Shown one piece after another: positions 1 to 33,494 of a stretch of 33,494 bases of DNA. The stretch covers positions 1 to 33,494 of the forward strand of contig JBGPAV010000001.1 in the NCBI GenBank assembly GCA_041480925.1, given 5' to 3'. The translations under genes were made by a program, and so were the position numbers. The notes below the pieces were generated by a model. It saw only the letters and a program-made list of their open reading frames with translations. It made no database searches and had not been told where the DNA came from. Origin of the DNA: Candidatus Bathyarchaeia archaeon. GTDB lineage: Archaea; Thermoproteota; Bathyarchaeia; Bathyarchaeales; Bathycorpusculaceae. Positions within the stretch are counted from its first letter, which is position 1, and each line of letters starts with the position of its first letter.

Positions 1-1
1 A

Positions 2-205
2 CTGTTCAAGAACGTGTCCGATTTCAACGAAAGAATGACTCGTTACCAAGTGGAACACATTGCCGGAGAAAAAGGTTCCAGAACTCGCTACATTCCGCCA
101 AAATGCGATACGCTCAAAACGCACAGTGTATGCATAAACCCAGATGATCTATGCGGAAGAATATACCATCCCTTAACCTATTATCGGAGAAAGTTGAAAG
201 CCTAG
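2..205 (+). CDS. priL: DNA primase large subunit PriL, C-terminal Fe-S domain (5' partial, runs off the window start)
   Basis: The frame is open from the window edge. TRYQVEHIAGEKG..YIPPKC..C..C..YHPLTYY matches the conserved PriL C-terminal cysteine-cluster region. Confidence 0.75.
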   Translation: MFKNVSDFNERMTRYQVEHIAGEKGSRTRYIPPKCDTLKTHSVCINPDDLCGRIYHPLTYYRRKLKA

Positions 206-301
206 ACAGTTAGCTCTATCAGATGACGCTAATGGAGTAGTAGCTTTTATATAGCAAGTGCGAATAAGTGAACCCTTAACTTTAAGGGTGAAACAGCAAT
301 A

Positions 302-1045
302 ATGCATCGTTCTCCGATCGAGGGAAACCTCGAAGTCAATTCAGACACTGGGGTGCTCCTTCCAACATACTGCGAAGCAGCAAACATAGAAAAGCTGATC
401 CAAGAGATCGAAAATTTAGGCCTTAACATATCCATAATGGTTATAGATGATTCAAGCCCAGACCATACAGCAGATATGGTGAGAAAGCTTCAAACAAAAC
501 ATGAAAATCTTTTGCTTGTTGTAAGACCACGGAAGTCTGGACTAGGAACTGCAATAACAGACGGGTTTAGGGCTTTCTTATCTCTCAAGAACCCTCCAAA
601 GCACATTATCACAATGGATGCAGATTTTTCGCACAATCCGAAAGAAATACCAAAACTGATAGCACCAGTTCAAACTGAATGCGATCTTGTCGTTGGTAGC
701 AGGTACCGGAAAGGAGGCGGCACAAAAGACTGGAGTGTGACGCGTTTAGCAATAAGCAAGATAGCGAACCTAATCACAAAAGTAAAGATTGACGCTGGAA
801 TACATGATTATACTAGCGGAATGCGATGCTACTCTACAAAACTTGTGAGAAGCATGATAAACGATTTGCATAGTCAAACTTACGAGATACAGATTGAAAC
901 AATCAGACAAGCTAACTTGCGGAGATTCAAAATAAAAGAGATACCTATAATATTCATCAACCGAAAGAAAGGAAAATCGAAACTGTCCATCAATGAGATA
1001 AGAGATTTTCTTTCCTACATCTTGTCCATCGACCGTAGATGTTAA
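302..1045 (+). CDS. GT2 glycosyltransferase, dolichyl/polyprenyl-phosphate mannose synthase-like
   Basis: VIDDSSPDHT, TMDADFSHNP (DxD) and VVGSRY..GG..W..R motifs are typical of Dpm1-type GT2 enzymes. Confidence 0.8.
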   Translation: MHRSPIEGNLEVNSDTGVLLPTYCEAANIEKLIQEIENLGLNISIMVIDDSSPDHTADMVRKLQTKHENLLLVVRPRKSGLGTAITDGFRAFLSLKNPPKHIITMDADFSHNPKEIPKLIAPVQTECDLVVGSRYRKGGGTKDWSVTRLAISKIANLITKVKIDAGIHDYTSGMRCYSTKLVRSMINDLHSQTYEIQIETIRQANLRRFKIKEIPIIFINRKKGKSKLSINEIRDFLSYILSIDRRC

Positions 1046-1053
1046 CTCTGCAG

Positions 1054-1077
1054 TTTTTTTTGATAAGAATCTTTTTT
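1054..1077 (+). terminator. Oligo-T tracts (T8 and T6) just after the GT2 stop, a candidate archaeal terminator
   Basis: T8 lies at 1054-1061 and T6 at 1072-1077, immediately downstream of TAA 1043-1045. Confidence 0.4.
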
Positions 1078-1122
1078 GCACTAATCCGAATTCCCCAAAA
1101 AGGATCCTTATGAGTTGAGAAC

Positions 1123-3171
1123 GTGGCCATGAGCCAACTGAGAGAGCATTTCAAAAAAGCAAATCTTGAAAGAATAGAGAAAATTCTAACGCTCAAAACA
1201 TTCAAAATCGAGTTAAGTTGGTTCCTCGTTGGGTTAGCTATAGGCGTCTATACCATCATCTTCTCTTATTTTACGATAATGAAACACTACGAATTCAGGA
1301 GCTACGCTTGGGACTTCGGCATTTTCAACCAATCATTCTGGACCACACTCTATGAGGGTAGGTTTTTCTATAACAACGTCGAGTTGCTTGTAAACCCCTC
1401 TGGAAGTTTTTTCGGAATACACTTCAGCCCGATTCTCTTTTTGATATTGCCTATTTACGCCTTGTATTCTGCCCCACAGACTTTGCTAATATTCCAATCT
1501 TTTGTGCTAGCTTTGGGAGCGTTACCGTTATTTAAGCTGACGTTGCGTGTCGTGAAATACAGAGTTGTCGGTCTTCTTTTCGTGTTCGCTTATTTGCTCT
1601 ACCCACCCCTTCAAGGGATAAATTGGTTCGATTTTCATGTACAAAGCTTTTTGCCTCTTTTCTTCCTTTCAGCAATGTACTTCCTTGAGAAAAAAGATTG
1701 GAAGTACTACCTTCTCTTCGTTGTTCTTGCCCTCATGTGCGAAGAGCACGCGACATTTGTGGTGTTGTTTCTAGGATTGTTTGTAGCCTTCCAGTATAAG
1801 GCAAGAATAATCTCCGCTCTTAGGAATAGAAATTTGAGGGAAACGCCTCTTTTGATTTCAGTAACAACTGTCATGTTGTCCGTAGCTTGGTATTTTATGA
1901 CTGTGAGAATACGGAACACCTTTTTTCCAGTTAATCCTGCTTTTCTCTCCAGTTTTCAAGCTTCTTCAAACTGGAGTGTTTTAGGAGTCGCAGATCCAAT
2001 GATGATCCCCCTACACATAATCTTCTATCCGCTTCAAGCTATTCTTGCTTTGAGCTATGATTCGCTGCTCAAGATCAGTTACATAGTAATCCTTTTTGCG
2101 CCTCTTGCTTTCCGATCTTTTTTCAAAATGCGATATCTTTTGCCTATTGTCCCATGGTTTTTCTATGGATTATTTTCCAATTATCAGCCTTATTACGTTA
2201 TTTTTAACCAGTACCCCGCATATGTGATATCCTTCATTTTCGTCGCGGCCGTATACGCAATTTGTGACAATAAGATGCCTTCACTTAAAGCACTTAGAAA
2301 ATATTTGCTGGTAATTGTCCTTTTCAGTGTGTTGTCTTTTGCATTTGTGTCACCATTGAGCCCTATTGTCACAATGTTATCTGATAGCGGATTGAAACCG
2401 ATAACTCCGCGCGATCAATTAATACATGAGATCTTGGCGTATGTACCTCCTAACGCATCCATTATTACGCATAACAATCTTTTTCCGCATGTTTCAAGCA
2501 GGATCAATGCGTATGTAGCGCCAACAATTGGCCCGATATGGAATGGAAATCCGTCTGAGTGCAGACGCTTTACGGATGAGATTCTTGCGAAGGTTGATTT
2601 TGTGCTCGTAGACATTAAGTCGGATCCGTTTGCCGGTAGTGTAGTTTTCTCTCTTATGCAGGAAAATCATGGGTTTAGAGCTTTCGTTTCTGCTGACGGT
2701 GTAATCCTATTCAAGAAAAACTACACTGGCAATGTTAGGATACTGGTTCCATACTACGTAAGATACGACTACACGGTTCTTAGTCTTTACTGTGGGGAGA
2801 TTACGGAGACTCCAAACTCAATGAGTCGCTTTGTTCTGTACTTCAATGGATCACTTGGGTCCTCACCTCTGTTTTGGCATGGTCCACGAAGCCTCTTGCC
2901 ACCAGGTAAGTACAACGTAACCTTAAGGCTTAAAATCAATGGAACCGGCGAGATGTTCACGACAAACATTTGCTCAAACAACGGGCAGAATGTTCTAGCT
3001 TCTGAGACGTTTTCTGCAGGTAATTACACCAGAGTGTCTGTGTGGTCAAATTATACGTTCACTCTGATTCTTGATAAACCTCTCATGGATTTTGAGATCA
3101 GAACAATCAACCTCTCAGATCAAGCTGACGTCTTTCTTGATTATATAGATGTGAGACAAATCGATTCTTAG
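1123..3171 (+). CDS. Polytopic membrane protein of the DUF2079 type (GT-C-like) with a large sequon-rich C-terminal extracytoplasmic domain
   Basis: YAWDFGIFNQSFWTT lies near the first loop and is followed by many hydrophobic helices. The soluble C-terminal ~230 aa carry several N-x-S/T sequons. The start is either GTG 1123 or ATG 1129. Confidence 0.65.
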   Translation: MAMSQLREHFKKANLERIEKILTLKTFKIELSWFLVGLAIGVYTIIFSYFTIMKHYEFRSYAWDFGIFNQSFWTTLYEGRFFYNNVELLVNPSGSFFGIHFSPILFLILPIYALYSAPQTLLIFQSFVLALGALPLFKLTLRVVKYRVVGLLFVFAYLLYPPLQGINWFDFHVQSFLPLFFLSAMYFLEKKDWKYYLLFVVLALMCEEHATFVVLFLGLFVAFQYKARIISALRNRNLRETPLLISVTTVMLSVAWYFMTVRIRNTFFPVNPAFLSSFQASSNWSVLGVADPMMIPLHIIFYPLQAILALSYDSLLKISYIVILFAPLAFRSFFKMRYLLPIVPWFFYGLFSNYQPYYVIFNQYPAYVISFIFVAAVYAICDNKMPSLKALRKYLLVIVLFSVLSFAFVSPLSPIVTMLSDSGLKPITPRDQLIHEILAYVPPNASIITHNNLFPHVSSRINAYVAPTIGPIWNGNPSECRRFTDEILAKVDFVLVDIKSDPFAGSVVFSLMQENHGFRAFVSADGVILFKKNYTGNVRILVPYYVRYDYTVLSLYCGEITETPNSMSRFVLYFNGSLGSSPLFWHGPRSLLPPGKYNVTLRLKINGTGEMFTTNICSNNGQNVLASETFSAGNYTRVSVWSNYTFTLILDKPLMDFEIRTINLSDQADVFLDYIDVRQIDS

Positions 3172-3623
3172 AATGCCGAAGCTGTAACTTTATAGACTGT
3201 TTCTGTAGATCATGCTTTGTATGTTCAATGGTTTTAGAGTCCGGTTTTCTCAGGGAATGTAGGAACTCCTACAAAGCGTAGACTATACCCGATAGTAGTG
3301 ATTCATACGTTTATGGTTTGCAGCTATCTCTGGTCTTGTCTTCATTGATTTCGGAAAAGTCAGAATAACAATCATCACGTATAGAAAATAATACTAGGGA
3401 GCGCAGAAAGGGAAATAAATGAAAATCGTTGCAGTGAATAGCCGTCCTAATTCGTTTAGTGGTGATGAGAGGCTTTAGGAGCTTTGGTTTTTAGGTCGAA
3501 CGTGTGATGAGACCAGACAAGCTGTAGGATCATCAGAAAGGCTTATGGCTTTAAGCGAAGCTAGTATCCATCCTAATTCATTGGAAGTGAAGAAGAGTAT
3601 CTCCTAAGGCAGATGAAGCTGGG

Positions 3624-4775
3624 ATGAGTGTCGCTCTATCACATTTGTCTCTGAACTTTCTAGGCGGAGAAGAGAAACTTTGTTTGTCATTCATCGAAGC
3701 TCTGCACTCAAGTGGCTATCAAGTCGCACTGCATACAGTTGAAAAGACTGATTGGGCCTCTGTGAGAAGATTCTTCGGCAAAATAACAAAACCTGACCGT
3801 GAGGTCTACGCCACATCTTCAGCAGTTCATGCGAGCTTTTTCAAAACTCCAAATCTGATTATGGCCTACGCCCGTTATCTCGGGAGATTGGTTAAACTTG
3901 CATCTGAAGAGAAATATGATGTAATCATAAACACTTATGGAGATTTGATTAACTCCATTGCTGATGTATCATATGTCCATTTTCCCATAATAGCTACTGT
4001 TGATTATCCTCAGACTCCAGCTTTCACGTCGCCGTTTAAATGGAAGGCGTACTGCAGAATATATAGTATAGCAGCGACATTCTTGGATAGCGTCAGACCT
4101 AGCTTTCTTCTAACGAATTCAAAGTTTACTCAGCAAGTGATAAGCAAGTATTTGAAACGGGAGGCACTTGTCCTGCACCCACCAGTTGATGTGCAAGCCT
4201 ATGCAAGCAACAAAGTCAAGCGTGAAAACCTTGTTATAACGGTCTCGAAATTCACTCCGAAGAGAATGTTGCACAGAATTCCATTGATAGCTATGAATAC
4301 TAAGAACGCGAAATTCATGATTGTTGGCGTAGCAGACGAATACTCATCTAAAACAATTCAAGACCTTAATGGACTAATAGAAAAATGCAAGGTCAAGGAC
4401 AAGGTTACACTCTACCCTAACGTTCCGCGTTCAACATTGATCAAATTGCTAACGACTGCGAAAGTGTATTTGCATGTAATGACCTCGGATCACTTCGGCA
4501 TATCAATCATTGAAGCTATGGCTGCTGGATGCGCACCAATCGTACATAAGTCTGGAGGACCATGGCTTGACATTCTCGATCAACAACAGGGGAAAACAGG
4601 TTTCTCCTATTCGACAGTCGAAGAAGCTGCCAGGCTCATAGACATCATTATGTCTGACGAAAGTCTATGGCGAAAACTATCTTTCACCTCACGCAAGCGA
4701 TCAGAAGACTATAGTGATCAAGAGTTTCAAAAAAAGTTAAATGTTATTGTGAGAAAACTATCTTCTTCACATTAG
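3624..4775 (+). CDS. GT4 (group 1) glycosyltransferase
   Basis: The N-terminus SLNFLGGEEK and the C-terminal FGISIIEAMAAGCAPIV..SGGP (E-x7-E region) are GT4 hallmarks. Confidence 0.8.
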   Translation: MSVALSHLSLNFLGGEEKLCLSFIEALHSSGYQVALHTVEKTDWASVRRFFGKITKPDREVYATSSAVHASFFKTPNLIMAYARYLGRLVKLASEEKYDVIINTYGDLINSIADVSYVHFPIIATVDYPQTPAFTSPFKWKAYCRIYSIAATFLDSVRPSFLLTNSKFTQQVISKYLKREALVLHPPVDVQAYASNKVKRENLVITVSKFTPKRMLHRIPLIAMNTKNAKFMIVGVADEYSSKTIQDLNGLIEKCKVKDKVTLYPNVPRSTLIKLLTTAKVYLHVMTSDHFGISIIEAMAAGCAPIVHKSGGPWLDILDQQQGKTGFSYSTVEEAARLIDIIMSDESLWRKLSFTSRKRSEDYSDQEFQKKLNVIVRKLSSSH

Positions 4776-4786
4776 GCGATTTAACC

Positions 4787-5491
4787 ATGACCGACCTTTA
4801 TGAATGGGTCACGAAAACCTTCACCTTGCGGAACAAACGAGATCTTGAAGAAATGCAGACAGATGCAAGAAAGGCTACGTCCGCAAACGCTTTCTCTTGG
4901 ATAATAAAGGGAAATATAACAATGGAATTTGCGGATGATGCTAAAGAGATTTTGGATGTTGGATGTGGTTGGGGGAGAGAATTAATAAGGCTTGAAGATG
5001 CAGTGGGAGTCGATATTTGTCTTCCTTTTTTGAAGACAGCTAGAAACTACACGAGAAACACTGTAACACTAGCTGATGCTCACTACTTGCCGTTTCGAGA
5101 TGGTTCTTTTGACTTTGTCGTGATTAGTGAAGTTGTCGAACACATGGAGCAACCCATGAGGGTCATGAACGAGCTGAAGCGAGTGCTAAAACCAAAAGGG
5201 AGATTGTTAATCCAAACGCCCAACAGGCTTTTGACACTTGGAAAGTTCATATCTTCCAAAAAGTGTGGACACGTTCACGAATTTACATACACGGAACTGA
5301 AAAATCTGCTTGAATTTCTGGGTTTCAAAATTCGTCAACGCACTGGTTCCACAATACCCTACATCCCTTCTACAAGCAGATTCGAGAAGTTAAACCGTAA
5401 TGCTCTGTTTTTTTCTCTTTGGAAATTCCTAGACAAGATGATACCTCTGAAATGGGATATCATAGTCCTAAGTGTGCTTGAGAAAGTTTAA
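4787..5491 (+). CDS. Class I SAM-dependent methyltransferase
   Basis: ILDVGCGWGREL (motif I), FDFVVISEVVEH and LKPKGRLLIQTPN. Confidence 0.8.
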   Translation: MTDLYEWVTKTFTLRNKRDLEEMQTDARKATSANAFSWIIKGNITMEFADDAKEILDVGCGWGRELIRLEDAVGVDICLPFLKTARNYTRNTVTLADAHYLPFRDGSFDFVVISEVVEHMEQPMRVMNELKRVLKPKGRLLIQTPNRLLTLGKFISSKKCGHVHEFTYTELKNLLEFLGFKIRQRTGSTIPYIPSTSRFEKLNRNALFFSLWKFLDKMIPLKWDIIVLSVLEKV

Positions 5492-5537
5492 AAAGATATG
5501 AGTCCTAGAACCTTTACCAAACAAAAACTGGTCTTGC

Positions 5538-6341
5538 TTGTGTCTCTTGCAGAATGGAGATTGGAGTCTGAAAAGGGTGTTGATTGAAGATACCCCGCAA
5601 ATATCAGTAGTCGTTCCCACGTTAAATGAGGAGAAACACATTCGATTTCTGTTGAAATCTATTGAAGACCAGTTTCCGGTGATTAGTGAAATCGTGATTG
5701 TTGACGGCGGAAGCAAAGATAAAACAACAGATATCGTATGTCAACCTGCAGCAAGAATCATTGTACTGCCTGGACATGGGGAATTCATTTCCCGGAATAT
5801 TGGCGCGAAAATGGCGAAAGGCGACTTGCTGCTTTTCACATGCGCCGACATAATCTTTCCAACTGATCTATTTCAAAAGGTAATCGATAAGTTCGAGAAC
5901 AATCCAAGCCTTATCGCGCTAACTGGTCCAGGATATCCGTTTGATGCTCCCACATTCGGCAAAATAGAGTATACCGTCTACAACCTTCTCAGGTATCTTT
6001 TTGCCAAACTTCCTGGTCGCCTCAAGAGATTTTCAACTAGCACAAATTTCCTTGTTGTGCGGAGAGACTACTTTGAGAAGGCCGGAGGCTTCATCACAGA
6101 TGACATTAACGCTGACGGTCTGATGGGCAAAAAGCTTCTGGAATTAGGCAATGTCGCTTTCTTCTTGGATACACCCATCTACCTATCCGCCAGACGCATG
6201 AAAAAGATGGGCTTCCTAGAGTTCAACAAGCATTATCTCTATGTTCTTGAGAACTTTCTTTTCTTCTCCTCTGAAACCGGACTAGTAAAAGCCGTAAAAC
6301 ACAAATCGAAGAGTAAACATCGCAAGATGCGTGAGAAGTAA
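5538..6341 (+). CDS. GT2 glycosyltransferase
   Basis: ISVVVPTLNEEKHI and VDGGSKDKT motifs. The start is uncertain: TTG 5538, or a GTG about 13 codons downstream. Confidence 0.75.
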   Translation: MCLLQNGDWSLKRVLIEDTPQISVVVPTLNEEKHIRFLLKSIEDQFPVISEIVIVDGGSKDKTTDIVCQPAARIIVLPGHGEFISRNIGAKMAKGDLLLFTCADIIFPTDLFQKVIDKFENNPSLIALTGPGYPFDAPTFGKIEYTVYNLLRYLFAKLPGRLKRFSTSTNFLVVRRDYFEKAGGFITDDINADGLMGKKLLELGNVAFFLDTPIYLSARRMKKMGFLEFNKHYLYVLENFLFFSSETGLVKAVKHKSKSKHRKMREK

Positions 6342-6407
6342 TTATCCTGTCATTTTGGGAAAAACGATTTTACCTTCAAACATGTTCCACTATAAGCAGG
6401 GAAGCCG

Positions 6408-7652
6408 TTGATTTCCAAAGAATTCATAGAAAAGGCGTTCTGTTTTTACTACGAAAGGAACTGCTCATCAATAATCGCTCCAGCTATGATTGAAAAGCGT
6501 GAGTTCGGGTTTGTCTTACGCAAACAGGGAATGGCACGTCACAAGGGTTTTCGAAGTGAGGATGAGCTCAAGCATTTCCTGCATGAATCTGCACCAGCTG
6601 ATGCTTATTATTCATGTGCTTATTATGCTGATCCTGAAGCTGAAATGGAGAAAAAAGGCTGGATCGGCGCTGATCTTGTCTTTGACATTGACGCTGATCA
6701 CATCCCCACGACCTGTGGGAAAGTACATGACGAGTGGACATGTGGCGTCTGTGGTTTTGTCGGCAAAGGCATAACACCTGAAGAATGCCCTACTTGTGGC
6801 GGTCAGAAGTTTGGGGTCAAAACTTGGCCCTGTGAAGAATGTCTAGAATCTGCAAAAACTGAAACCATCAAGCTTTTGGACATGTTGCAAAAAGATTTTG
6901 GTTTCTCACAAAATGACACACATGCTTTCTTCTCTGGGCATCGTGGATATCATGTTCACGTTGAAAATGAAGTTGTAATGAACCTTGATTCTATGGCACG
7001 TAAGGAAATTGTGGATTATGTTTGTGGAATAGGCCTGAACACAGGTTTTGGCAAATCTGCTGCAAAAAGTATTAGTAAACAACGTTTTCCAAACAGTCCA
7101 CGATCGGGTGATCTGGGGTGGCGCGGGCGCCTTGCCACAAGCATGTATGATTTTATTCTAAAAGGTGAGGTCGACGATTACAGAAAAATAGGGTTAGGAC
7201 AAGATGCTTTCGAAACGATTAAGAAGAATAGAGATACGTTGTTAAGAAATTGGAACGATGTAGGTCCTTATCAAGCTACTAAAGACGTCGGTTTTGAGAC
7301 ATGGAGGAAAATAGTCGAATCTCGTGTTGAGATGTTGTCTGCCAATATTGACACTGTGGTTACTACTGATATCCATCGCCTGATTAGACTGACTGGCGCG
7401 CTACATGGAAAAACTGGACTGAAGAAAATAGAGTGCCCAATTTCTAATATTCAAGCTTTTGATCCGTTCAAAAATGCAGTAGCCTTTAAAGAGGGAGCCG
7501 CAACTGTTTCTGTTTCAAACGTGCCGGAGTTCAGACTTGGCGAGGAGATATTTGGTCCTTTCAAGAATCAAAAAGTCGAATTGCCAACGGCGGCGGCAGT
7601 GTTGATCGTTTGCAAGGGAAGAGGAGAGGTCGTAGATTACAATGTACAATGA
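6408..7652 (+). CDS. priS: DNA primase small (catalytic) subunit PriS
   Basis: DLVFDIDADH catalytic acidic motif, Zn knuckle CGVCGF..CPTCGG, and SGHRGYHVHV. The start is TTG. The 3' end overlaps the next gene by 11 nt. Confidence 0.9.
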   Translation: MISKEFIEKAFCFYYERNCSSIIAPAMIEKREFGFVLRKQGMARHKGFRSEDELKHFLHESAPADAYYSCAYYADPEAEMEKKGWIGADLVFDIDADHIPTTCGKVHDEWTCGVCGFVGKGITPEECPTCGGQKFGVKTWPCEECLESAKTETIKLLDMLQKDFGFSQNDTHAFFSGHRGYHVHVENEVVMNLDSMARKEIVDYVCGIGLNTGFGKSAAKSISKQRFPNSPRSGDLGWRGRLATSMYDFILKGEVDDYRKIGLGQDAFETIKKNRDTLLRNWNDVGPYQATKDVGFETWRKIVESRVEMLSANIDTVVTTDIHRLIRLTGALHGKTGLKKIECPISNIQAFDPFKNAVAFKEGAATVSVSNVPEFRLGEEIFGPFKNQKVELPTAAAVLIVCKGRGEVVDYNVQ

Positions 7653-8187
7653 GCTGTATGACGCTTGGATGCGCGAACTTCAGAATCCAGAATTGGAAAA
7701 ACTTCCTTCTGACTTCTATTCCAATGCTGCAAAATACTTGAAGAAGTTGAAAGAAGAGGGAAGAATGCTTGACAAACGAACTGTAAAAGCGAGACTACTC
7801 CGAATTGAAGGACAGAACGTAAAGCGCATGCTTCATGAACTGATTAAAACACGATACAAGAAGTTGCTGAGAAAAACGTCAGAAGGATACAAGATCCCGG
7901 ATGATACTTTGGCGGCTGAAGAAGTAAAGCTCCTCTCTGGTTTCTCGCCGCTGATCGAATCATATCAGGCTTTTGCCAAAGGCCTGTTGCAAGGGCAACT
8001 TTTGCAGATTGATGCCAAATGTGAGCAAAAAAACGCTGTGTTGCGCTTTCTGAAGGATGTCCCTGCCATTGTTGGCTCAGACATGAAGCCATATGGGCCC
8101 TTCAAGGTTGAAGATGTTGCTTCAGTGCCTATTGAAAATGCCAAGATCTTAGTCAAACAAAGTTTAGCTGAGAAAGTTGAAGGTTAG
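7642..8187 (+). CDS. gins51: GINS subunit Gins51 (Gins15 type: A domain then B domain)
   Basis: N-terminal LPSDFY...helical A domain, followed by the C-terminal small beta B domain (VLRFLKDVPAIVG..YGPF). It is translationally coupled to priS, as in Sulfolobus. Confidence 0.7.
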   Translation: MYNELYDAWMRELQNPELEKLPSDFYSNAAKYLKKLKEEGRMLDKRTVKARLLRIEGQNVKRMLHELIKTRYKKLLRKTSEGYKIPDDTLAAEEVKLLSGFSPLIESYQAFAKGLLQGQLLQIDAKCEQKNAVLRFLKDVPAIVGSDMKPYGPFKVEDVASVPIENAKILVKQSLAEKVEG

Positions 8188-9237
8188 CTAAGAAATCGGT
8201 TTTGGAAAATTCCTAGGTTTGCTTTTTCTCTTGTTCCTGAGCCAGTTTGAGAGAATCTGGATTCCGACTATTATTAGTGGGTAGCAGACGATCCATGTAA
8301 TCGAATATAATTGGCCATAGAAATTATGGAACTCGCTAACTTGAACTGATCCCATGCCATAGGTTGCTCCCAGCAGGAAGATTGAGACTATTCTCAAGGC
8401 ATTAATGAAATATGTGACCACGGCTCCAACGGCGAAGAGCACTATTTTTTGCCAAAGACGCATCCCATTGTTTTTCAGAAAGAGAAGAATCGTCACAGAA
8501 TATATCAGGAGGCTGTCAATGCCTGAACATGGCCAAGCTATAAGGAATGATGTTCTTTTCCCCAGAGAATCTTTGATCTCAAGTGATGTTATAGAGCCAT
8601 AGATCGGATGTCTTTCAATGAAGGTCAGTTTAGGTATATACCCCATCATGCCCAGCATCATAGCGGCAAGCATGGAAGTTGCGGGAACAAGAAATTGCAA
8701 TGGTGCGAATCTTCCGAAGGGGTACAACGTGTCTGTTGTGTAGATCAGCCCGATAACGCCCAAGAAGAATACAGATATAGCACTGTTCGAAAGTCCTTCG
8801 AATCCATATTCAAGAAAAATCAGTAACGCAAACAGAATCGTGAAAACGAGGTACTCCACTGAAAGTGGCACACACCAAATGGCGTCAGGCCAGACGCTGC
8901 TCATCCGAGCAAAATCCATTATAGCTGTATTCAATCCATAATAATTTGCGGCTATCACGTATAGTGTGGGAACAAGCAGGACTGCGACAAAGACTATGGT
9001 TCTTATTGACGCTTTCTTGGTCAATTTTGTCCTACTGATCTTTTCCCAGTTCACTATTGCTTCCAAAGTGACTATCCAAAGAAAGAACAAGTAGAATGTT
9101 CTGCCTTTCCATGTGACTTCGAATGATTTTGGGTCAAGGTAGTATAATATTGCGAACGGTATGATGAGCGAGAAAAGCGGTATGAACCTCATTAAGGCAT
9201 TGCCGAGCTTATTGGTCCTAGGTTCAGCGTTCCCCAT
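8188..9237 (-). CDS. Archaeosortase/exosortase-family transpeptidase
   Basis: A polytopic membrane protein with the catalytic-type motifs AWPCSGIDSL (Cys) and INALRIVS (Arg). The subtype is not assignable by eye. Confidence 0.75.
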   Translation of the reverse strand: MGNAEPRTNKLGNALMRFIPLFSLIIPFAILYYLDPKSFEVTWKGRTFYLFFLWIVTLEAIVNWEKISRTKLTKKASIRTIVFVAVLLVPTLYVIAANYYGLNTAIMDFARMSSVWPDAIWCVPLSVEYLVFTILFALLIFLEYGFEGLSNSAISVFFLGVIGLIYTTDTLYPFGRFAPLQFLVPATSMLAAMMLGMMGYIPKLTFIERHPIYGSITSLEIKDSLGKRTSFLIAWPCSGIDSLLIYSVTILLFLKNNGMRLWQKIVLFAVGAVVTYFINALRIVSIFLLGATYGMGSVQVSEFHNFYGQLYSITWIVCYPLIIVGIQILSNWLRNKRKSKPRNFPKPIS

Positions 9238-9436
9238 TCAGTAGCCTCTGTTTGCTCTTGTTTTGCCGGGTGTGTTTCTCCTAATTCATGTTGCCGTAGT
9301 ATTTATTGATAGCAGTTGCTTGTTTCAGCTCTGCGAATGGATTCTTGTAACGCTTAGATTCGGTAGATGAACTTTGGCAAGCGAAAAAGTATAAGAACGT
9401 GTGTGTTTTCTTTATGGAAAGCTGGTAGTGTCAGAA

Positions 9437-9712
9437 GTGAACGTTCCGAAAGAAGTCACAACCTATTGTCCTAAATGCAAGAAACATCAGATTCACGCAG
9501 TCTCACTTTATAAAGCAGGAAAACGGAGAGCTTTGGCTAAAGGCGAACGTCACCATGAAAGGGAAAAGCGCGGCTATGGTGGTCAGAAGTACGCTCTCCA
9601 AAGAGAATTCTCTAAAACAACAAAGAAGCAGACTCTGAAACTGAAATGCAAAACCTGTGGTTATATGCGACACAAGGATGGTATGAGACTAAGAAAACTG
9701 GAAATAGCCTAG
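9437..9712 (+). CDS. rpl44e: 50S ribosomal protein L44e (eL42)
   Basis: VNVPKEVTTYCPKCKKH..YKAGK..GYGGQ..LKLKCKTCG. I place the start at GTG 9437, not at the track's 9401. Confidence 0.9.
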   Translation: MNVPKEVTTYCPKCKKHQIHAVSLYKAGKRRALAKGERHHEREKRGYGGQKYALQREFSKTTKKQTLKLKCKTCGYMRHKDGMRLRKLEIA

Positions 9713-9734
9713 AATGGATAAAAGAGTTGAGATT

Positions 9735-9932
9735 ATGTCTGAATGGGAAGAACTTATACCGAGACCAAAAAGTAGTTTCGTGCGCGTGAAATGCCTGAAA
9801 TGTGGCAATGAACAGGTAGTTTTCAGCCATGCCTCCAACAAAGTAAACTGTAACGTCTGCGGAATTGAACTGGCTGAACCTTCAGGCGGAAAGGCCAAAA
9901 TCAAGGGCGAAGTAGTGGCTGTTTTTGAATAG
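9735..9932 (+). CDS. rps27e: 30S ribosomal protein S27e (eS27)
   Basis: FVRVKCLKCGNEQVVFSHASNKVNCNVCG zinc ribbon. The ATG at 9735 is the likely start. Confidence 0.9.
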   Translation: MSEWEELIPRPKSSFVRVKCLKCGNEQVVFSHASNKVNCNVCGIELAEPSGGKAKIKGEVVAVFE

Positions 9933-9934
9933 GG

Positions 9935-10735
9935 ATGAACGATGAAATGGCGGTTGAGAAACAGGAACTGCCAGAGGCTGGAGACCTCGTAATCGCCACA
10001 ATACAATCCGTCACCGACTACGGAGCTTACGCTAAACTTGATGAATATGACAAACAAGGTTTGCTGCACATTTCCGAAATAGCATCTTCATGGATTAGAA
10101 ATATCCGTGACTTTGTGCGCGAAGGCCAAAAAATAGTCTTAAAAGTGTTGCGCGTGGACGCAGAAAAAAGGCACATCGACCTCTCCCTCAGAAGAGTCAC
10201 AAAAAGAGAAAAAATCGAGAAGATGATGTCCTACAAGAAAGAGAGAAAAGCCGATGCTCTGCTTCGAAGCGTCGCTGAGAAAGCTGGCTTATCACTTGAA
10301 GAGCTATACGGAAAAGCCGCCACCGCCATCGAAAATGAATATGGGCTCTACGAAGGATTTGAAAATGCCGTTAAGGAAGGCCCTGAGGTTCTAACAAAGA
10401 TTGGCGTTCCTGAGGATCTGGCTAAAATTTTCGTAGAAGTTGGACAAGAAAGAATACATGTTTCCATGGTAAAGATAAAAGGCGTTGTAGAAGTTAGTTG
10501 CGTTAAACCAAACGGTGTGAAAGTTATCAAAGAGGCTTTCTCCAACGCAAAGAAAGCAGAGAAATCTCGAGACGCAAAACTTCGTTTTTACGTTATTGCT
10601 GCACCAAAATATTGCATAGAAGTTATGGCGGATAACTACAAGCGAGCCGAGGATGTTTTGCAAAAGGTAGCTGATGACGTTATTTCTTATGTTGAGAAAG
10701 CCGGTGGACAGGGCGTTTTTAAGCGGGAGAAATAG
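9935..10735 (+). CDS. eif2a: Translation initiation factor aIF2 alpha subunit
   Basis: N-terminal S1 domain LPEAGDLVIATIQSVTDYGAYAKLDEY..GLLHISEI..VLRVD..IDLSLRRV. Confidence 0.9.
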   Translation: MNDEMAVEKQELPEAGDLVIATIQSVTDYGAYAKLDEYDKQGLLHISEIASSWIRNIRDFVREGQKIVLKVLRVDAEKRHIDLSLRRVTKREKIEKMMSYKKERKADALLRSVAEKAGLSLEELYGKAATAIENEYGLYEGFENAVKEGPEVLTKIGVPEDLAKIFVEVGQERIHVSMVKIKGVVEVSCVKPNGVKVIKEAFSNAKKAEKSRDAKLRFYVIAAPKYCIEVMADNYKRAEDVLQKVADDVISYVEKAGGQGVFKREK

Positions 10736-10737
10736 GC

Positions 10738-10905
10738 GTGTGGCTTCTGAAAAAGTGCGAGAAATGCGGAAATTATACGCTTAAGACAGATACCTGCCCA
10801 CATTGCGCCGGAAGTGTTCGTATACCCCATCCACCCAAGTTCTCGCCTGATGACAAGTACCTCAAATACAGAATGGCCTTGAAACAGGAGAGCCTGAAAA
10901 AATGA
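10738..10905 (+). CDS. nop10: H/ACA RNP protein Nop10 (55 aa; absent from the supplied ORF track)
   Basis: My hand translation from GTG 10738 gives (M)WLLKKCEKCGNYTLKTDTCPHCAGSVRIPHPPKFSPDDKYLKYRMALKQESLKK*. The C..C..YTL..CP.C...HP.KFSP.DKY..YR signature is present. The stop overlaps the next ATG (ATGA). Confidence 0.85.
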   Translation: MWLLKKCEKCGNYTLKTDTCPHCAGSVRIPHPPKFSPDDKYLKYRMALKQESLKK

Positions 10906-11675
10906 AGGAGACATTCATAAAAGAGAGTAAGGCTGTTGAACTGAACAACCCCATACTGATAGAAGGACTTCCCGGCCTTGGATTAGTCGGCAAAATAGCA
11001 ATACGCTACTTGATAAAGCAATTGAAAGCTGAAAGATTTGCCAGTCTTTACTCCCCACATTTCCCATACTTTGTGCTTGTTAGCAAAAAAGGAAGCGTAA
11101 GGCTTCTCTGCGGCTCATTCTATTCTTGGAAGAGCAAAAATGGAAAGAGTGACCTCATACTGTTCACAGGCGACAGCCAAGCCCAAACAATCGAAGGGCA
11201 ATACGAAATTTCTGATTACTTGCTTGATTTCGCAACCACTCACAAAGTGAAGATGATAATAACCATAGGCGGCTACAGAATGGAAGCGAAGGAGAAGCCC
11301 AAAGTGGTTGTGGCCGCAACGAATGAAGAACTTCTCAACAGAACCAAAGAGGCTGGAGCCATGGTGAGCCCCACCGGCAGCCCTATTGTAGGTACTGCAG
11401 GCCTGATTCTCGGAATGGCTCGCTTCAAAAAAGTTGACGCCCTGTGCCTCTTGGGCGAAACGAGAGGTTACCTACCAGACCCAAATGCTGCAAAGAGTGT
11501 TCTAGAAGTATTGCGGTCGATTCTGAAGATTGATCTAGACCTATCTGGTTTGGACGAAGAGATCGTCAAAGCAGAAAAAATGGTTACACGTCTGCAAAAG
11601 ATAGAAGAACAGAGAGTACTGCAAGCAGTGGAGACAAGAAAGGAAGAAGATAAGAAAATCACATACATTTCATGA
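10902..11675 (+). CDS. PAC2-family proteasome assembly chaperone-like protein
   Basis: LIEGLPGLGLVGKIAIRYL N-terminus. It occupies the usual position after nop10 in the conserved archaeal operon. Confidence 0.7.
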   Translation: MKETFIKESKAVELNNPILIEGLPGLGLVGKIAIRYLIKQLKAERFASLYSPHFPYFVLVSKKGSVRLLCGSFYSWKSKNGKSDLILFTGDSQAQTIEGQYEISDYLLDFATTHKVKMIITIGGYRMEAKEKPKVVVAATNEELLNRTKEAGAMVSPTGSPIVGTAGLILGMARFKKVDALCLLGETRGYLPDPNAAKSVLEVLRSILKIDLDLSGLDEEIVKAEKMVTRLQKIEEQRVLQAVETRKEEDKKITYIS

Positions 11676-11680
11676 TTTCA

Positions 11681-12772
11681 CTAGAGTCTCAATTCCTCTC
11701 TGATTATGTCTGCGATTTTGTTAGCCGCGTTTCCTTCTCCGTAAGGAGAATTGAGAGGCAACTCCTTCTGCTGAGTCAATGTTCTTTCCATAGCCTTCAA
11801 TATCGATTGCTTATCCGTTCCAACAACTTCCGCAAAACCTGTCTCAACAGCTTCTGGCCTTTCGGTTGAAAGTCGCATGACCAAAACACGTTTGCGAATA
11901 TTCGGCGCAGTGGCTTCTTCTTGTATGCCCCCAGAGTCAGTTACTATGACGCTACAGCGCTTCATGAGTACCAAGAAGTCCAGATAACCTAACGGTGGCA
12001 TGATTTGAACGTTTTTAGATGATTTGACTTTCCCGTAACTCCTGCTTTGAAGTAATTTCTTCTTCGTGCGCGGGTGCATTGGATAGACAACAGGTATAGG
12101 CGCCTCAGCGAAAGCTTCCATGAAATTTCTAAGCACCTTCAAATCATCCACATTTTCCGCTCGATGGGCAGTCGCTAAAGCAAATTTCTTGAAGTGAACT
12201 GCCTTAATGATGTCTGATTTTCTTTCCGCTATGGGCAAATGCTGGATTACTGCGTCAATAACAGTGTTGCCTGTCACGAAGGTTTTTCCCCAAACATTCT
12301 CTTTCGACAGGTTGCTTTCTGCAGTTTTTGTGGGCGCAAATAGATAGGAGGACAGGTGATCTGTTAGACGTCTATTATGCTCTTCAGGCATGCGGAGGTC
12401 AAAGCTCCTCAACCCTGCCTCAACGTGTCCAACAGGTATTCCCACTTTAACCGCGGCTAGGCTTGTCGCCAGAACCCCATTTGTGTCTCCTTCCACAAGC
12501 ACAAGTGATGGCCGTTTTTCCAAAAACAGTTTCTCCATGTGTATTATTATGCGTGCAGTCTGCATGCCTTGCGAGTATGCTCTGAGTTTGAAGCTGTAGT
12601 CAGGCGGTGGGAGTTCGAGATCTTCAATGAATTTCTGAGACATGTTGCAATCGTAATGCTGACCGCAATGAACAAAAGTGAAGGCTATTTTCTCTTTTCT
12701 CAGGGTTCTTATCAGTGGTGCCATCTTTATTATTTCCGGCCTTGTTCCAACAACGATCATCACTGACTTCAT
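11681..12772 (-). CDS. wecB: UDP-N-acetylglucosamine 2-epimerase (non-hydrolysing)
   Basis: GTRPEIIKMAPL, HVEAGLRSFD..MPEEHNR and DSGGIQEE motifs. Confidence 0.9.
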   Translation of the reverse strand: MKSVMIVVGTRPEIIKMAPLIRTLRKEKIAFTFVHCGQHYDCNMSQKFIEDLELPPPDYSFKLRAYSQGMQTARIIIHMEKLFLEKRPSLVLVEGDTNGVLATSLAAVKVGIPVGHVEAGLRSFDLRMPEEHNRRLTDHLSSYLFAPTKTAESNLSKENVWGKTFVTGNTVIDAVIQHLPIAERKSDIIKAVHFKKFALATAHRAENVDDLKVLRNFMEAFAEAPIPVVYPMHPRTKKKLLQSRSYGKVKSSKNVQIMPPLGYLDFLVLMKRCSVIVTDSGGIQEEATAPNIRKRVLVMRLSTERPEAVETGFAEVVGTDKQSILKAMERTLTQQKELPLNSPYGEGNAANKIADIIREELRL

Positions 12773-13003
12773 TCAGTTATCACTTTGAACACTCAGTATT
12801 GAAAGAGTTCGTTTTTAACGCTTCTCCGGAATACTGAATCCTTTTGCTTGGATATGATTCTGAATATTGCTGCTAGGTTTGGACTTTTGATCGACTATTC
12901 GAATCAAAATTGCCAAATTGCTTCTCTCCGTGTGACATACAAAGCACAATATTCGTCGACTCCATATCATTTTTCAAAAAACAGCGCAATTGGAGATGAA
13001 AAC

Positions 13004-13564
13004 ATGAAGCTAGCAAGGAACAGGAAAGCGTTGAGCACAGTAGTAACCACACTGATAATCCTCGTTGTCTCTGTACTACTTGCGACAGTTGTGACGTTCT
13101 ATGCGATCAACGTAACAACGACAAGAGTGCAGGAAGAGTCTCTGTTCTTGACTAAACAGCACGTTTGGTACAATACGTCAGGTTCTTGGGCTCAAGCCGC
13201 ATTAGTGATTGTGAACACTGGCGGAAGAGACGCAGTCATAGACAAGCTTTCAGTCCGAGGACAAGAATGCTCTTGGAGTAATGTCTACTTCTGGAGAACA
13301 AATGGCGTCGTCGTGACAGACGACTTGCAGGTAACGGCAACCGAGATCAGTGGAGCAACCTTCGACATAACAGTTCAGGGATCTGCACGAACTTTCAACC
13401 AGTCTACATCAGACATAACGCTAAAGTCAGGTTGGACAATAGTCATCTATGCGATGAATCCTGGCAGTATCTCACTGAACGACGTTGGATTGACAGTCAG
13501 TATAACCGCCTTCACCGCGAATGCGCAATACCACAAAGAAACAAATGTTGAGGCGGCGCAATAG
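13004..13564 (+). CDS. Archaeal type IV pilin-like protein (class III signal peptide)
   Basis: MKLARNRKA/LSTVVTTLIILVVSVLLATVV is a prepilin-type N-terminus. GGAG lies 9 nt upstream of ATG 13004. The track's 12848 start adds an implausible leader. Confidence 0.65.
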   Translation: MKLARNRKALSTVVTTLIILVVSVLLATVVTFYAINVTTTRVQEESLFLTKQHVWYNTSGSWAQAALVIVNTGGRDAVIDKLSVRGQECSWSNVYFWRTNGVVVTDDLQVTATEISGATFDITVQGSARTFNQSTSDITLKSGWTIVIYAMNPGSISLNDVGLTVSITAFTANAQYHKETNVEAAQ

Positions 13565-13602
13565 CCGCATCTTCTTTTTATCTCATTAGTCTCGGCGCTT
13601 TG

Positions 13603-15648
13603 TCACGTTTTCTTCAGGTATCCCTCTCTTGGTTCGTAGATAGTTCCTTCGCGGAGCAATTGTCCAATGAGCCGTTCGGCTTCGCCTCTTGAAATCTTGT
13701 ACCTCTCATCTAGCTCGTTCAGCAGGGTTGTCTTCTCTACGATTCCTGTCTCTCTTTCCAGTTCCATAAGCGTTGAAAGAATTGTCTGCAGCCTGTCTCT
13801 AACGCTCTTTGGCTTCCCAGTCATTATGATGTCGATATCCATCTTGTATGAGGACAAGTCGATCCCGACTTCTTCAAGCGATCTTTTCATGATCGCAATG
13901 GCTGCTTCTGCGTCCTCAGCTTTAACCTCTTTTCTGAGTGCTGAGCGAGCGTGCGCTTCAGCTACTCGAACTAGCGATTCGAGTTGGCGTGCAGTTATGG
14001 CAACCGGCGATCCTTCAGACTCGCTTGCTGATCGCATTGCGAGATAGAAGTCATTGAGCCGTTGTACTGCTTCGGGGGTCAAAGTGGGTCGTACTCCCTT
14101 AGCGTAAGTTATGTACTTCCTGAGGAGGTCAGGCGATATTGGAGGTTCAATGGGGCTCAATCCTTTTCTATGTAATTCAAGGATATGTGCCGACATTTTT
14201 CCATCTGATTCCTTGTTCGGTACATCTCTCAAGACGAAGATCAAGTCAAATCTTGACAGTATTGTTACAGGCAGAGAGATGTTTTCCGCAACTGTGCGAT
14301 GCGATTCATATCTTCCGAGAGACGGGTTTGAGGCAGCAAGTATTGCTGTTCTGGCGTTTAGCGTAGCAACGATTCCGCCTTTGGCTATTGAGACGGTGTG
14401 CTGTTCCATGGCTTCGTGAATTGCAACTCTGTCTTCAGGTCGCATCTTATCCATTTCGTCGATGCATGCGATTCCTTTGTCAGCGAGTACTAATGCTCCA
14501 GCCTCGAGATTCATTCCTCCACCTTTGTCTCTTATGACGGCCGCTGTCAGGCCTGCGGCAGTCGTGCCACGTCCTGAAGTGTACAGTCCGCGCGGCGCGA
14601 TTCTTGACACGTATTGCAGAAGTTGAGATTTTGCGGTTCCTGGATCTCCAACTAAGAGAGCGTTTATTTCTCCTCTGATTGTTATGTCTGGAAGGCTTTT
14701 TCCCACGCCGCCAAAAAGAAGGTACATTATTGCTTCTTTAATGTGCTCGTATCCGTAGATCGAGGGGGCGATGGATGCCACTATCTTCCTGTGTATCCAG
14801 GGGTCTTTTGCCAGTTCAAGGATTTTTTCTTCTTCTTCGGGTGTTGGGAGTGCTGTTTCGGGTTCCTTGTCTAGCACCTCGATTGAGTTGACGTCCAGGT
14901 AAAGCATGAATGTACGGAGTTTGCCGACGCCGCCCGGGCCAGCCGTCGAGAAAGCACGCACTATTCCAACTATCGAAATGTGGTCGCCAGGCCTCGCTAC
15001 GTCCACTACTTCCGTTCCAATAAGTTTGGCGTTTAGTGTTCGTGGAAGCTGTCCAGGCGGAAGGTCTTCTGGTCGCTCCTGTATCCTTAGGTCTTGGGAA
15101 TCTACGAATGTGGATTCTTCTTGGATGAAGTCGAATGGTCCTTTTGCAGCGCATGATGGGTTGCTGCAAGCGAATGGTGCCTTGACAAACTGACCTGTCT
15201 GGTTTACAGGGGTCATCTCGCCGCAACGTTTGCATTTGAACGCTGCCTGCATCACCATCGGGCGGACCGGTGTTGAGCGGACAACAATTCCTTCTACCAT
15301 GACAAGTTTTCCAATGTGATTAGAGCCGAGTTTCCTAAGCTGCGCAGCTTCTAGCAGCTTTACGATTCTAACTGATAGCGTCTGCGCTTCGAGTTTCTCG
15401 GCGTATTCAGGGTCTTCTATTCGTAGTTGATCATATGCTGCGTTGTTTGCATGTTTCAGATATTCACTTTGTCTTTCCAGCAGTGTTTCAGCGAGTTTTT
15501 GGTCAAAAACTAGGAGATCCTCAAAGTCGATTATTAATGATGTCTTGCCTGCTACAGCCATCTGGGCTATTCTTTGGCGATACTTTTCCGTCTTCAGAAA
15601 TTCTTGGAACTGTTCTTGCGGGTCAACTGTTTCCAGTTCTTCTGTCAT
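13603..15648 (-). CDS. mcm: Replicative helicase MCM
   Basis: Zn motif CKRCGE..CSNPSC, Walker A GDPGTAKSQLL, Walker B CIDEMDKM and Arg finger SRFDLIF. Confidence 0.95.
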   Translation of the reverse strand: MTEELETVDPQEQFQEFLKTEKYRQRIAQMAVAGKTSLIIDFEDLLVFDQKLAETLLERQSEYLKHANNAAYDQLRIEDPEYAEKLEAQTLSVRIVKLLEAAQLRKLGSNHIGKLVMVEGIVVRSTPVRPMVMQAAFKCKRCGEMTPVNQTGQFVKAPFACSNPSCAAKGPFDFIQEESTFVDSQDLRIQERPEDLPPGQLPRTLNAKLIGTEVVDVARPGDHISIVGIVRAFSTAGPGGVGKLRTFMLYLDVNSIEVLDKEPETALPTPEEEEKILELAKDPWIHRKIVASIAPSIYGYEHIKEAIMYLLFGGVGKSLPDITIRGEINALLVGDPGTAKSQLLQYVSRIAPRGLYTSGRGTTAAGLTAAVIRDKGGGMNLEAGALVLADKGIACIDEMDKMRPEDRVAIHEAMEQHTVSIAKGGIVATLNARTAILAASNPSLGRYESHRTVAENISLPVTILSRFDLIFVLRDVPNKESDGKMSAHILELHRKGLSPIEPPISPDLLRKYITYAKGVRPTLTPEAVQRLNDFYLAMRSASESEGSPVAITARQLESLVRVAEAHARSALRKEVKAEDAEAAIAIMKRSLEEVGIDLSSYKMDIDIIMTGKPKSVRDRLQTILSTLMELERETGIVEKTTLLNELDERYKISRGEAERLIGQLLREGTIYEPREGYLKKT

Positions 15649-16214
15649 TCTTCAGTCTCCTCGTATTCCAGTATTTGCATCCGCCAATCGCTTATCACTG
15701 AATGGAGTTGGTCGTAGAGATATCTTTCTTCCTTCGTGAAGTTTTTGAGAGTGTGCTCTGTTTGAGCTGGAGCAGAGGCGATTGAAACGATTTTCCTCAA
15801 CCTAGAGTTCACAATATCTCTGATTAGCTGTCTAGCTTTCTCGCATTCCAGCATCCGCTCAGGAGCTCTTGCGGAATCTCTCCTTAAACTGGCTAGGCAT
15901 CGCCTCATTTTTGGATAAAAATCATCAGGCAGTCTCGACATCTGCCCGGCTGTCTGAACCCGTTCTGTCCATTGAACTTTATTGAGCTTTGCAGTGTTAA
16001 GGTTTTCATCCTCGCGGAAATGGACGATTCCTGACTTTTCAAGTTCCTGAGCTACCCAGTACTGAGTTTCATATTCGTTTCCTTCTTCAAGAGGGCCTAT
16101 GGTCAATCCTGCAAGCTTGATCTCAGGACAATTCCTGTTAGCAACAATCTTTACAGGTGAATGTTCAAAGTTGAAATCTAAATGTGCGATTCTTTTGGAG
16201 ACTGTTTTGGGCAC
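15645..16214 (-). CDS. gins23: GINS subunit Gins23 (B domain then A domain)
   Basis: N-terminal small beta domain (IKLAGLTIGPLEEGNEY..WVAQELEKSGIV), then an A domain with LPDDFYPK and RLRKIVSIA. There is a 4-nt ATGA overlap with mcm. Confidence 0.7.
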   Translation of the reverse strand: MPKTVSKRIAHLDFNFEHSPVKIVANRNCPEIKLAGLTIGPLEEGNEYETQYWVAQELEKSGIVHFREDENLNTAKLNKVQWTERVQTAGQMSRLPDDFYPKMRRCLASLRRDSARAPERMLECEKARQLIRDIVNSRLRKIVSIASAPAQTEHTLKNFTKEERYLYDQLHSVISDWRMQILEYEETEE

Positions 16215-16365
16215 TCTCTCCCCTCTCGTCTATTCTGAAGCTACTCTCACGAGCAAATATAAGAACTGCAGTTTAAAAACCTAGATCATAAGTCTAGAAA
16301 AACGTGGACAACAACCGAATTTTCTTTTGAAACAGATAAAAAGTGGGAAGGTGAATTCTACTTTG

Positions 16366-17628
16366 TTATGGCCACAGCCCTAGCGTTATTATGGCGTCAG
16401 CTACTCTTCCAACGCCCAGCATCAGTGCCGCTGTTCTCGTGTCGCATTCTTCTTTCTTGGATACCTTGTAGACATCATTGAAGGCTCTGACCATCTTGCT
16501 TTCCAGTTTTCGGTTTACCTCTTGCGCTGTCCAGTGTTCTCGTGTCAGGTTTTGAACCCACTCGAAGTAGCTTGTCGTGACTCCGCCTGCGTTGGCTAGA
16601 ATGTCTGGTATGAGAACTGTGCCCTTTTCGTGGAGGATTTTGTCTGCTTCTGGTGTGGTTGGTCCATTTGCGCCTTCTGCGACTATCTTTGCCTTGATCT
16701 TATCTGCATTGGCCTTGGTGATTTGGTTTTCCAATGCTGCAGGAATAAGAATGTCACATTTTGTTTCGAGCACGTCTTCATTTGTGATGTGTTCGCATCC
16801 TTTTTCACACTTTTTGTAATCAACCACAGAGCCTGTTTTGGATTTGTGTTCTTGTACATCGTAGGGGTTCAGGCCTTTTGAGTTGTACATTCCGCCCATT
16901 GAATCGCTTACTGCCACGATCTTGGCTCCCATGTCGTGTGCTATTTTGGCTGCGTTCATGCCTACGTTTCCGTATCCCTGGACCGCCACTGTTGCTCCCT
17001 TAAGCTTTAAATTCAAATGCTTGGCTGCTTCTCTCGCGCAAACCACGACGCCTAGCGAGGTCGCTTGCTCCCTCCCTTCTGAACCGCCGATACTGATGGG
17101 TTTTCCAGTAACGCATTCTGGAACACTGTAGCCAGTTATTTGGCTGTAAGTGTCCATTATCCAGGCCATTGTCTGAGCGTCCGTGTACACGTCAGGTGCC
17201 GGCACATCGCGGTGTGGTCCGATGAAGTCGTAGAGAAGGCTCGTATATCGTCGTGTCAGTCTTTCAAGTTCGCCTTTTGACATTTGCTTCGGATTACAGG
17301 TGATTCCGCCTTTTGCACCTCCGTACGGAATGTCCACGACTGCACATTTCCACGTCATCCACATTGACAGCGCTGTGACTTCGTCCAGTGTGACATTTGG
17401 ATGGTAACGTATTCCTCCTTTGTACGGTCCTCTTGCATCCCAATGCTGCACTCGACATCCAGTGAAAACATCAGTCTTCCCGTTGTCCATTTTTACCGCG
17501 ACAGAAACGATAAGTGACCTCTTAGGATGAGCCAGCAATTCATGCATGCTGGGGTCAAGTCCCAGTTTTTTAGAAGCAATTTTTAGCTGTTCCAAAGCGA
17601 CTGTTAAGGCTGTATGTTCTTTTCCCAT
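16366..17628 (-). CDS. gdhA: Glutamate dehydrogenase (about 420 aa, hexameric class)
   Basis: KGGIRYHP, GGAKGG (catalytic Lys region) and VAVQGYGNVG dinucleotide fold. I prefer ATG 17628, which has AGGAGG 6-7 nt upstream, over the track's 17646. Confidence 0.95.
   Translation of the reverse strand: MGKEHTALTVALEQLKIASKKLGLDPSMHELLAHPKRSLIVSVAVKMDNGKTDVFTGCRVQHWDARGPYKGGIRYHPNVTLDEVTALSMWMTWKCAVVDIPYGGAKGGITCNPKQMSKGELERLTRRYTSLLYDFIGPHRDVPAPDVYTDAQTMAWIMDTYSQITGYSVPECVTGKPISIGGSEGREQATSLGVVVCAREAAKHLNLKLKGATVAVQGYGNVGMNAAKIAHDMGAKIVAVSDSMGGMYNSKGLNPYDVQEHKSKTGSVVDYKKCEKGCEHITNEDVLETKCDILIPAALENQITKANADKIKAKIVAEGANGPTTPEADKILHEKGTVLIPDILANAGGVTTSYFEWVQNLTREHWTAQEVNRKLESKMVRAFNDVYKVSKKEECDTRTAALMLGVGRVADAIITLGLWP
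16642..16716. repeat. 75-nt tract nearly identical (74/75, inverted) to 21741-21815 in the paralogous gdh
   Basis: My hand reverse-complement alignment found a single C/T mismatch. The tract encodes KANADKIKAKIVAEGANGPTTPEAD in both genes. Confidence 0.9.
17153..17220. repeat. 68-nt tract nearly identical (67/68, inverted) to 21249-21316 in the paralogous gdh
   Basis: My hand reverse-complement alignment found a single G/A mismatch. The tract encodes GPHRDVPAPDVYTDAQTMAWIMD in both genes. Confidence 0.9.
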
Positions 17629-17718
17629 AAGATTTCCTCCTTTCATCGTAGTTTATCTGCTTGGCTGGCTGTTAAATTTAAGGATTACTTAAGAAAGTGA
17701 AAGAAAAAAAGGATGGAG

Positions 17719-19326
17719 TTAGTCAAGTATTCTCTCGATGGCATCCTTTTCTACTTCGTCTGCCATCGGTATACCCGTGACTCTTGCTGCGGTTTCATTC
17801 AAGCTCATCAAATCATTTCTGCTGATGAGGTCCAGCTTCCATCTTCTGCTACCTGCTAGCAGCTGTTTTAGGCCAACACCTATGCGATCCGTCAGGTACG
17901 TGTGGACTGCTATGGCTTCCCATGGTATTTCTTTGAAGCGTTCGCCGTACTTTGCTTTCAGCTCTGGAGTAGCAATGAAGAACTTTTCAGGTGTAGAGCC
18001 AAATCTGTCAGCGAAAGTTTTAGGCAATTTGCCTTCTTCAGCCAATTGCTTGAAGTAGCTTCCCTTGAATGCTGCTGTTATCGGTGAGCGTCCCATCAGG
18101 ACTGCCTTGACAAAAGGTCCGTTGCCAAAGTTGCTCAGCGCGATGGACTTGTAGATTTGGGTTTCGTTGATGAAGCCTCCAGCCATGATTAGGTCAGGAA
18201 CGTATCTGCCCTTCTTCTTTAGCAGTTGTGCACATCTTAGAACTATGGCTTGCAGATAGACTGTTGGAATGCTCATTTCGTCCATCATTGGCACTGGGCT
18301 CATGCCTGTTCCGCCTCCTGCTCCGTCGAAGTATACTGCGTCGATTTTCGCTTCTGACGCCATCTTCATTGTGTACGCACAGGCTACGGGTCTGTATGCG
18401 CCAGTTTTGAGCGTTACATGCTTTGCGCCTTGTTTTCTCAGCCATTCTATGTCTTCTACGAAGCTTTTCTGCTTCGGTATGCCTACCCTGCTGTGCCTTT
18501 CGAAGGTTTTGAAGACTCCTTCTTTGAAGGCTTGCTGTATTACCGGGTCTTCTGGATCTGGAATCACTATGTAGCCTCTTTTCTTCAGCATAATAGCTTT
18601 CTCAAGGTCTCTTACTCGGACTTCGCCGCCTATGGCCTTTGCGCCTTGTCCCCACTTTCTTTCTATGACATTCACTTCCAGTTTCGAGATTGCGTAGACG
18701 TCAACTCCTAGCCTTTGGTCTTCGACGTTTGTTTGCACGGCTATTTCTCCGTATTTTCCGTCCCAGAACTTTCGGAATAAGTCTACTCTTCGCTTCAGTT
18801 CTTTCGAGTAGGTGACTTTGCCATTTGTTATCTGTGCTTCTGGATCCATGCCGCAGACGTTTTCGCCAACTATCACTGATACTCCTGAGAGAGCTGAGCC
18901 TATGGCTAGGCCTTCCCAGTTTAGTCTTGCGACGTCGGTTGAGCCGAAGGCACCGCATAGTACTGGCACTTTTAAAGGTACGCCTCCGACTTTGGTTTCT
19001 GTGCTTGCATTCGGGAAGGTGGCTACGTCAGAATTCTCCTCTATGCCTAGAACCTCGAATAGGCCTGCTTGAATGTTGAAGTGGGACCAGTCTAGTCCAA
19101 AGTCTTTGAGGGCTCCTGCTGTGCTGTAGCCAAATTGGGCTGGTTCTGGGTAGAGGGCTTCTCTTCCTCTGAAGGCAGATAGGCTGATTTCGCATAGGAC
19201 CGGACAGTCTCGGATGCATATGGGGCACATTCCGCTCGTTGGGCTTGTGTCTTTTACTCTTGTTGTTGTTCCACAAGTTGATTTTCCGTTCAAATAGGCA
19301 CTGTTTCTATGTACACGTTCACTCAT
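17719..19326 (-). CDS. Glutamate synthase FMN-binding-domain protein (GltB domain 2-like, stand-alone) with an N-terminal Cys cluster
   Basis: DGAGGGTGMSP (FMN-domain signature), TIM-barrel-like length, and an N-terminal CPICIRDCPVLC (CxxCxxxCxxxC). GGAGAGG lies upstream of the ATG. Confidence 0.8.
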   Translation of the reverse strand: MSERVHRNSAYLNGKSTCGTTTRVKDTSPTSGMCPICIRDCPVLCEISLSAFRGREALYPEPAQFGYSTAGALKDFGLDWSHFNIQAGLFEVLGIEENSDVATFPNASTETKVGGVPLKVPVLCGAFGSTDVARLNWEGLAIGSALSGVSVIVGENVCGMDPEAQITNGKVTYSKELKRRVDLFRKFWDGKYGEIAVQTNVEDQRLGVDVYAISKLEVNVIERKWGQGAKAIGGEVRVRDLEKAIMLKKRGYIVIPDPEDPVIQQAFKEGVFKTFERHSRVGIPKQKSFVEDIEWLRKQGAKHVTLKTGAYRPVACAYTMKMASEAKIDAVYFDGAGGGTGMSPVPMMDEMSIPTVYLQAIVLRCAQLLKKKGRYVPDLIMAGGFINETQIYKSIALSNFGNGPFVKAVLMGRSPITAAFKGSYFKQLAEEGKLPKTFADRFGSTPEKFFIATPELKAKYGERFKEIPWEAIAVHTYLTDRIGVGLKQLLAGSRRWKLDLISRNDLMSLNETAARVTGIPMADEVEKDAIERILD

Positions 19327-19413
19327 TCTTTCCTCTCCTTTACATCCGCAAATTTTTAGAGGATAGGAGTAATCTACGTTAGAATTTAAATATTGCCTTA
19401 AAACCTCTCAAAA

Positions 19414-19433
19414 ATGAACATGTATGAACATGG
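19414..19433. promoter_or_regulatory. Tandem 10-nt repeat ATGAACATGT/ATGAACATGG (two TGAACAT heptads), upstream of the GltS-like gene
   Basis: It lies 88-107 nt upstream of ATG 19326 (minus strand), distal to an AATATTTAAAT TATA-like box at about 19383-19394. It shares the 12-mer ATGTATGAACAT with 20295-20306. Confidence 0.5.
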
Positions 19434-19448
19434 AAACTCTCGCAATCA

Positions 19449-20198
19449 TCAGTCTATTAGAATCCTGATCTTGGAGCCTTTCACAGTGTATTCGTGACGC
19501 TGGAAAGTTTTCGAGTCATAACGCCAGCCAGCCTCTTTGACTTCAATAAATCTCTTAGCTCCTTCTTTGGACAATTCGATAACTACCTGTGTGATATGTT
19601 CGATAAGAGCGCAGAACTCTTTAGGGTGGGCATTCTTTGCGAGCGTCCAACTGGCCAACGTGTTATAGGCATACAGTGCAGGGCAAACGTGAGCGAAGAA
19701 TCCTTTAACCGTCTCGCGTCCCCAAACCTGCTCCATCAATGACAAGCTGTTGAAAACAAGCCTCGTACCTGATGTTACGAATTCCCTTTCAACTCTTCCG
19801 AAGAATCTATGGAATTGTTCAGGGTCTTTTGAGCTCGGGACTTTTCTAATCCAAGATGGTGCCTTATCGTAGAAGTCACTGAATATAAGTTCACCTTGGC
19901 CAGAGGATTCAGAGAAACAGTCCAAAACAAGAAGCTTGCTTTCCCATCCTGATGGAAAAGTCTCGATCAAAGGTTTCAGCTGCAACATCAGGGCCTGTGG
20001 AGGATATAAGAAATCAAGATATATAACTTGGCTTCCTTCAACTATGCCTTGTTTGATGAAAGCATAAATGAATTCACACGCAAGTGTTCCAGACTCAATT
20101 TCCCATAAAACGTTTTCACCCAAGAAAAGGCCGCCGCCGAGAAGCTCATCCAACGTCTCTATTCCTGTTGACAGCATTTGATTTCCTTGTTTATTCAC
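19449..20198 (-). CDS. KaiC/RecA-fold protein lacking a Walker A P-loop (probable pseudo-ATPase)
   Basis: STGIETLDELLGGGL..G matches the KaiC/RadA-like N-terminus. The position of GxxGxGKT reads IESGTLAC. LLVLD (Walker B-like) is retained. Confidence 0.6.
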   Translation of the reverse strand: MNKQGNQMLSTGIETLDELLGGGLFLGENVLWEIESGTLACEFIYAFIKQGIVEGSQVIYLDFLYPPQALMLQLKPLIETFPSGWESKLLVLDCFSESSGQGELIFSDFYDKAPSWIRKVPSSKDPEQFHRFFGRVEREFVTSGTRLVFNSLSLMEQVWGRETVKGFFAHVCPALYAYNTLASWTLAKNAHPKEFCALIEHITQVVIELSKEGAKRFIEVKEAGWRYDSKTFQRHEYTVKGSKIRILID

Positions 20199-20260
20199 CT
20201 TGGGTCTCCGTCTTTTGAATGATATCTAGGCGATAAAAACGTTTAGGTGTGTCGAGGGCT

Positions 20261-20306
20261 GTTCAATGGTGTACATAATGTACATAACGTTTCTATGTAT
20301 GAACAT
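20261..20306. promoter_or_regulatory. Composite element GTTCAA-n3-TGTACAT-n2-TGTACAT-n14-TGAACAT in the divergent KaiC-like/gdh2 intergenic region
   Basis: It has the same architecture and the same 9-nt heptad phasing as 22151-22186. The outer GTTCA...TGAAC arms are inverted. Confidence 0.55.
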
Positions 20307-20345
20307 TGCCTTATGTATCTTGCACAAAATGGAGGAATGAAGTAA

Positions 20346-22133
20346 ATGCTAACTTCAGTAGAGTTGTCAGGAAGAGAACTTGGAATGATAAAACTGATGG
20401 CTGACTTTTTCGTTGAAAAACCCGAGTTAACCGCAAAAATCGAGAGCTACACAACAGCCTACTATGCCCTCATGACTACATATTCAGAGAACTTTGGAAT
20501 TCCGACAGAAGATGCATGGAAGACGTTCGAGGAGCTTGAAAAGAAACTCGATGGGGCAAAAGACATACGTGTCGAGGCGCCGTCACCTATCAAGAAATGG
20601 TACTCGTTGTCTACGGAAGAAATAAACATGATCCGCGTGCTGATTGACTACTTCTCAGAGAATCCCAAAATGACTCCCACAAGCTCGTTCATTGCCAACA
20701 GGTCAGAATCTATCATCGAAGCCTACAAATGGTTTTTCGGAACAACTGAAGGTAATGGCGAATACGCAAGGGAAAGCTTCAACAACCTAATGGAAAAGAT
20801 ACAAGCTGCAACATCAATCAAACTCGACACATTAGCTCCAGTCATGGCCACGCCAAACCCTTACGAAGCTGTCCTGCAGCTTCTGCAGCTCGCCGCAAAG
20901 AAGCTGAACCTAGACCCAGGATTGCATGAAATGCTGAAGCGCCCAATGAGAACTCTCATCGTCAACATCCCAATAACGATGGACGATGGAAGCATACAAG
21001 TCTTCACTGGCTACCGTGTACAATACAATGACTTGCTAGGTCCAACGAAGGGCGGCATAAGATATCACCCAGAACTGACGCTGGACGAAGTCATAGCTTT
21101 GTCCGCTTGGATGACCTTCAAGACTGCGGTAACAGGTCTGCCTCTTGGAGGCGGCAAGGGCGGAATACGCTGCAATCCGAAAGAGATGTCTCAAAATGAG
21201 CTAGAAAGACTGACCAGAGGCTATGCCCGTGCTATGGTGCGCTTCATAGGACCACACCGCGATGTGCCGGCACCTGACGTGTACACAGACGCTCAGACAA
21301 TGGCCTGGATAATGGATGAATACAGCGAAATGGTAGGATACAATGTTTTCGGAGTAGTCACTGGAAAACCAGTGCATGTCGGCGGTTCACTGGGCAGGAA
21401 TGAGGCAACGTCCAGAGGCGTGATGTACACTGTTATCGAGGCTGCAGAGCATCTCGGCATAAAGCTGAAAGGTTCTACAGTGGCAGTGCAGGGCTACGGC
21501 AACGTTGGATACCATGCTGCTCGGCTGCTCAATGAAATCGGATGCAAGATCATAGCAGTCTCAGATTCAAAAGGCGGAATCTACAATCCGAAAGGATTTG
21601 ATCCAATGAAAGCCTTAGAACACAAGAACCGAACTGGCTCTGTCGTTGACTTTGAAGACTGCAAGAACATAACGAATGAAGAACTGCTAGAAGTGGAATG
21701 CGACATTCTCGTTCCATCTGCTCTAGAGAGCCAAATCATCAAGGCCAATGCAGATAAGATCAAGGCAAAGATAGTTGCAGAAGGCGCAAATGGACCAACC
21801 ACACCAGAAGCAGACGAAATACTGTTCAAAAATGGAATCTTCGTCATCCCAGATATCCTAGCAAACTCTGGCGGTGTGATTGTCAGCTACTTCGAGCAGG
21901 TGCAGAACCAGATGAACTACTACTGGCCCGAAGACGAAGTGCGGGAGAAACTGAAAAACACGATAACCAAAGCATTCAAGGATGTTCTGGCAATATCTCA
22001 GCAGTACAACGTGAACATGCGTGTGGCTGCCTACATGAGCGCAGTCAAGAGAGTCACTGATGCCATGCTTACTCGCAAGCACAAAACAGTCAGCCCAATC
22101 CCCGAACCAAAGGCAACAGTTCAAAGCAAATGA
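20346..22133 (+). CDS. Glutamate dehydrogenase paralog with a 166-aa N-terminal extension (two tandem RHH-like repeats)
   Basis: The GDH core carries KGGIRYHP, GGGKGG and VAVQGYGNVG. The frame is continuous from ATG 20346 (GGAGG at 20331-20335). An in-frame ATG at 20844 sits at the start of the GDH core. Confidence 0.9.
   Translation: MLTSVELSGRELGMIKLMADFFVEKPELTAKIESYTTAYYALMTTYSENFGIPTEDAWKTFEELEKKLDGAKDIRVEAPSPIKKWYSLSTEEINMIRVLIDYFSENPKMTPTSSFIANRSESIIEAYKWFFGTTEGNGEYARESFNNLMEKIQAATSIKLDTLAPVMATPNPYEAVLQLLQLAAKKLNLDPGLHEMLKRPMRTLIVNIPITMDDGSIQVFTGYRVQYNDLLGPTKGGIRYHPELTLDEVIALSAWMTFKTAVTGLPLGGGKGGIRCNPKEMSQNELERLTRGYARAMVRFIGPHRDVPAPDVYTDAQTMAWIMDEYSEMVGYNVFGVVTGKPVHVGGSLGRNEATSRGVMYTVIEAAEHLGIKLKGSTVAVQGYGNVGYHAARLLNEIGCKIIAVSDSKGGIYNPKGFDPMKALEHKNRTGSVVDFEDCKNITNEELLEVECDILVPSALESQIIKANADKIKAKIVAEGANGPTTPEADEILFKNGIFVIPDILANSGGVIVSYFEQVQNQMNYYWPEDEVREKLKNTITKAFKDVLAISQQYNVNMRVAAYMSAVKRVTDAMLTRKHKTVSPIPEPKATVQSK
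21249..21316. repeat. Partner of 17153-17220 (67/68 identity, inverted)
   Basis: Same evidence as for 17153-17220. Confidence 0.9.
21741..21815. repeat. Partner of 16642-16716 (74/75 identity, inverted)
   Basis: Same evidence as for 16642-16716. Confidence 0.9.
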
Positions 22134-22139
22134 CTTCCC

Positions 22140-22145
22140 TTTTTT
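22140..22145 (+). terminator. T6 tract 7 nt after the gdh2 stop, a candidate terminator
   Basis: TGA 22131-22133 is followed by CTTCCCTTTTTTC. This places the next gene under its own promoter. Confidence 0.4.
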
Positions 22146-22150
22146 CTATT

Positions 22151-22186
22151 GTTCAACGTGTACATTGTGTACATGTCTGTGAACAT
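22151..22186. promoter_or_regulatory. Composite element GTTCAA-n3-TGTACAT-n2-TGTACAT-n5-TGAACAT upstream of the RHH-protein gene
   Basis: The heptads start at 22159, 22168 and 22180. The second TGTACAT ends 54 nt before ATG 22228, compared with 61 nt for the gdh2 copy. Confidence 0.55.
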
Positions 22187-22227
22187 GTTTAAGAGACACC
22201 ATTTTAACAGACTGTCTAGGGAAAAGA

Positions 22228-24162
22228 ATGTCTGTTCATCTCCATACTACTCTGAGAAAGAAAACAGATGACATGATTGAGGAATTGGCGAAGACTTACG
22301 GAACCAAGAGCCGAGTCATTGAACAAGCAATCGAGACGCTACTCAGAGTTGAAAGAGTCGGCTCCTGCGAGGACTGCGCAATAAAAGCAAAGATGAATGA
22401 ACAAGTGAACCTAAGAGAAGCTCTGGACTTAACGTCAATTGGAAGGAAAATGGCTGACAGTCTTCTGGAAGTGGCGGTCGGAGACAAGACAGTTCAGGAT
22501 TTTATTGCCGAGGAAAGGACGGAGGCAAAGAACACTATTGAGGTTCTAAAAGGTTCAATGGCGTGGAAAGCCCCCTCCAACTTCAAAGAGTTCATGACGA
22601 TTTTCGAAGAATTGATGAGTCTGACTCGGCTTTTCGAAATCGCTTCTCACAGTGAGATGGAAAACACGATAATCCTGAGACCGCGCGTCTTCAAACGCCT
22701 GCCTGAGCTTGTTGCCTTTCAATTGGCGGTCATACTTGAAGGTCTGCAGATATCTTTCGACATAAGAATAATGGGAGAAGATGTCGCTATCAAGTTAACA
22801 AGACAAGAACTCTACGCCATGAGGAAGAAGGAGTTTGGCGAAATATTCAATGAACAAATCGAGAGAAGACTTTCTGATTCTACCCCGGGGCTTTTCAGGG
22901 ATACTTTGATCCTGGTCGGACCGGCCTTCATGAACTGGGCCGAAAAACATCTTGAGGAACCTATAACCGATCTAAGCTCGTTCATAGAAGATGTGAAAAC
23001 CGTTCTTGGCAAGGACGAGCTTCCATCCCAGCCTAGAGAATTTGTGAAAAGCCTGTTATCTGCGTTTATAAAAATGAACTGGTTTAAGCAAGCAAAGATA
23101 CTGCAAGAAGTTGATGAGAAGACTCTGGATTTGTCTTTTCAAGCAACTATGCCTTCAGTCGCCAAACTTGCGATTCTAGTGTTGTCAGTCATATTTGCGA
23201 CCCGTGGTTGGAAAGTTGTGAAATTCTCCGCTGAACACACGTCAGTCAATCTTACGATCCAATTCGTCGGTTTGGAAGATCAAAGCTTGCTTGATCAGGT
23301 GGTTGAGCTTAGCCTCTATCAAACCGTAGGCAAGCAATTCCTAGACGTTATGCCAGTTCCAAGAGAAGTTTTCAACTCTTTTGCTTCCAAAGTCTACGAA
23401 ACTGATAAGGAGAGATTCTCTGAAATATACCGAAATATGGGCGTTGGGGTTGCCAGTGCCGTCCGCCTACTTGCAAGAAATGACCCGGGGAAAATCAAAA
23501 AGTTGTCTCAAACACTTATCCTCAAGAACCTAGGGTCTATGCAGCCTGATGCGGAGATCCGGTTTGTCGATGATGAACATTTTACCATAATTTTCAAGAA
23601 AATCGACTTTCTGGTTGTCAATAGCCAACGTACTTTCATCGAATCTCTGTTCAAAGAACTTGGATACGAAATCTCGACGACGGTTTTCCAGAACCTATTG
23701 AGCTTCAAGCTCAAACCATTGGAGAAACCGATTCTTGAACCTGTGCCCACAAAGAAGATAATGCAGAGCCTGATAGGCGAGATGTCTGCAAATTCCTGTG
23801 ATGAAGCTTTTGAATTGATAAAAGAGCAGCTTGATCAAATGTTTCCAGAAGATTATCCATGGACCTTAAAAGAGGTTGGCGATAGGCTCATCGAGATATA
23901 CCGCGAAATAGGGATAGAAGTTGAAATCGAGTATTTCGAAGGAGGCTTCACACTCAAGTACAGGACATGTCCGTACTACAAATTGGTTAAATCTGGACAG
24001 AAGACGTGGCTTTGTAATCTTCGCAAGAAGACGATAGATTACATCCTTTTGCGAGTTTCACATGGAAAGAAGGCAAAGATAAAGATCATCAAGTCCTTGC
24101 TCAAGAATGAACATCCTTGCGAATATGCCGTGTTCTTAACAGGGTTCTTGGAAGAGGAATAG
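22228..24162 (+). CDS. 644-aa protein of unknown function: N-terminal ribbon-helix-helix DNA-binding domain plus four V4R-like modules (the last is Cys-containing)
   Basis: VHLHTTLRKKTDDMIEELAKTYGTKSRVIEQAIETLL fits the beta-alpha-alpha RHH pattern (CopG/Arc-like). The C-terminal TCPYY..WLCN..HPCEY resembles V4R-type ligand-binding domains. The family assignment is tentative. Confidence 0.5.
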   Translation: MSVHLHTTLRKKTDDMIEELAKTYGTKSRVIEQAIETLLRVERVGSCEDCAIKAKMNEQVNLREALDLTSIGRKMADSLLEVAVGDKTVQDFIAEERTEAKNTIEVLKGSMAWKAPSNFKEFMTIFEELMSLTRLFEIASHSEMENTIILRPRVFKRLPELVAFQLAVILEGLQISFDIRIMGEDVAIKLTRQELYAMRKKEFGEIFNEQIERRLSDSTPGLFRDTLILVGPAFMNWAEKHLEEPITDLSSFIEDVKTVLGKDELPSQPREFVKSLLSAFIKMNWFKQAKILQEVDEKTLDLSFQATMPSVAKLAILVLSVIFATRGWKVVKFSAEHTSVNLTIQFVGLEDQSLLDQVVELSLYQTVGKQFLDVMPVPREVFNSFASKVYETDKERFSEIYRNMGVGVASAVRLLARNDPGKIKKLSQTLILKNLGSMQPDAEIRFVDDEHFTIIFKKIDFLVVNSQRTFIESLFKELGYEISTTVFQNLLSFKLKPLEKPILEPVPTKKIMQSLIGEMSANSCDEAFELIKEQLDQMFPEDYPWTLKEVGDRLIEIYREIGIEVEIEYFEGGFTLKYRTCPYYKLVKSGQKTWLCNLRKKTIDYILLRVSHGKKAKIKIIKSLLKNEHPCEYAVFLTGFLEEE

Positions 24163-24254
24163 GCCATCTTGATTCCCCCCTCTTCTGGCCTAGGCCGTGT
24201 ATCTCAGATTCGAGGCGCGCGCGGTTAGGCTCATTTTCTAGTGCTGTAAGCATT

Positions 24255-24274
24255 TATTAGTTGACTAACTAATA
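24255..24274. promoter_or_regulatory. Perfect 8+4+8 palindrome TATTAGTT-GACT-AACTAATA upstream of rfcS (TATA-like, possible operator)
   Basis: It lies 23-42 nt upstream of TTG 24297. GAGGAG at 24281-24286 follows it. Confidence 0.3.
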
Positions 24275-24296
24275 GATTCTGAGGAGATTTTCAGCA

Positions 24297-25268
24297 TTGA
24301 GCTTTGAGATGTGGGCTGAGAAATATCGGCCGAAATCATTGGAGGCCATAGTTGACCAGAAAGAGATAGTTGATCGCCTCAAGAGCTTTGTGAAAGCAAG
24401 GAACGTGCCGCACTGTATCCTTGCTGGTCCACCTGGAACAGGAAAGACCACCGCAGCACTCTGCTTGTCAAGGGATCTGTACGGTGATGCCTACAGGGAA
24501 CACACTATGGAGTTAAACGCAAGCGACGAAAGAGGCATTGATGTTGTACGAGAAACTGTGAAAACCTTCGCCCGAGTGAAGTCTATTGGTGAAATCCCAT
24601 TCAAGATAATGATTTTGGATGAAGCGGATAACATGACTTCAGACGCTCAGCAAGCTTTGAGGAGGACGATGGAGCGGTATACTGGGACATGCAGGTTCAT
24701 AATGTGCGCAAATTACAGCGGAAAAATTATAGAGCCGATTCAGTCAAGATGCGCGCCTTTCAGATTCTCATACTTACCCAGAAAAGAACAAGACGCGTAT
24801 CTAAATCAGATAGCCGAGAAAGAGAAAATCAAACTGACAGTCGACGGTCTAGACGCCATCTTTGAAGTCTGTGGCGGAGATCTAAGAAAGGCTATAAATA
24901 CTCTGCAGGCAGCCACATCTTTAGAGAAGCCCGTAGATGCCAAGGTTGTTTACTCAATTGCGGGAAAAGCAAGTCCTGCTGACGTGCAAAAAATGCTGAA
25001 AACCGCCATGGATGGCAACTTCATTGAATCCAGAAAACAGCTACGTGACATGATTCAAAAATATGGCGTTGCCGGTAGCGACATAATACGTCAGATTCAT
25101 TCGGAAATCTTCAGAACCGAGATTCCTGAACCTTGGCGCATAAAACTAGCTGGCATTATAGGCGAAGTCGACTACAGACTTGTCGAAGGTGCAGACGAAG
25201 AGGTTCAGCTAAGCGCGTTGTTAGCGAGACTTGTTGAAGCTGGCTCTGAATTGAAGAAGGCACACTAG
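24297..25268 (+). CDS. rfcS: Replication factor C small subunit
   Basis: WAEKYRP, Walker A GPPGTGKTT, ILDEADNM and the SRC motif (QSRCAPFRF). The start is TTG 24297 (10 nt after GAGGAG) or ATG 24309. Confidence 0.95.
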   Translation: MSFEMWAEKYRPKSLEAIVDQKEIVDRLKSFVKARNVPHCILAGPPGTGKTTAALCLSRDLYGDAYREHTMELNASDERGIDVVRETVKTFARVKSIGEIPFKIMILDEADNMTSDAQQALRRTMERYTGTCRFIMCANYSGKIIEPIQSRCAPFRFSYLPRKEQDAYLNQIAEKEKIKLTVDGLDAIFEVCGGDLRKAINTLQAATSLEKPVDAKVVYSIAGKASPADVQKMLKTAMDGNFIESRKQLRDMIQKYGVAGSDIIRQIHSEIFRTEIPEPWRIKLAGIIGEVDYRLVEGADEEVQLSALLARLVEAGSELKKAH

Positions 25269-25278
25269 GTGCAGACTT

Positions 25279-26538
25279 TTGTACGCTTCTTGGGTCATCA
25301 AACACAAACCAAGATCTTTAAACCAGATCATCGGAAATAAAGAAACCATCCAGAAACTTGCCGATTGGGTCAAAGCTTGGAGCAAAGGCGTACCTCCTAA
25401 GAGAGCTGTTTTTTTATATGGGCCTCCTGGAATTGGCAAGTCCATAACTGTTGAGGCTTTAGCCAATGACCTAGGAATGGAGCTTGTGGAGAAAAATGCA
25501 AGCGACTATAGAACTGAAGATGCCGTGAATCGCTTCGCTGGACTGGCCTCGCAGTTTGGTTCACTGTTTGGCGGAAGAAGAATAGTTTTGCTGGATGAGC
25601 TTGACGGATTAATTGGAACGGCAGACAAGGGCGGAGTGAAAGCAATAACAGAAGTTGTCAAAGTCGCACAATGTCCAATCATCCTTATCGCAAACAGTGC
25701 TTACGAACCCAAATTCACGAACTTGCGCATTTACTGTCTTTTGCTAGAGTTCAAGAAGCCGCCTATTGGAGAAGTCGCGAAACTGTTGAAAGGAATATGT
25801 GACGTTGAAGGCATTCAAGCCGATGAAAACGCGTTGAAGTTTATTGCGCAACGCTCTGAAGGTGACGTGCGATCTGCGGTGAATGACCTTCAGGCTTTGG
25901 CTCAAGGCAAAAAGAAGCTAGGTTATGAGGATGTTTCTTGGCTCGGATACAGGGATAGGCAGGACACGATCTTCAACGTTCTGAAGCTGATCATCTATGG
26001 CAAGACTTGCGCCAGCGCGAAACAGGCAGTTAACATGGCTGACATTGACATCGACATGCTTTTTGAGTGGATTTATGAGAACATTCCTGACCATTTCACT
26101 GATCCGCATGATTTGGCACAGGCAATGGACGCTCTTTCAACCGCGGACTTGTACAGAGGGAGAATACGTGCCACGCAAAACTGGAGTTTTACACGCTACG
26201 TCATTGACTACATGACTGCCGGCGTGGCTATGGCCCGCCAAAACTCCAAGACATCTGGCTGGATACCATTCAAGTTCCCAAGTCGCATTCAAATGCTGTC
26301 TCGATCTAGAAGCGAAAGAGCAATGCAGTCGAGTATTGGACAAAAAATCAAAAGAAGATGTCATGTTTCTGCTGTCAGAGCCTCAAAGGAAATTCTGCCA
26401 TACCTAAAGATAATCTTCAAAAACAACGCAGAAATAGCCGCTGGACTCGCTAAGTGGCTTGATCTGGATCAGGAAATGATAACTTACATTGTCGGCAGCG
26501 ACGAGAAGGCAGAGGCTATAATGAAACTGTTGAGTTGA
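25279..26538 (+). CDS. rfcL: Replication factor C large subunit
   Basis: W.IKHKPRSL, Walker A YGPPGIGKS, LLDELD and GDVRSAVNDLQ. The start is TTG, 10 nt after the rfcS stop. Confidence 0.85.
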   Translation: MYASWVIKHKPRSLNQIIGNKETIQKLADWVKAWSKGVPPKRAVFLYGPPGIGKSITVEALANDLGMELVEKNASDYRTEDAVNRFAGLASQFGSLFGGRRIVLLDELDGLIGTADKGGVKAITEVVKVAQCPIILIANSAYEPKFTNLRIYCLLLEFKKPPIGEVAKLLKGICDVEGIQADENALKFIAQRSEGDVRSAVNDLQALAQGKKKLGYEDVSWLGYRDRQDTIFNVLKLIIYGKTCASAKQAVNMADIDIDMLFEWIYENIPDHFTDPHDLAQAMDALSTADLYRGRIRATQNWSFTRYVIDYMTAGVAMARQNSKTSGWIPFKFPSRIQMLSRSRSERAMQSSIGQKIKRRCHVSAVRASKEILPYLKIIFKNNAEIAAGLAKWLDLDQEMITYIVGSDEKAEAIMKLLS

Positions 26539-26555
26539 AAGCCACTCTGGCTGCA

Positions 26556-26885
26556 TCAGTGGATTTTGCTGCCTTCAGCGATGTCTTTCTCTGGCTGTAA
26601 TAGTACGACGTTGCCTTTGCCGTCTTCAGCGGCGAAAACCATGCATTGGCTTTCTATTCCCATAAGTTTTCTTCTCTGAAGATTCAGGATAAACGCGCAC
26701 TTCTTGCCTACAAGTTCTTCTGGCTTATAATACTGCAATAGTCCTGCGACTGCATGTCTCTTCTCAGCTCCGAAATCCACAATCATTTTTATGAGGTTTC
26801 TTGAGCCAGGGATCTGGCTTGCTTCTAGGATTTTTCCAATGCGTAAGTCTAGTTTCTGAAACTCTTCAAAAGGTATTTCTGTCAT
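26556..26885 (-). CDS. tRNA-binding domain protein (CsaA/Trbp111-like)
   Basis: F.KLDLRIGKILEA..VDFG..R..VAGL..YY.PEELVGK...ILNL..RKLMGIES. Confidence 0.8.
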   Translation of the reverse strand: MTEIPFEEFQKLDLRIGKILEASQIPGSRNLIKMIVDFGAEKRHAVAGLLQYYKPEELVGKKCAFILNLQRRKLMGIESQCMVFAAEDGKGNVVLLQPEKDIAEGSKIH

Positions 26886-26920
26886 AATATTCCCTTTCTC
26901 CCATCTCCATCACAAAACTA

Positions 26921-27628
26921 TTAAGTTTTGTGCGCATTTCTTCTCCGTTTTATTTTCTCGATGGTCTTTGCCACGCCTTCCCAATCTTCGGCAGCTTTTG
27001 AGTGAACTATCTCGAATGCTTCTTTCGAATTTAATCCATGTAGTTCCTGTCCGATCGTCTTTCTAGTAAGATACGCTGCCGCGTTCAAGACATCGCCATT
27101 TAATCTTGAATCTGACAGATCTGCCAGATGAACGATCAGAGCTTCAACCGTCCTAGGTCTGATAGGACCATAGTTTCCGTGATGAGCGGCAACAATGTGG
27201 ATCAGTTCTACTGGGAAGTCTCTTCGACTGAGTTCCGAAGTTGCAAGGGACAGATGATCCAAGTAATCAGCTAGGTGTGTTGAGTCATAACTGCCATTTT
27301 CTGTAACCAAGTATGTGACTGGCTTGCAAATGTCATGAAGTAACGTGCCGGCTAGCACGAGATCTCGATTAGCTTTGCCTTCATAGATATTTTCCACTGA
27401 ATCACAAATCGCTAATGCTATGTTCGCGGTTGAGAGAACGTGCTCTATGAATCCTCCTGGATAGCAGTGGTGGTGCGAGCGGCCTGCAGGCGAAACATTG
27501 AGAGAAAGTCCGATGTGCTTTTTTCCATTGATCTCAAACGACGGGTTTTCTAGGAGATCAATGGTCTTCTCTCGAAGTTTCTTGTCTTGAATTTTGCTGA
27601 CCAGTTTTCTTAAGCTTGGGTGTAGCAA
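26921..27628 (-). CDS. HD-domain metal-dependent phosphohydrolase (YhaM-like HD module)
   Basis: HHHCYPGGFIEH, LLHDICKP, AAHHG and HLADLSD motifs. Confidence 0.7.
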   Translation of the reverse strand: MLHPSLRKLVSKIQDKKLREKTIDLLENPSFEINGKKHIGLSLNVSPAGRSHHHCYPGGFIEHVLSTANIALAICDSVENIYEGKANRDLVLAGTLLHDICKPVTYLVTENGSYDSTHLADYLDHLSLATSELSRRDFPVELIHIVAAHHGNYGPIRPRTVEALIVHLADLSDSRLNGDVLNAAAYLTRKTIGQELHGLNSKEAFEIVHSKAAEDWEGVAKTIEKIKRRRNAHKT

Positions 27629-27648
27629 CTTGCTTCACTCTCTCTTCG

Positions 27649-28332
27649 TTACTCACTTATTGAATATTGCCTTTTTCGTTTCTCCTCTGTAGCTATTTCA
27701 TGAGCTCTTAGCAGAGGTTCAGGTATCCTGTTCTTCTGTGTACAATGTTTGATAATTCCTATGGCGGTGTCCAGTGAAACCATATGTCCTGTGCTGACAT
27801 AGACTGGTTTGCCGCCATGACCAGTTGAAACTGCAGCTCCAACGATTTCGTTTTTGTGCTTGAGGAAAGTGATGTTTTCTTCTATTGGAGCCTTTATTGT
27901 TTCGCCAAAAAGTCTACTCTTCGCAGCTCCGATTGTCGGCTTCCTTATGACTAAACCTAGATGGCTAGCAAATCCGCAATGATAGGGGTGAGCGTAACCT
28001 TGTCCGTCAACTAGGAACAAGTCTGGTTGAGTTTTCAACTTTCTGATGCTCATCACAGTCGAGCGTATTTCTCTGAACGACAACAATGTGGGGATATACG
28101 GAATCTGGGTTTCGCAGACAGCTGTCTGAGACTCTACAAGCTCAAGAGAGTCATAATCCATGACTGCCACCGCTCCAATCGAAAGGTTTTTCGCATAGGC
28201 AACATCAACACCTGCAACTCGTCTGATTTTGCTTGGCAGCCTGTCTTCGAGAATCAGCTTTTTCGCCAATCGAGTTTGCGCTTCATGTGCCTTTCTGACT
28301 GAAAACGTTCGCTGTTGGCAGAGTATAGACAT
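27649..28332 (-). CDS. nfi: Endonuclease V
   Basis: VAGVDVAY, PYIPTLLSFRE and VDGQGYAHP motifs. Confidence 0.9.
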   Translation of the reverse strand: MSILCQQRTFSVRKAHEAQTRLAKKLILEDRLPSKIRRVAGVDVAYAKNLSIGAVAVMDYDSLELVESQTAVCETQIPYIPTLLSFREIRSTVMSIRKLKTQPDLFLVDGQGYAHPYHCGFASHLGLVIRKPTIGAAKSRLFGETIKAPIEENITFLKHKNEIVGAAVSTGHGGKPVYVSTGHMVSLDTAIGIIKHCTQKNRIPEPLLRAHEIATEEKRKRQYSISE

Positions 28333-28359
28333 GGATTTCTACTCAATGATGTCTTGGAA

Positions 28360-29019
28360 TCAGGCCCTTTTCTTGGCCAGCTTCTCAATGCGGCTTAGCT
28401 TCTTTTCGAGCGCACTTCTCCTCACTTCTAGCGTTACGTCTCCGCGGGTTGCTTCAATTATTCTTCTTGCAACGTCACATTTTCTTCTGAGTCCTGAAAC
28501 CAGCATGTAAGCATCATCCAATGCCATGAGTTCGACGTAAATTTCGTCCATCAGCCTCAAGCAATTTTCGCCTTTTTGTACGTCTCCTTCGCGTAGTGCA
28601 TCGAGCGCTAACCGTCTGTACTCTCCGATGACGTCGGCTAGGCCAAGCACGTAGTCGACTGATGGTACGCCTATTTCTTTTGGTGTCACGAATATGGATT
28701 CTTCAACGAGTTTGAGGAGTATGTTTGCTTCAGAGTATTCCTGTAGAGCTGCGTTGAACATGCCGCCGTGAATTATTTCCGGATATTCTTCAGATATTTT
28801 GCTGAGTTTCAAGAGGATCTCTCTGGCTTTTTCTACTAGTTTCTTTGCTTCTTTTTCCTTTTTTTGATGGATTAAAAGTATTGTCTGTTTTGAAAGACTT
28901 GTTGCCTTCCGCATATCGTTGTGAGCTTTCTCTCTGATTTCCTCTTTTTCTTTCAGTTCGTTTTTTACTTCTCTCAATACACTCTTCAGAGACGTCATAG
29001 AATCAGCGCCTGTGCTCAC
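28360..29019 (-). CDS. Translin/TRAX-family protein (archaeal C3PO-like)
   Basis: DYVLGLADVIGEYRR and LRRKCD are family signatures. E-x2-E (QEYSEA) and D-x3-E (DVIGE) match the TRAX-type acidic catalytic residues as I recall them. Confidence 0.65.
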   Translation of the reverse strand: MSTGADSMTSLKSVLREVKNELKEKEEIREKAHNDMRKATSLSKQTILLIHQKKEKEAKKLVEKAREILLKLSKISEEYPEIIHGGMFNAALQEYSEANILLKLVEESIFVTPKEIGVPSVDYVLGLADVIGEYRRLALDALREGDVQKGENCLRLMDEIYVELMALDDAYMLVSGLRRKCDVARRIIEATRGDVTLEVRRSALEKKLSRIEKLAKKRA

Positions 29020-29262
29020 TAGATTGGATGATTAAGTATTTTATTGTATTTCCAAAGAAAGAGAAAGAAGAGAATTGTTTGCTGAGGTTTCGTGAAGCCA
29101 TCTGATCTTTTTACTGCTGAATGTCGACCGACGAGGTGATATTTCTGTCTCTTCATTGTTTCTGCAAGTTGGCTTGGAACAGCAGTTTCCATGTTTTGTC
29201 CCAGTGTTCGTTCGATTACTCGTTTGGAGGTTTAGGAAAAGCAAGTTCGATGAATGTGCAGG

Positions 29263-30447
29263 TTATTCTGGATAACAGTATTCAACTCCCTGAAACTCAG
29301 CCGCTAGTTTTCCTACGTCTTTTCTTAGGCTTTGAACGGATTCTTCGTCAATGATCGCACGTTTGATCAGTTCAGCTATTCTCAACATTTCCTCTTGTTT
29401 CATTCCACGTCTGGTGACTTCACATGTGCCCAGTCTGATAACGCAGTCAGCGATTATGTGCGCATTTTGAAGCTTCTCTGCTATTGTTCTGCTCTTCTCT
29501 GGGGTTCGGTAATTCATTATCACTTGATGTGAACGGGTGAACCCTCGATGCTGGCAGATTACTGGAAAACCATGCTCGTGCAGGGCTTTTGCTAAGGTTT
29601 GAGAGTTTGTGATTACCTGTTTTGCGTATGCTTTTCCAAACTCCTTCATCTCTGCCAAGGCAAGAGTCAGAGCTGCTATGCGGTTCCAGTGAGCGTTGTC
29701 GACGAAGGTCGGGTAAATTTTCTCTTTCAAGAGTTCACCATGTTCTTTGTCTGATAGTATTATGCCTCCTTGAGGGCCGAAGAATGACTTGTGAGTGGAG
29801 CCAAACAAAGCGTGTGCGCCTTCTCTTAATGGATCTTGAAACTGTCCTCCTGCAATAAGGCCTAAGACATGAGAGCCGTCAAATCCCACAAAGGCGCCGT
29901 TTTCCCGCGCAATATTCGCAAGTTCTTTTACTGGATTTGGGAACAATATGAGGCTGGCGCCGAAGATAACGACTTTTGGTTTGATGCGTGTGATTGTTTC
30001 TTTCGCTTTTTCGATGTTAATGTTCCAATCTTTTTCTGAGAATGGAAAAGGCACGGTTTTGAGCTTTAGAAATCCTGCAAGTCCCTCATTCCACATTCCA
30101 GGGTATCCGCCGTTTTGTGGTGAAACACACAACAGCGTGTCATCCTGTTTGGCAAGGTTGGCCAAGATTATCAAGTCTGCGATGTGTCCAGAAAGAGGAC
30201 GTAAATCTGCAATGTCAGCTTGGAACAGCTCTCTGGCAAGTTTCTCGCCATATTGCTCAATCTCGTCAGTGAAGCGTGTTCCCATATAGAATCTGTCTCT
30301 GGCAGTGTACCGATGCGCCAGATCAGAAGACAGCAATCTCCTAGCGGTCGGGCTCATTATGTTTTCCGACGGAATGAGGTTTAAACATTGTTTTTCACGC
30401 CAGTCCTCATGTGTCTTCACCAAAGCCAAGATTTCATCAATCATCAT
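29263..30447 (-). CDS. glyA: Serine hydroxymethyltransferase
   Basis: LNLIPSENIMSP and GSTHKSFFGPQGG (PLP lysine). Confidence 0.9.
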   Translation of the reverse strand: MMIDEILALVKTHEDWREKQCLNLIPSENIMSPTARRLLSSDLAHRYTARDRFYMGTRFTDEIEQYGEKLARELFQADIADLRPLSGHIADLIILANLAKQDDTLLCVSPQNGGYPGMWNEGLAGFLKLKTVPFPFSEKDWNINIEKAKETITRIKPKVVIFGASLILFPNPVKELANIARENGAFVGFDGSHVLGLIAGGQFQDPLREGAHALFGSTHKSFFGPQGGIILSDKEHGELLKEKIYPTFVDNAHWNRIAALTLALAEMKEFGKAYAKQVITNSQTLAKALHEHGFPVICQHRGFTRSHQVIMNYRTPEKSRTIAEKLQNAHIIADCVIRLGTCEVTRRGMKQEEMLRIAELIKRAIIDEESVQSLRKDVGKLAAEFQGVEYCYPE

Positions 30448-30744
30448 CTACACCAGTTCCAACCAGTATTACATAATACTGCTTTAAGTTGCTTTTTCTT
30501 CCGCTGAATTATGATCAGAAGAAGACGGCGCTTGCAGAATTTCTTCTCCTACTTGTTTGAGCGCGCTTTATCGATAGCCTTTAACCAAACAAAAATGGCA
30601 AATTCAATGTTGTTGTTGCCAAAGCCATGAGCGAAGCATGTGAACTTTGGAAAGTTGCTTCAAATGTGCTTGCACAGAGACAACGTACCATTCTTAGAAA
30701 GCAGAAACAATAGTTAAGATGAATGATAAAAGGTAAAGTTTAAA

Positions 30745-32862
30745 ATGCTCCCAGCATTAGAAGTGTTCACAATCTTCAATGTGAATTACGAGGGAAAGAA
30801 TTTGGCTGGATTTCCGATTAGAAAGGTTAAATCTGCTATCTTTTTGACGCTTATAATAGTATCTGCCATGATGACTTTTTCAATCTTGCCTCGCGTAAAT
30901 GCCGAGACAACGATAATTTCTTTGGACCCTGCAGTAGGTTATGTCAACTCCACAGTTCATTTGAAAGGAAATATTACTACTCCAAATGACCTGTATCAGA
31001 TCCTTTGGGACAACGCAACTGTTTTGTTGAATGAGACTGCTGCTGGAAACGAGGTCAACGTTACATTCCGGATTCCTGAGACTGTGGAAGGGTTTCATAG
31101 TGTCATGCTTGTCGATGTAATAGCGAATCAGAGCGTCACTCGGTCTTTCACGGTTATTCCGGCATACTACATGACGGTTGACGTGCCTGAACCACCCAAA
31201 CAGTTACAGGAAGGCGATTCAGTGCCTATAGCAGTCAACATGACGGGCGTTTCAGGAAGTAAGGCTTACGTTGTAAACATTACCGTTCTTACCCCTGGCA
31301 ACTTGAAATGCCAGAAGCTTATGAACGTTACAACCTCTGATGTGGGAAGCAACAGCACTGCTGTTGTCTTTCCAGACAACTTTACGGAGACTAGGGCCAA
31401 AACCAACTTCACCGGAACCTATGCTGTTTTCTTCAACACGTCGCTTGCCCTCTACAACTTTTCAGTGGGATTGACAAGCTCGTTAGAATACCATCGAAAC
31501 CAAACTGTTGACATTCAAGCCCTTTACAAGCCAAGCGAGAACGTGAATATCACTATAACTGGAAACAACGTGCGCAGTTCAGAGAACGTCACGGCTGACA
31601 ACTCCACAGGCTTGGTTCATTATACAAACTGGTTTGTTCCTGAGAATGCGTCGATGGGCACTTACACCGTCAGCATCGTGTCAGCTTCAACGAGTCCAAC
31701 GATAAAGAATCCGCCTGATACACAGAGCTTTACGGTTCCTGGCTACAGCGTTAACATTACCGCACTGAATTTGGCTGGCGAGATAGTGCCGAACGTTTTG
31801 GTGAAAATGCTCGAGAACGAAACCTCTGTTGCTGAAAACCTGACAGATTCAGGCGGTTTGGTGCATTTGAGGCTGGAGATCGGAAACTACACTGGTCAAG
31901 CCCATTATAAAGATATAAAGGTTGGCGAAAATCCCTTGATAGTAATAGCAGATGATTCGCTGCTGAATCTTGATTGCAACCTCACCAACATAAGGGTCGC
32001 TGTGGCAGATGAAGCTGCAAATGATTTGCCAGAGGTAAAGGTACTTCTTATCTCCTCTGTAGACAATCAGACGCTTCTCACCGATATTAATGGAACAGTG
32101 ATTGCTCACTCTATTCTGCCCAACATCACTTACACCATGAACTTCTCACGCTATGACATGCCGTTCAATTCAACGACAATCCCCCTGTTGCCAACGACCG
32201 CATGGTATGACTTACCAATCACTGTTCCAACAATGACATTGAATGTTAGCGTGACTAACGCGAAAGGCCAACCGCTTGAGGGATCGTTGGTGAAGGCACA
32301 GGAGCTGTTGGGCGGCCGATACTATGAAAACAACACAGCCAACGGGTTGGTTTCTCTGAATTGCCCGTTTGGCAAGTACACCGTGAGCGTTTACGTAAGT
32401 GGAACGAAGGTAAATGAGACAATCGTCAGCTTGAATGAAACAACTGTAGACCTGTCCATAAACTGTGGTCTCTACGGCTTGTCTGTCTCAATAAGGATCG
32501 TTGACTATTTTGGTCAAGGAATCCCCAATGCCAATGTAACATGGCAACGTAGCGGCCTTGAAGGTTCGAACATAGCTGGAGCGGATGGCAAAGCCTCATT
32601 CAACAACATTATTGGTGGAGATCTGCAAGTGACAGTGCGCTTGTCTGGCCAATCTGACCCATGCGTAATCGCCCGAACATACGTTGATGCCGCAGTTGAG
32701 TCGGTTGAAGTTAAAATCGACAAATACATTGTCCTGTTTGGCACGCTTGTTGAGACAAGTCGACTTGTGGCGACCATAATCATTGTACTGGCATTAATTC
32801 TAATTCTTTCCTTGGAAATCATTAGAAGACGACGTTTCAAGCCGCAGAAAAGCGAGAGTTGA
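30745..32862 (+). CDS. Secreted, heavily N-glycosylatable surface (S-layer-like) protein with a C-terminal membrane anchor
   Basis: Signal peptide RKVKSAIFLTLIIVSAMMTFSILPRVNA/ETT and 34 N-x-S/T sequons by my hand count. The C-terminal hydrophobic helix is followed by RRRRF. The start is uncertain: TTG 30802, 6 nt after GAGGGA, is an alternative. Confidence 0.6.
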   Translation: MLPALEVFTIFNVNYEGKNLAGFPIRKVKSAIFLTLIIVSAMMTFSILPRVNAETTIISLDPAVGYVNSTVHLKGNITTPNDLYQILWDNATVLLNETAAGNEVNVTFRIPETVEGFHSVMLVDVIANQSVTRSFTVIPAYYMTVDVPEPPKQLQEGDSVPIAVNMTGVSGSKAYVVNITVLTPGNLKCQKLMNVTTSDVGSNSTAVVFPDNFTETRAKTNFTGTYAVFFNTSLALYNFSVGLTSSLEYHRNQTVDIQALYKPSENVNITITGNNVRSSENVTADNSTGLVHYTNWFVPENASMGTYTVSIVSASTSPTIKNPPDTQSFTVPGYSVNITALNLAGEIVPNVLVKMLENETSVAENLTDSGGLVHLRLEIGNYTGQAHYKDIKVGENPLIVIADDSLLNLDCNLTNIRVAVADEAANDLPEVKVLLISSVDNQTLLTDINGTVIAHSILPNITYTMNFSRYDMPFNSTTIPLLPTTAWYDLPITVPTMTLNVSVTNAKGQPLEGSLVKAQELLGGRYYENNTANGLVSLNCPFGKYTVSVYVSGTKVNETIVSLNETTVDLSINCGLYGLSVSIRIVDYFGQGIPNANVTWQRSGLEGSNIAGADGKASFNNIIGGDLQVTVRLSGQSDPCVIARTYVDAAVESVEVKIDKYIVLFGTLVETSRLVATIIIVLALILILSLEIIRRRRFKPQKSES

Positions 32863-32963
32863 GTAGCCAGAATAAAGAGTTCAACAGATAAAAGCTTATA
32901 TCAACTTCAGTGGAACATAAGTATTGAGGATGTACAGCGCGTCGATAGTGAGATTTTATCAGT

Positions 32964-33278
32964 ATGAACTTGTCAGAGGTTGTGCTTACATTGGCTGAAG
33001 TCAAGAAATGTTCTCCAACCTGTCAATCCTTCAAGTGCGCAAAAGACGCTGTTGTTTATCGCCGAGATGGAGTTTGGTGCAGATGGACAGACGAAACGTG
33101 CGATGTTGCAAACTGCACATATACCATGTGCGTGAAACGGCGACTGCTTCCACGCGGAATCTGCGGTGAAACCATAAAGAGAAAAACCATCGAGAAACCA
33201 CCTGAGGAAGTTATTGGTACAACAGTAAAGCTTCGCGGAAGAACTCTGCGCAAAATAGGCGACAAAGAAATCTTCTAG
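32964..33278 (+). CDS. Small cysteine-rich (8 Cys) protein with a basic C-terminal tail, function unknown
   Basis: CSPTCQSFKC..C..C..C..C..C spacing and a Lys/Arg-rich tail. I recognise no family. Confidence 0.45.
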   Translation: MNLSEVVLTLAEVKKCSPTCQSFKCAKDAVVYRRDGVWCRWTDETCDVANCTYTMCVKRRLLPRGICGETIKRKTIEKPPEEVIGTTVKLRGRTLRKIGDKEIF

Positions 33279-33353
33279 AAATACCCCAAAAAAGTTTCAA
33301 GAAGACGATTGCCACCGATCCTTCATGGATTGACTAGTTCAATCCTTTCTTTT

Positions 33354-33494
33354 TCATTTTGCCGGGATACGCTTGACGACTGGAGGCTTCACTTTCTTCA
33401 AAATCCTGTAACCACAGATTATGCACTTTATTTCGCCACCGCGCATCTCCAGTTCTTCAGAAGGTACCTTGGCGCCGCATCTAACGCATTCGTA
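33354..33494 (-). CDS. rpoP: DNA-directed RNA polymerase subunit P (Rpb12 homolog), 5' partial at the window end
   Basis: My hand translation of the minus strand gives YECVRCGAKVPSEELEMRGGEIKCIICGYRILKKVKPPVVKRIPAK*. It shows the C..C...C..CG.RIL.K zinc ribbon signature. It is not in the ORF track. Confidence 0.8.
   Translation of the reverse strand, partial: YECVRCGAKVPSEELEMRGGEIKCIICGYRILKKVKPPVVKRIPAK

Follow-up and report, generated by a model that had tools for sequence, protein, structure and literature searches.

A conserved KaiC-like/gdh2/644-aa gene unit with shared promoter boxes, a probable lineage-specific regulon in Bathyarchaeia

Five consecutive open reading frames in a 33,494-nt stretch of DNA from a Candidatus Bathyarchaeia archaeon (the whole stretch is termed the window) probably constitute a small, self-contained regulon specific to one uncultured Bathyarchaeia lineage, with a 644-aa protein of the block as its regulator. 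The most probable role of this protein, judging from its sequence, is that of a one-component transcription factor that controls its own gene. Three of the genes form an invariant unit: a KaiC-like gene, a divergently oriented glutamate dehydrogenase gene (gdh2) and, following gdh2, the gene for the 644-aa protein. A literature search found no description of such a unit, in agreement with the initial annotation, which considered the block to be built from parts of no described system. The overall interpretation given there, a sensing and regulatory unit for N/C balance, is partly supported.

An open reading frame check shows that all five proposed genes are present in the window. gdh1 (positions 16366–17646, minus strand) encodes a glutamate dehydrogenase of canonical length, with matches to Pfam ELFV_dehydrog_N and ELFV_dehydrog and to NCBIfam GdhA_Arch (552 bits). 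The open reading frame stands as first annotated, except that it has a longer start at 17646; the previously given start at 17628 corresponds to the second ATG in frame, and gene calls in relatives favor this shorter form. gdh2 (20346–22133, plus strand) encodes a paralogue with 61% identity to gdh1 in the core region. Both are of the ELFV type by Pfam and NCBIfam, as expected of the two paralogs proposed. gdh2 has a 166-aa N-terminal extension (20346–20843), which is not a ribbon-helix-helix (RHH) domain. It consists of a lineage-specific domain of about 80 aa duplicated in tandem (hhalign of repeat 1 with repeat 2: probability 97.7%, E = 2e-12). An AF2 model (pLDDT 80, pTM 0.74) gives each repeat roughly a strand, three or four helices and a strand, and shows no fold match in the PDB.

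The GltS-related gene (17719–19326, minus strand) encodes an FMN-type flavoprotein with a partial match to Pfam PF01645 (Glu_synthase; 37 bits, profile positions 188–296 of 369). Sources label it “glutamate synthase-related protein”. It has no NCBIfam relative, and no PDB relative was found even by profile search; therefore glutamate-synthase chemistry is not established, and of the proposed GltS FMN-domain identity the partial Pfam match stands. The protein is the best conserved of the block (79%–95% identity across loci) and has an invariant N-terminal CPICIRDCPxxC motif. The KaiC-like gene (19449–20198, minus strand, GTG start) encodes a RecA-fold protein that matches Pfam KaiC (27.6 bits, cut-off 26.6) as well as PAXNEB. 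Alignments with KaiC from the PDB show SGTLACEF where KaiC reads SGTGKTLF. Orthologues display WE[IV]ES[GA]TFAREF in place of Walker A and retain a Walker-B-like LVLDCFSE. The GK[ST] motif is missing in 54 of 54 aligned orthologues, which confirms the absence of Walker A noted before.

The heptad TGWACAT is found 25 times in the window, compared with 9.1 ± 3.1 in shuffled sequences (0 of 100 shuffles reached 25). Three intergenic regions of the block (363 bp) have 2 + 4 + 3 = 9 matches. The previous count of eight is fair, because one pair of matches is a single palindrome read on both strands. The remaining intergenic DNA (3,902 bp) has two single copies only, at 3221 and 32930, exactly as first reported. 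The core element is the hexamer TGWACA, present as 2, 4 and 4 boxes across the three regions with a spacing of 9–10 or about 21 bp. The region upstream of gdh1 (17647–17718) has no TGWACA boxes. gdh1 had been placed under the common operator family, but it probably lies outside the box regulon.

The promoter of the GltS-related gene has two TGAACA boxes 10 bp apart, centre to centre (19415–19430; boxes are given without strand), about 20 bp upstream of a putative TATA box (ATATTTAAAT on the gene strand, 19384–19393, minus strand). The KaiC-like gene has a putative BRE/TATA element, the conserved GTTAAAAAYGTTTAGG (20232–20247, minus strand). Boxes 1–3, TGTTCA n4 TGTACA n3 TGTACA (20260–20284), are situated between the divergent core promoters. 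On the gdh2 side a TATA-like TTTCTATGTA is followed at once by box 4 (TGAACA, 20300–20305; both elements together 20290–20305, plus strand), so that this box falls downstream of the TATA-like element but ahead of the inferred transcription start. Behind the stop codon of gdh2, an oligo-T tract (22137–22145, plus strand) is a likely archaeal terminator, and T-runs occur at the same site in orthologous regions. Four boxes (TGTTCA, TGTACA, TGTACA, TGAACA; 22150–22185) precede the 644-aa gene, and the fourth adjoins a putative TATA box, TTTAAGAG (22188–22195, plus strand). TATA and transcription start positions are predicted from sequence.

Promoter alignments of 42–59 distinct orthologous intergenic sequences show that the heptads are conserved at orthologous promoters, as had been claimed. 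The best-conserved columns (at least 95%) are those of the boxes and of the TATA-like elements beside them, and the flanks have diverged. At the GltS-related promoter the TTTAAAT columns are at least 95% conserved (42 distinct upstream sequences). The box pair is kept in 41 of these 42 regions, even when the gene is relocated or inverted (loci L056, L060, L074); the boxes are lost at one promoter, L054. The BRE/TATA columns of the KaiC-like gene are at least 80%–95% conserved (56 sequences), and GTTTCTAT and TGAACA of the gdh2 promoter at least 95%. Orthologues of the 644-aa promoter conserve TGTACA n14–16 TGAACA, together with GTTTAA columns (at least 80%–95%, 59 sequences) after which the columns vary. 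A scan of ±6–10 kb around each cluster, 1.9 Mb of related loci, places 348 of 350 paired boxes at the cluster (147/148 in 1.16 Mb of genome loci, 201/202 in 0.73 Mb of metagenome loci).

The 644-aa protein has distant homologues (20%–25% identity) in unrelated contexts; in five of six, similar boxes stand immediately upstream of the homologue's own gene. Four TGWACA boxes 20–22 bp apart are seen at L071 (P about 4e-6), three at L079 and two at L160; L072/L073 and L078 show a variant box, ATGTGCATA (in L072, 4 copies vs 0.08 expected). No recognisable boxes were found upstream of the L077 homologue. Because five of the six carry such boxes, the operator tracks the 644-aa protein family.

The relatives comprise about 60 species-level Bathyarchaeia genomes, plus metagenome loci. 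The trio is unbroken at all loci with enough flank, down to a 644-aa protein identity of 51%. The KaiC-like gene is always divergent from gdh2, and the KaiC-like protein and the GDH2 N-terminal domain are always co-inherited; a reciprocal search from the KaiC-like protein shows the gdh2 extension adjoining at each of 68 loci, and for the 644-aa gene the count is 51 of 51. The GltS-related gene is a facultatively linked member: in several genomes it is absent, relocated or inverted, and 57 of 63 metagenome loci with room have it. gdh1 is found in 44 of 52 such loci and usually adjoins the GltS-related gene. Thus the five genes do co-localise in related genomes, but only the trio is obligate.

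The product of the 644-aa gene (22228–24162, plus strand) has an RHH-like N-terminus (22228–22353) and an invariant CxxC (22366–22377); its alpha/beta middle region is uncharacterised, and a Cys3His domain of the MetOD1/V4R type (about 23803–24126) lies towards the C-terminus. Family searches of the window open reading frames gave no Pfam or NCBIfam match for this protein. An N-terminal RHH is probable from sequence comparison: hhalign of the family N-terminus with a presumed CopG sequence aligns 40 columns (probability 64%–66%, E about 6e-5), and G25 and E32 are invariant, distant homologues included. There is no significant match of the N-terminus to Pfam RHH models or PDB RHH proteins. Residues 1–50 are nearly identical across the clade, which parallels the invariance of the boxes. 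With boxes on its own promoter, the protein is plausible as the autoregulating RHH-type regulator originally proposed.

All 16 of 16 orthologous C-terminal segments match MetOD1 (PF18546; best E = 1.7e-5); the window copy scores 16.8 bits, under the Pfam cut-off of 23.8. C581, C596, C631 and H629 show no variation across 61 sequences; C47 and C50 are also invariant. MetOD1 has V4R, HNOB and ATC hydrolase as relatives, and has a 3-Cys cluster in common with V4R and ATC hydrolase (PMC5847659). Foldseek with the AF2 model, a mediocre one (pLDDT 66, pTM 0.42), gave matches to H-NOX, Bet3 and the DmpR V4R domain (probability 0.63–0.99), none of them at E ≤ 1e-3. Other family members have a receiver domain in place of this C-terminus, or receiver/histidine-kinase genes alongside. 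The Cys3His domain is the sole recognisable sensor module. Known MetOD1/V4R relatives bind aromatics or haem/NO, not 2-oxoglutarate. That the unit senses glutamate, 2-oxoglutarate or N/C balance is pure conjecture.

The genes, the boxes with their conservation and linkage, and the domain assignments at the strength given above are observations; which protein binds the boxes, whether it activates or represses, and what kind of ligand and physiological signal it answers to are proposals, as follows. The N-terminal RHH of the 644-aa protein would dimerise, and the dimer would read TGWACA hexamers on one DNA face, 9–10 or about 21 bp apart. The large C-terminal part, including the Cys3His domain, would sense a small molecule or redox state and alter DNA affinity. 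At its own promoter, where a box abuts the TATA/BRE, the protein would most likely repress by blocking TBP, TFB or RNA polymerase. Repression is also most likely at gdh2, with one box between the TATA-like element and the start and three just upstream; these same three are about 20–45 bp upstream of the divergent KaiC-like promoter. The boxes about 20 bp upstream of the TATA box of the GltS-related gene would fit activation or repression, and gdh1 would be left outside box control. The KaiC-like protein and the duplicated GDH2 domain would be co-regulated as well as co-inherited and may, speculatively, add post-translational control of GDH2 or of the regulator.

It is very improbable that there is no functional unit, i.e. 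that the genes are neighbours through close kinship of the genomes and the hexamers are generic promoter features. All full-length relatives do fall in a single 50%-identity cluster, and the MCM, GINS and RFC surroundings are also largely syntenic. This reading is strongly disfavoured, since the trio stays whole while these flanks rearrange (L027, L048, L049, L056, L023, L052, L058), paired boxes are concentrated at the cluster and absent from the rest of the window, and the intergenic flanks have diverged where the boxes have not. Binding of the boxes by another transcription factor encoded elsewhere (e.g. of the Lrp/AsnC, TrmB or MarR type) is unlikely; the 644-aa protein would then be a non-DNA-binding sensor or scaffold and a mere member of the regulon. 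Its RHH membership is unproven by Pfam and PDB sequence searches, the box scan was limited to the cluster surroundings, and Lrp/AsnC-type genes directly adjoin the cluster in some relatives (L002, L001), so that the stated absence of an Lrp-type regulator holds for the window and not for all relatives. They are nevertheless absent from most loci, and no other DNA-binding protein is consistently linked. In addition, the distant homologues have their boxes in GDH-free neighbourhoods, and the first 50 residues of the 644-aa protein vary as little as the boxes do.

Two further readings concern what is sensed. A redox or metal signal received by the invariant cysteines (CxxC 47–50 and Cys3His), rather than glutamate or 2-oxoglutarate, is a possibility of some weight, though not the favored one. 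The regulon would then fit amino-acid catabolism (GDH and an Fe-S flavoprotein) to electron-acceptor status and not to N/C balance. Consistent with this are the invariant cysteines and histidine, the conserved Cys cluster in V4R and MetOD1 relatives and the 4-Cys motif of the regulated flavoprotein. Neighbours at divergent loci (aldehyde:ferredoxin oxidoreductase, ADP-forming acyl-CoA synthetase, a PyrK/NfnA-like subunit, SDH/FRD) fit peptide fermentation, a lifestyle commonly proposed for Bathyarchaeia. However, genes outside the trio differ between genomes and have no boxes, and the Cys cluster in sensor domains of the V4R/MetOD1 superfamily may be structural, not sensory. A trigger enzyme is rather unlikely, and would extend the preferred explanation rather than oppose it: GDH2 would be the sensor and switch the DNA binding of the regulator, its duplicated domain and the KaiC-like adaptor binding the 644-aa protein according to substrate or cofactor state. 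In Bacillus subtilis RocG controls GltC and so gltAB, and here a glutamate-synthase-related gene is among the regulated targets. The trio is linked at every locus examined. The extension is autonomous, being encoded as a separate 185-aa open reading frame in L074–L076, and is seen nowhere else among 5.8 billion proteins (14 matches, all fragments of GDH2 itself). The KaiC-like protein cannot work as an ordinary ATPase, and inactivated KaiC domains recur in archaeal signalling proteins (PMC5847659). On the other hand, the extension resembles neither the regulator nor the KaiC-like protein in sequence, and it has no structural relatives that hint at a function.

Several known systems resemble parts of the proposed regulon. 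The RHH repressors (NikR, MetJ, CopG, Arc and omega types) have a short N-terminal strand-helix-helix module, operators of short repeats one or two helical turns apart, and autoregulation through boxes overlapping core promoter elements, all of which have likely counterparts here. NikR also joins its RHH to a ligand-binding domain at the C-terminus. In the 644-aa protein the effector part measures about 600 aa, versus 40–90 aa in these repressors, and most of it is of no recognisable family. The protein also differs in that it has no RHH Pfam match and is associated with archaeal TATA/BRE promoters. The C-terminal ~110 aa match MetOD1 of the V4R/MetOD1/H-NOX sensors (DmpR/MopR/PoxR phenol sensors, methanogen response-regulator MetOD1). 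The three Cys of the V4R and ATC hydrolase signature are invariant here, together with the His, but the domain is apparently joined to an RHH rather than to a receiver or AAA+/HTH module. As with RocG/GudB–GltC of B. subtilis, a GDH may be genetically coupled to a factor controlling a glutamate-synthase(-like) gene; the regulator is probably of the RHH instead of the LysR family, and the Bathyarchaeia unit has in addition an inactive KaiC-like partner and, on its GDH, a novel N-terminal domain. PutA, an RHH fused to proline-catabolic enzymes, likewise ties an RHH regulator to glutamate-linked metabolism, whereas the 644-aa protein has no detectable enzyme domain and GDH2 is a separate polypeptide whose extension is no RHH. 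The iKaiC domains of archaeal signal transduction share the KaiC-family RecA fold, the degenerate P-loop and a regulatory gene context (PMC5847659); they are fused to receiver, HalOD1 or MEDS domains, whereas the KaiC-like protein is stand-alone and obligately paired with a GDH paralogue. Two distant 644-aa homologues, P0146 and P0151, have the RHH-like N-terminus, about 300 shared aa and a receiver domain at the end. They resemble the Lokiarchaeum “Arc-type RHH-HisKA-REC” (Galperin et al. 2018), a likeness and not an established identity. The Bathyarchaeia protein differs in lacking the receiver and in having extra domains, the MetOD1-like one at its end. The P0146 gene is located among che genes and Arf/Roc-type GTPase genes.

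If the 644-aa protein controls its neighbours via the boxes, the unit would be a compact and testable metabolic switch that was previously undescribed.

The five open reading frames that the initial annotation had grouped as one glutamate/2-oxoglutarate module are all present in the window where it had placed them: gdh1, a glutamate synthase (GltS)-related gene and a KaiC-like gene on the minus strand, and gdh2 and the gene for a 644 amino acid protein (positions 22228–24162) on the plus strand. Replication genes lie on both sides of this block, MCM and a GINS23-like subunit at positions 13603–16214 and the RFC small and large subunits at positions 24297–26538; the primase small subunit and GINS51 are found nearby at positions 6408–8187. 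A 238 aa open reading frame without a Pfam match (positions 12848–13564) is conserved beside MCM in many relatives (49%–79% identity). The 697 bp between the longest open reading frames at positions 9238–9934 are partly covered by a 126 aa minus-strand open reading frame and show no tRNA or Rfam match; the window as a whole displays no tRNA genes and no Rfam families.

The linkage of the block was surveyed with the 644 aa protein as query and one genome per GTDB species. This gave 67 loci, onto which the window proteins were mapped. Sixty-five are from Bathyarchaeia MAGs; the other two carry the labels Promethearchaeota (51% identity) and Thorarchaeota (46%), and these loci (L058 and L063) also display the KaiC-like gene, gdh2 and the 644 aa gene, or what the contig shows of them. 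The closest relatives of the 644 aa protein have Bathyarchaeia as source name, which assigns the window to this group, and related proteins are labelled Ca. Bathyarchaeales and Ca. Bathycorpusculaceae. Wherever the flank suffices, the KaiC-like gene (minus strand) is divergent from an extension-bearing gdh2 (plus strand), which is followed by the 644 aa gene (plus strand), and this order also holds in the loci that have diverged most (L051, L052, L054, L058). The GltS-related gene and gdh1 mostly adjoin the KaiC-like gene, with exceptions. Neither was found within 7 kb in L023, L025, L033, L051, L052 and L058, L027 and L028 lack gdh1, L054 and L060 carry the GltS-related gene in inverted orientation, and in L056 both genes have been relocated together beyond the 644 aa gene. 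Where a genome has no GltS-related gene, no recurring partner of the remaining three genes was found. The replication-gene flanks are themselves rearranged in L027, L048 and L049, where MCM/GINS and RFC trade sides and the cluster still adjoins them.

A reciprocal survey of metagenome contigs with the KaiC-like protein, in which only loci with room were counted, shows the gdh2 extension adjoining the KaiC-like gene in 68 of 68 loci and the 644 aa gene present in 51 of 51. The figures are 57 of 63 for the GltS-related gene and 44 of 52 for gdh1. The initial annotation had made its proposal depend on co-localization in related genomes, and this linkage was found in both surveys for the KaiC-like gene, gdh2 and the 644 aa gene. 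Because their arrangement is invariant in both, these three genes are taken to form the obligate unit. The five-gene membership is therefore abandoned, with the GltS-related gene and gdh1 as frequent, separable companions.

Several loci display other genes near the cluster. In one relative (L002/L003, sites 1–1314 and 12646–13899) a glutamine synthetase gene lies just past MCM, and the 644 aa gene is separated from RFC by an inserted pair, a gene with an Lrp/AsnC-type HTH and a stand-alone AsnC_trans_reg gene; in L001 this pair is about 8 kb away. The three genes in L058 have as neighbors a PyrK/NfnA-like subunit, an aldehyde:ferredoxin oxidoreductase and a fusion of ADP-forming acyl-CoA synthetase with GNAT.

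The heptad TGWACAT has 25 matches in the window, as compared with 9.1 ± 3.1 in shuffled sequences. Its intergenic copies are concentrated as the initial annotation had claimed, and far above chance: there are 2, 4 and 3 matches in the regions upstream of the GltS-related gene (positions 19327–19448), between the divergent KaiC-like and gdh2 genes (20199–20345), and upstream of the 644 aa gene (22134–22227; 363 bp in total), against 2 in the other 3,902 bp. There is no TGWACAT in the gdh1 upstream region. What actually repeats is a hexamer, TGWACA (TGTACA, or TGAACA/TGTTCA), with 2 + 4 + 4 copies in the three regions. Alignments of orthologous intergenic sequences show the boxes and the neighboring TATA-like elements as columns of at least 95% conservation, with diverged flanks; the conservation at orthologous promoters on which the operator proposal had been staked is thus present.

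The KaiC-like/gdh2 gap has the consensus TGTWCA-n4-TGTACA-n3-TGKACA-TAAnGTTTCTATAnT-TGAACA. Box 4 is immediately 3′ of the gdh2 TATA-like element, and on the other side of the gap is a conserved GTTAAAAAYGTTTAGG element, which is likely to be the core promoter of the KaiC-like gene. Upstream of the 644 aa gene, an oligo-T tract after the gdh2 stop codon is followed by TGTACA-n14-16-TGAACA abutting TTTAAwAG. The GltS-related gene, read on its own strand, has TGTWCA-n4-TGTTCA approximately 20 bp before a conserved TTTAAAT. The centre-to-centre spacing is 9–10 or about 21 bp, and the boxes therefore lie on one face of the helix. The paired-box pattern is nearly confined to the cluster, at 147 of 148 occurrences in 1.16 Mb of genome loci and 201 of 202 in 0.73 Mb of metagenome loci. 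The promoter of the GltS-related gene retains its box pair after relocation or inversion (L056, L060, L074), and the pair is lost only in L054. Within ±6–10 kb of about 148 clusters, no further regulon members were found. A conserved stretch, TTTGCAAAyGTAAAGG(T/A)G, is present in the 5′ leader of the GltS-related gene (positions 19327–19383; on the gene strand ...TTTGCGGATGTAAAGGAG before the ATG). This may be a second regulatory element, as its conservation exceeds what a Shine-Dalgarno sequence needs.

The full-length 644 aa protein has no Pfam, NCBIfam or PDB match, and PDB sequence and profile searches with the protein and with its N-terminus gave nothing useful. When 1.84 billion cluster representatives were searched exhaustively, one full-length cluster and a few distant relatives at 20%–25% identity were found. 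Relatives of 493–519 aa span residues 3–499 without the C-terminal domain, and those of about 530 aa have the first ~300 residues in common and a receiver domain at the end. Residues 1–50 are near-identical throughout the clade. G25, E32 and P159 are invariant in an 8-sequence alignment that includes two receiver-type relatives, and G45-S46-C47 and C50 are invariant in a 29-sequence alignment that leaves these two out.

The N-terminus was examined for a ribbon-helix-helix (RHH), i.e. a strand-helix-turn-helix module spanning some 45 aa in which the turn has a conserved Gly (G-x-S/T/N). The family N-terminus aligns over 40 columns with a CopG sequence (hhalign probability 64%–66%, E-value ~6e-5), giving the layout strand HLHTT(I/L), helix, G-T-K-S turn and helix, and AlphaFold2 (AF2) places helices at residues 11–24 and 27–39. 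There is no Pfam RHH match at E-value ≤10 and the best PDB match, ParD, is not significant (E-value = 0.71); because of this, assignment of the N-terminus to the RHH (CopG/Arc/MetJ) superfamily is regarded as probable, not proven.

The C-terminal region resembles a sensor domain. The last 145 residues match Pfam MetOD1 (PF18546) in 16 of 16 orthologs (best E-value 1.7e-5), independently of any model. The match spans profile positions 32–139 of 142, and the window copy itself scores 16.8 bits, which is under the 23.8-bit cut-off. Four residues, C581, C596, C631 and H629, do not vary among 61 sequences. MetOD1 is related to HNOB, V4R and ATC hydrolase, and a three-cysteine cluster is common to MetOD1, V4R and ATC hydrolase (Galperin et al., PMC5847659); this cluster is present in the 644 aa family. 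The AF2 model of the whole protein is mediocre (pLDDT 66, pTM 0.42). With this model Foldseek gave H-NOX (3tf8 and others; probability 0.93–0.99), Bet3 (2j3w; 0.95–0.98) and the V4R domain of DmpR (6iy8; 0.63), all with E-value >0.01 and target-normalized TM-scores of 0.17–0.43. The middle ~450 aa has no detectable relatives. The model shows four alpha-beta-beta-alpha-beta-beta units, and internal repeats were rejected, as hhalign between the four segments gave probabilities of ≤3%.

Distant homologs of the 644 aa protein are found beside Cdc48, divergent from receiver/histidine-kinase genes, beside TFB, and beside an aldehyde oxidoreductase. GDH is absent from all of these neighborhoods. Boxes are present upstream of the own gene in all 644 aa orthologs, and several distant homologs have them directly upstream of their own genes: four TGAACA/TGTACA, 20–22 bp apart, in L071 (homolog P0122, P ~4e-6), three TGWACA in L079 (P0150, P ~0.005) and two in L160 (P0123, P ~0.006). 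In L072/L073 (P0127) a variant, ATGTGCATA, has two copies before the homolog gene and two more, in inverted orientation, before the next operon (4 copies versus 0.08 expected); L078 (P0134, P ~0.009) has two copies of this variant directly upstream of the gene. No recognizable boxes are seen upstream of the receiver-type homolog P0146 in L077. Because boxes accompany distant homologs in neighborhoods free of GDH, the operator type appears to travel with the 644 aa family and not with GDH. This is the strongest argument on which protein binds the boxes; as the N-terminus and the boxes are also invariant in parallel, the 644 aa protein is a good candidate for the binding factor, and it is probably their regulator.

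The variant-box sites are at positions 4159–4186 and 6134–6162 of L072 and at 4913–4970 and 6482–6700 of L078. Users of the variant are distant 493 aa homologs divergent from a receiver gene; in L072 the inverted pair precedes a downstream FAD/Fe-S oxidoreductase operon, and in L078 TGTGCA-type boxes precede the TFB gene. The N-terminal strand of the variant-box homologs reads RLHTTI as compared with HLHTTI, and this difference may represent co-variation of protein and box. In L077 (positions 1–11593), P0146 consists of an RHH-like N-terminus, the ~300 aa common region and a receiver domain, and is located among cheB, cheC, cheD and cheR and several genes of Arf/Roc-type small GTPases, some of them receiver-fused. 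This gene content suggests an Asgard-like genome.

Both gdh1 and gdh2 encode ELFV domains with intact catalytic GGxKGG and PAPDV motifs, and these motifs are invariant in 23 GDH2 orthologs. The two GDH cores are 61% identical to each other, and with 552 and 607 bits both proteins stay under the 750-bit equivalog cut-off of NCBIfam GdhA_Arch. GDH2 has in addition a 166 aa N-terminal extension, which consists of a domain of about 80 aa duplicated in tandem (hhalign repeat comparison, probability 97.7%, E-value 2e-12). Modelled alone (AF2; pLDDT 80, pTM 0.74), it forms two units, each with approximately a strand, three or four helices, and a strand. No structural relatives were found, the best Foldseek E-value being 0.64 and the hits consisting only of low-probability winged-helix regulators. 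There is no match among PDB sequences, and a search of 5.8 billion proteins gave only fragments of the same GDH2 protein. In a GC-richer divergent lineage (contigs from three samples; L074 positions 3545–5312, L075 and L076) the extension is a separate 185 aa open reading frame before a 381 aa GDH. The L074 lineage has the GltS-related gene about 3.3 kb downstream of the 644 aa homolog gene, with the box pair retained, followed by SDH/FRD subunit genes. Kinship of the extension with the regulator or with the KaiC-like protein was considered and rejected, as hhalign shows no similarity.

The KaiC-like protein has a PF06745 match of 27.6 bits (cut-off 26.6) at residues 10–247, and matches to PDB KaiC at E-value ~1e-5. 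The Walker A pattern GxxxxGK[ST] is absent, with SGTLACEF opposite the SGTGKTLF of KaiC. The P-loop Lys-Thr is absent in 54 of 54 orthologs, and for this reason the protein is classed as inactivated; a Walker-B-like LVLDCFSE is kept. Inactivated KaiC domains have already been noted in archaeal signalling proteins (PMC5847659), but unlike these the protein in the window is stand-alone.

The GltS-related protein had been described as a GltS FMN-domain protein. A PF01645 match does exist, but it is partial (profile positions 188–296 of 369, 37 bits); there is no NCBIfam match, and no PDB or solved GltS match even by profile search. An amidotransferase, a GXGXG domain and a GltD partner are all missing from window open reading frames of at least 110 aa and from the called neighbors in relatives. 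GltS chemistry is thus not borne out for this flavoprotein, which displays an invariant CPICIRDCPxxC motif.

From the sequence comparisons, the unit is probably a one-component RHH regulator with a V4R/MetOD1-type sensor and two uncharacterized companion modules. Of the self-contained module in the initial annotation, the regulatory unit with a common operator and an RHH-type regulator stands, but the five-gene membership and an RHH in GDH2 do not, and GltS chemistry and an N/C-sensing function are not borne out. A fusion of RHH and enzyme of the PutA type is rejected for either protein: the 644 aa protein has no enzyme domain, and the GDH2 extension is not RHH-like (hhalign probability ≤3.7%). 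The 644 aa protein would dimerize through its RHH and bind the boxes cooperatively. At its own promoter and at that of gdh2, boxes adjoin the TATA element or come after it, so that repression by occlusion may be expected at these two; at the flavoprotein promoter the upstream position of the boxes would permit activation or repression. Binding of a ligand to the C-terminal sensor would shift the affinity for DNA, and one might speculate that this ligand is glutamate or 2-oxoglutarate.

It is likewise speculative that the KaiC-like protein and the GDH2 extension provide a post-translational or trigger-enzyme layer. A more elaborate version, an enzyme-coupled switch, has the GDH2 tandem domain docking on a KaiC-like ring and reporting glutamate/2-oxoglutarate flux to the RHH-MetOD1 regulator, which in turn adjusts transcription at its own promoter and at those of gdh2, the KaiC-like gene and the flavoprotein gene. 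This is considered unlikely; if true, the switch would count as an archaeal equivalent of trigger-enzyme control whose parts have no characterized relatives. Neighbors at the divergent loci (aldehyde:ferredoxin oxidoreductase, ADP-forming acyl-CoA synthetase, a PyrK/NfnA-like subunit and SDH/FRD) give a hint of a catabolic role, in peptide fermentation, rather than an assimilatory one; these neighbors are not conserved and are without boxes.

A description of the three-gene and operator unit was not found in the literature, and in databases its genes and the flavoprotein gene go under the names “glutamate synthase-related protein”, “KaiC/GvpD/RAD55 family RecA-like ATPase”, “Glu/Leu/Phe/Val family dehydrogenase” and “hypothetical protein”. 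Three uncharacterized modules, the regulator body (~450 aa), the duplicated domain of GDH2 and the Walker-A-less KaiC-like protein, are tied here to a central enzyme of amino acid and nitrogen metabolism. Bathyarchaeia are among the most abundant archaea of anoxic sediments and soils. To our knowledge, almost nothing is known of their metabolic regulation, and an operator or a target set has been predicted for few of their regulators. The present prediction is specific and cheap to test: one protein, a 6-bp box of defined spacing, and four promoters, with clear mutant controls. If binding is confirmed, the 644 aa protein would represent a new family of archaeal transcription factors, with relatives in other archaea, some of them receiver-coupled, and would give a handle on the control of GDH in Bathyarchaeia.

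Follow-up and report, generated by a model that had tools for sequence, protein, structure and literature searches.

The E. coli NikR protein, a ribbon-helix-helix regulator, has the operator GTATGA-N16-TCATAC, and the Arc, MetJ, CopG, and omega repressors bind tandem short repeats cooperatively. The archaeal NrpR operator is GGAA-N6-TTCC, and that of Bacillus TnrA/GlnR is TGTNA-N7-TNACA. TGTACA core hexamers are found in the operators of the YefM-YoeB and Axe-Txe antitoxins (PMC7730913, PMC3760812). The DNA analyzed here is a 33.5-kb stretch (the window) from Candidatus Bathyarchaeia archaeon, contig JBGPAV010000001.1 of assembly GCA_041480925.1, in which TGTACA, TGAACA, and TGTTCA hexamers bunch at only three places, designated elements A, B, and C:

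17719..19326, minus strand: glutamate-synthase-like (GltS-like) gene, 535 aa, predicted target of element C (Pfam Glu_synthase PF01645, E = 3e-9)
19384..19391, minus strand: inferred TATA ATTTAAAT of the GltS-like gene, with a BRE-like 'aaggcaat' before it
19414-33: element C as a tandem repeat, ATGAACATGT/ATGAACATGG
19415..19430, minus strand: element C as two hexamers, 10 bp start-to-start, reading ccaTGTTCAtacaTGTTCAtttt toward the GltS-like gene
19449..20198, minus strand: KaiC/RecA-like ATPase gene (Pfam PAXNEB/KaiC)
20232-20247, minus strand: inferred BRE/TATA of the KaiC-like gene, CCTAAACGTTTTTATC, 12 bp from hexamer H1 of element A
20260..20305, plus strand: element A, hexamers H1 TGTTCA 20260-65, H2 TGTACA 20270-75, H3 TGTACA 20279-84, and H4 TGAACA 20300-05
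Element A as heptads: GTTCAA 20261-66, TGTACAT 20270-76 and 20279-85, TGAACAT 20300-06
20346..22133, plus strand: long glutamate dehydrogenase (GDH) gene, 595 aa, predicted target of element A (Pfam ELFV_dehydrog and ELFV_dehydrog_N; NCBIfam GdhA_Arch)
22150..22185, plus strand: element B, hexamers TGTTCA 22150-55, TGTACA 22159-64, TGTACA 22168-73, and TGAACA 22180-85
Element B as heptads: GTTCAA 22151-56, TGTACAT 22159-65 and 22168-74, TGAACAT 22180-86
22228..24162, plus strand: X644, an uncharacterized gene of 644 aa, candidate regulator and its own predicted target via element B

Like the NikR operator, these elements have two 6-bp sites about two helical turns apart and overlap core promoter elements; the proposed regulator X644 would likewise be a one-component sensor, with two dimeric N-terminal heads spaced by an oligomeric C-terminal ligand-sensing body. 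Unlike NikR, X644 is about five times larger and has neither an NikR_C/ACT-like domain nor a threshold Pfam ribbon-helix-helix match, extra sites occur at 9-10 bp, sites are present in direct and inverted orientations, and the promoters are archaeal BRE/TATA promoters of glutamate metabolism, not nickel. Membership in the NikR family was rejected because Pfam and NCBIfam revealed no NikR_C (ACT-like) nickel-binding domain in X644. Arc, MetJ, CopG, and omega share with this locus short (pseudo)palindromic units, which we propose are each bound by one beta-ribbon dimer here as well, direct or inverted unit arrays, and autoregulation of the regulator gene, again as proposed here; in contrast, those repressors have 45-105 aa and no sensor domains, their units adjoin or are spaced by 8-11 bp rather than by the conserved 19-21 bp seen here, and the omega heptads have another sequence, WATCACW. 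With YefM-YoeB and Axe-Txe the likeness is in sequence only: the TGTACA core is identical and is repeated in the promoter, where it serves autorepression, as is predicted here, whereas in those systems the site is bound by a protein with a Phd/YefM fold that is part of a bacterial toxin-antitoxin module, and the hexamer centers are about 12 bp apart. Antitoxin operators were rejected, as there are no toxin-antitoxin genes here and the downstream genes are GDH, X644, and the GltS-like gene. The NrpR and TnrA/GlnR operators are also palindromes at nitrogen-assimilation promoters (glnA, GDH, GOGAT) and repress by promoter occlusion; their motif and spacing differ, however, and the proteins (NrpR and MerR-type) belong to unrelated families, neither of which X644 resembles. 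An NrpR system was rejected because the operator here is TGWACA-based and the window has no gene for an NrpR-like protein. The kind of system is known; the regulator family is uncharacterized.

Re-reading of the window sequence confirmed what the initial annotation had reported: the letters and coordinates of all three elements, the 12-mer ATGTATGAACAT common to C (19420-31) and A (20295-306), and distances of 61 nt and 54 nt from the second heptad to the ATG codons at 20346 and 22228, respectively. The window contains 25 copies of TGWACAT, compared with 9.1 +/- 3.1 in shuffled sequences, none of which (0/100) reached 25; eight of these copies lie on the plus strand inside the three elements, and exact TGTACATNNTGTACAT occurs only at 20270 and 22159. 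At least two TGWWCA hexamers no more than 25 nt apart were found in the window only at elements A, B, and C, and the two 4-hexamer clusters had no counterpart in simulation, none of 500 first-order Markov runs yielding a cluster of four or more (P < 0.002).

Comparison with 80 related Bathyarchaeia loci (959 kb) placed 178 of 194 hexamer clusters at the same three promoters (77 at that of X644, 60 at that of the long GDH, and 41 at that of the GltS-like gene, with 16 elsewhere), and a 22-kb locus of a 2.17-Mb contig had exactly the same three clusters. Unrelated intergenic regions of the window and of the 959 kb, where a comparable density would have counted against the initial annotation, lacked the arrays; promoters of the short GDH, RFC, and GINS/MCM genes (up to 28 related loci each) had BRE/TATA and no conserved hexamer or hexamer pair. 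Conservation in orthologous promoters, whose absence would also have counted against it, was strong across loci whose downstream proteins are 56-99% identical, and within intergenic DNA that had otherwise diverged the hexamers were the columns with the highest conservation. Among 56-65 distinct sequences, the core hexamers of A and B other than the proximal TGAACA of B (described below) were at or near full information, with fixed spacing and unconserved flanks; the variable sites were H1 and H3 of element A together with the element C hexamers. We conclude that the boxes are real, deeply conserved sites in three glutamate-metabolism promoters, predicted to bind a regulator. The claim that they are sites for a dimeric regulator and define a small regulon likewise gains support from the promoter-specific clustering and conservation of the sequences.

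These results also bear on the idea that the repeats are not regulator sites at all, arising instead by chance or as the remnant of a mobile element, belonging to the core promoter or to a replication origin, or working as part of an RNA, an idea that we consider most improbable. Chance was excluded by the shuffles and Markov simulations, and the repeats are orthologously conserved, not dispersed. One element B hexamer does occupy the BRE position; the repeats are missing, however, from other promoters with normal BRE/TATA, and because their position relative to TATA differs among the three promoters they are not a core promoter element. The flanking genes for primase, GINS, MCM, and RFC would suit origin boxes, whereas the window contains no Orc1/Cdc6 gene, ORB-like boxes, or Rfam match, and most sites lie upstream of inferred start sites. 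An archaeal replication origin was rejected on the absence of orc1/cdc6 from the window and the location of the boxes in three separate promoters, moving with the genes.

The deep comparison changed the view of the basic unit and its spacing. TGTACA is a palindromic hexamer, and by sequence the TGTACA, TGAACA, and TGTTCA hexamers are the cores of the palindrome ATGTACAT; the unit is a hexamer or octamer rather than the heptad proposed initially. The deeply conserved arrangement was hexamers at 19-21 bp, with extra sites at 9-10 bp, those at 10 and 9 bp belonging to element A; instead of 9 nt, about two helical turns separate the core sites. In B, the 9-nt phasing and the close likeness to A held only within the narrow clade of the window (L001-L003). 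The outer GTTCA...TGAAC pair of element A is likewise restricted to a clade, H1 being TGTACA in other clades.

In element A the hexamers start at 0, 10, 19, and 40 bp, and the inferred BRE/TATA at 20284-20297, ataacgTTTCTATG, has H3 on one side and H4 on the other. The element formed a gap-free 46-bp block in 56 distinct orthologous sequences, with the consensus TGTtCA...gTGTACATtATG.ACATAA.gTTTCTATAtTTGAACAT, and conservation fell sharply on either side. The KaiC/RecA-like ATPase gene is divergent from the long GDH gene in all loci, with invariant synteny; its promoter block GTTAAAAAYGTTTAGG, about 12 bp from H1, is conserved and has no hexamers. The long GDH consists of a GDH core and a ~170-aa N-terminal extension made of two copies of an uncharacterized ~80-aa domain (27% identity, E = 5e-9 for the internal repeat). 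As RocG controls GltC in Bacillus subtilis, the long GDH could be a trigger enzyme whose duplicated extension binds the hexamers or a regulator and couples enzyme state to transcription; the extension, an internal duplication that matches no known family, is kept in all loci, and its gene always adjoins the arrays. We regard this as very unlikely, since the extension has no DNA-binding signature, the paralog loci described below carry hexamer arrays and have no GDH, and nothing supports a possible role as a regulator partner.

In element B the last hexamer abuts the inferred TATA TTTAAGAG at 22188-95. The deep consensus from 65 distinct sequences was aTGTACAt-N13/14-TGAACAt-N2-3-TTTAAAAG; the proximal TGAACA showed 94-97% identity at each position, and the distal TGTACA was present in nearly all sequences, its register shifting by one base. 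The element is a perfect 26-bp palindrome, TGTTCAcagaa-N4-ttctgTGAACA, in L006 and L007, and L168 has a near-perfect copy with one inner-arm mismatch. Element C ends 24 nt upstream of the inferred TATA of the GltS-like gene, a TATA kept as gtaaYgYTTAAATg in orthologs and of the same form in neighboring hexamer-free promoters. The C pair was retained as TGT[TA]CA-N4-TGT[TA]CA in most orthologous promoters and accompanied its gene on relocation (L046, L080); it was missing from the most divergent loci. Orthologs of the GltS-like protein align from residue 1 with 45-99% identity. The check on BRE/TATA positions suggested in the initial annotation was informative, the inferred BRE/TATA being overlapped or flanked in A and B and C lying upstream of it.

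The targets are functionally coherent, comprising the long GDH gene, the glutamate-synthase-like gene, and the regulator gene, with glnA in one relative. In that relative (L076) a hexamer array lies upstream of glnA, beside X644. Across representatives of 73 Bathyarchaeia species, the glnA promoters had no array; several had a single conserved TGAACA-like hexamer beside a different palindrome. Membership of glnA would thus be drawn from one locus.

X644 always adjoins the array-bearing GDH gene in the related loci and has sites in its own promoter, which links it to them; its location among replication genes is a point against it. We favor, with somewhat better than middling confidence, the view that the hexamers serve as operators for a transcription regulator specific to this lineage, which controls a small glutamate/nitrogen regulon in the Bathyarchaeia clade, with X644 the most likely binder. 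An alternative, possible and in our judgment rather doubtful, is that these genuine operators are bound by a factor encoded elsewhere, for example of the Lrp/AsnC, TrmB, or MarR type (amino acids/nitrogen), and that X644, perhaps a sensor or a DNA-associated helix-hairpin-helix protein, is just one more target under the same control. Site conservation and specificity are independent of which protein binds, the visible part of this genome is only about 33 kb, and the relative L168 has Lrp/AsnC-type genes at a distance of about 8 kb; these AsnC genes are absent, however, from the same place in the window, which encodes no recognized transcription factor.

Remote paralogs of X644 also bear on this choice. 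Three of them (P0146, P0147, P0157) share its N-terminus and carry a C-terminal Response_reg domain (E = 1e-17 to 5e-23), and two (P0126, P0134) are divergent to Response_reg genes, P0126 being followed by a HisKA kinase gene in L161/L162. Boxes of the form TGWACA or ATGTGCAT about 20 bp apart occurred in 4/5 paralog loci with a readable upstream region, mostly in the paralog's own promoter. That of the L164 paralog has TGAACA/TGAACA/TGTACA/TGAACA at 20, 22, and 22 bp; L166 has hexamers in two places, the promoter of the paralog itself and the region upstream of the adjoining AFOR operon; at L161 the intergenic regions on both flanks have ATGTGCAT pairs with a spacing of 19 bp; and at L163 the promoter of the paralog contains two copies of gTATGCACAT. 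No clear array was seen at L165, whose paralog has a different strand, or at L167, which has an ortholog of P0122. In a few cases the paralog strand xVRLHTT occurred with TGTGCA cores and xVHLHTT with TGWACA cores, suggesting that reading strand and site core are matched. The protein family is associated with such sites: four independent paralog loci, in other contexts, carry hexamer pairs beside the paralog, which an unrelated global factor would not predict, and the receiver-fused paralogs argue for a regulatory output role of the shared N-terminus.

The X644 N-terminus is near-invariant (MSVHLHTTI..KT...L.ELAKTYGTKSRVIEQA.ETLLRVE.VGSC.DC), and the protein had no threshold-level match in Pfam or NCBIfam. 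With a manually entered set of ribbon-helix-helix sequences for comparison, hhalign gave the N-terminus a probability of 34% and, once diverse paralogs were added, an in-register alignment at 68% (E = 4.8e-5). Sub-threshold Pfam matches were to RHH_3 (E = 0.0027, in 2/14 fragments), ParD (E = 0.056), and PSK_trans_fac. The N-terminus thus bears a weak resemblance to a ribbon-helix-helix domain. PDB matches to helix-hairpin-helix structures scored at least as well as those to ribbon-helix-helix ones: for residues 18-45, LigA (E = 0.0035-0.004) came ahead of ParD (E = 0.086). Because of these matches and a weak HHH_5 match at residues 63-98, X644 could possibly be a non-specific helix-hairpin-helix DNA binder. 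For the N-terminus, AlphaFold returned helical models of low confidence (pLDDT 34-54). The C-terminus showed weak MetOD1 similarity (E = 0.024) and, from a low-confidence model, an H-NOX fold match (E about 0.04). Given the N-terminal profile, the paralogs, and the weak C-terminal similarities, X644 looks like a sensor-regulator.

For X644 as the binder we propose the following mechanism, in which we infer the identity of the binder, its ribbon-helix-helix fold, its effector, and the sign of regulation. A dimeric N-terminal module, probably ribbon-helix-helix, would read one hexamer with the invariant strand H4-L-H6-T7-T8. The large C-terminal body, with its weak V4R/H-NOX/MetOD1-like similarity and invariant Cys/His set, would oligomerize and keep the two reading heads separated by about two helical turns; this would account for the 19-22-bp spacing, and extra hexamers at 9-10 bp would permit cooperative occupancy. 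The signs of regulation are predicted from site positions relative to the inferred BRE/TATA. At the GDH promoter, where sites overlap BRE and lie between TATA and the start site, repression is predicted; at the X644 promoter, where the proximal site is in the BRE position beside TATA, negative autoregulation is predicted; and at the GltS-like promoter the pair lies about 25-45 bp upstream of TATA, an activator-like position. Such an upstream position is typical of archaeal activators. Acting together, the three effects would regulate glutamate synthesis and GDH reciprocally.

Bathyarchaeia, which rank with the most abundant archaea of sediments, are essentially uncultivated, and we know of no transcription regulator, operator, or regulon that has been characterized in this group. 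At the present locus the operator is sharply defined and its conservation far exceeds that of the promoter DNA around it, the targets (GDH, a GOGAT-like gene, and, in one relative, glnA) form a coherent set, and there is a specific candidate regulator without annotated domains, all of it testable in vitro, culture-free, with recombinant protein and about 50-bp probes. Should X644 not bind, the operator would still be a ready bait for the true factor. We give about even weight to the broader proposal that X644 and its ~40 known relatives form an unrecognized archaeal family of signal-transducing regulators, in which an RHH-like N-terminal output module fused to V4R/MetOD1-like sensor or receiver domains reads ATGTRCAT-type boxes two helical turns apart, X644 being the master switch between GDH and a GOGAT-like enzyme and the first proposed nitrogen/glutamate regulator in Bathyarchaeia. 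If X644 does bind, it would define a family of regulators not described before and provide a handle on predicting nitrogen regulation in metagenomes, and the paralogs with receiver domains would be rare among archaeal response regulators in having an output that binds DNA.

Element C lies upstream of the glutamate-synthase-like gene (GltSl), element A in the divergent intergenic region between a KaiC-like gene and the gene for a long GDH (GDHL), and element B upstream of X644, the gene for an uncharacterised 644-aa protein. The window is from a Bathyarchaeia archaeon, and homologs of this protein carry the name 'Candidatus Bathyarchaeia'.

Genes around the three elements in the window, assigned with Pfam except for X644
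13603-15648, minus strand, MCM
15645-16214, minus strand, GINS
16366-17646, minus strand, short GDH
17719-19326, minus strand, glutamate-synthase-like gene (GltSl)
19449-20198, minus strand, KaiC/RecA-like ATPase
20346-22133, plus strand, GDHL, long GDH with an N-terminal extension of ~170 aa
22228-24162, plus strand, X644, unknown 644-aa protein
after X644, plus strand, RFC small and large subunits

This glutamate-metabolism island sits inside a cluster of replication genes (6408-8187, 13603-16214 and 24297-26538) for the primase small subunit, GINS51, MCM, GINS23 and the small and large RFC subunits; no orc1/cdc6 gene was found in the window. The N-terminal extension of GDHL (20346-20880, ~170 aa) consists of two copies of an uncharacterised helical domain of ~80 aa, which are 27% identical to each other (E = 5e-9) and have no match in Pfam; it is kept in all related loci and is missing from the short GDH paralog (16366-17646). 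The KaiC/RecA-like ATPase gene, with its PAXNEB match (19449-20247), always runs divergently from the GDHL gene, and the ATPase may be co-regulated or a partner of the regulator. In several relatives, among them the closest one at 93% identity, ~3 kb is inserted between X644 and the RFC small-subunit gene (5543-8577 in L002; about 9933-13037 in L011, L013 and L079; also in L017 and L043); the window lacks this insertion.

The sequences of the three elements are exactly as the initial annotation described them, and the distances it gave to the start codons are correct. The heptad TGWACAT, from which it built its phased arrays, has 25 copies in the window where shuffles give 9.1 ± 3.1, and the exact composite TGTACATNNTGTACAT is present at positions 20270 and 22159 only. 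The hexamer TGTACA, TGAACA or TGTTCA is the clearer unit. Across the 33.5 kb, at least two hexamers within 25 nt of each other were found solely in elements A, B and C, and two clusters of four hexamers arose in none of 500 first-order Markov simulations. A stretch reading GTTCAA...TGTACA...GTTCAC at 19289-19322 is within the GltSl coding region. Its TGTACA, 10 nt into the coding sequence, is supplied by CGT GTA CAY at codons 4-6 (19309-19315) in about two thirds of orthologs, and synonymous variants without TGTACA also occur among them; because conservation at these synonymous positions is only partial, we discounted the stretch as a further site. This TGTACA is perhaps a weak additional site, or it may reflect codon choice alone. 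Replication-origin, MITE and core-promoter readings of the arrays were weighed and dismissed, and the entire window (1-33494, both strands) gave no Rfam family at the gathering threshold.

Conservation was followed through 80 loci obtained by a metagenome scan with the X644 alignment (X644 homologs 56-99% identical). The core of KaiC-like gene, divergent GDHL and X644 is syntenic in 80/80, and the GltSl/short-GDH pair has moved elsewhere in several. Element A is a 46-bp block that aligns with zero gaps in 56 distinct sequences (consensus TGTtCA...gTGTACATtATG.ACATAA.gTTTCTATAtTTGAACAT), conservation falling away on either side. For element B, 65 distinct sequences gave the deep consensus aTGTACAt-N13/14-TGAACAt-N2-3-TTTAAAAG, in which the proximal TGAACA is 94-97% identical per position and the distal TGTACA, present in nearly all sequences, shifts its register by one base. 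The 9-nt phasing claimed for this element holds in the window's own clade, where there are four hexamers (L001-L003), but not in other loci; the most distant loci read TGTACA-N14-TGTTCA-N6-TGAACA, some loci (L006, L007) have a perfect 26-bp palindrome TGTTCACAGAATGCGTTCTGTGAACA, and L168 has a near-perfect copy of it with one mismatch. Element C (ccaTGTTCA-N4-TGTTCAtttt) is kept ~25 nt before a TTTAAAT box, stays with GltSl after relocation of the gene (L046, L080), and is absent solely from the most divergent loci. The GltSl 5' leader (19327-19365, minus strand) also has a clade-wide conserved block right before the ATG, with consensus gtttgcaaatgtaaaggtg (atttgcggatgtaaaggag in the window), which exceeds the length needed for a Shine-Dalgarno site.

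Over 959 kb of related loci, hexamer clusters fell at the three orthologous promoters in 178 of 194 cases, and a 22-kb locus from the 2.17-Mb contig ERZ25039515:contig_12658 had clusters at these three promoters and nowhere else. Conserved hexamers are lacking at the short-GDH, RFC and GINS/MCM promoters, though their BRE/TATA (of the form gtaaNcYTTAAAT) is recognisable. Given the footprints at A, B and C and this specificity of the clusters across relatives, the arrays are neither similarly dense at unrelated intergenic regions nor unconserved in orthologous promoters, the two outcomes by which the initial annotation had said its proposal would fail. We regard it as highly probable that the operator array is real and strongly conserved, defining a small glutamate-metabolism regulon.

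In the available DNA this regulon consists of GDHL, X644 and GltSl. At one locus, L076 (1806-1875; 2100-3461), glnA lies directly 3' of X644, and a hexamer array ATGTTCAT...TTGAACAaATGTTCAT...TGTTCA is found ~260 nt upstream of its ATG. Of 80 glnA loci surveyed among Bathyarchaeia species representatives, 73 have a complete 5' end, and none of these had a hexamer array in its upstream region; since genomes lacking X644 may be among them, the survey is uninformative rather than negative. Several of the 73 have a single tTGAACAtTTATC beside a different palindrome, GATAAAcTTATATA. Many Bathyarchaeia (among L081-L160) have, ~60-120 nt upstream of glnA, a different conserved module, tTGAACAtTTATCtA-N9-11-GATAAAcTTATATAtGTTTA, with a conserved leader tttCCATAACATATGgAaA after it; the module looks like a separate operator and is possibly an RNA element.

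Pfam and NCBIfam found no gene for a recognised transcription factor in the window, and X644 is the local candidate for the binder. That it binds the hexamer arrays is our prediction, made with somewhat more confidence than doubt. The X644 N-terminus, MSVHLHTTI..KT...L.ELAKTYGTKSRVIEQA.ETLLRVE.VGSC.DC, is almost invariant clade-wide and has a pattern like that of a ribbon-helix-helix domain (strand, helix A, G-T-K-S turn, helix B). Compared with a ribbon-helix-helix profile from a hand-typed set, it gave a probability of 34%; with diverse paralogs added, and the same hand-typed set, the probability was 68% (E = 4.8e-5), and the three elements all aligned in register. Single N-terminal fragments matched RHH_3, ParD and PSK_trans_fac, all below threshold. 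In PDB sequence searches the helix-hairpin-helix region of LigA (E ~0.004) outranked ParD (E = 0.086) at residues 18-45, and HHH_5 matched weakly at residues 63-98. AlphaFold produced low-confidence helices for the N-terminus, and the models (pLDDT 56 for the full length, 54 for residues 1-105) are too poor to settle its fold; with the full-length model, Foldseek returned only weak H-NOX matches (E ~0.04). Searches of Pfam, NCBIfam and PDB with X644 found nothing at threshold. We consider a ribbon-helix-helix fold for the N-terminus likely but unproven, and hold it with less confidence than the binding itself. The remainder of X644 has weak similarity to MetOD1 (E = 0.024) and weak H-NOX-like similarity (E ~0.04), and a set of Cys and His residues (C47, C50, C581, C596, H629 and C631) is invariant. 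In the related locus L168, Lrp/AsnC-type regulator genes stand beside an SHMT gene (20179-21417); at the matching position in the window (30448-30744) there is no such regulator gene.

Among 1.84 billion representative proteins searched, just 42 relatives of X644 were found. The remote paralogs are 490-530 aa long and have the N-terminal module in common with it; three have a receiver domain at the C-terminal end, and two others (L161, L163) are divergent to a stand-alone response regulator, one with a histidine kinase next. These receiver-domain fusions and adjoining two-component genes point to the common N-terminus as a probable output module in signalling proteins. The divergent arrangements lie at 2261-3826 in L161, which also has the HisKA/HATPase kinase and a downstream hdrA/FlpD-like operon bearing paired ATGTGCAT boxes, and at 3473-3859 in L163, where a TFIIB gene follows the paralog.

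Sites at the loci of remote X644 paralogs
L164 (P0122), own promoter: TGAACA, TGAACA, TGTACA, TGAACA, spaced by 20, 22 and 22 bp
L166 (P0155), own promoter: ATGTTCA...ATGAACAT...ATGTTCAT; four hexamers also upstream of the adjacent AFOR operon
L161 (P0126), both flanking intergenic regions: ATGTGCAT pairs, 19 bp apart
L163 (P0134), own promoter: two copies of gTATGCACAT

The paralog loci L165 (strand SRIQTVITP) and L167 had no clear array, and L169 offered only 21 nt of upstream sequence. TGTGCA cores accompany paralogs whose strand is VRLHTT, and TGWACA cores accompany VHLHTT paralogs; these few cases suggest that reading strand and site may co-vary.

In NikR-type regulators a sensor oligomer keeps two dimeric heads, reading 6-bp sites, two helical turns apart. 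The present system would work most like these regulators, and it is also similar to cooperative ribbon-helix-helix repressors on arrays of short repeats; membership tests ruled out that it belongs to the NikR, NrpR or YefM/Phd systems. YefM/Axe operators have the same TGTACA core as the arrays here (PMC7730913; PMC3760812), but their binder has a different protein fold, and the common core is a sequence coincidence. Literature searches on archaeal operators with TGTACA, Bathyarchaeia transcription factors and ribbon-helix-helix control of GDH returned the bacterial YefM/Axe operators only; neither a Bathyarchaeia regulator nor an archaeal TGTACA operator was the subject of any paper found. The kind of feature is already known; its regulator family and operator architecture are uncharacterised.

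Core promoters at the elements were assigned from sequence, with the BRE/TATA of hexamer-free promoters as template. Among the four hexamers of element A (H1-H4, starting at 0, 10, 19 and 40 bp), H3 abuts or overlaps the putative BRE of GDHL (BRE/TATA ataacgTTTCTATG, 20284-20297) and H4 lies downstream of the putative TATA box, ahead of the expected start site. Upstream of these come H1 and H2, 12 bp away from the KaiC-like promoter's BRE; this divergent promoter has its own conserved BRE/TATA CCTAAACGTTTTTATC beside the array, 12 bp from H1. At the X644 promoter the proximal TGAACAT takes the BRE position adjoining the putative TATA TTTAAGAG (22188-95), and at the GltSl promoter 24 nt separate the end of the hexamer pair from the putative TATA box downstream of it. 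In archaea, a site overlapping BRE/TATA, or placed between TATA box and TSS, is repressive, since it blocks the binding of TBP/TFB or the recruitment of RNA polymerase; a site upstream of the BRE is often an activating one. From the site layout and this rule, we predict that GDHL would be repressed via the sites at its BRE and between TATA box and start site, that X644 would be autorepressed via the proximal site at the BRE position, and that GltSl would possibly be activated from its upstream pair. These signs, read from site position, are put forward less firmly than the binding by X644; together they would place glutamate synthesis and GDH under reciprocal control.

Follow-up and report, generated by a model that had tools for sequence, protein, structure and literature searches.

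The window, by which we mean the whole 33,494-nt stretch of DNA analyzed here, encodes a 644-residue protein next to a glutamate dehydrogenase (GDH) with an unusual N-terminal extension and a divergently transcribed ATPase gene. These three genes frame the analysis that follows:

22228-24162, + strand: candidate ribbon-helix-helix (RHH) one-component regulator, 644 aa with an ATG start (open reading frame list, relatives and orthologs)
20346-22133, + strand: GDH with a ~195-aa N-terminal extension (Pfam ELFV_dehydrog at residues 200-576)
19449-20198, - strand: KaiC/PAXNEB-like ATPase gene (Pfam), divergent from the GDH gene

The 644-residue reading frame is a genuine gene under constraint, as had been assumed when it was first singled out from the sequence. 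Searches recover 479 relatives (E ≤ 1e-3), and the best 120 of these are nearly all 644 residues long (a few range from 629 to 648) with identities of 72-97%. Full-length orthologs, with identities as low as 46%, were recovered from 66 of 75 species-level loci; their hosts, 66 species-level genomes, comprise Bathyarchaeia together with Hermod-, Prometh- and Thorarchaeota. Single-sequence searches of Pfam, NCBIfam and PDB with the whole protein returned no match, and Pfam and NCBIfam hold no models for ~80% of the family's length. The protein is most likely a member of an undescribed regulator family common to Bathyarchaeia and Asgard archaea.

A survey of phyletic distribution and neighbors, proposed as a check in the preliminary description of this DNA, links the orthologs firmly to the same two genes. 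The N-extended GDH lies immediately upstream of the regulator gene in 57 of 57 loci, while the KaiC/PAXNEB-like gene is found upstream on the opposite strand in 53 of 53 and forms the third member of a trio that persists in a rearranged locus and in Asgard archaea. The GDH extension had itself been described as RHH-like and as a possible co-reader of the TGWACAT arrays. It belongs to no Pfam family and scores 0.2% against the 644-residue protein in hhalign; both homology to that protein and RHH-likeness are therefore rejected. Three other candidate relationships were also dismissed. A link to replication genes (RFC, MCM, GINS) is incidental, since RFC lies downstream in only 33 of 57 loci and locus L008 lacks all three; a second, 493-aa gene in locus L012 was ruled out as a paralog; and the divergent neighbor of 202-218 aa in Asgard genomes is unrelated to the KaiC/PAXNEB-like ATPase.

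The N-terminus of the protein contains two conserved elements:

22234-22353, + strand: candidate RHH DNA-binding domain, residues 3-42 (helices of structure model 2, invariance, hhalign, weak ParD and RHH_3 matches)
22366-22377, + strand: C47-x2-C50 motif directly after the candidate RHH, invariant in 66 of 66 orthologs

RHH domains share an N-terminal layout of ~40-45 residues, in which a short strand with polar and hydrophobic residues in alternation is followed by helix A, a glycine turn and a helix B that starts with Ser, Thr or Asn; they dimerize, and the two strands pair antiparallel as a ribbon that enters the major groove. The same layout is found here as the strand VHLHTTL (residues 3-9), helix A (11-24), a turn at G25 and helix B (27-39), with the sequence G25-T-K-S28 leading into the second helix. 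His4, His6, Thr7, Thr8, Gly25 and Glu32 are invariant across 66 species, residue 28 is Ser or Asn in all 66 orthologs, and the strand-helix-Gly-helix pattern is kept across all subfamilies. No other stretch of the 644-residue protein is as invariant across the 66 species as the strand proposed to contact DNA. Aligned by hhalign to reference sequences that had been checked against PDB, the N-terminus matches CopG at 67% (E = 5e-5) over 40 columns, strand included and in the correct register, and NikR at 39% over 36 columns, again in register; four control proteins chosen a priori as non-RHH score no higher than 6%. No signal was obtained with Arc, Mnt, MetJ or ParD(RK2), all of which fall below 2%. 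Among Pfam and NCBIfam RHH models none is significant, the best being ParD (0.049-0.076) and RHH_3 (0.089). A profile search of PDB gives a weak match to ParD 7b22 (E = 0.12), further profile searches of PDB with two alignments yield only weak HhH and spurious matches, and a PHROGs scan of the N-terminus finds nothing significant. In the monomer model, residues 1-9 (pLDDT 35) and 38-71 are disordered. The latter segment includes the low-pLDDT C47-x2-C50 region, a motif that also occurs in the 519-aa and 493-aa subfamilies and is missing from most REC-fused relatives.

The register-correct alignments to CopG and NikR, together with the invariant strand and glycine turn, lend moderate support to the original assignment of an RHH, though the Pfam threshold is not reached; residues 3-42 fit such a domain with moderate confidence. 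The size ceiling of 150 aa that accompanied the assignment holds as a rule of thumb only, and PutA provides an example of a large RHH fusion protein.

Two other readings of the N-terminus merit attention. Residues 17-46 have as their best PDB match the HhH region of a Thermus NAD-dependent DNA ligase (E = 0.0064; hhalign 93% over 29 columns), a better fit than to any RHH, which could mean that the protein contacts DNA through a helix-hairpin-helix-like element and binds non-specifically or by recognizing structure. We consider this quite improbable. The match is a post hoc choice, the top hit among 177,635 sequences, and spans two helices only; the G-h-G continuation of the hairpin is missing because the family continues as SCxxC, and the invariant H-x-H-T-T is left unexplained. 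The sequence-specific boxes that co-occur with the family, described below, likewise favor specific recognition. The second reading derives from the JGI annotation of one ortholog (P0108) as 'antitoxin component of RelBE/YafQ-DinJ', to which the weak ParD-type matches could be added, and would make the protein an RHH antitoxin. Type II antitoxins of the RelB, DinJ or ParD type are small and are encoded beside a cognate toxin gene. In the loci inspected the flanking genes are GDH and RFC or other housekeeping genes, with no toxin gene among them; the protein is 644 residues long and carries four extra domains, and its gene is a single conserved chromosomal one whose synteny is fixed across two phyla. 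This neighborhood effectively refutes the antitoxin reading, to which we assign a negligible likelihood.

The remaining ~600 residues were examined in structure model 2 (mean pLDDT 69.4). A first AlphaFold model, built from a shallow alignment, was unusable (pLDDT 46.6), and the fold search on it is meaningless. Model 2 resolves four modules at residues 89-190, 232-346, 379-497 and 508-636, each consisting of helices followed by a hairpin-helix-hairpin:

22492-22797, + strand: module 1, residues 89-190; helices, β-hairpin, helix, β-hairpin (pLDDT mostly 70-89)
22921-23265, + strand: module 2, residues 232-346; topology as in module 1, invariant G327-W328-K329
23362-23718, + strand: module 3, residues 379-497; topology as in module 1, from model 2
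23749-24159, + strand: module 4, residues 508-644; divergent MetOD1-like domain with a Cys3His cluster

In predicted topology, each of the four modules agrees with the HNOB/V4R/Bet3-type fold of approximately four helices and a four-stranded sheet. Foldseek returned no match at E ≤ 1e-3; its best biological matches, to H-NOX (E ~ 0.02, prob 1.0, TMt 0.40) and to Bet3 2j3w_E (E = 0.074, prob 0.99, TMt 0.46), carry no indication of the module involved. The four-module rhythm noted earlier is seen in the topology of model 2 and not in sequence: every module pair scores below 3% in hhalign, so a fourfold repeat can be argued on structural grounds only. Each module also scores below 1% against a verified human TRAPPC3 (Bet3). 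Scanned singly against Pfam, modules 1-3 give scattered noise and no family, and they contain no conserved Cys. The modules share a predicted topology, with no detectable similarity to one another or to any family. The V4R family PF02830 was matched by neither the whole protein (E ≤ 10), 10 diverse relatives, module 4 alone nor modules 1-3 alone.

Module 4 is the part of the V4R proposal that survives, in altered form. When this module was scanned alone, 23 of 24 orthologs matched PF18546 (MetOD1) with scores short of its curated cutoff (best E-value 1.8e-5). The window protein itself aligns at E = 0.0073 (16.8 bits against a cutoff of 23.8), with residues 517-633 covering positions 23-139 of the 142-position profile, and one full-length ortholog reaches E = 1.8e-4 (22.1 bits). 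A profile of the module searched against PDB sequences produced only a short, non-credible match to DnaA. The Cys/His motif reported for this module is genuine: C581 and C596 are invariant in 66 of 66 orthologs, while H629, C631 and E632 are present in 65 of 66. Its spacing had been miscounted, as TCPYY-x17-C is in fact TCPYY-x11-C (TCPYYKLVKSGQKTWLC). The complete cluster, C581-x14-C596-x32-H629-x-C631, departs from the three-Cys spacing of V4R domains. Module 4, the only one of the four with support from sequence, is best read as a divergent MetOD1-like domain. MetOD1 was related to HNOB, V4R and ATC hydrolase by Galperin et al. (PMC5847659), so the description 'four V4R-like modules' applies to the fourth module through membership in this group, whereas PF02830 is never matched and the Cys spacing differs. 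In methanogens MetOD1 is the output domain of REC-containing response regulators (PMC5847659); the 644-residue protein has no REC domain and, unlike those regulators, occurs in Bathyarchaeia and Asgard hosts. The module is missing from distant relatives of 490-530 aa.

The motif TGWACAT occurs 25 times in the 33,494-nt window against an expectation of 9.1 ± 3.1, a count reached by 0 of 100 shuffles. The relevant arrays are located as follows:

22150-22195, + strand: the regulator's own promoter, with TGTTCA at 22150-22155, TGTACAT at 22159-22165 and 22168-22174, and TGAACAT at 22180-22186
20262-20306, + strand: promoter of the N-extended GDH, with TGTTCA at 20262-20267, TGTACAT at 20270-20276 and 20279-20285, and TGAACAT at 20300-20306
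19415-19431, + strand: TGAACAT-N3-TGAACAT pair upstream of the glutamate-synthase-like gene (17719-19326, - strand)

The own promoter thus carries the motif, as claimed, in the boxes that start at 22159, 22168 and 22180. In this promoter and that of GDH the boxes are arranged in tandem, 9-12 bp apart, and flank or abut TATA-like elements: those of the regulator abut TTTAAGAG (22188-22195), and those of GDH enclose TTTCTATGTA (20291-20300). Boxes also precede the glutamate-synthase-like/GDH operon in this window, and the TGAACAT-N3-TGAACAT pair is kept in loci L001, L003 and L005.

The same boxes dominate the orthologous promoters. In an unbiased count, the most prevalent 7-mers in the 66 own promoters are TGTACAT (86%) and TGAACAT (70%), and in the 57 GDH promoters, which include those of Asgard archaea and the rearranged locus L008, TGTACAT (96%) and TGAACAT (98%), compared with 4.7% and 6.4% in background pieces; the promoters are phylogenetically related, so these percentages overstate their independence. 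All 66 own promoters contain at least one box, and 47 contain two or three. Asgard orthologs with identities of 46-51% have own promoters of the form ATGTACA-ac-ATTAATAAA-N4-TGTACAT, in which the boxes bracket a TATA-like element. The N-extended GDH gene is a probable target.

Three distant relatives (P0154, P0126 and P0134) share the xLHTT strand but not the neighboring genes, and the promoters of their own genes contain ATGAACAT or ATGTGCAT boxes. P0154 is preceded by three ATGAACAT/ATGTTCA boxes within 60 bp (P = 2e-4 for the a priori motif). P0126 has two copies of ATGTGCATA in its own promoter and, ahead of the gene that follows, an inverted pair (5 copies where 0.41 would be expected). 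P0134 has the 9-mer ATGTGCATA twice, the second time directly beside a TATA-like element. The TGTGCAT variant was defined post hoc, from locus L010, with L012 as an independent replicate. Subfamilies with other strands (HVHVVTD, RIQTVIT) show no box enrichment. The three relatives indicate that the motif tracks the protein family and not GDH, although enrichment is also absent from the 519-aa Helarchaeota and the REC-fused relatives, which counts against the model. The comparisons give strong backing to the earlier nomination of the 644-residue protein as prime candidate for the TGWACAT reader, with the boxes ranking as top 7-mers in both promoter sets and recurring in GDH-free contexts.

Alternatively, another transcription factor, encoded elsewhere, could read the boxes. 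The 644-residue protein would then be co-regulated and work on other proteins, perhaps by scaffolding the N-extended GDH and the KaiC-like ATPase or as their regulatory subunit, and its N-terminus would be a helical interaction segment in place of an RHH. The invariable co-encoding of the trio would suit a protein complex equally well, no RHH model reaches its curated threshold, and folds of the Bet3, V4R and H-NOX type bind ligands or proteins and not DNA. We nevertheless judge this reading unlikely. Distant members without a GDH or KaiC-like neighbor again have the boxes in their own promoters, which leaves the family gene as the sole shared element; the strand that would contact DNA is more invariant than any other part of the protein, and the CopG and NikR matches lie in the right register with the strand included.

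One-component regulators combine a DNA-binding domain with an input domain and have sites in their own and their target promoters. Here we find a candidate RHH, a MetOD1-like domain and boxes in own and neighboring promoters, and the atypical architecture proposed at the outset is borne out insofar as the candidate RHH and the extra modules reside in one polypeptide. With a probability of about 0.7, we favor the reading that the protein is an RHH one-component regulator of glutamate metabolism that controls its own gene, probably as a repressor, and recognizes ATGTACAT-like boxes. Its N-terminal RHH would dimerize and insert the H-x-H-T-T β-ribbon into the major groove of (A)TG(T/A)ACAT boxes. 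As judged from the box positions, several dimers on adjacent boxes would keep TBP/TFB from the promoter, and repression of both its own gene and those of glutamate metabolism is therefore the most likely action of the protein. The three α/β modules and the Cys3His MetOD1-like domain that make up the remaining ~600 residues may serve oligomerization and signal input, with a small ligand, a metal or the redox state as candidate signal.

A broader proposal, which we regard as doubtful, is that the regulator, the N-extended GDH and the KaiC/PAXNEB-like ATPase constitute a conserved three-protein switch for glutamate or nitrogen status. Bathyarchaeia and Asgard archaea would have inherited the trio as a unit or exchanged it as such. 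A duplicated GDH N-extension might dock on an orphan α/β module, such that the catalytic state of this trigger enzyme controls DNA binding, and the Cys3His MetOD1-like domain and the CxxC motif could add metal or redox input. On the same proposal, the chassis of RHH plus modules would represent an unrecognized two-component DNA-binding output in Hodarchaeales and other archaea.

Associations with receiver domains are directly observed among the distant relatives. Three Hodarchaeales relatives contain a fused REC domain (best E = 5e-23), one of them within a che cluster, and P0126 and P0134 are transcribed divergently from free-standing REC genes, P0126 also having a histidine kinase beside it. 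Such relatives may receive their input from REC domains, whether fused or encoded adjacently. The fusion and pairing suggest a new class of DNA-binding output for archaeal two-component systems.

Almost nothing is known of how Bathyarchaeia and Asgard archaea regulate transcription and sense nitrogen, since most of them have yet to be cultured. The locus offers a candidate regulator-operator pair, conserved across two phyla, that comprises a defined protein, a 7-8-bp box and target promoters of the N-extended GDH and a glutamate-synthase-like gene. The MetOD1-like module 4 would likewise extend MetOD1 beyond methanogens and beyond REC fusions.

Several known systems resemble parts of this arrangement. 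In Bacillus subtilis, the GDH RocG acts as a trigger enzyme on the transcription factor GltC, a LysR-type activator. That circuit, like the one proposed here, joins GDH and a glutamate-synthase gene to a transcription factor of their own. The present protein is not of the LysR type, and it has no sequence similarity to the GDH extension. Repressors of the CopG, omega and MetJ type bind cooperatively to arrays of short repeats that are partly palindromic and spaced by roughly one turn of the helix. They share the strand-helix-helix layout, with CopG as the best a priori match (67%), and differ in their length of 45-105 aa and in having co-repressor sites that are absent or confined to small molecules, whereas the present protein adds four domains and a CxxC motif. 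NikR (PDB 1q5v) couples an RHH to a Cys/His metal-sensing domain and represses from promoter sites; it is a protein of 133 aa with an ACT-like domain that binds a two-half-site operator as a tetramer, in contrast to the ~600 residues of other folds and the tandem 7-8-mer boxes seen here.

MsvR, a methanogen-specific V4R-domain regulator, regulates its own promoter and has a conserved motif upstream of every member (PMC3729527), features that recur in the present family as putative own-promoter control and upstream boxes. It is built differently, from a helix-turn-helix and one V4R domain (PF02830) with Cys residues C206, C232 and C240 in ~250 aa, and its targets are oxidative-stress genes (PMC3729527); its counterpart here has a candidate RHH, three extra modules, a MetOD1-like C-x14-C-x32-H-x-C cluster and GDH as putative target. 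The V4R domains of XylR, DmpR, PoxR and MopR and TRAPPC3/Bet3 are two-layer folds of about four helices and a four-stranded sheet, with ligand cavities often stabilized by Cys-ligated Zn whose ligand positions vary (PMC2253512, PMC10933270). The 644-residue protein stands apart from them in its lack of a PF02830 match, TM-scores of 0.40-0.46, a Bet3 hhalign score below 1% and its Cys spacing. Closest to module 4 are the REC-MetOD1 response regulators (PF18546; PMC5847659), which it resembles in a near-full-profile match in 23 of 24 orthologs, in a Cys cluster shared with the V4R/ATC-hydrolase group and in the family's link to receiver domains. It differs from these regulators in its below-cutoff score and in having no attached REC, and it combines the MetOD1-like domain with a candidate RHH and three further modules.

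The open reading frame at 22228..24162 on the + strand agrees in position and length with the 644-aa protein claimed in the preliminary description, and it is a genuine gene under strong constraint (here termed the regulator). A word-indexed search returned 479 relatives; among the 120 matches listed, nearly all are 644 aa long (a few 629-648), and share 72-97% identity with the regulator; their source names lead to Bathyarchaeia, and none carries a precomputed Pfam domain. Scanning one genome per species yielded 75 loci and full-length orthologs from 66, which are 54-97% identical to the regulator in Bathyarchaeia and 46-51% in Promethearchaeota, Hermodarchaeota, and Thorarchaeota. Just 42 matches to the family emerged from an exhaustive HMM search covering 1.84 billion representatives, and no description of it was found in the literature searched. 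Three 629-aa gene calls (P0053, P0079, and P0107) start in the database at Met16, which would remove the conserved H-x-H-T-T strand; because residues 1-15 are conserved, the 644-aa start is correct. One Bathyarchaeia ortholog (L073, ~4049-4054) has an in-frame stop within RHH helix A (...DDMRDQ*TKNYG...), which points to a pseudogene or to an error in the assembly.

Regulator residues ~1-495 are colinear with distant full-length relatives (490-534 aa), which marks the final ~150 residues as an addition peculiar to the 644-aa subfamily; in some distant relatives, the alignment is limited to the first ~190-300 residues. A 519-aa subfamily occurs in Helarchaeota and Promethearchaeota, and a ~520-534-aa subfamily from Hodarchaeales ends in a genuine C-terminal receiver domain (Response_reg, best E=5e-23).

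In every subfamily, a short alternating-residue strand (variously VHLHTTL, HVHVVTD, or SRIQTVIT) leads into two helices, separated by an invariant Gly with T/S after it. Residues H4, H6, T7, T8, G25, and E32 are invariant in the 66 orthologs, where position 28 is S or N. The better structure model of the regulator, a monomer, places helices at residues 11-24 and 27-39 and leaves residues 1-9 disordered, as expected because the RHH strand forms only in a dimer. No curated Pfam RHH model reaches significance (ParD, 0.049-0.076; RHH_3, 0.089), nor does any RHH among PDB sequence matches to the N-terminus (ParD 7b22 at 0.12). The family profile was also compared by hhalign with six RHH references and four non-RHH controls, all picked a priori. 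Two references, whose sequences were confirmed against the PDB, match in the correct register with the strand included: CopG (67%, E 5e-5, 40 columns) and NikR (39%, 36 columns). The controls stay at or below 6%. The HhH region of NAD-dependent ligase scores 93%, above CopG, as a post hoc pick that spans the two helices only. The N-terminus is best read as an RHH, with a probability of about three in four. It is followed by a CxxC motif that all 644-aa orthologs conserve; the 519-aa and 493-aa subfamilies have this motif too, and most REC-fused members lack it.

An AlphaFold model built on a deeper alignment (A6, 44 sequences; mean pLDDT 69.4, most structured blocks 70-89) resolves the rest of the regulator into four units, each consisting of helices followed by a hairpin-helix-hairpin.

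Predicted modules of the regulator (AlphaFold model)
Residues 89-190, module 1
Residues 232-346, module 2
Residues 379-497, module 3
Residues 508-636, module 4

Their predicted connectivity is that of the TRAPPC3/V4R fold, which comprises four helices and a four-stranded sheet and is related to PoxR V4R and H-NOX (PMC10933270); V4R and Bet3 are reciprocally each other's best structural neighbour (PMC2253512). Foldseek searches of the model against the PDB return nothing at E<=1e-3; the best biological matches are to H-NOX domains, at E~0.02 with prob 0.99-1.0 and TMt 0.40, and to Bet3, at E 0.074 with prob 0.99 and TMt 0.46. The modules show no detectable similarity to one another or to Bet3, and modules 1-3 contain no recurrent family. 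The earlier proposal of four V4R-like modules holds for module 4 if the broader domain group is taken as the yardstick, and for modules 1-3 in topology only.

Module 4, taken alone, matches Pfam MetOD1 (PF18546) in 23 of 24 diverse orthologs (best E=1.8e-5). In the regulator itself, module 4 pairs residues 517-633 with profile positions 23-139 of 142 (E=0.0073). A full-length ortholog reaches 22.1 bits, short of the 23.8-bit cutoff, and two orthologs also touch ATC_hydrolase; the V4R model itself is never matched. MetOD1 is related to HNOB, V4R, and ATC hydrolase, and shares with V4R a cluster of three conserved Cys (Galperin et al., PMC5847659). C581, C596, H629, and C631 are invariant among orthologs and form a candidate Cys3His metal site, while H612 and C524 are not conserved. 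The Cys/His motif noted previously is real, but its spacing is TCPYY-x11-C and not x17; the Cys spacing also differs from that of MsvR (PMC3729527). This MetOD1-like domain is the most conserved module of the 644-aa subfamily (23/137 positions invariant).

The regulator gene lies between nitrogen and replication genes.

Neighbouring genes in the window
426-aa GDH
Glutamate-synthase-like gene
KaiC/PAXNEB-like gene
595-aa GDH with a ~195-aa N-terminal extension (extended GDH)
RFC small and large subunits, MCM, and GINS (replication neighbours)

Across species, the extended GDH directly precedes the regulator gene in 57/57 loci, and in 53/53 the KaiC/PAXNEB-like gene lies upstream on the other strand; RFC follows in only 33/57. 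Since this trio also persists in L008, where neighbours otherwise differ, and in all Asgard orthologs, it constitutes the conserved unit and the replication genes are incidental. The GDH extension (20346-20930) is an internal tandem duplication of ~80 aa whose halves align by BLASTP at E=4e-9 and 27% identity; it matches no Pfam family, and a homologous extension is found in all 57 orthologous loci, Asgard included. In one lineage (L001/L002, 10646-12209), the regulator gene and RFC are separated by four small inserted genes: a MarR/AsnC-type HTH, a stand-alone AsnC_trans_reg, a DUF2061, and one of no assigned type.

The window contains 25 TGWACAT sites, where 9.1 +/- 3.1 are expected, and the clusters of these sites are confined to three intergenic regions.

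Box positions in the window
22159, 22168, and 22180, upstream of the regulator gene, abutting TATA-like TTTAAGAG
20270, 20279, and 20300, upstream of the extended GDH
19415 and 19425, upstream of the glutamate-synthase-like gene

TGTACAT and TGAACAT are the top-ranked 7-mers in an unbiased count over orthologous promoters, being present in 86% and 70% of the regulator's own promoters (66; background pieces, 4.7% and 6.4%) and in 96% and 98% of extended GDH promoters (57; background pieces, 10.8% and 14.6%). The order ATGTACA-ac-ATTAATAAA-N4-TGTACAT in the Asgard own promoter shows that boxes bracket the TATA-like element there, and the Asgard GDH promoter has three tandem boxes ~10 bp apart plus one past TATA-like TTTGAATAG. 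The divergent KaiC-like/GDH intergenic region holds a second conserved element, TAAAAACGTTTAGGT (20234-20248), which hardly varies among L001, L003, L005, and L008 and may serve the minus-strand KaiC/PAXNEB-like gene as its TATA/BRE. Within the 426-aa GDH coding region, on the strand opposite to the gene, a pair of TGTACAT copies (16853-16890) spaced 31 bp apart may reflect chance or mark an internal site. The T-rich run CTTCCCTTTTTTCTAT (22134-22149) after the GDH stop codon fits an oligo-T terminator of the archaeal type; the regulator gene would then be transcribed as a unit of its own.

The decisive comparison involves distant family members that have an xLHTT strand but reside in unrelated contexts, without GDH or the KaiC-like gene. 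The 60 bp preceding P0154 (strand VHLHTTIA) include three ATGAACAT/ATGTTCA boxes (0.11 expected, P=2e-4, a-priori motif). The promoter of P0126 contains ATGTGCATA twice, and an inverted pair precedes the next gene (5 copies against 0.41 expected). The 9-mer of P0126 recurs twice at the independent P0134 locus, which differs in base composition, and the second copy abuts a TATA-like element. Because ATGTGCAT and palindromic ATGTACAT differ at one central base, the common box form is ATG-N2-CAT. Box enrichment is absent from subfamilies whose strand differs. Since the family gene is the only element common to all loci, its product is most likely the reader of the boxes, which would imply autoregulation. 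The regulator's proposed role as prime candidate reader of the TGWACAT arrays is strengthened, as boxes accompany the family gene into loci that lack GDH.

The inverted pair at L010 (6135-6161, ATGCACAT...ATGTGCAT) lies downstream of the 493-aa P0126 and upstream of a FAD/Fe-S oxidoreductase gene; it probably serves as another operator, which hints that the regulon of this lineage is a different one. Promoters of Helarchaeota 519-aa paralogs (L006, 7930-7975; L007, 7920-7960) share a block, TTGATCAAAAAATGTTT, along with TTGAACA half-sites, and beside them lies a conserved divergent gene (202-218 aa, 41% identity between L006 and L007) with no Pfam family.

Links to two-component signalling recur in the family: Hodarchaeales relatives carry fused REC domains, one of these relatives lies within a che cluster, P0126 and P0134 are divergent from stand-alone REC genes, and a HisKA/HATPase_c kinase adjoins P0126. 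P0145 (Hodarchaeales, L009 6001-7593) combines the family's RHH-like N-terminal part, a 'GWG' segment, and a REC domain, and neighbours CheW, CheY, CheB, CheC, CheD, CheR, a PAS histidine kinase, and REC-Arf-type GTPases; it may correspond to the Lokiarchaeum 'Arc-type RHH-HisKA-REC' proteins of Galperin et al. 2018. Mechanistically, RHH dimers probably bind the boxes cooperatively and occlude TBP/TFB, causing repression and autorepression, and the C-terminal modules would transmit a ligand, metal, or redox signal.

What is new here is an undescribed domain combination with a well-defined, testable operator. One-component RHH regulators are already known (NikR), as are archaeal regulators that join a DNA-binding domain to a V4R domain (MsvR). 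A conserved motif likewise lies upstream of all msvR genes (PMC3729527), and the reasoning that connects reader to motif in MsvR is the same as that applied to the regulator.
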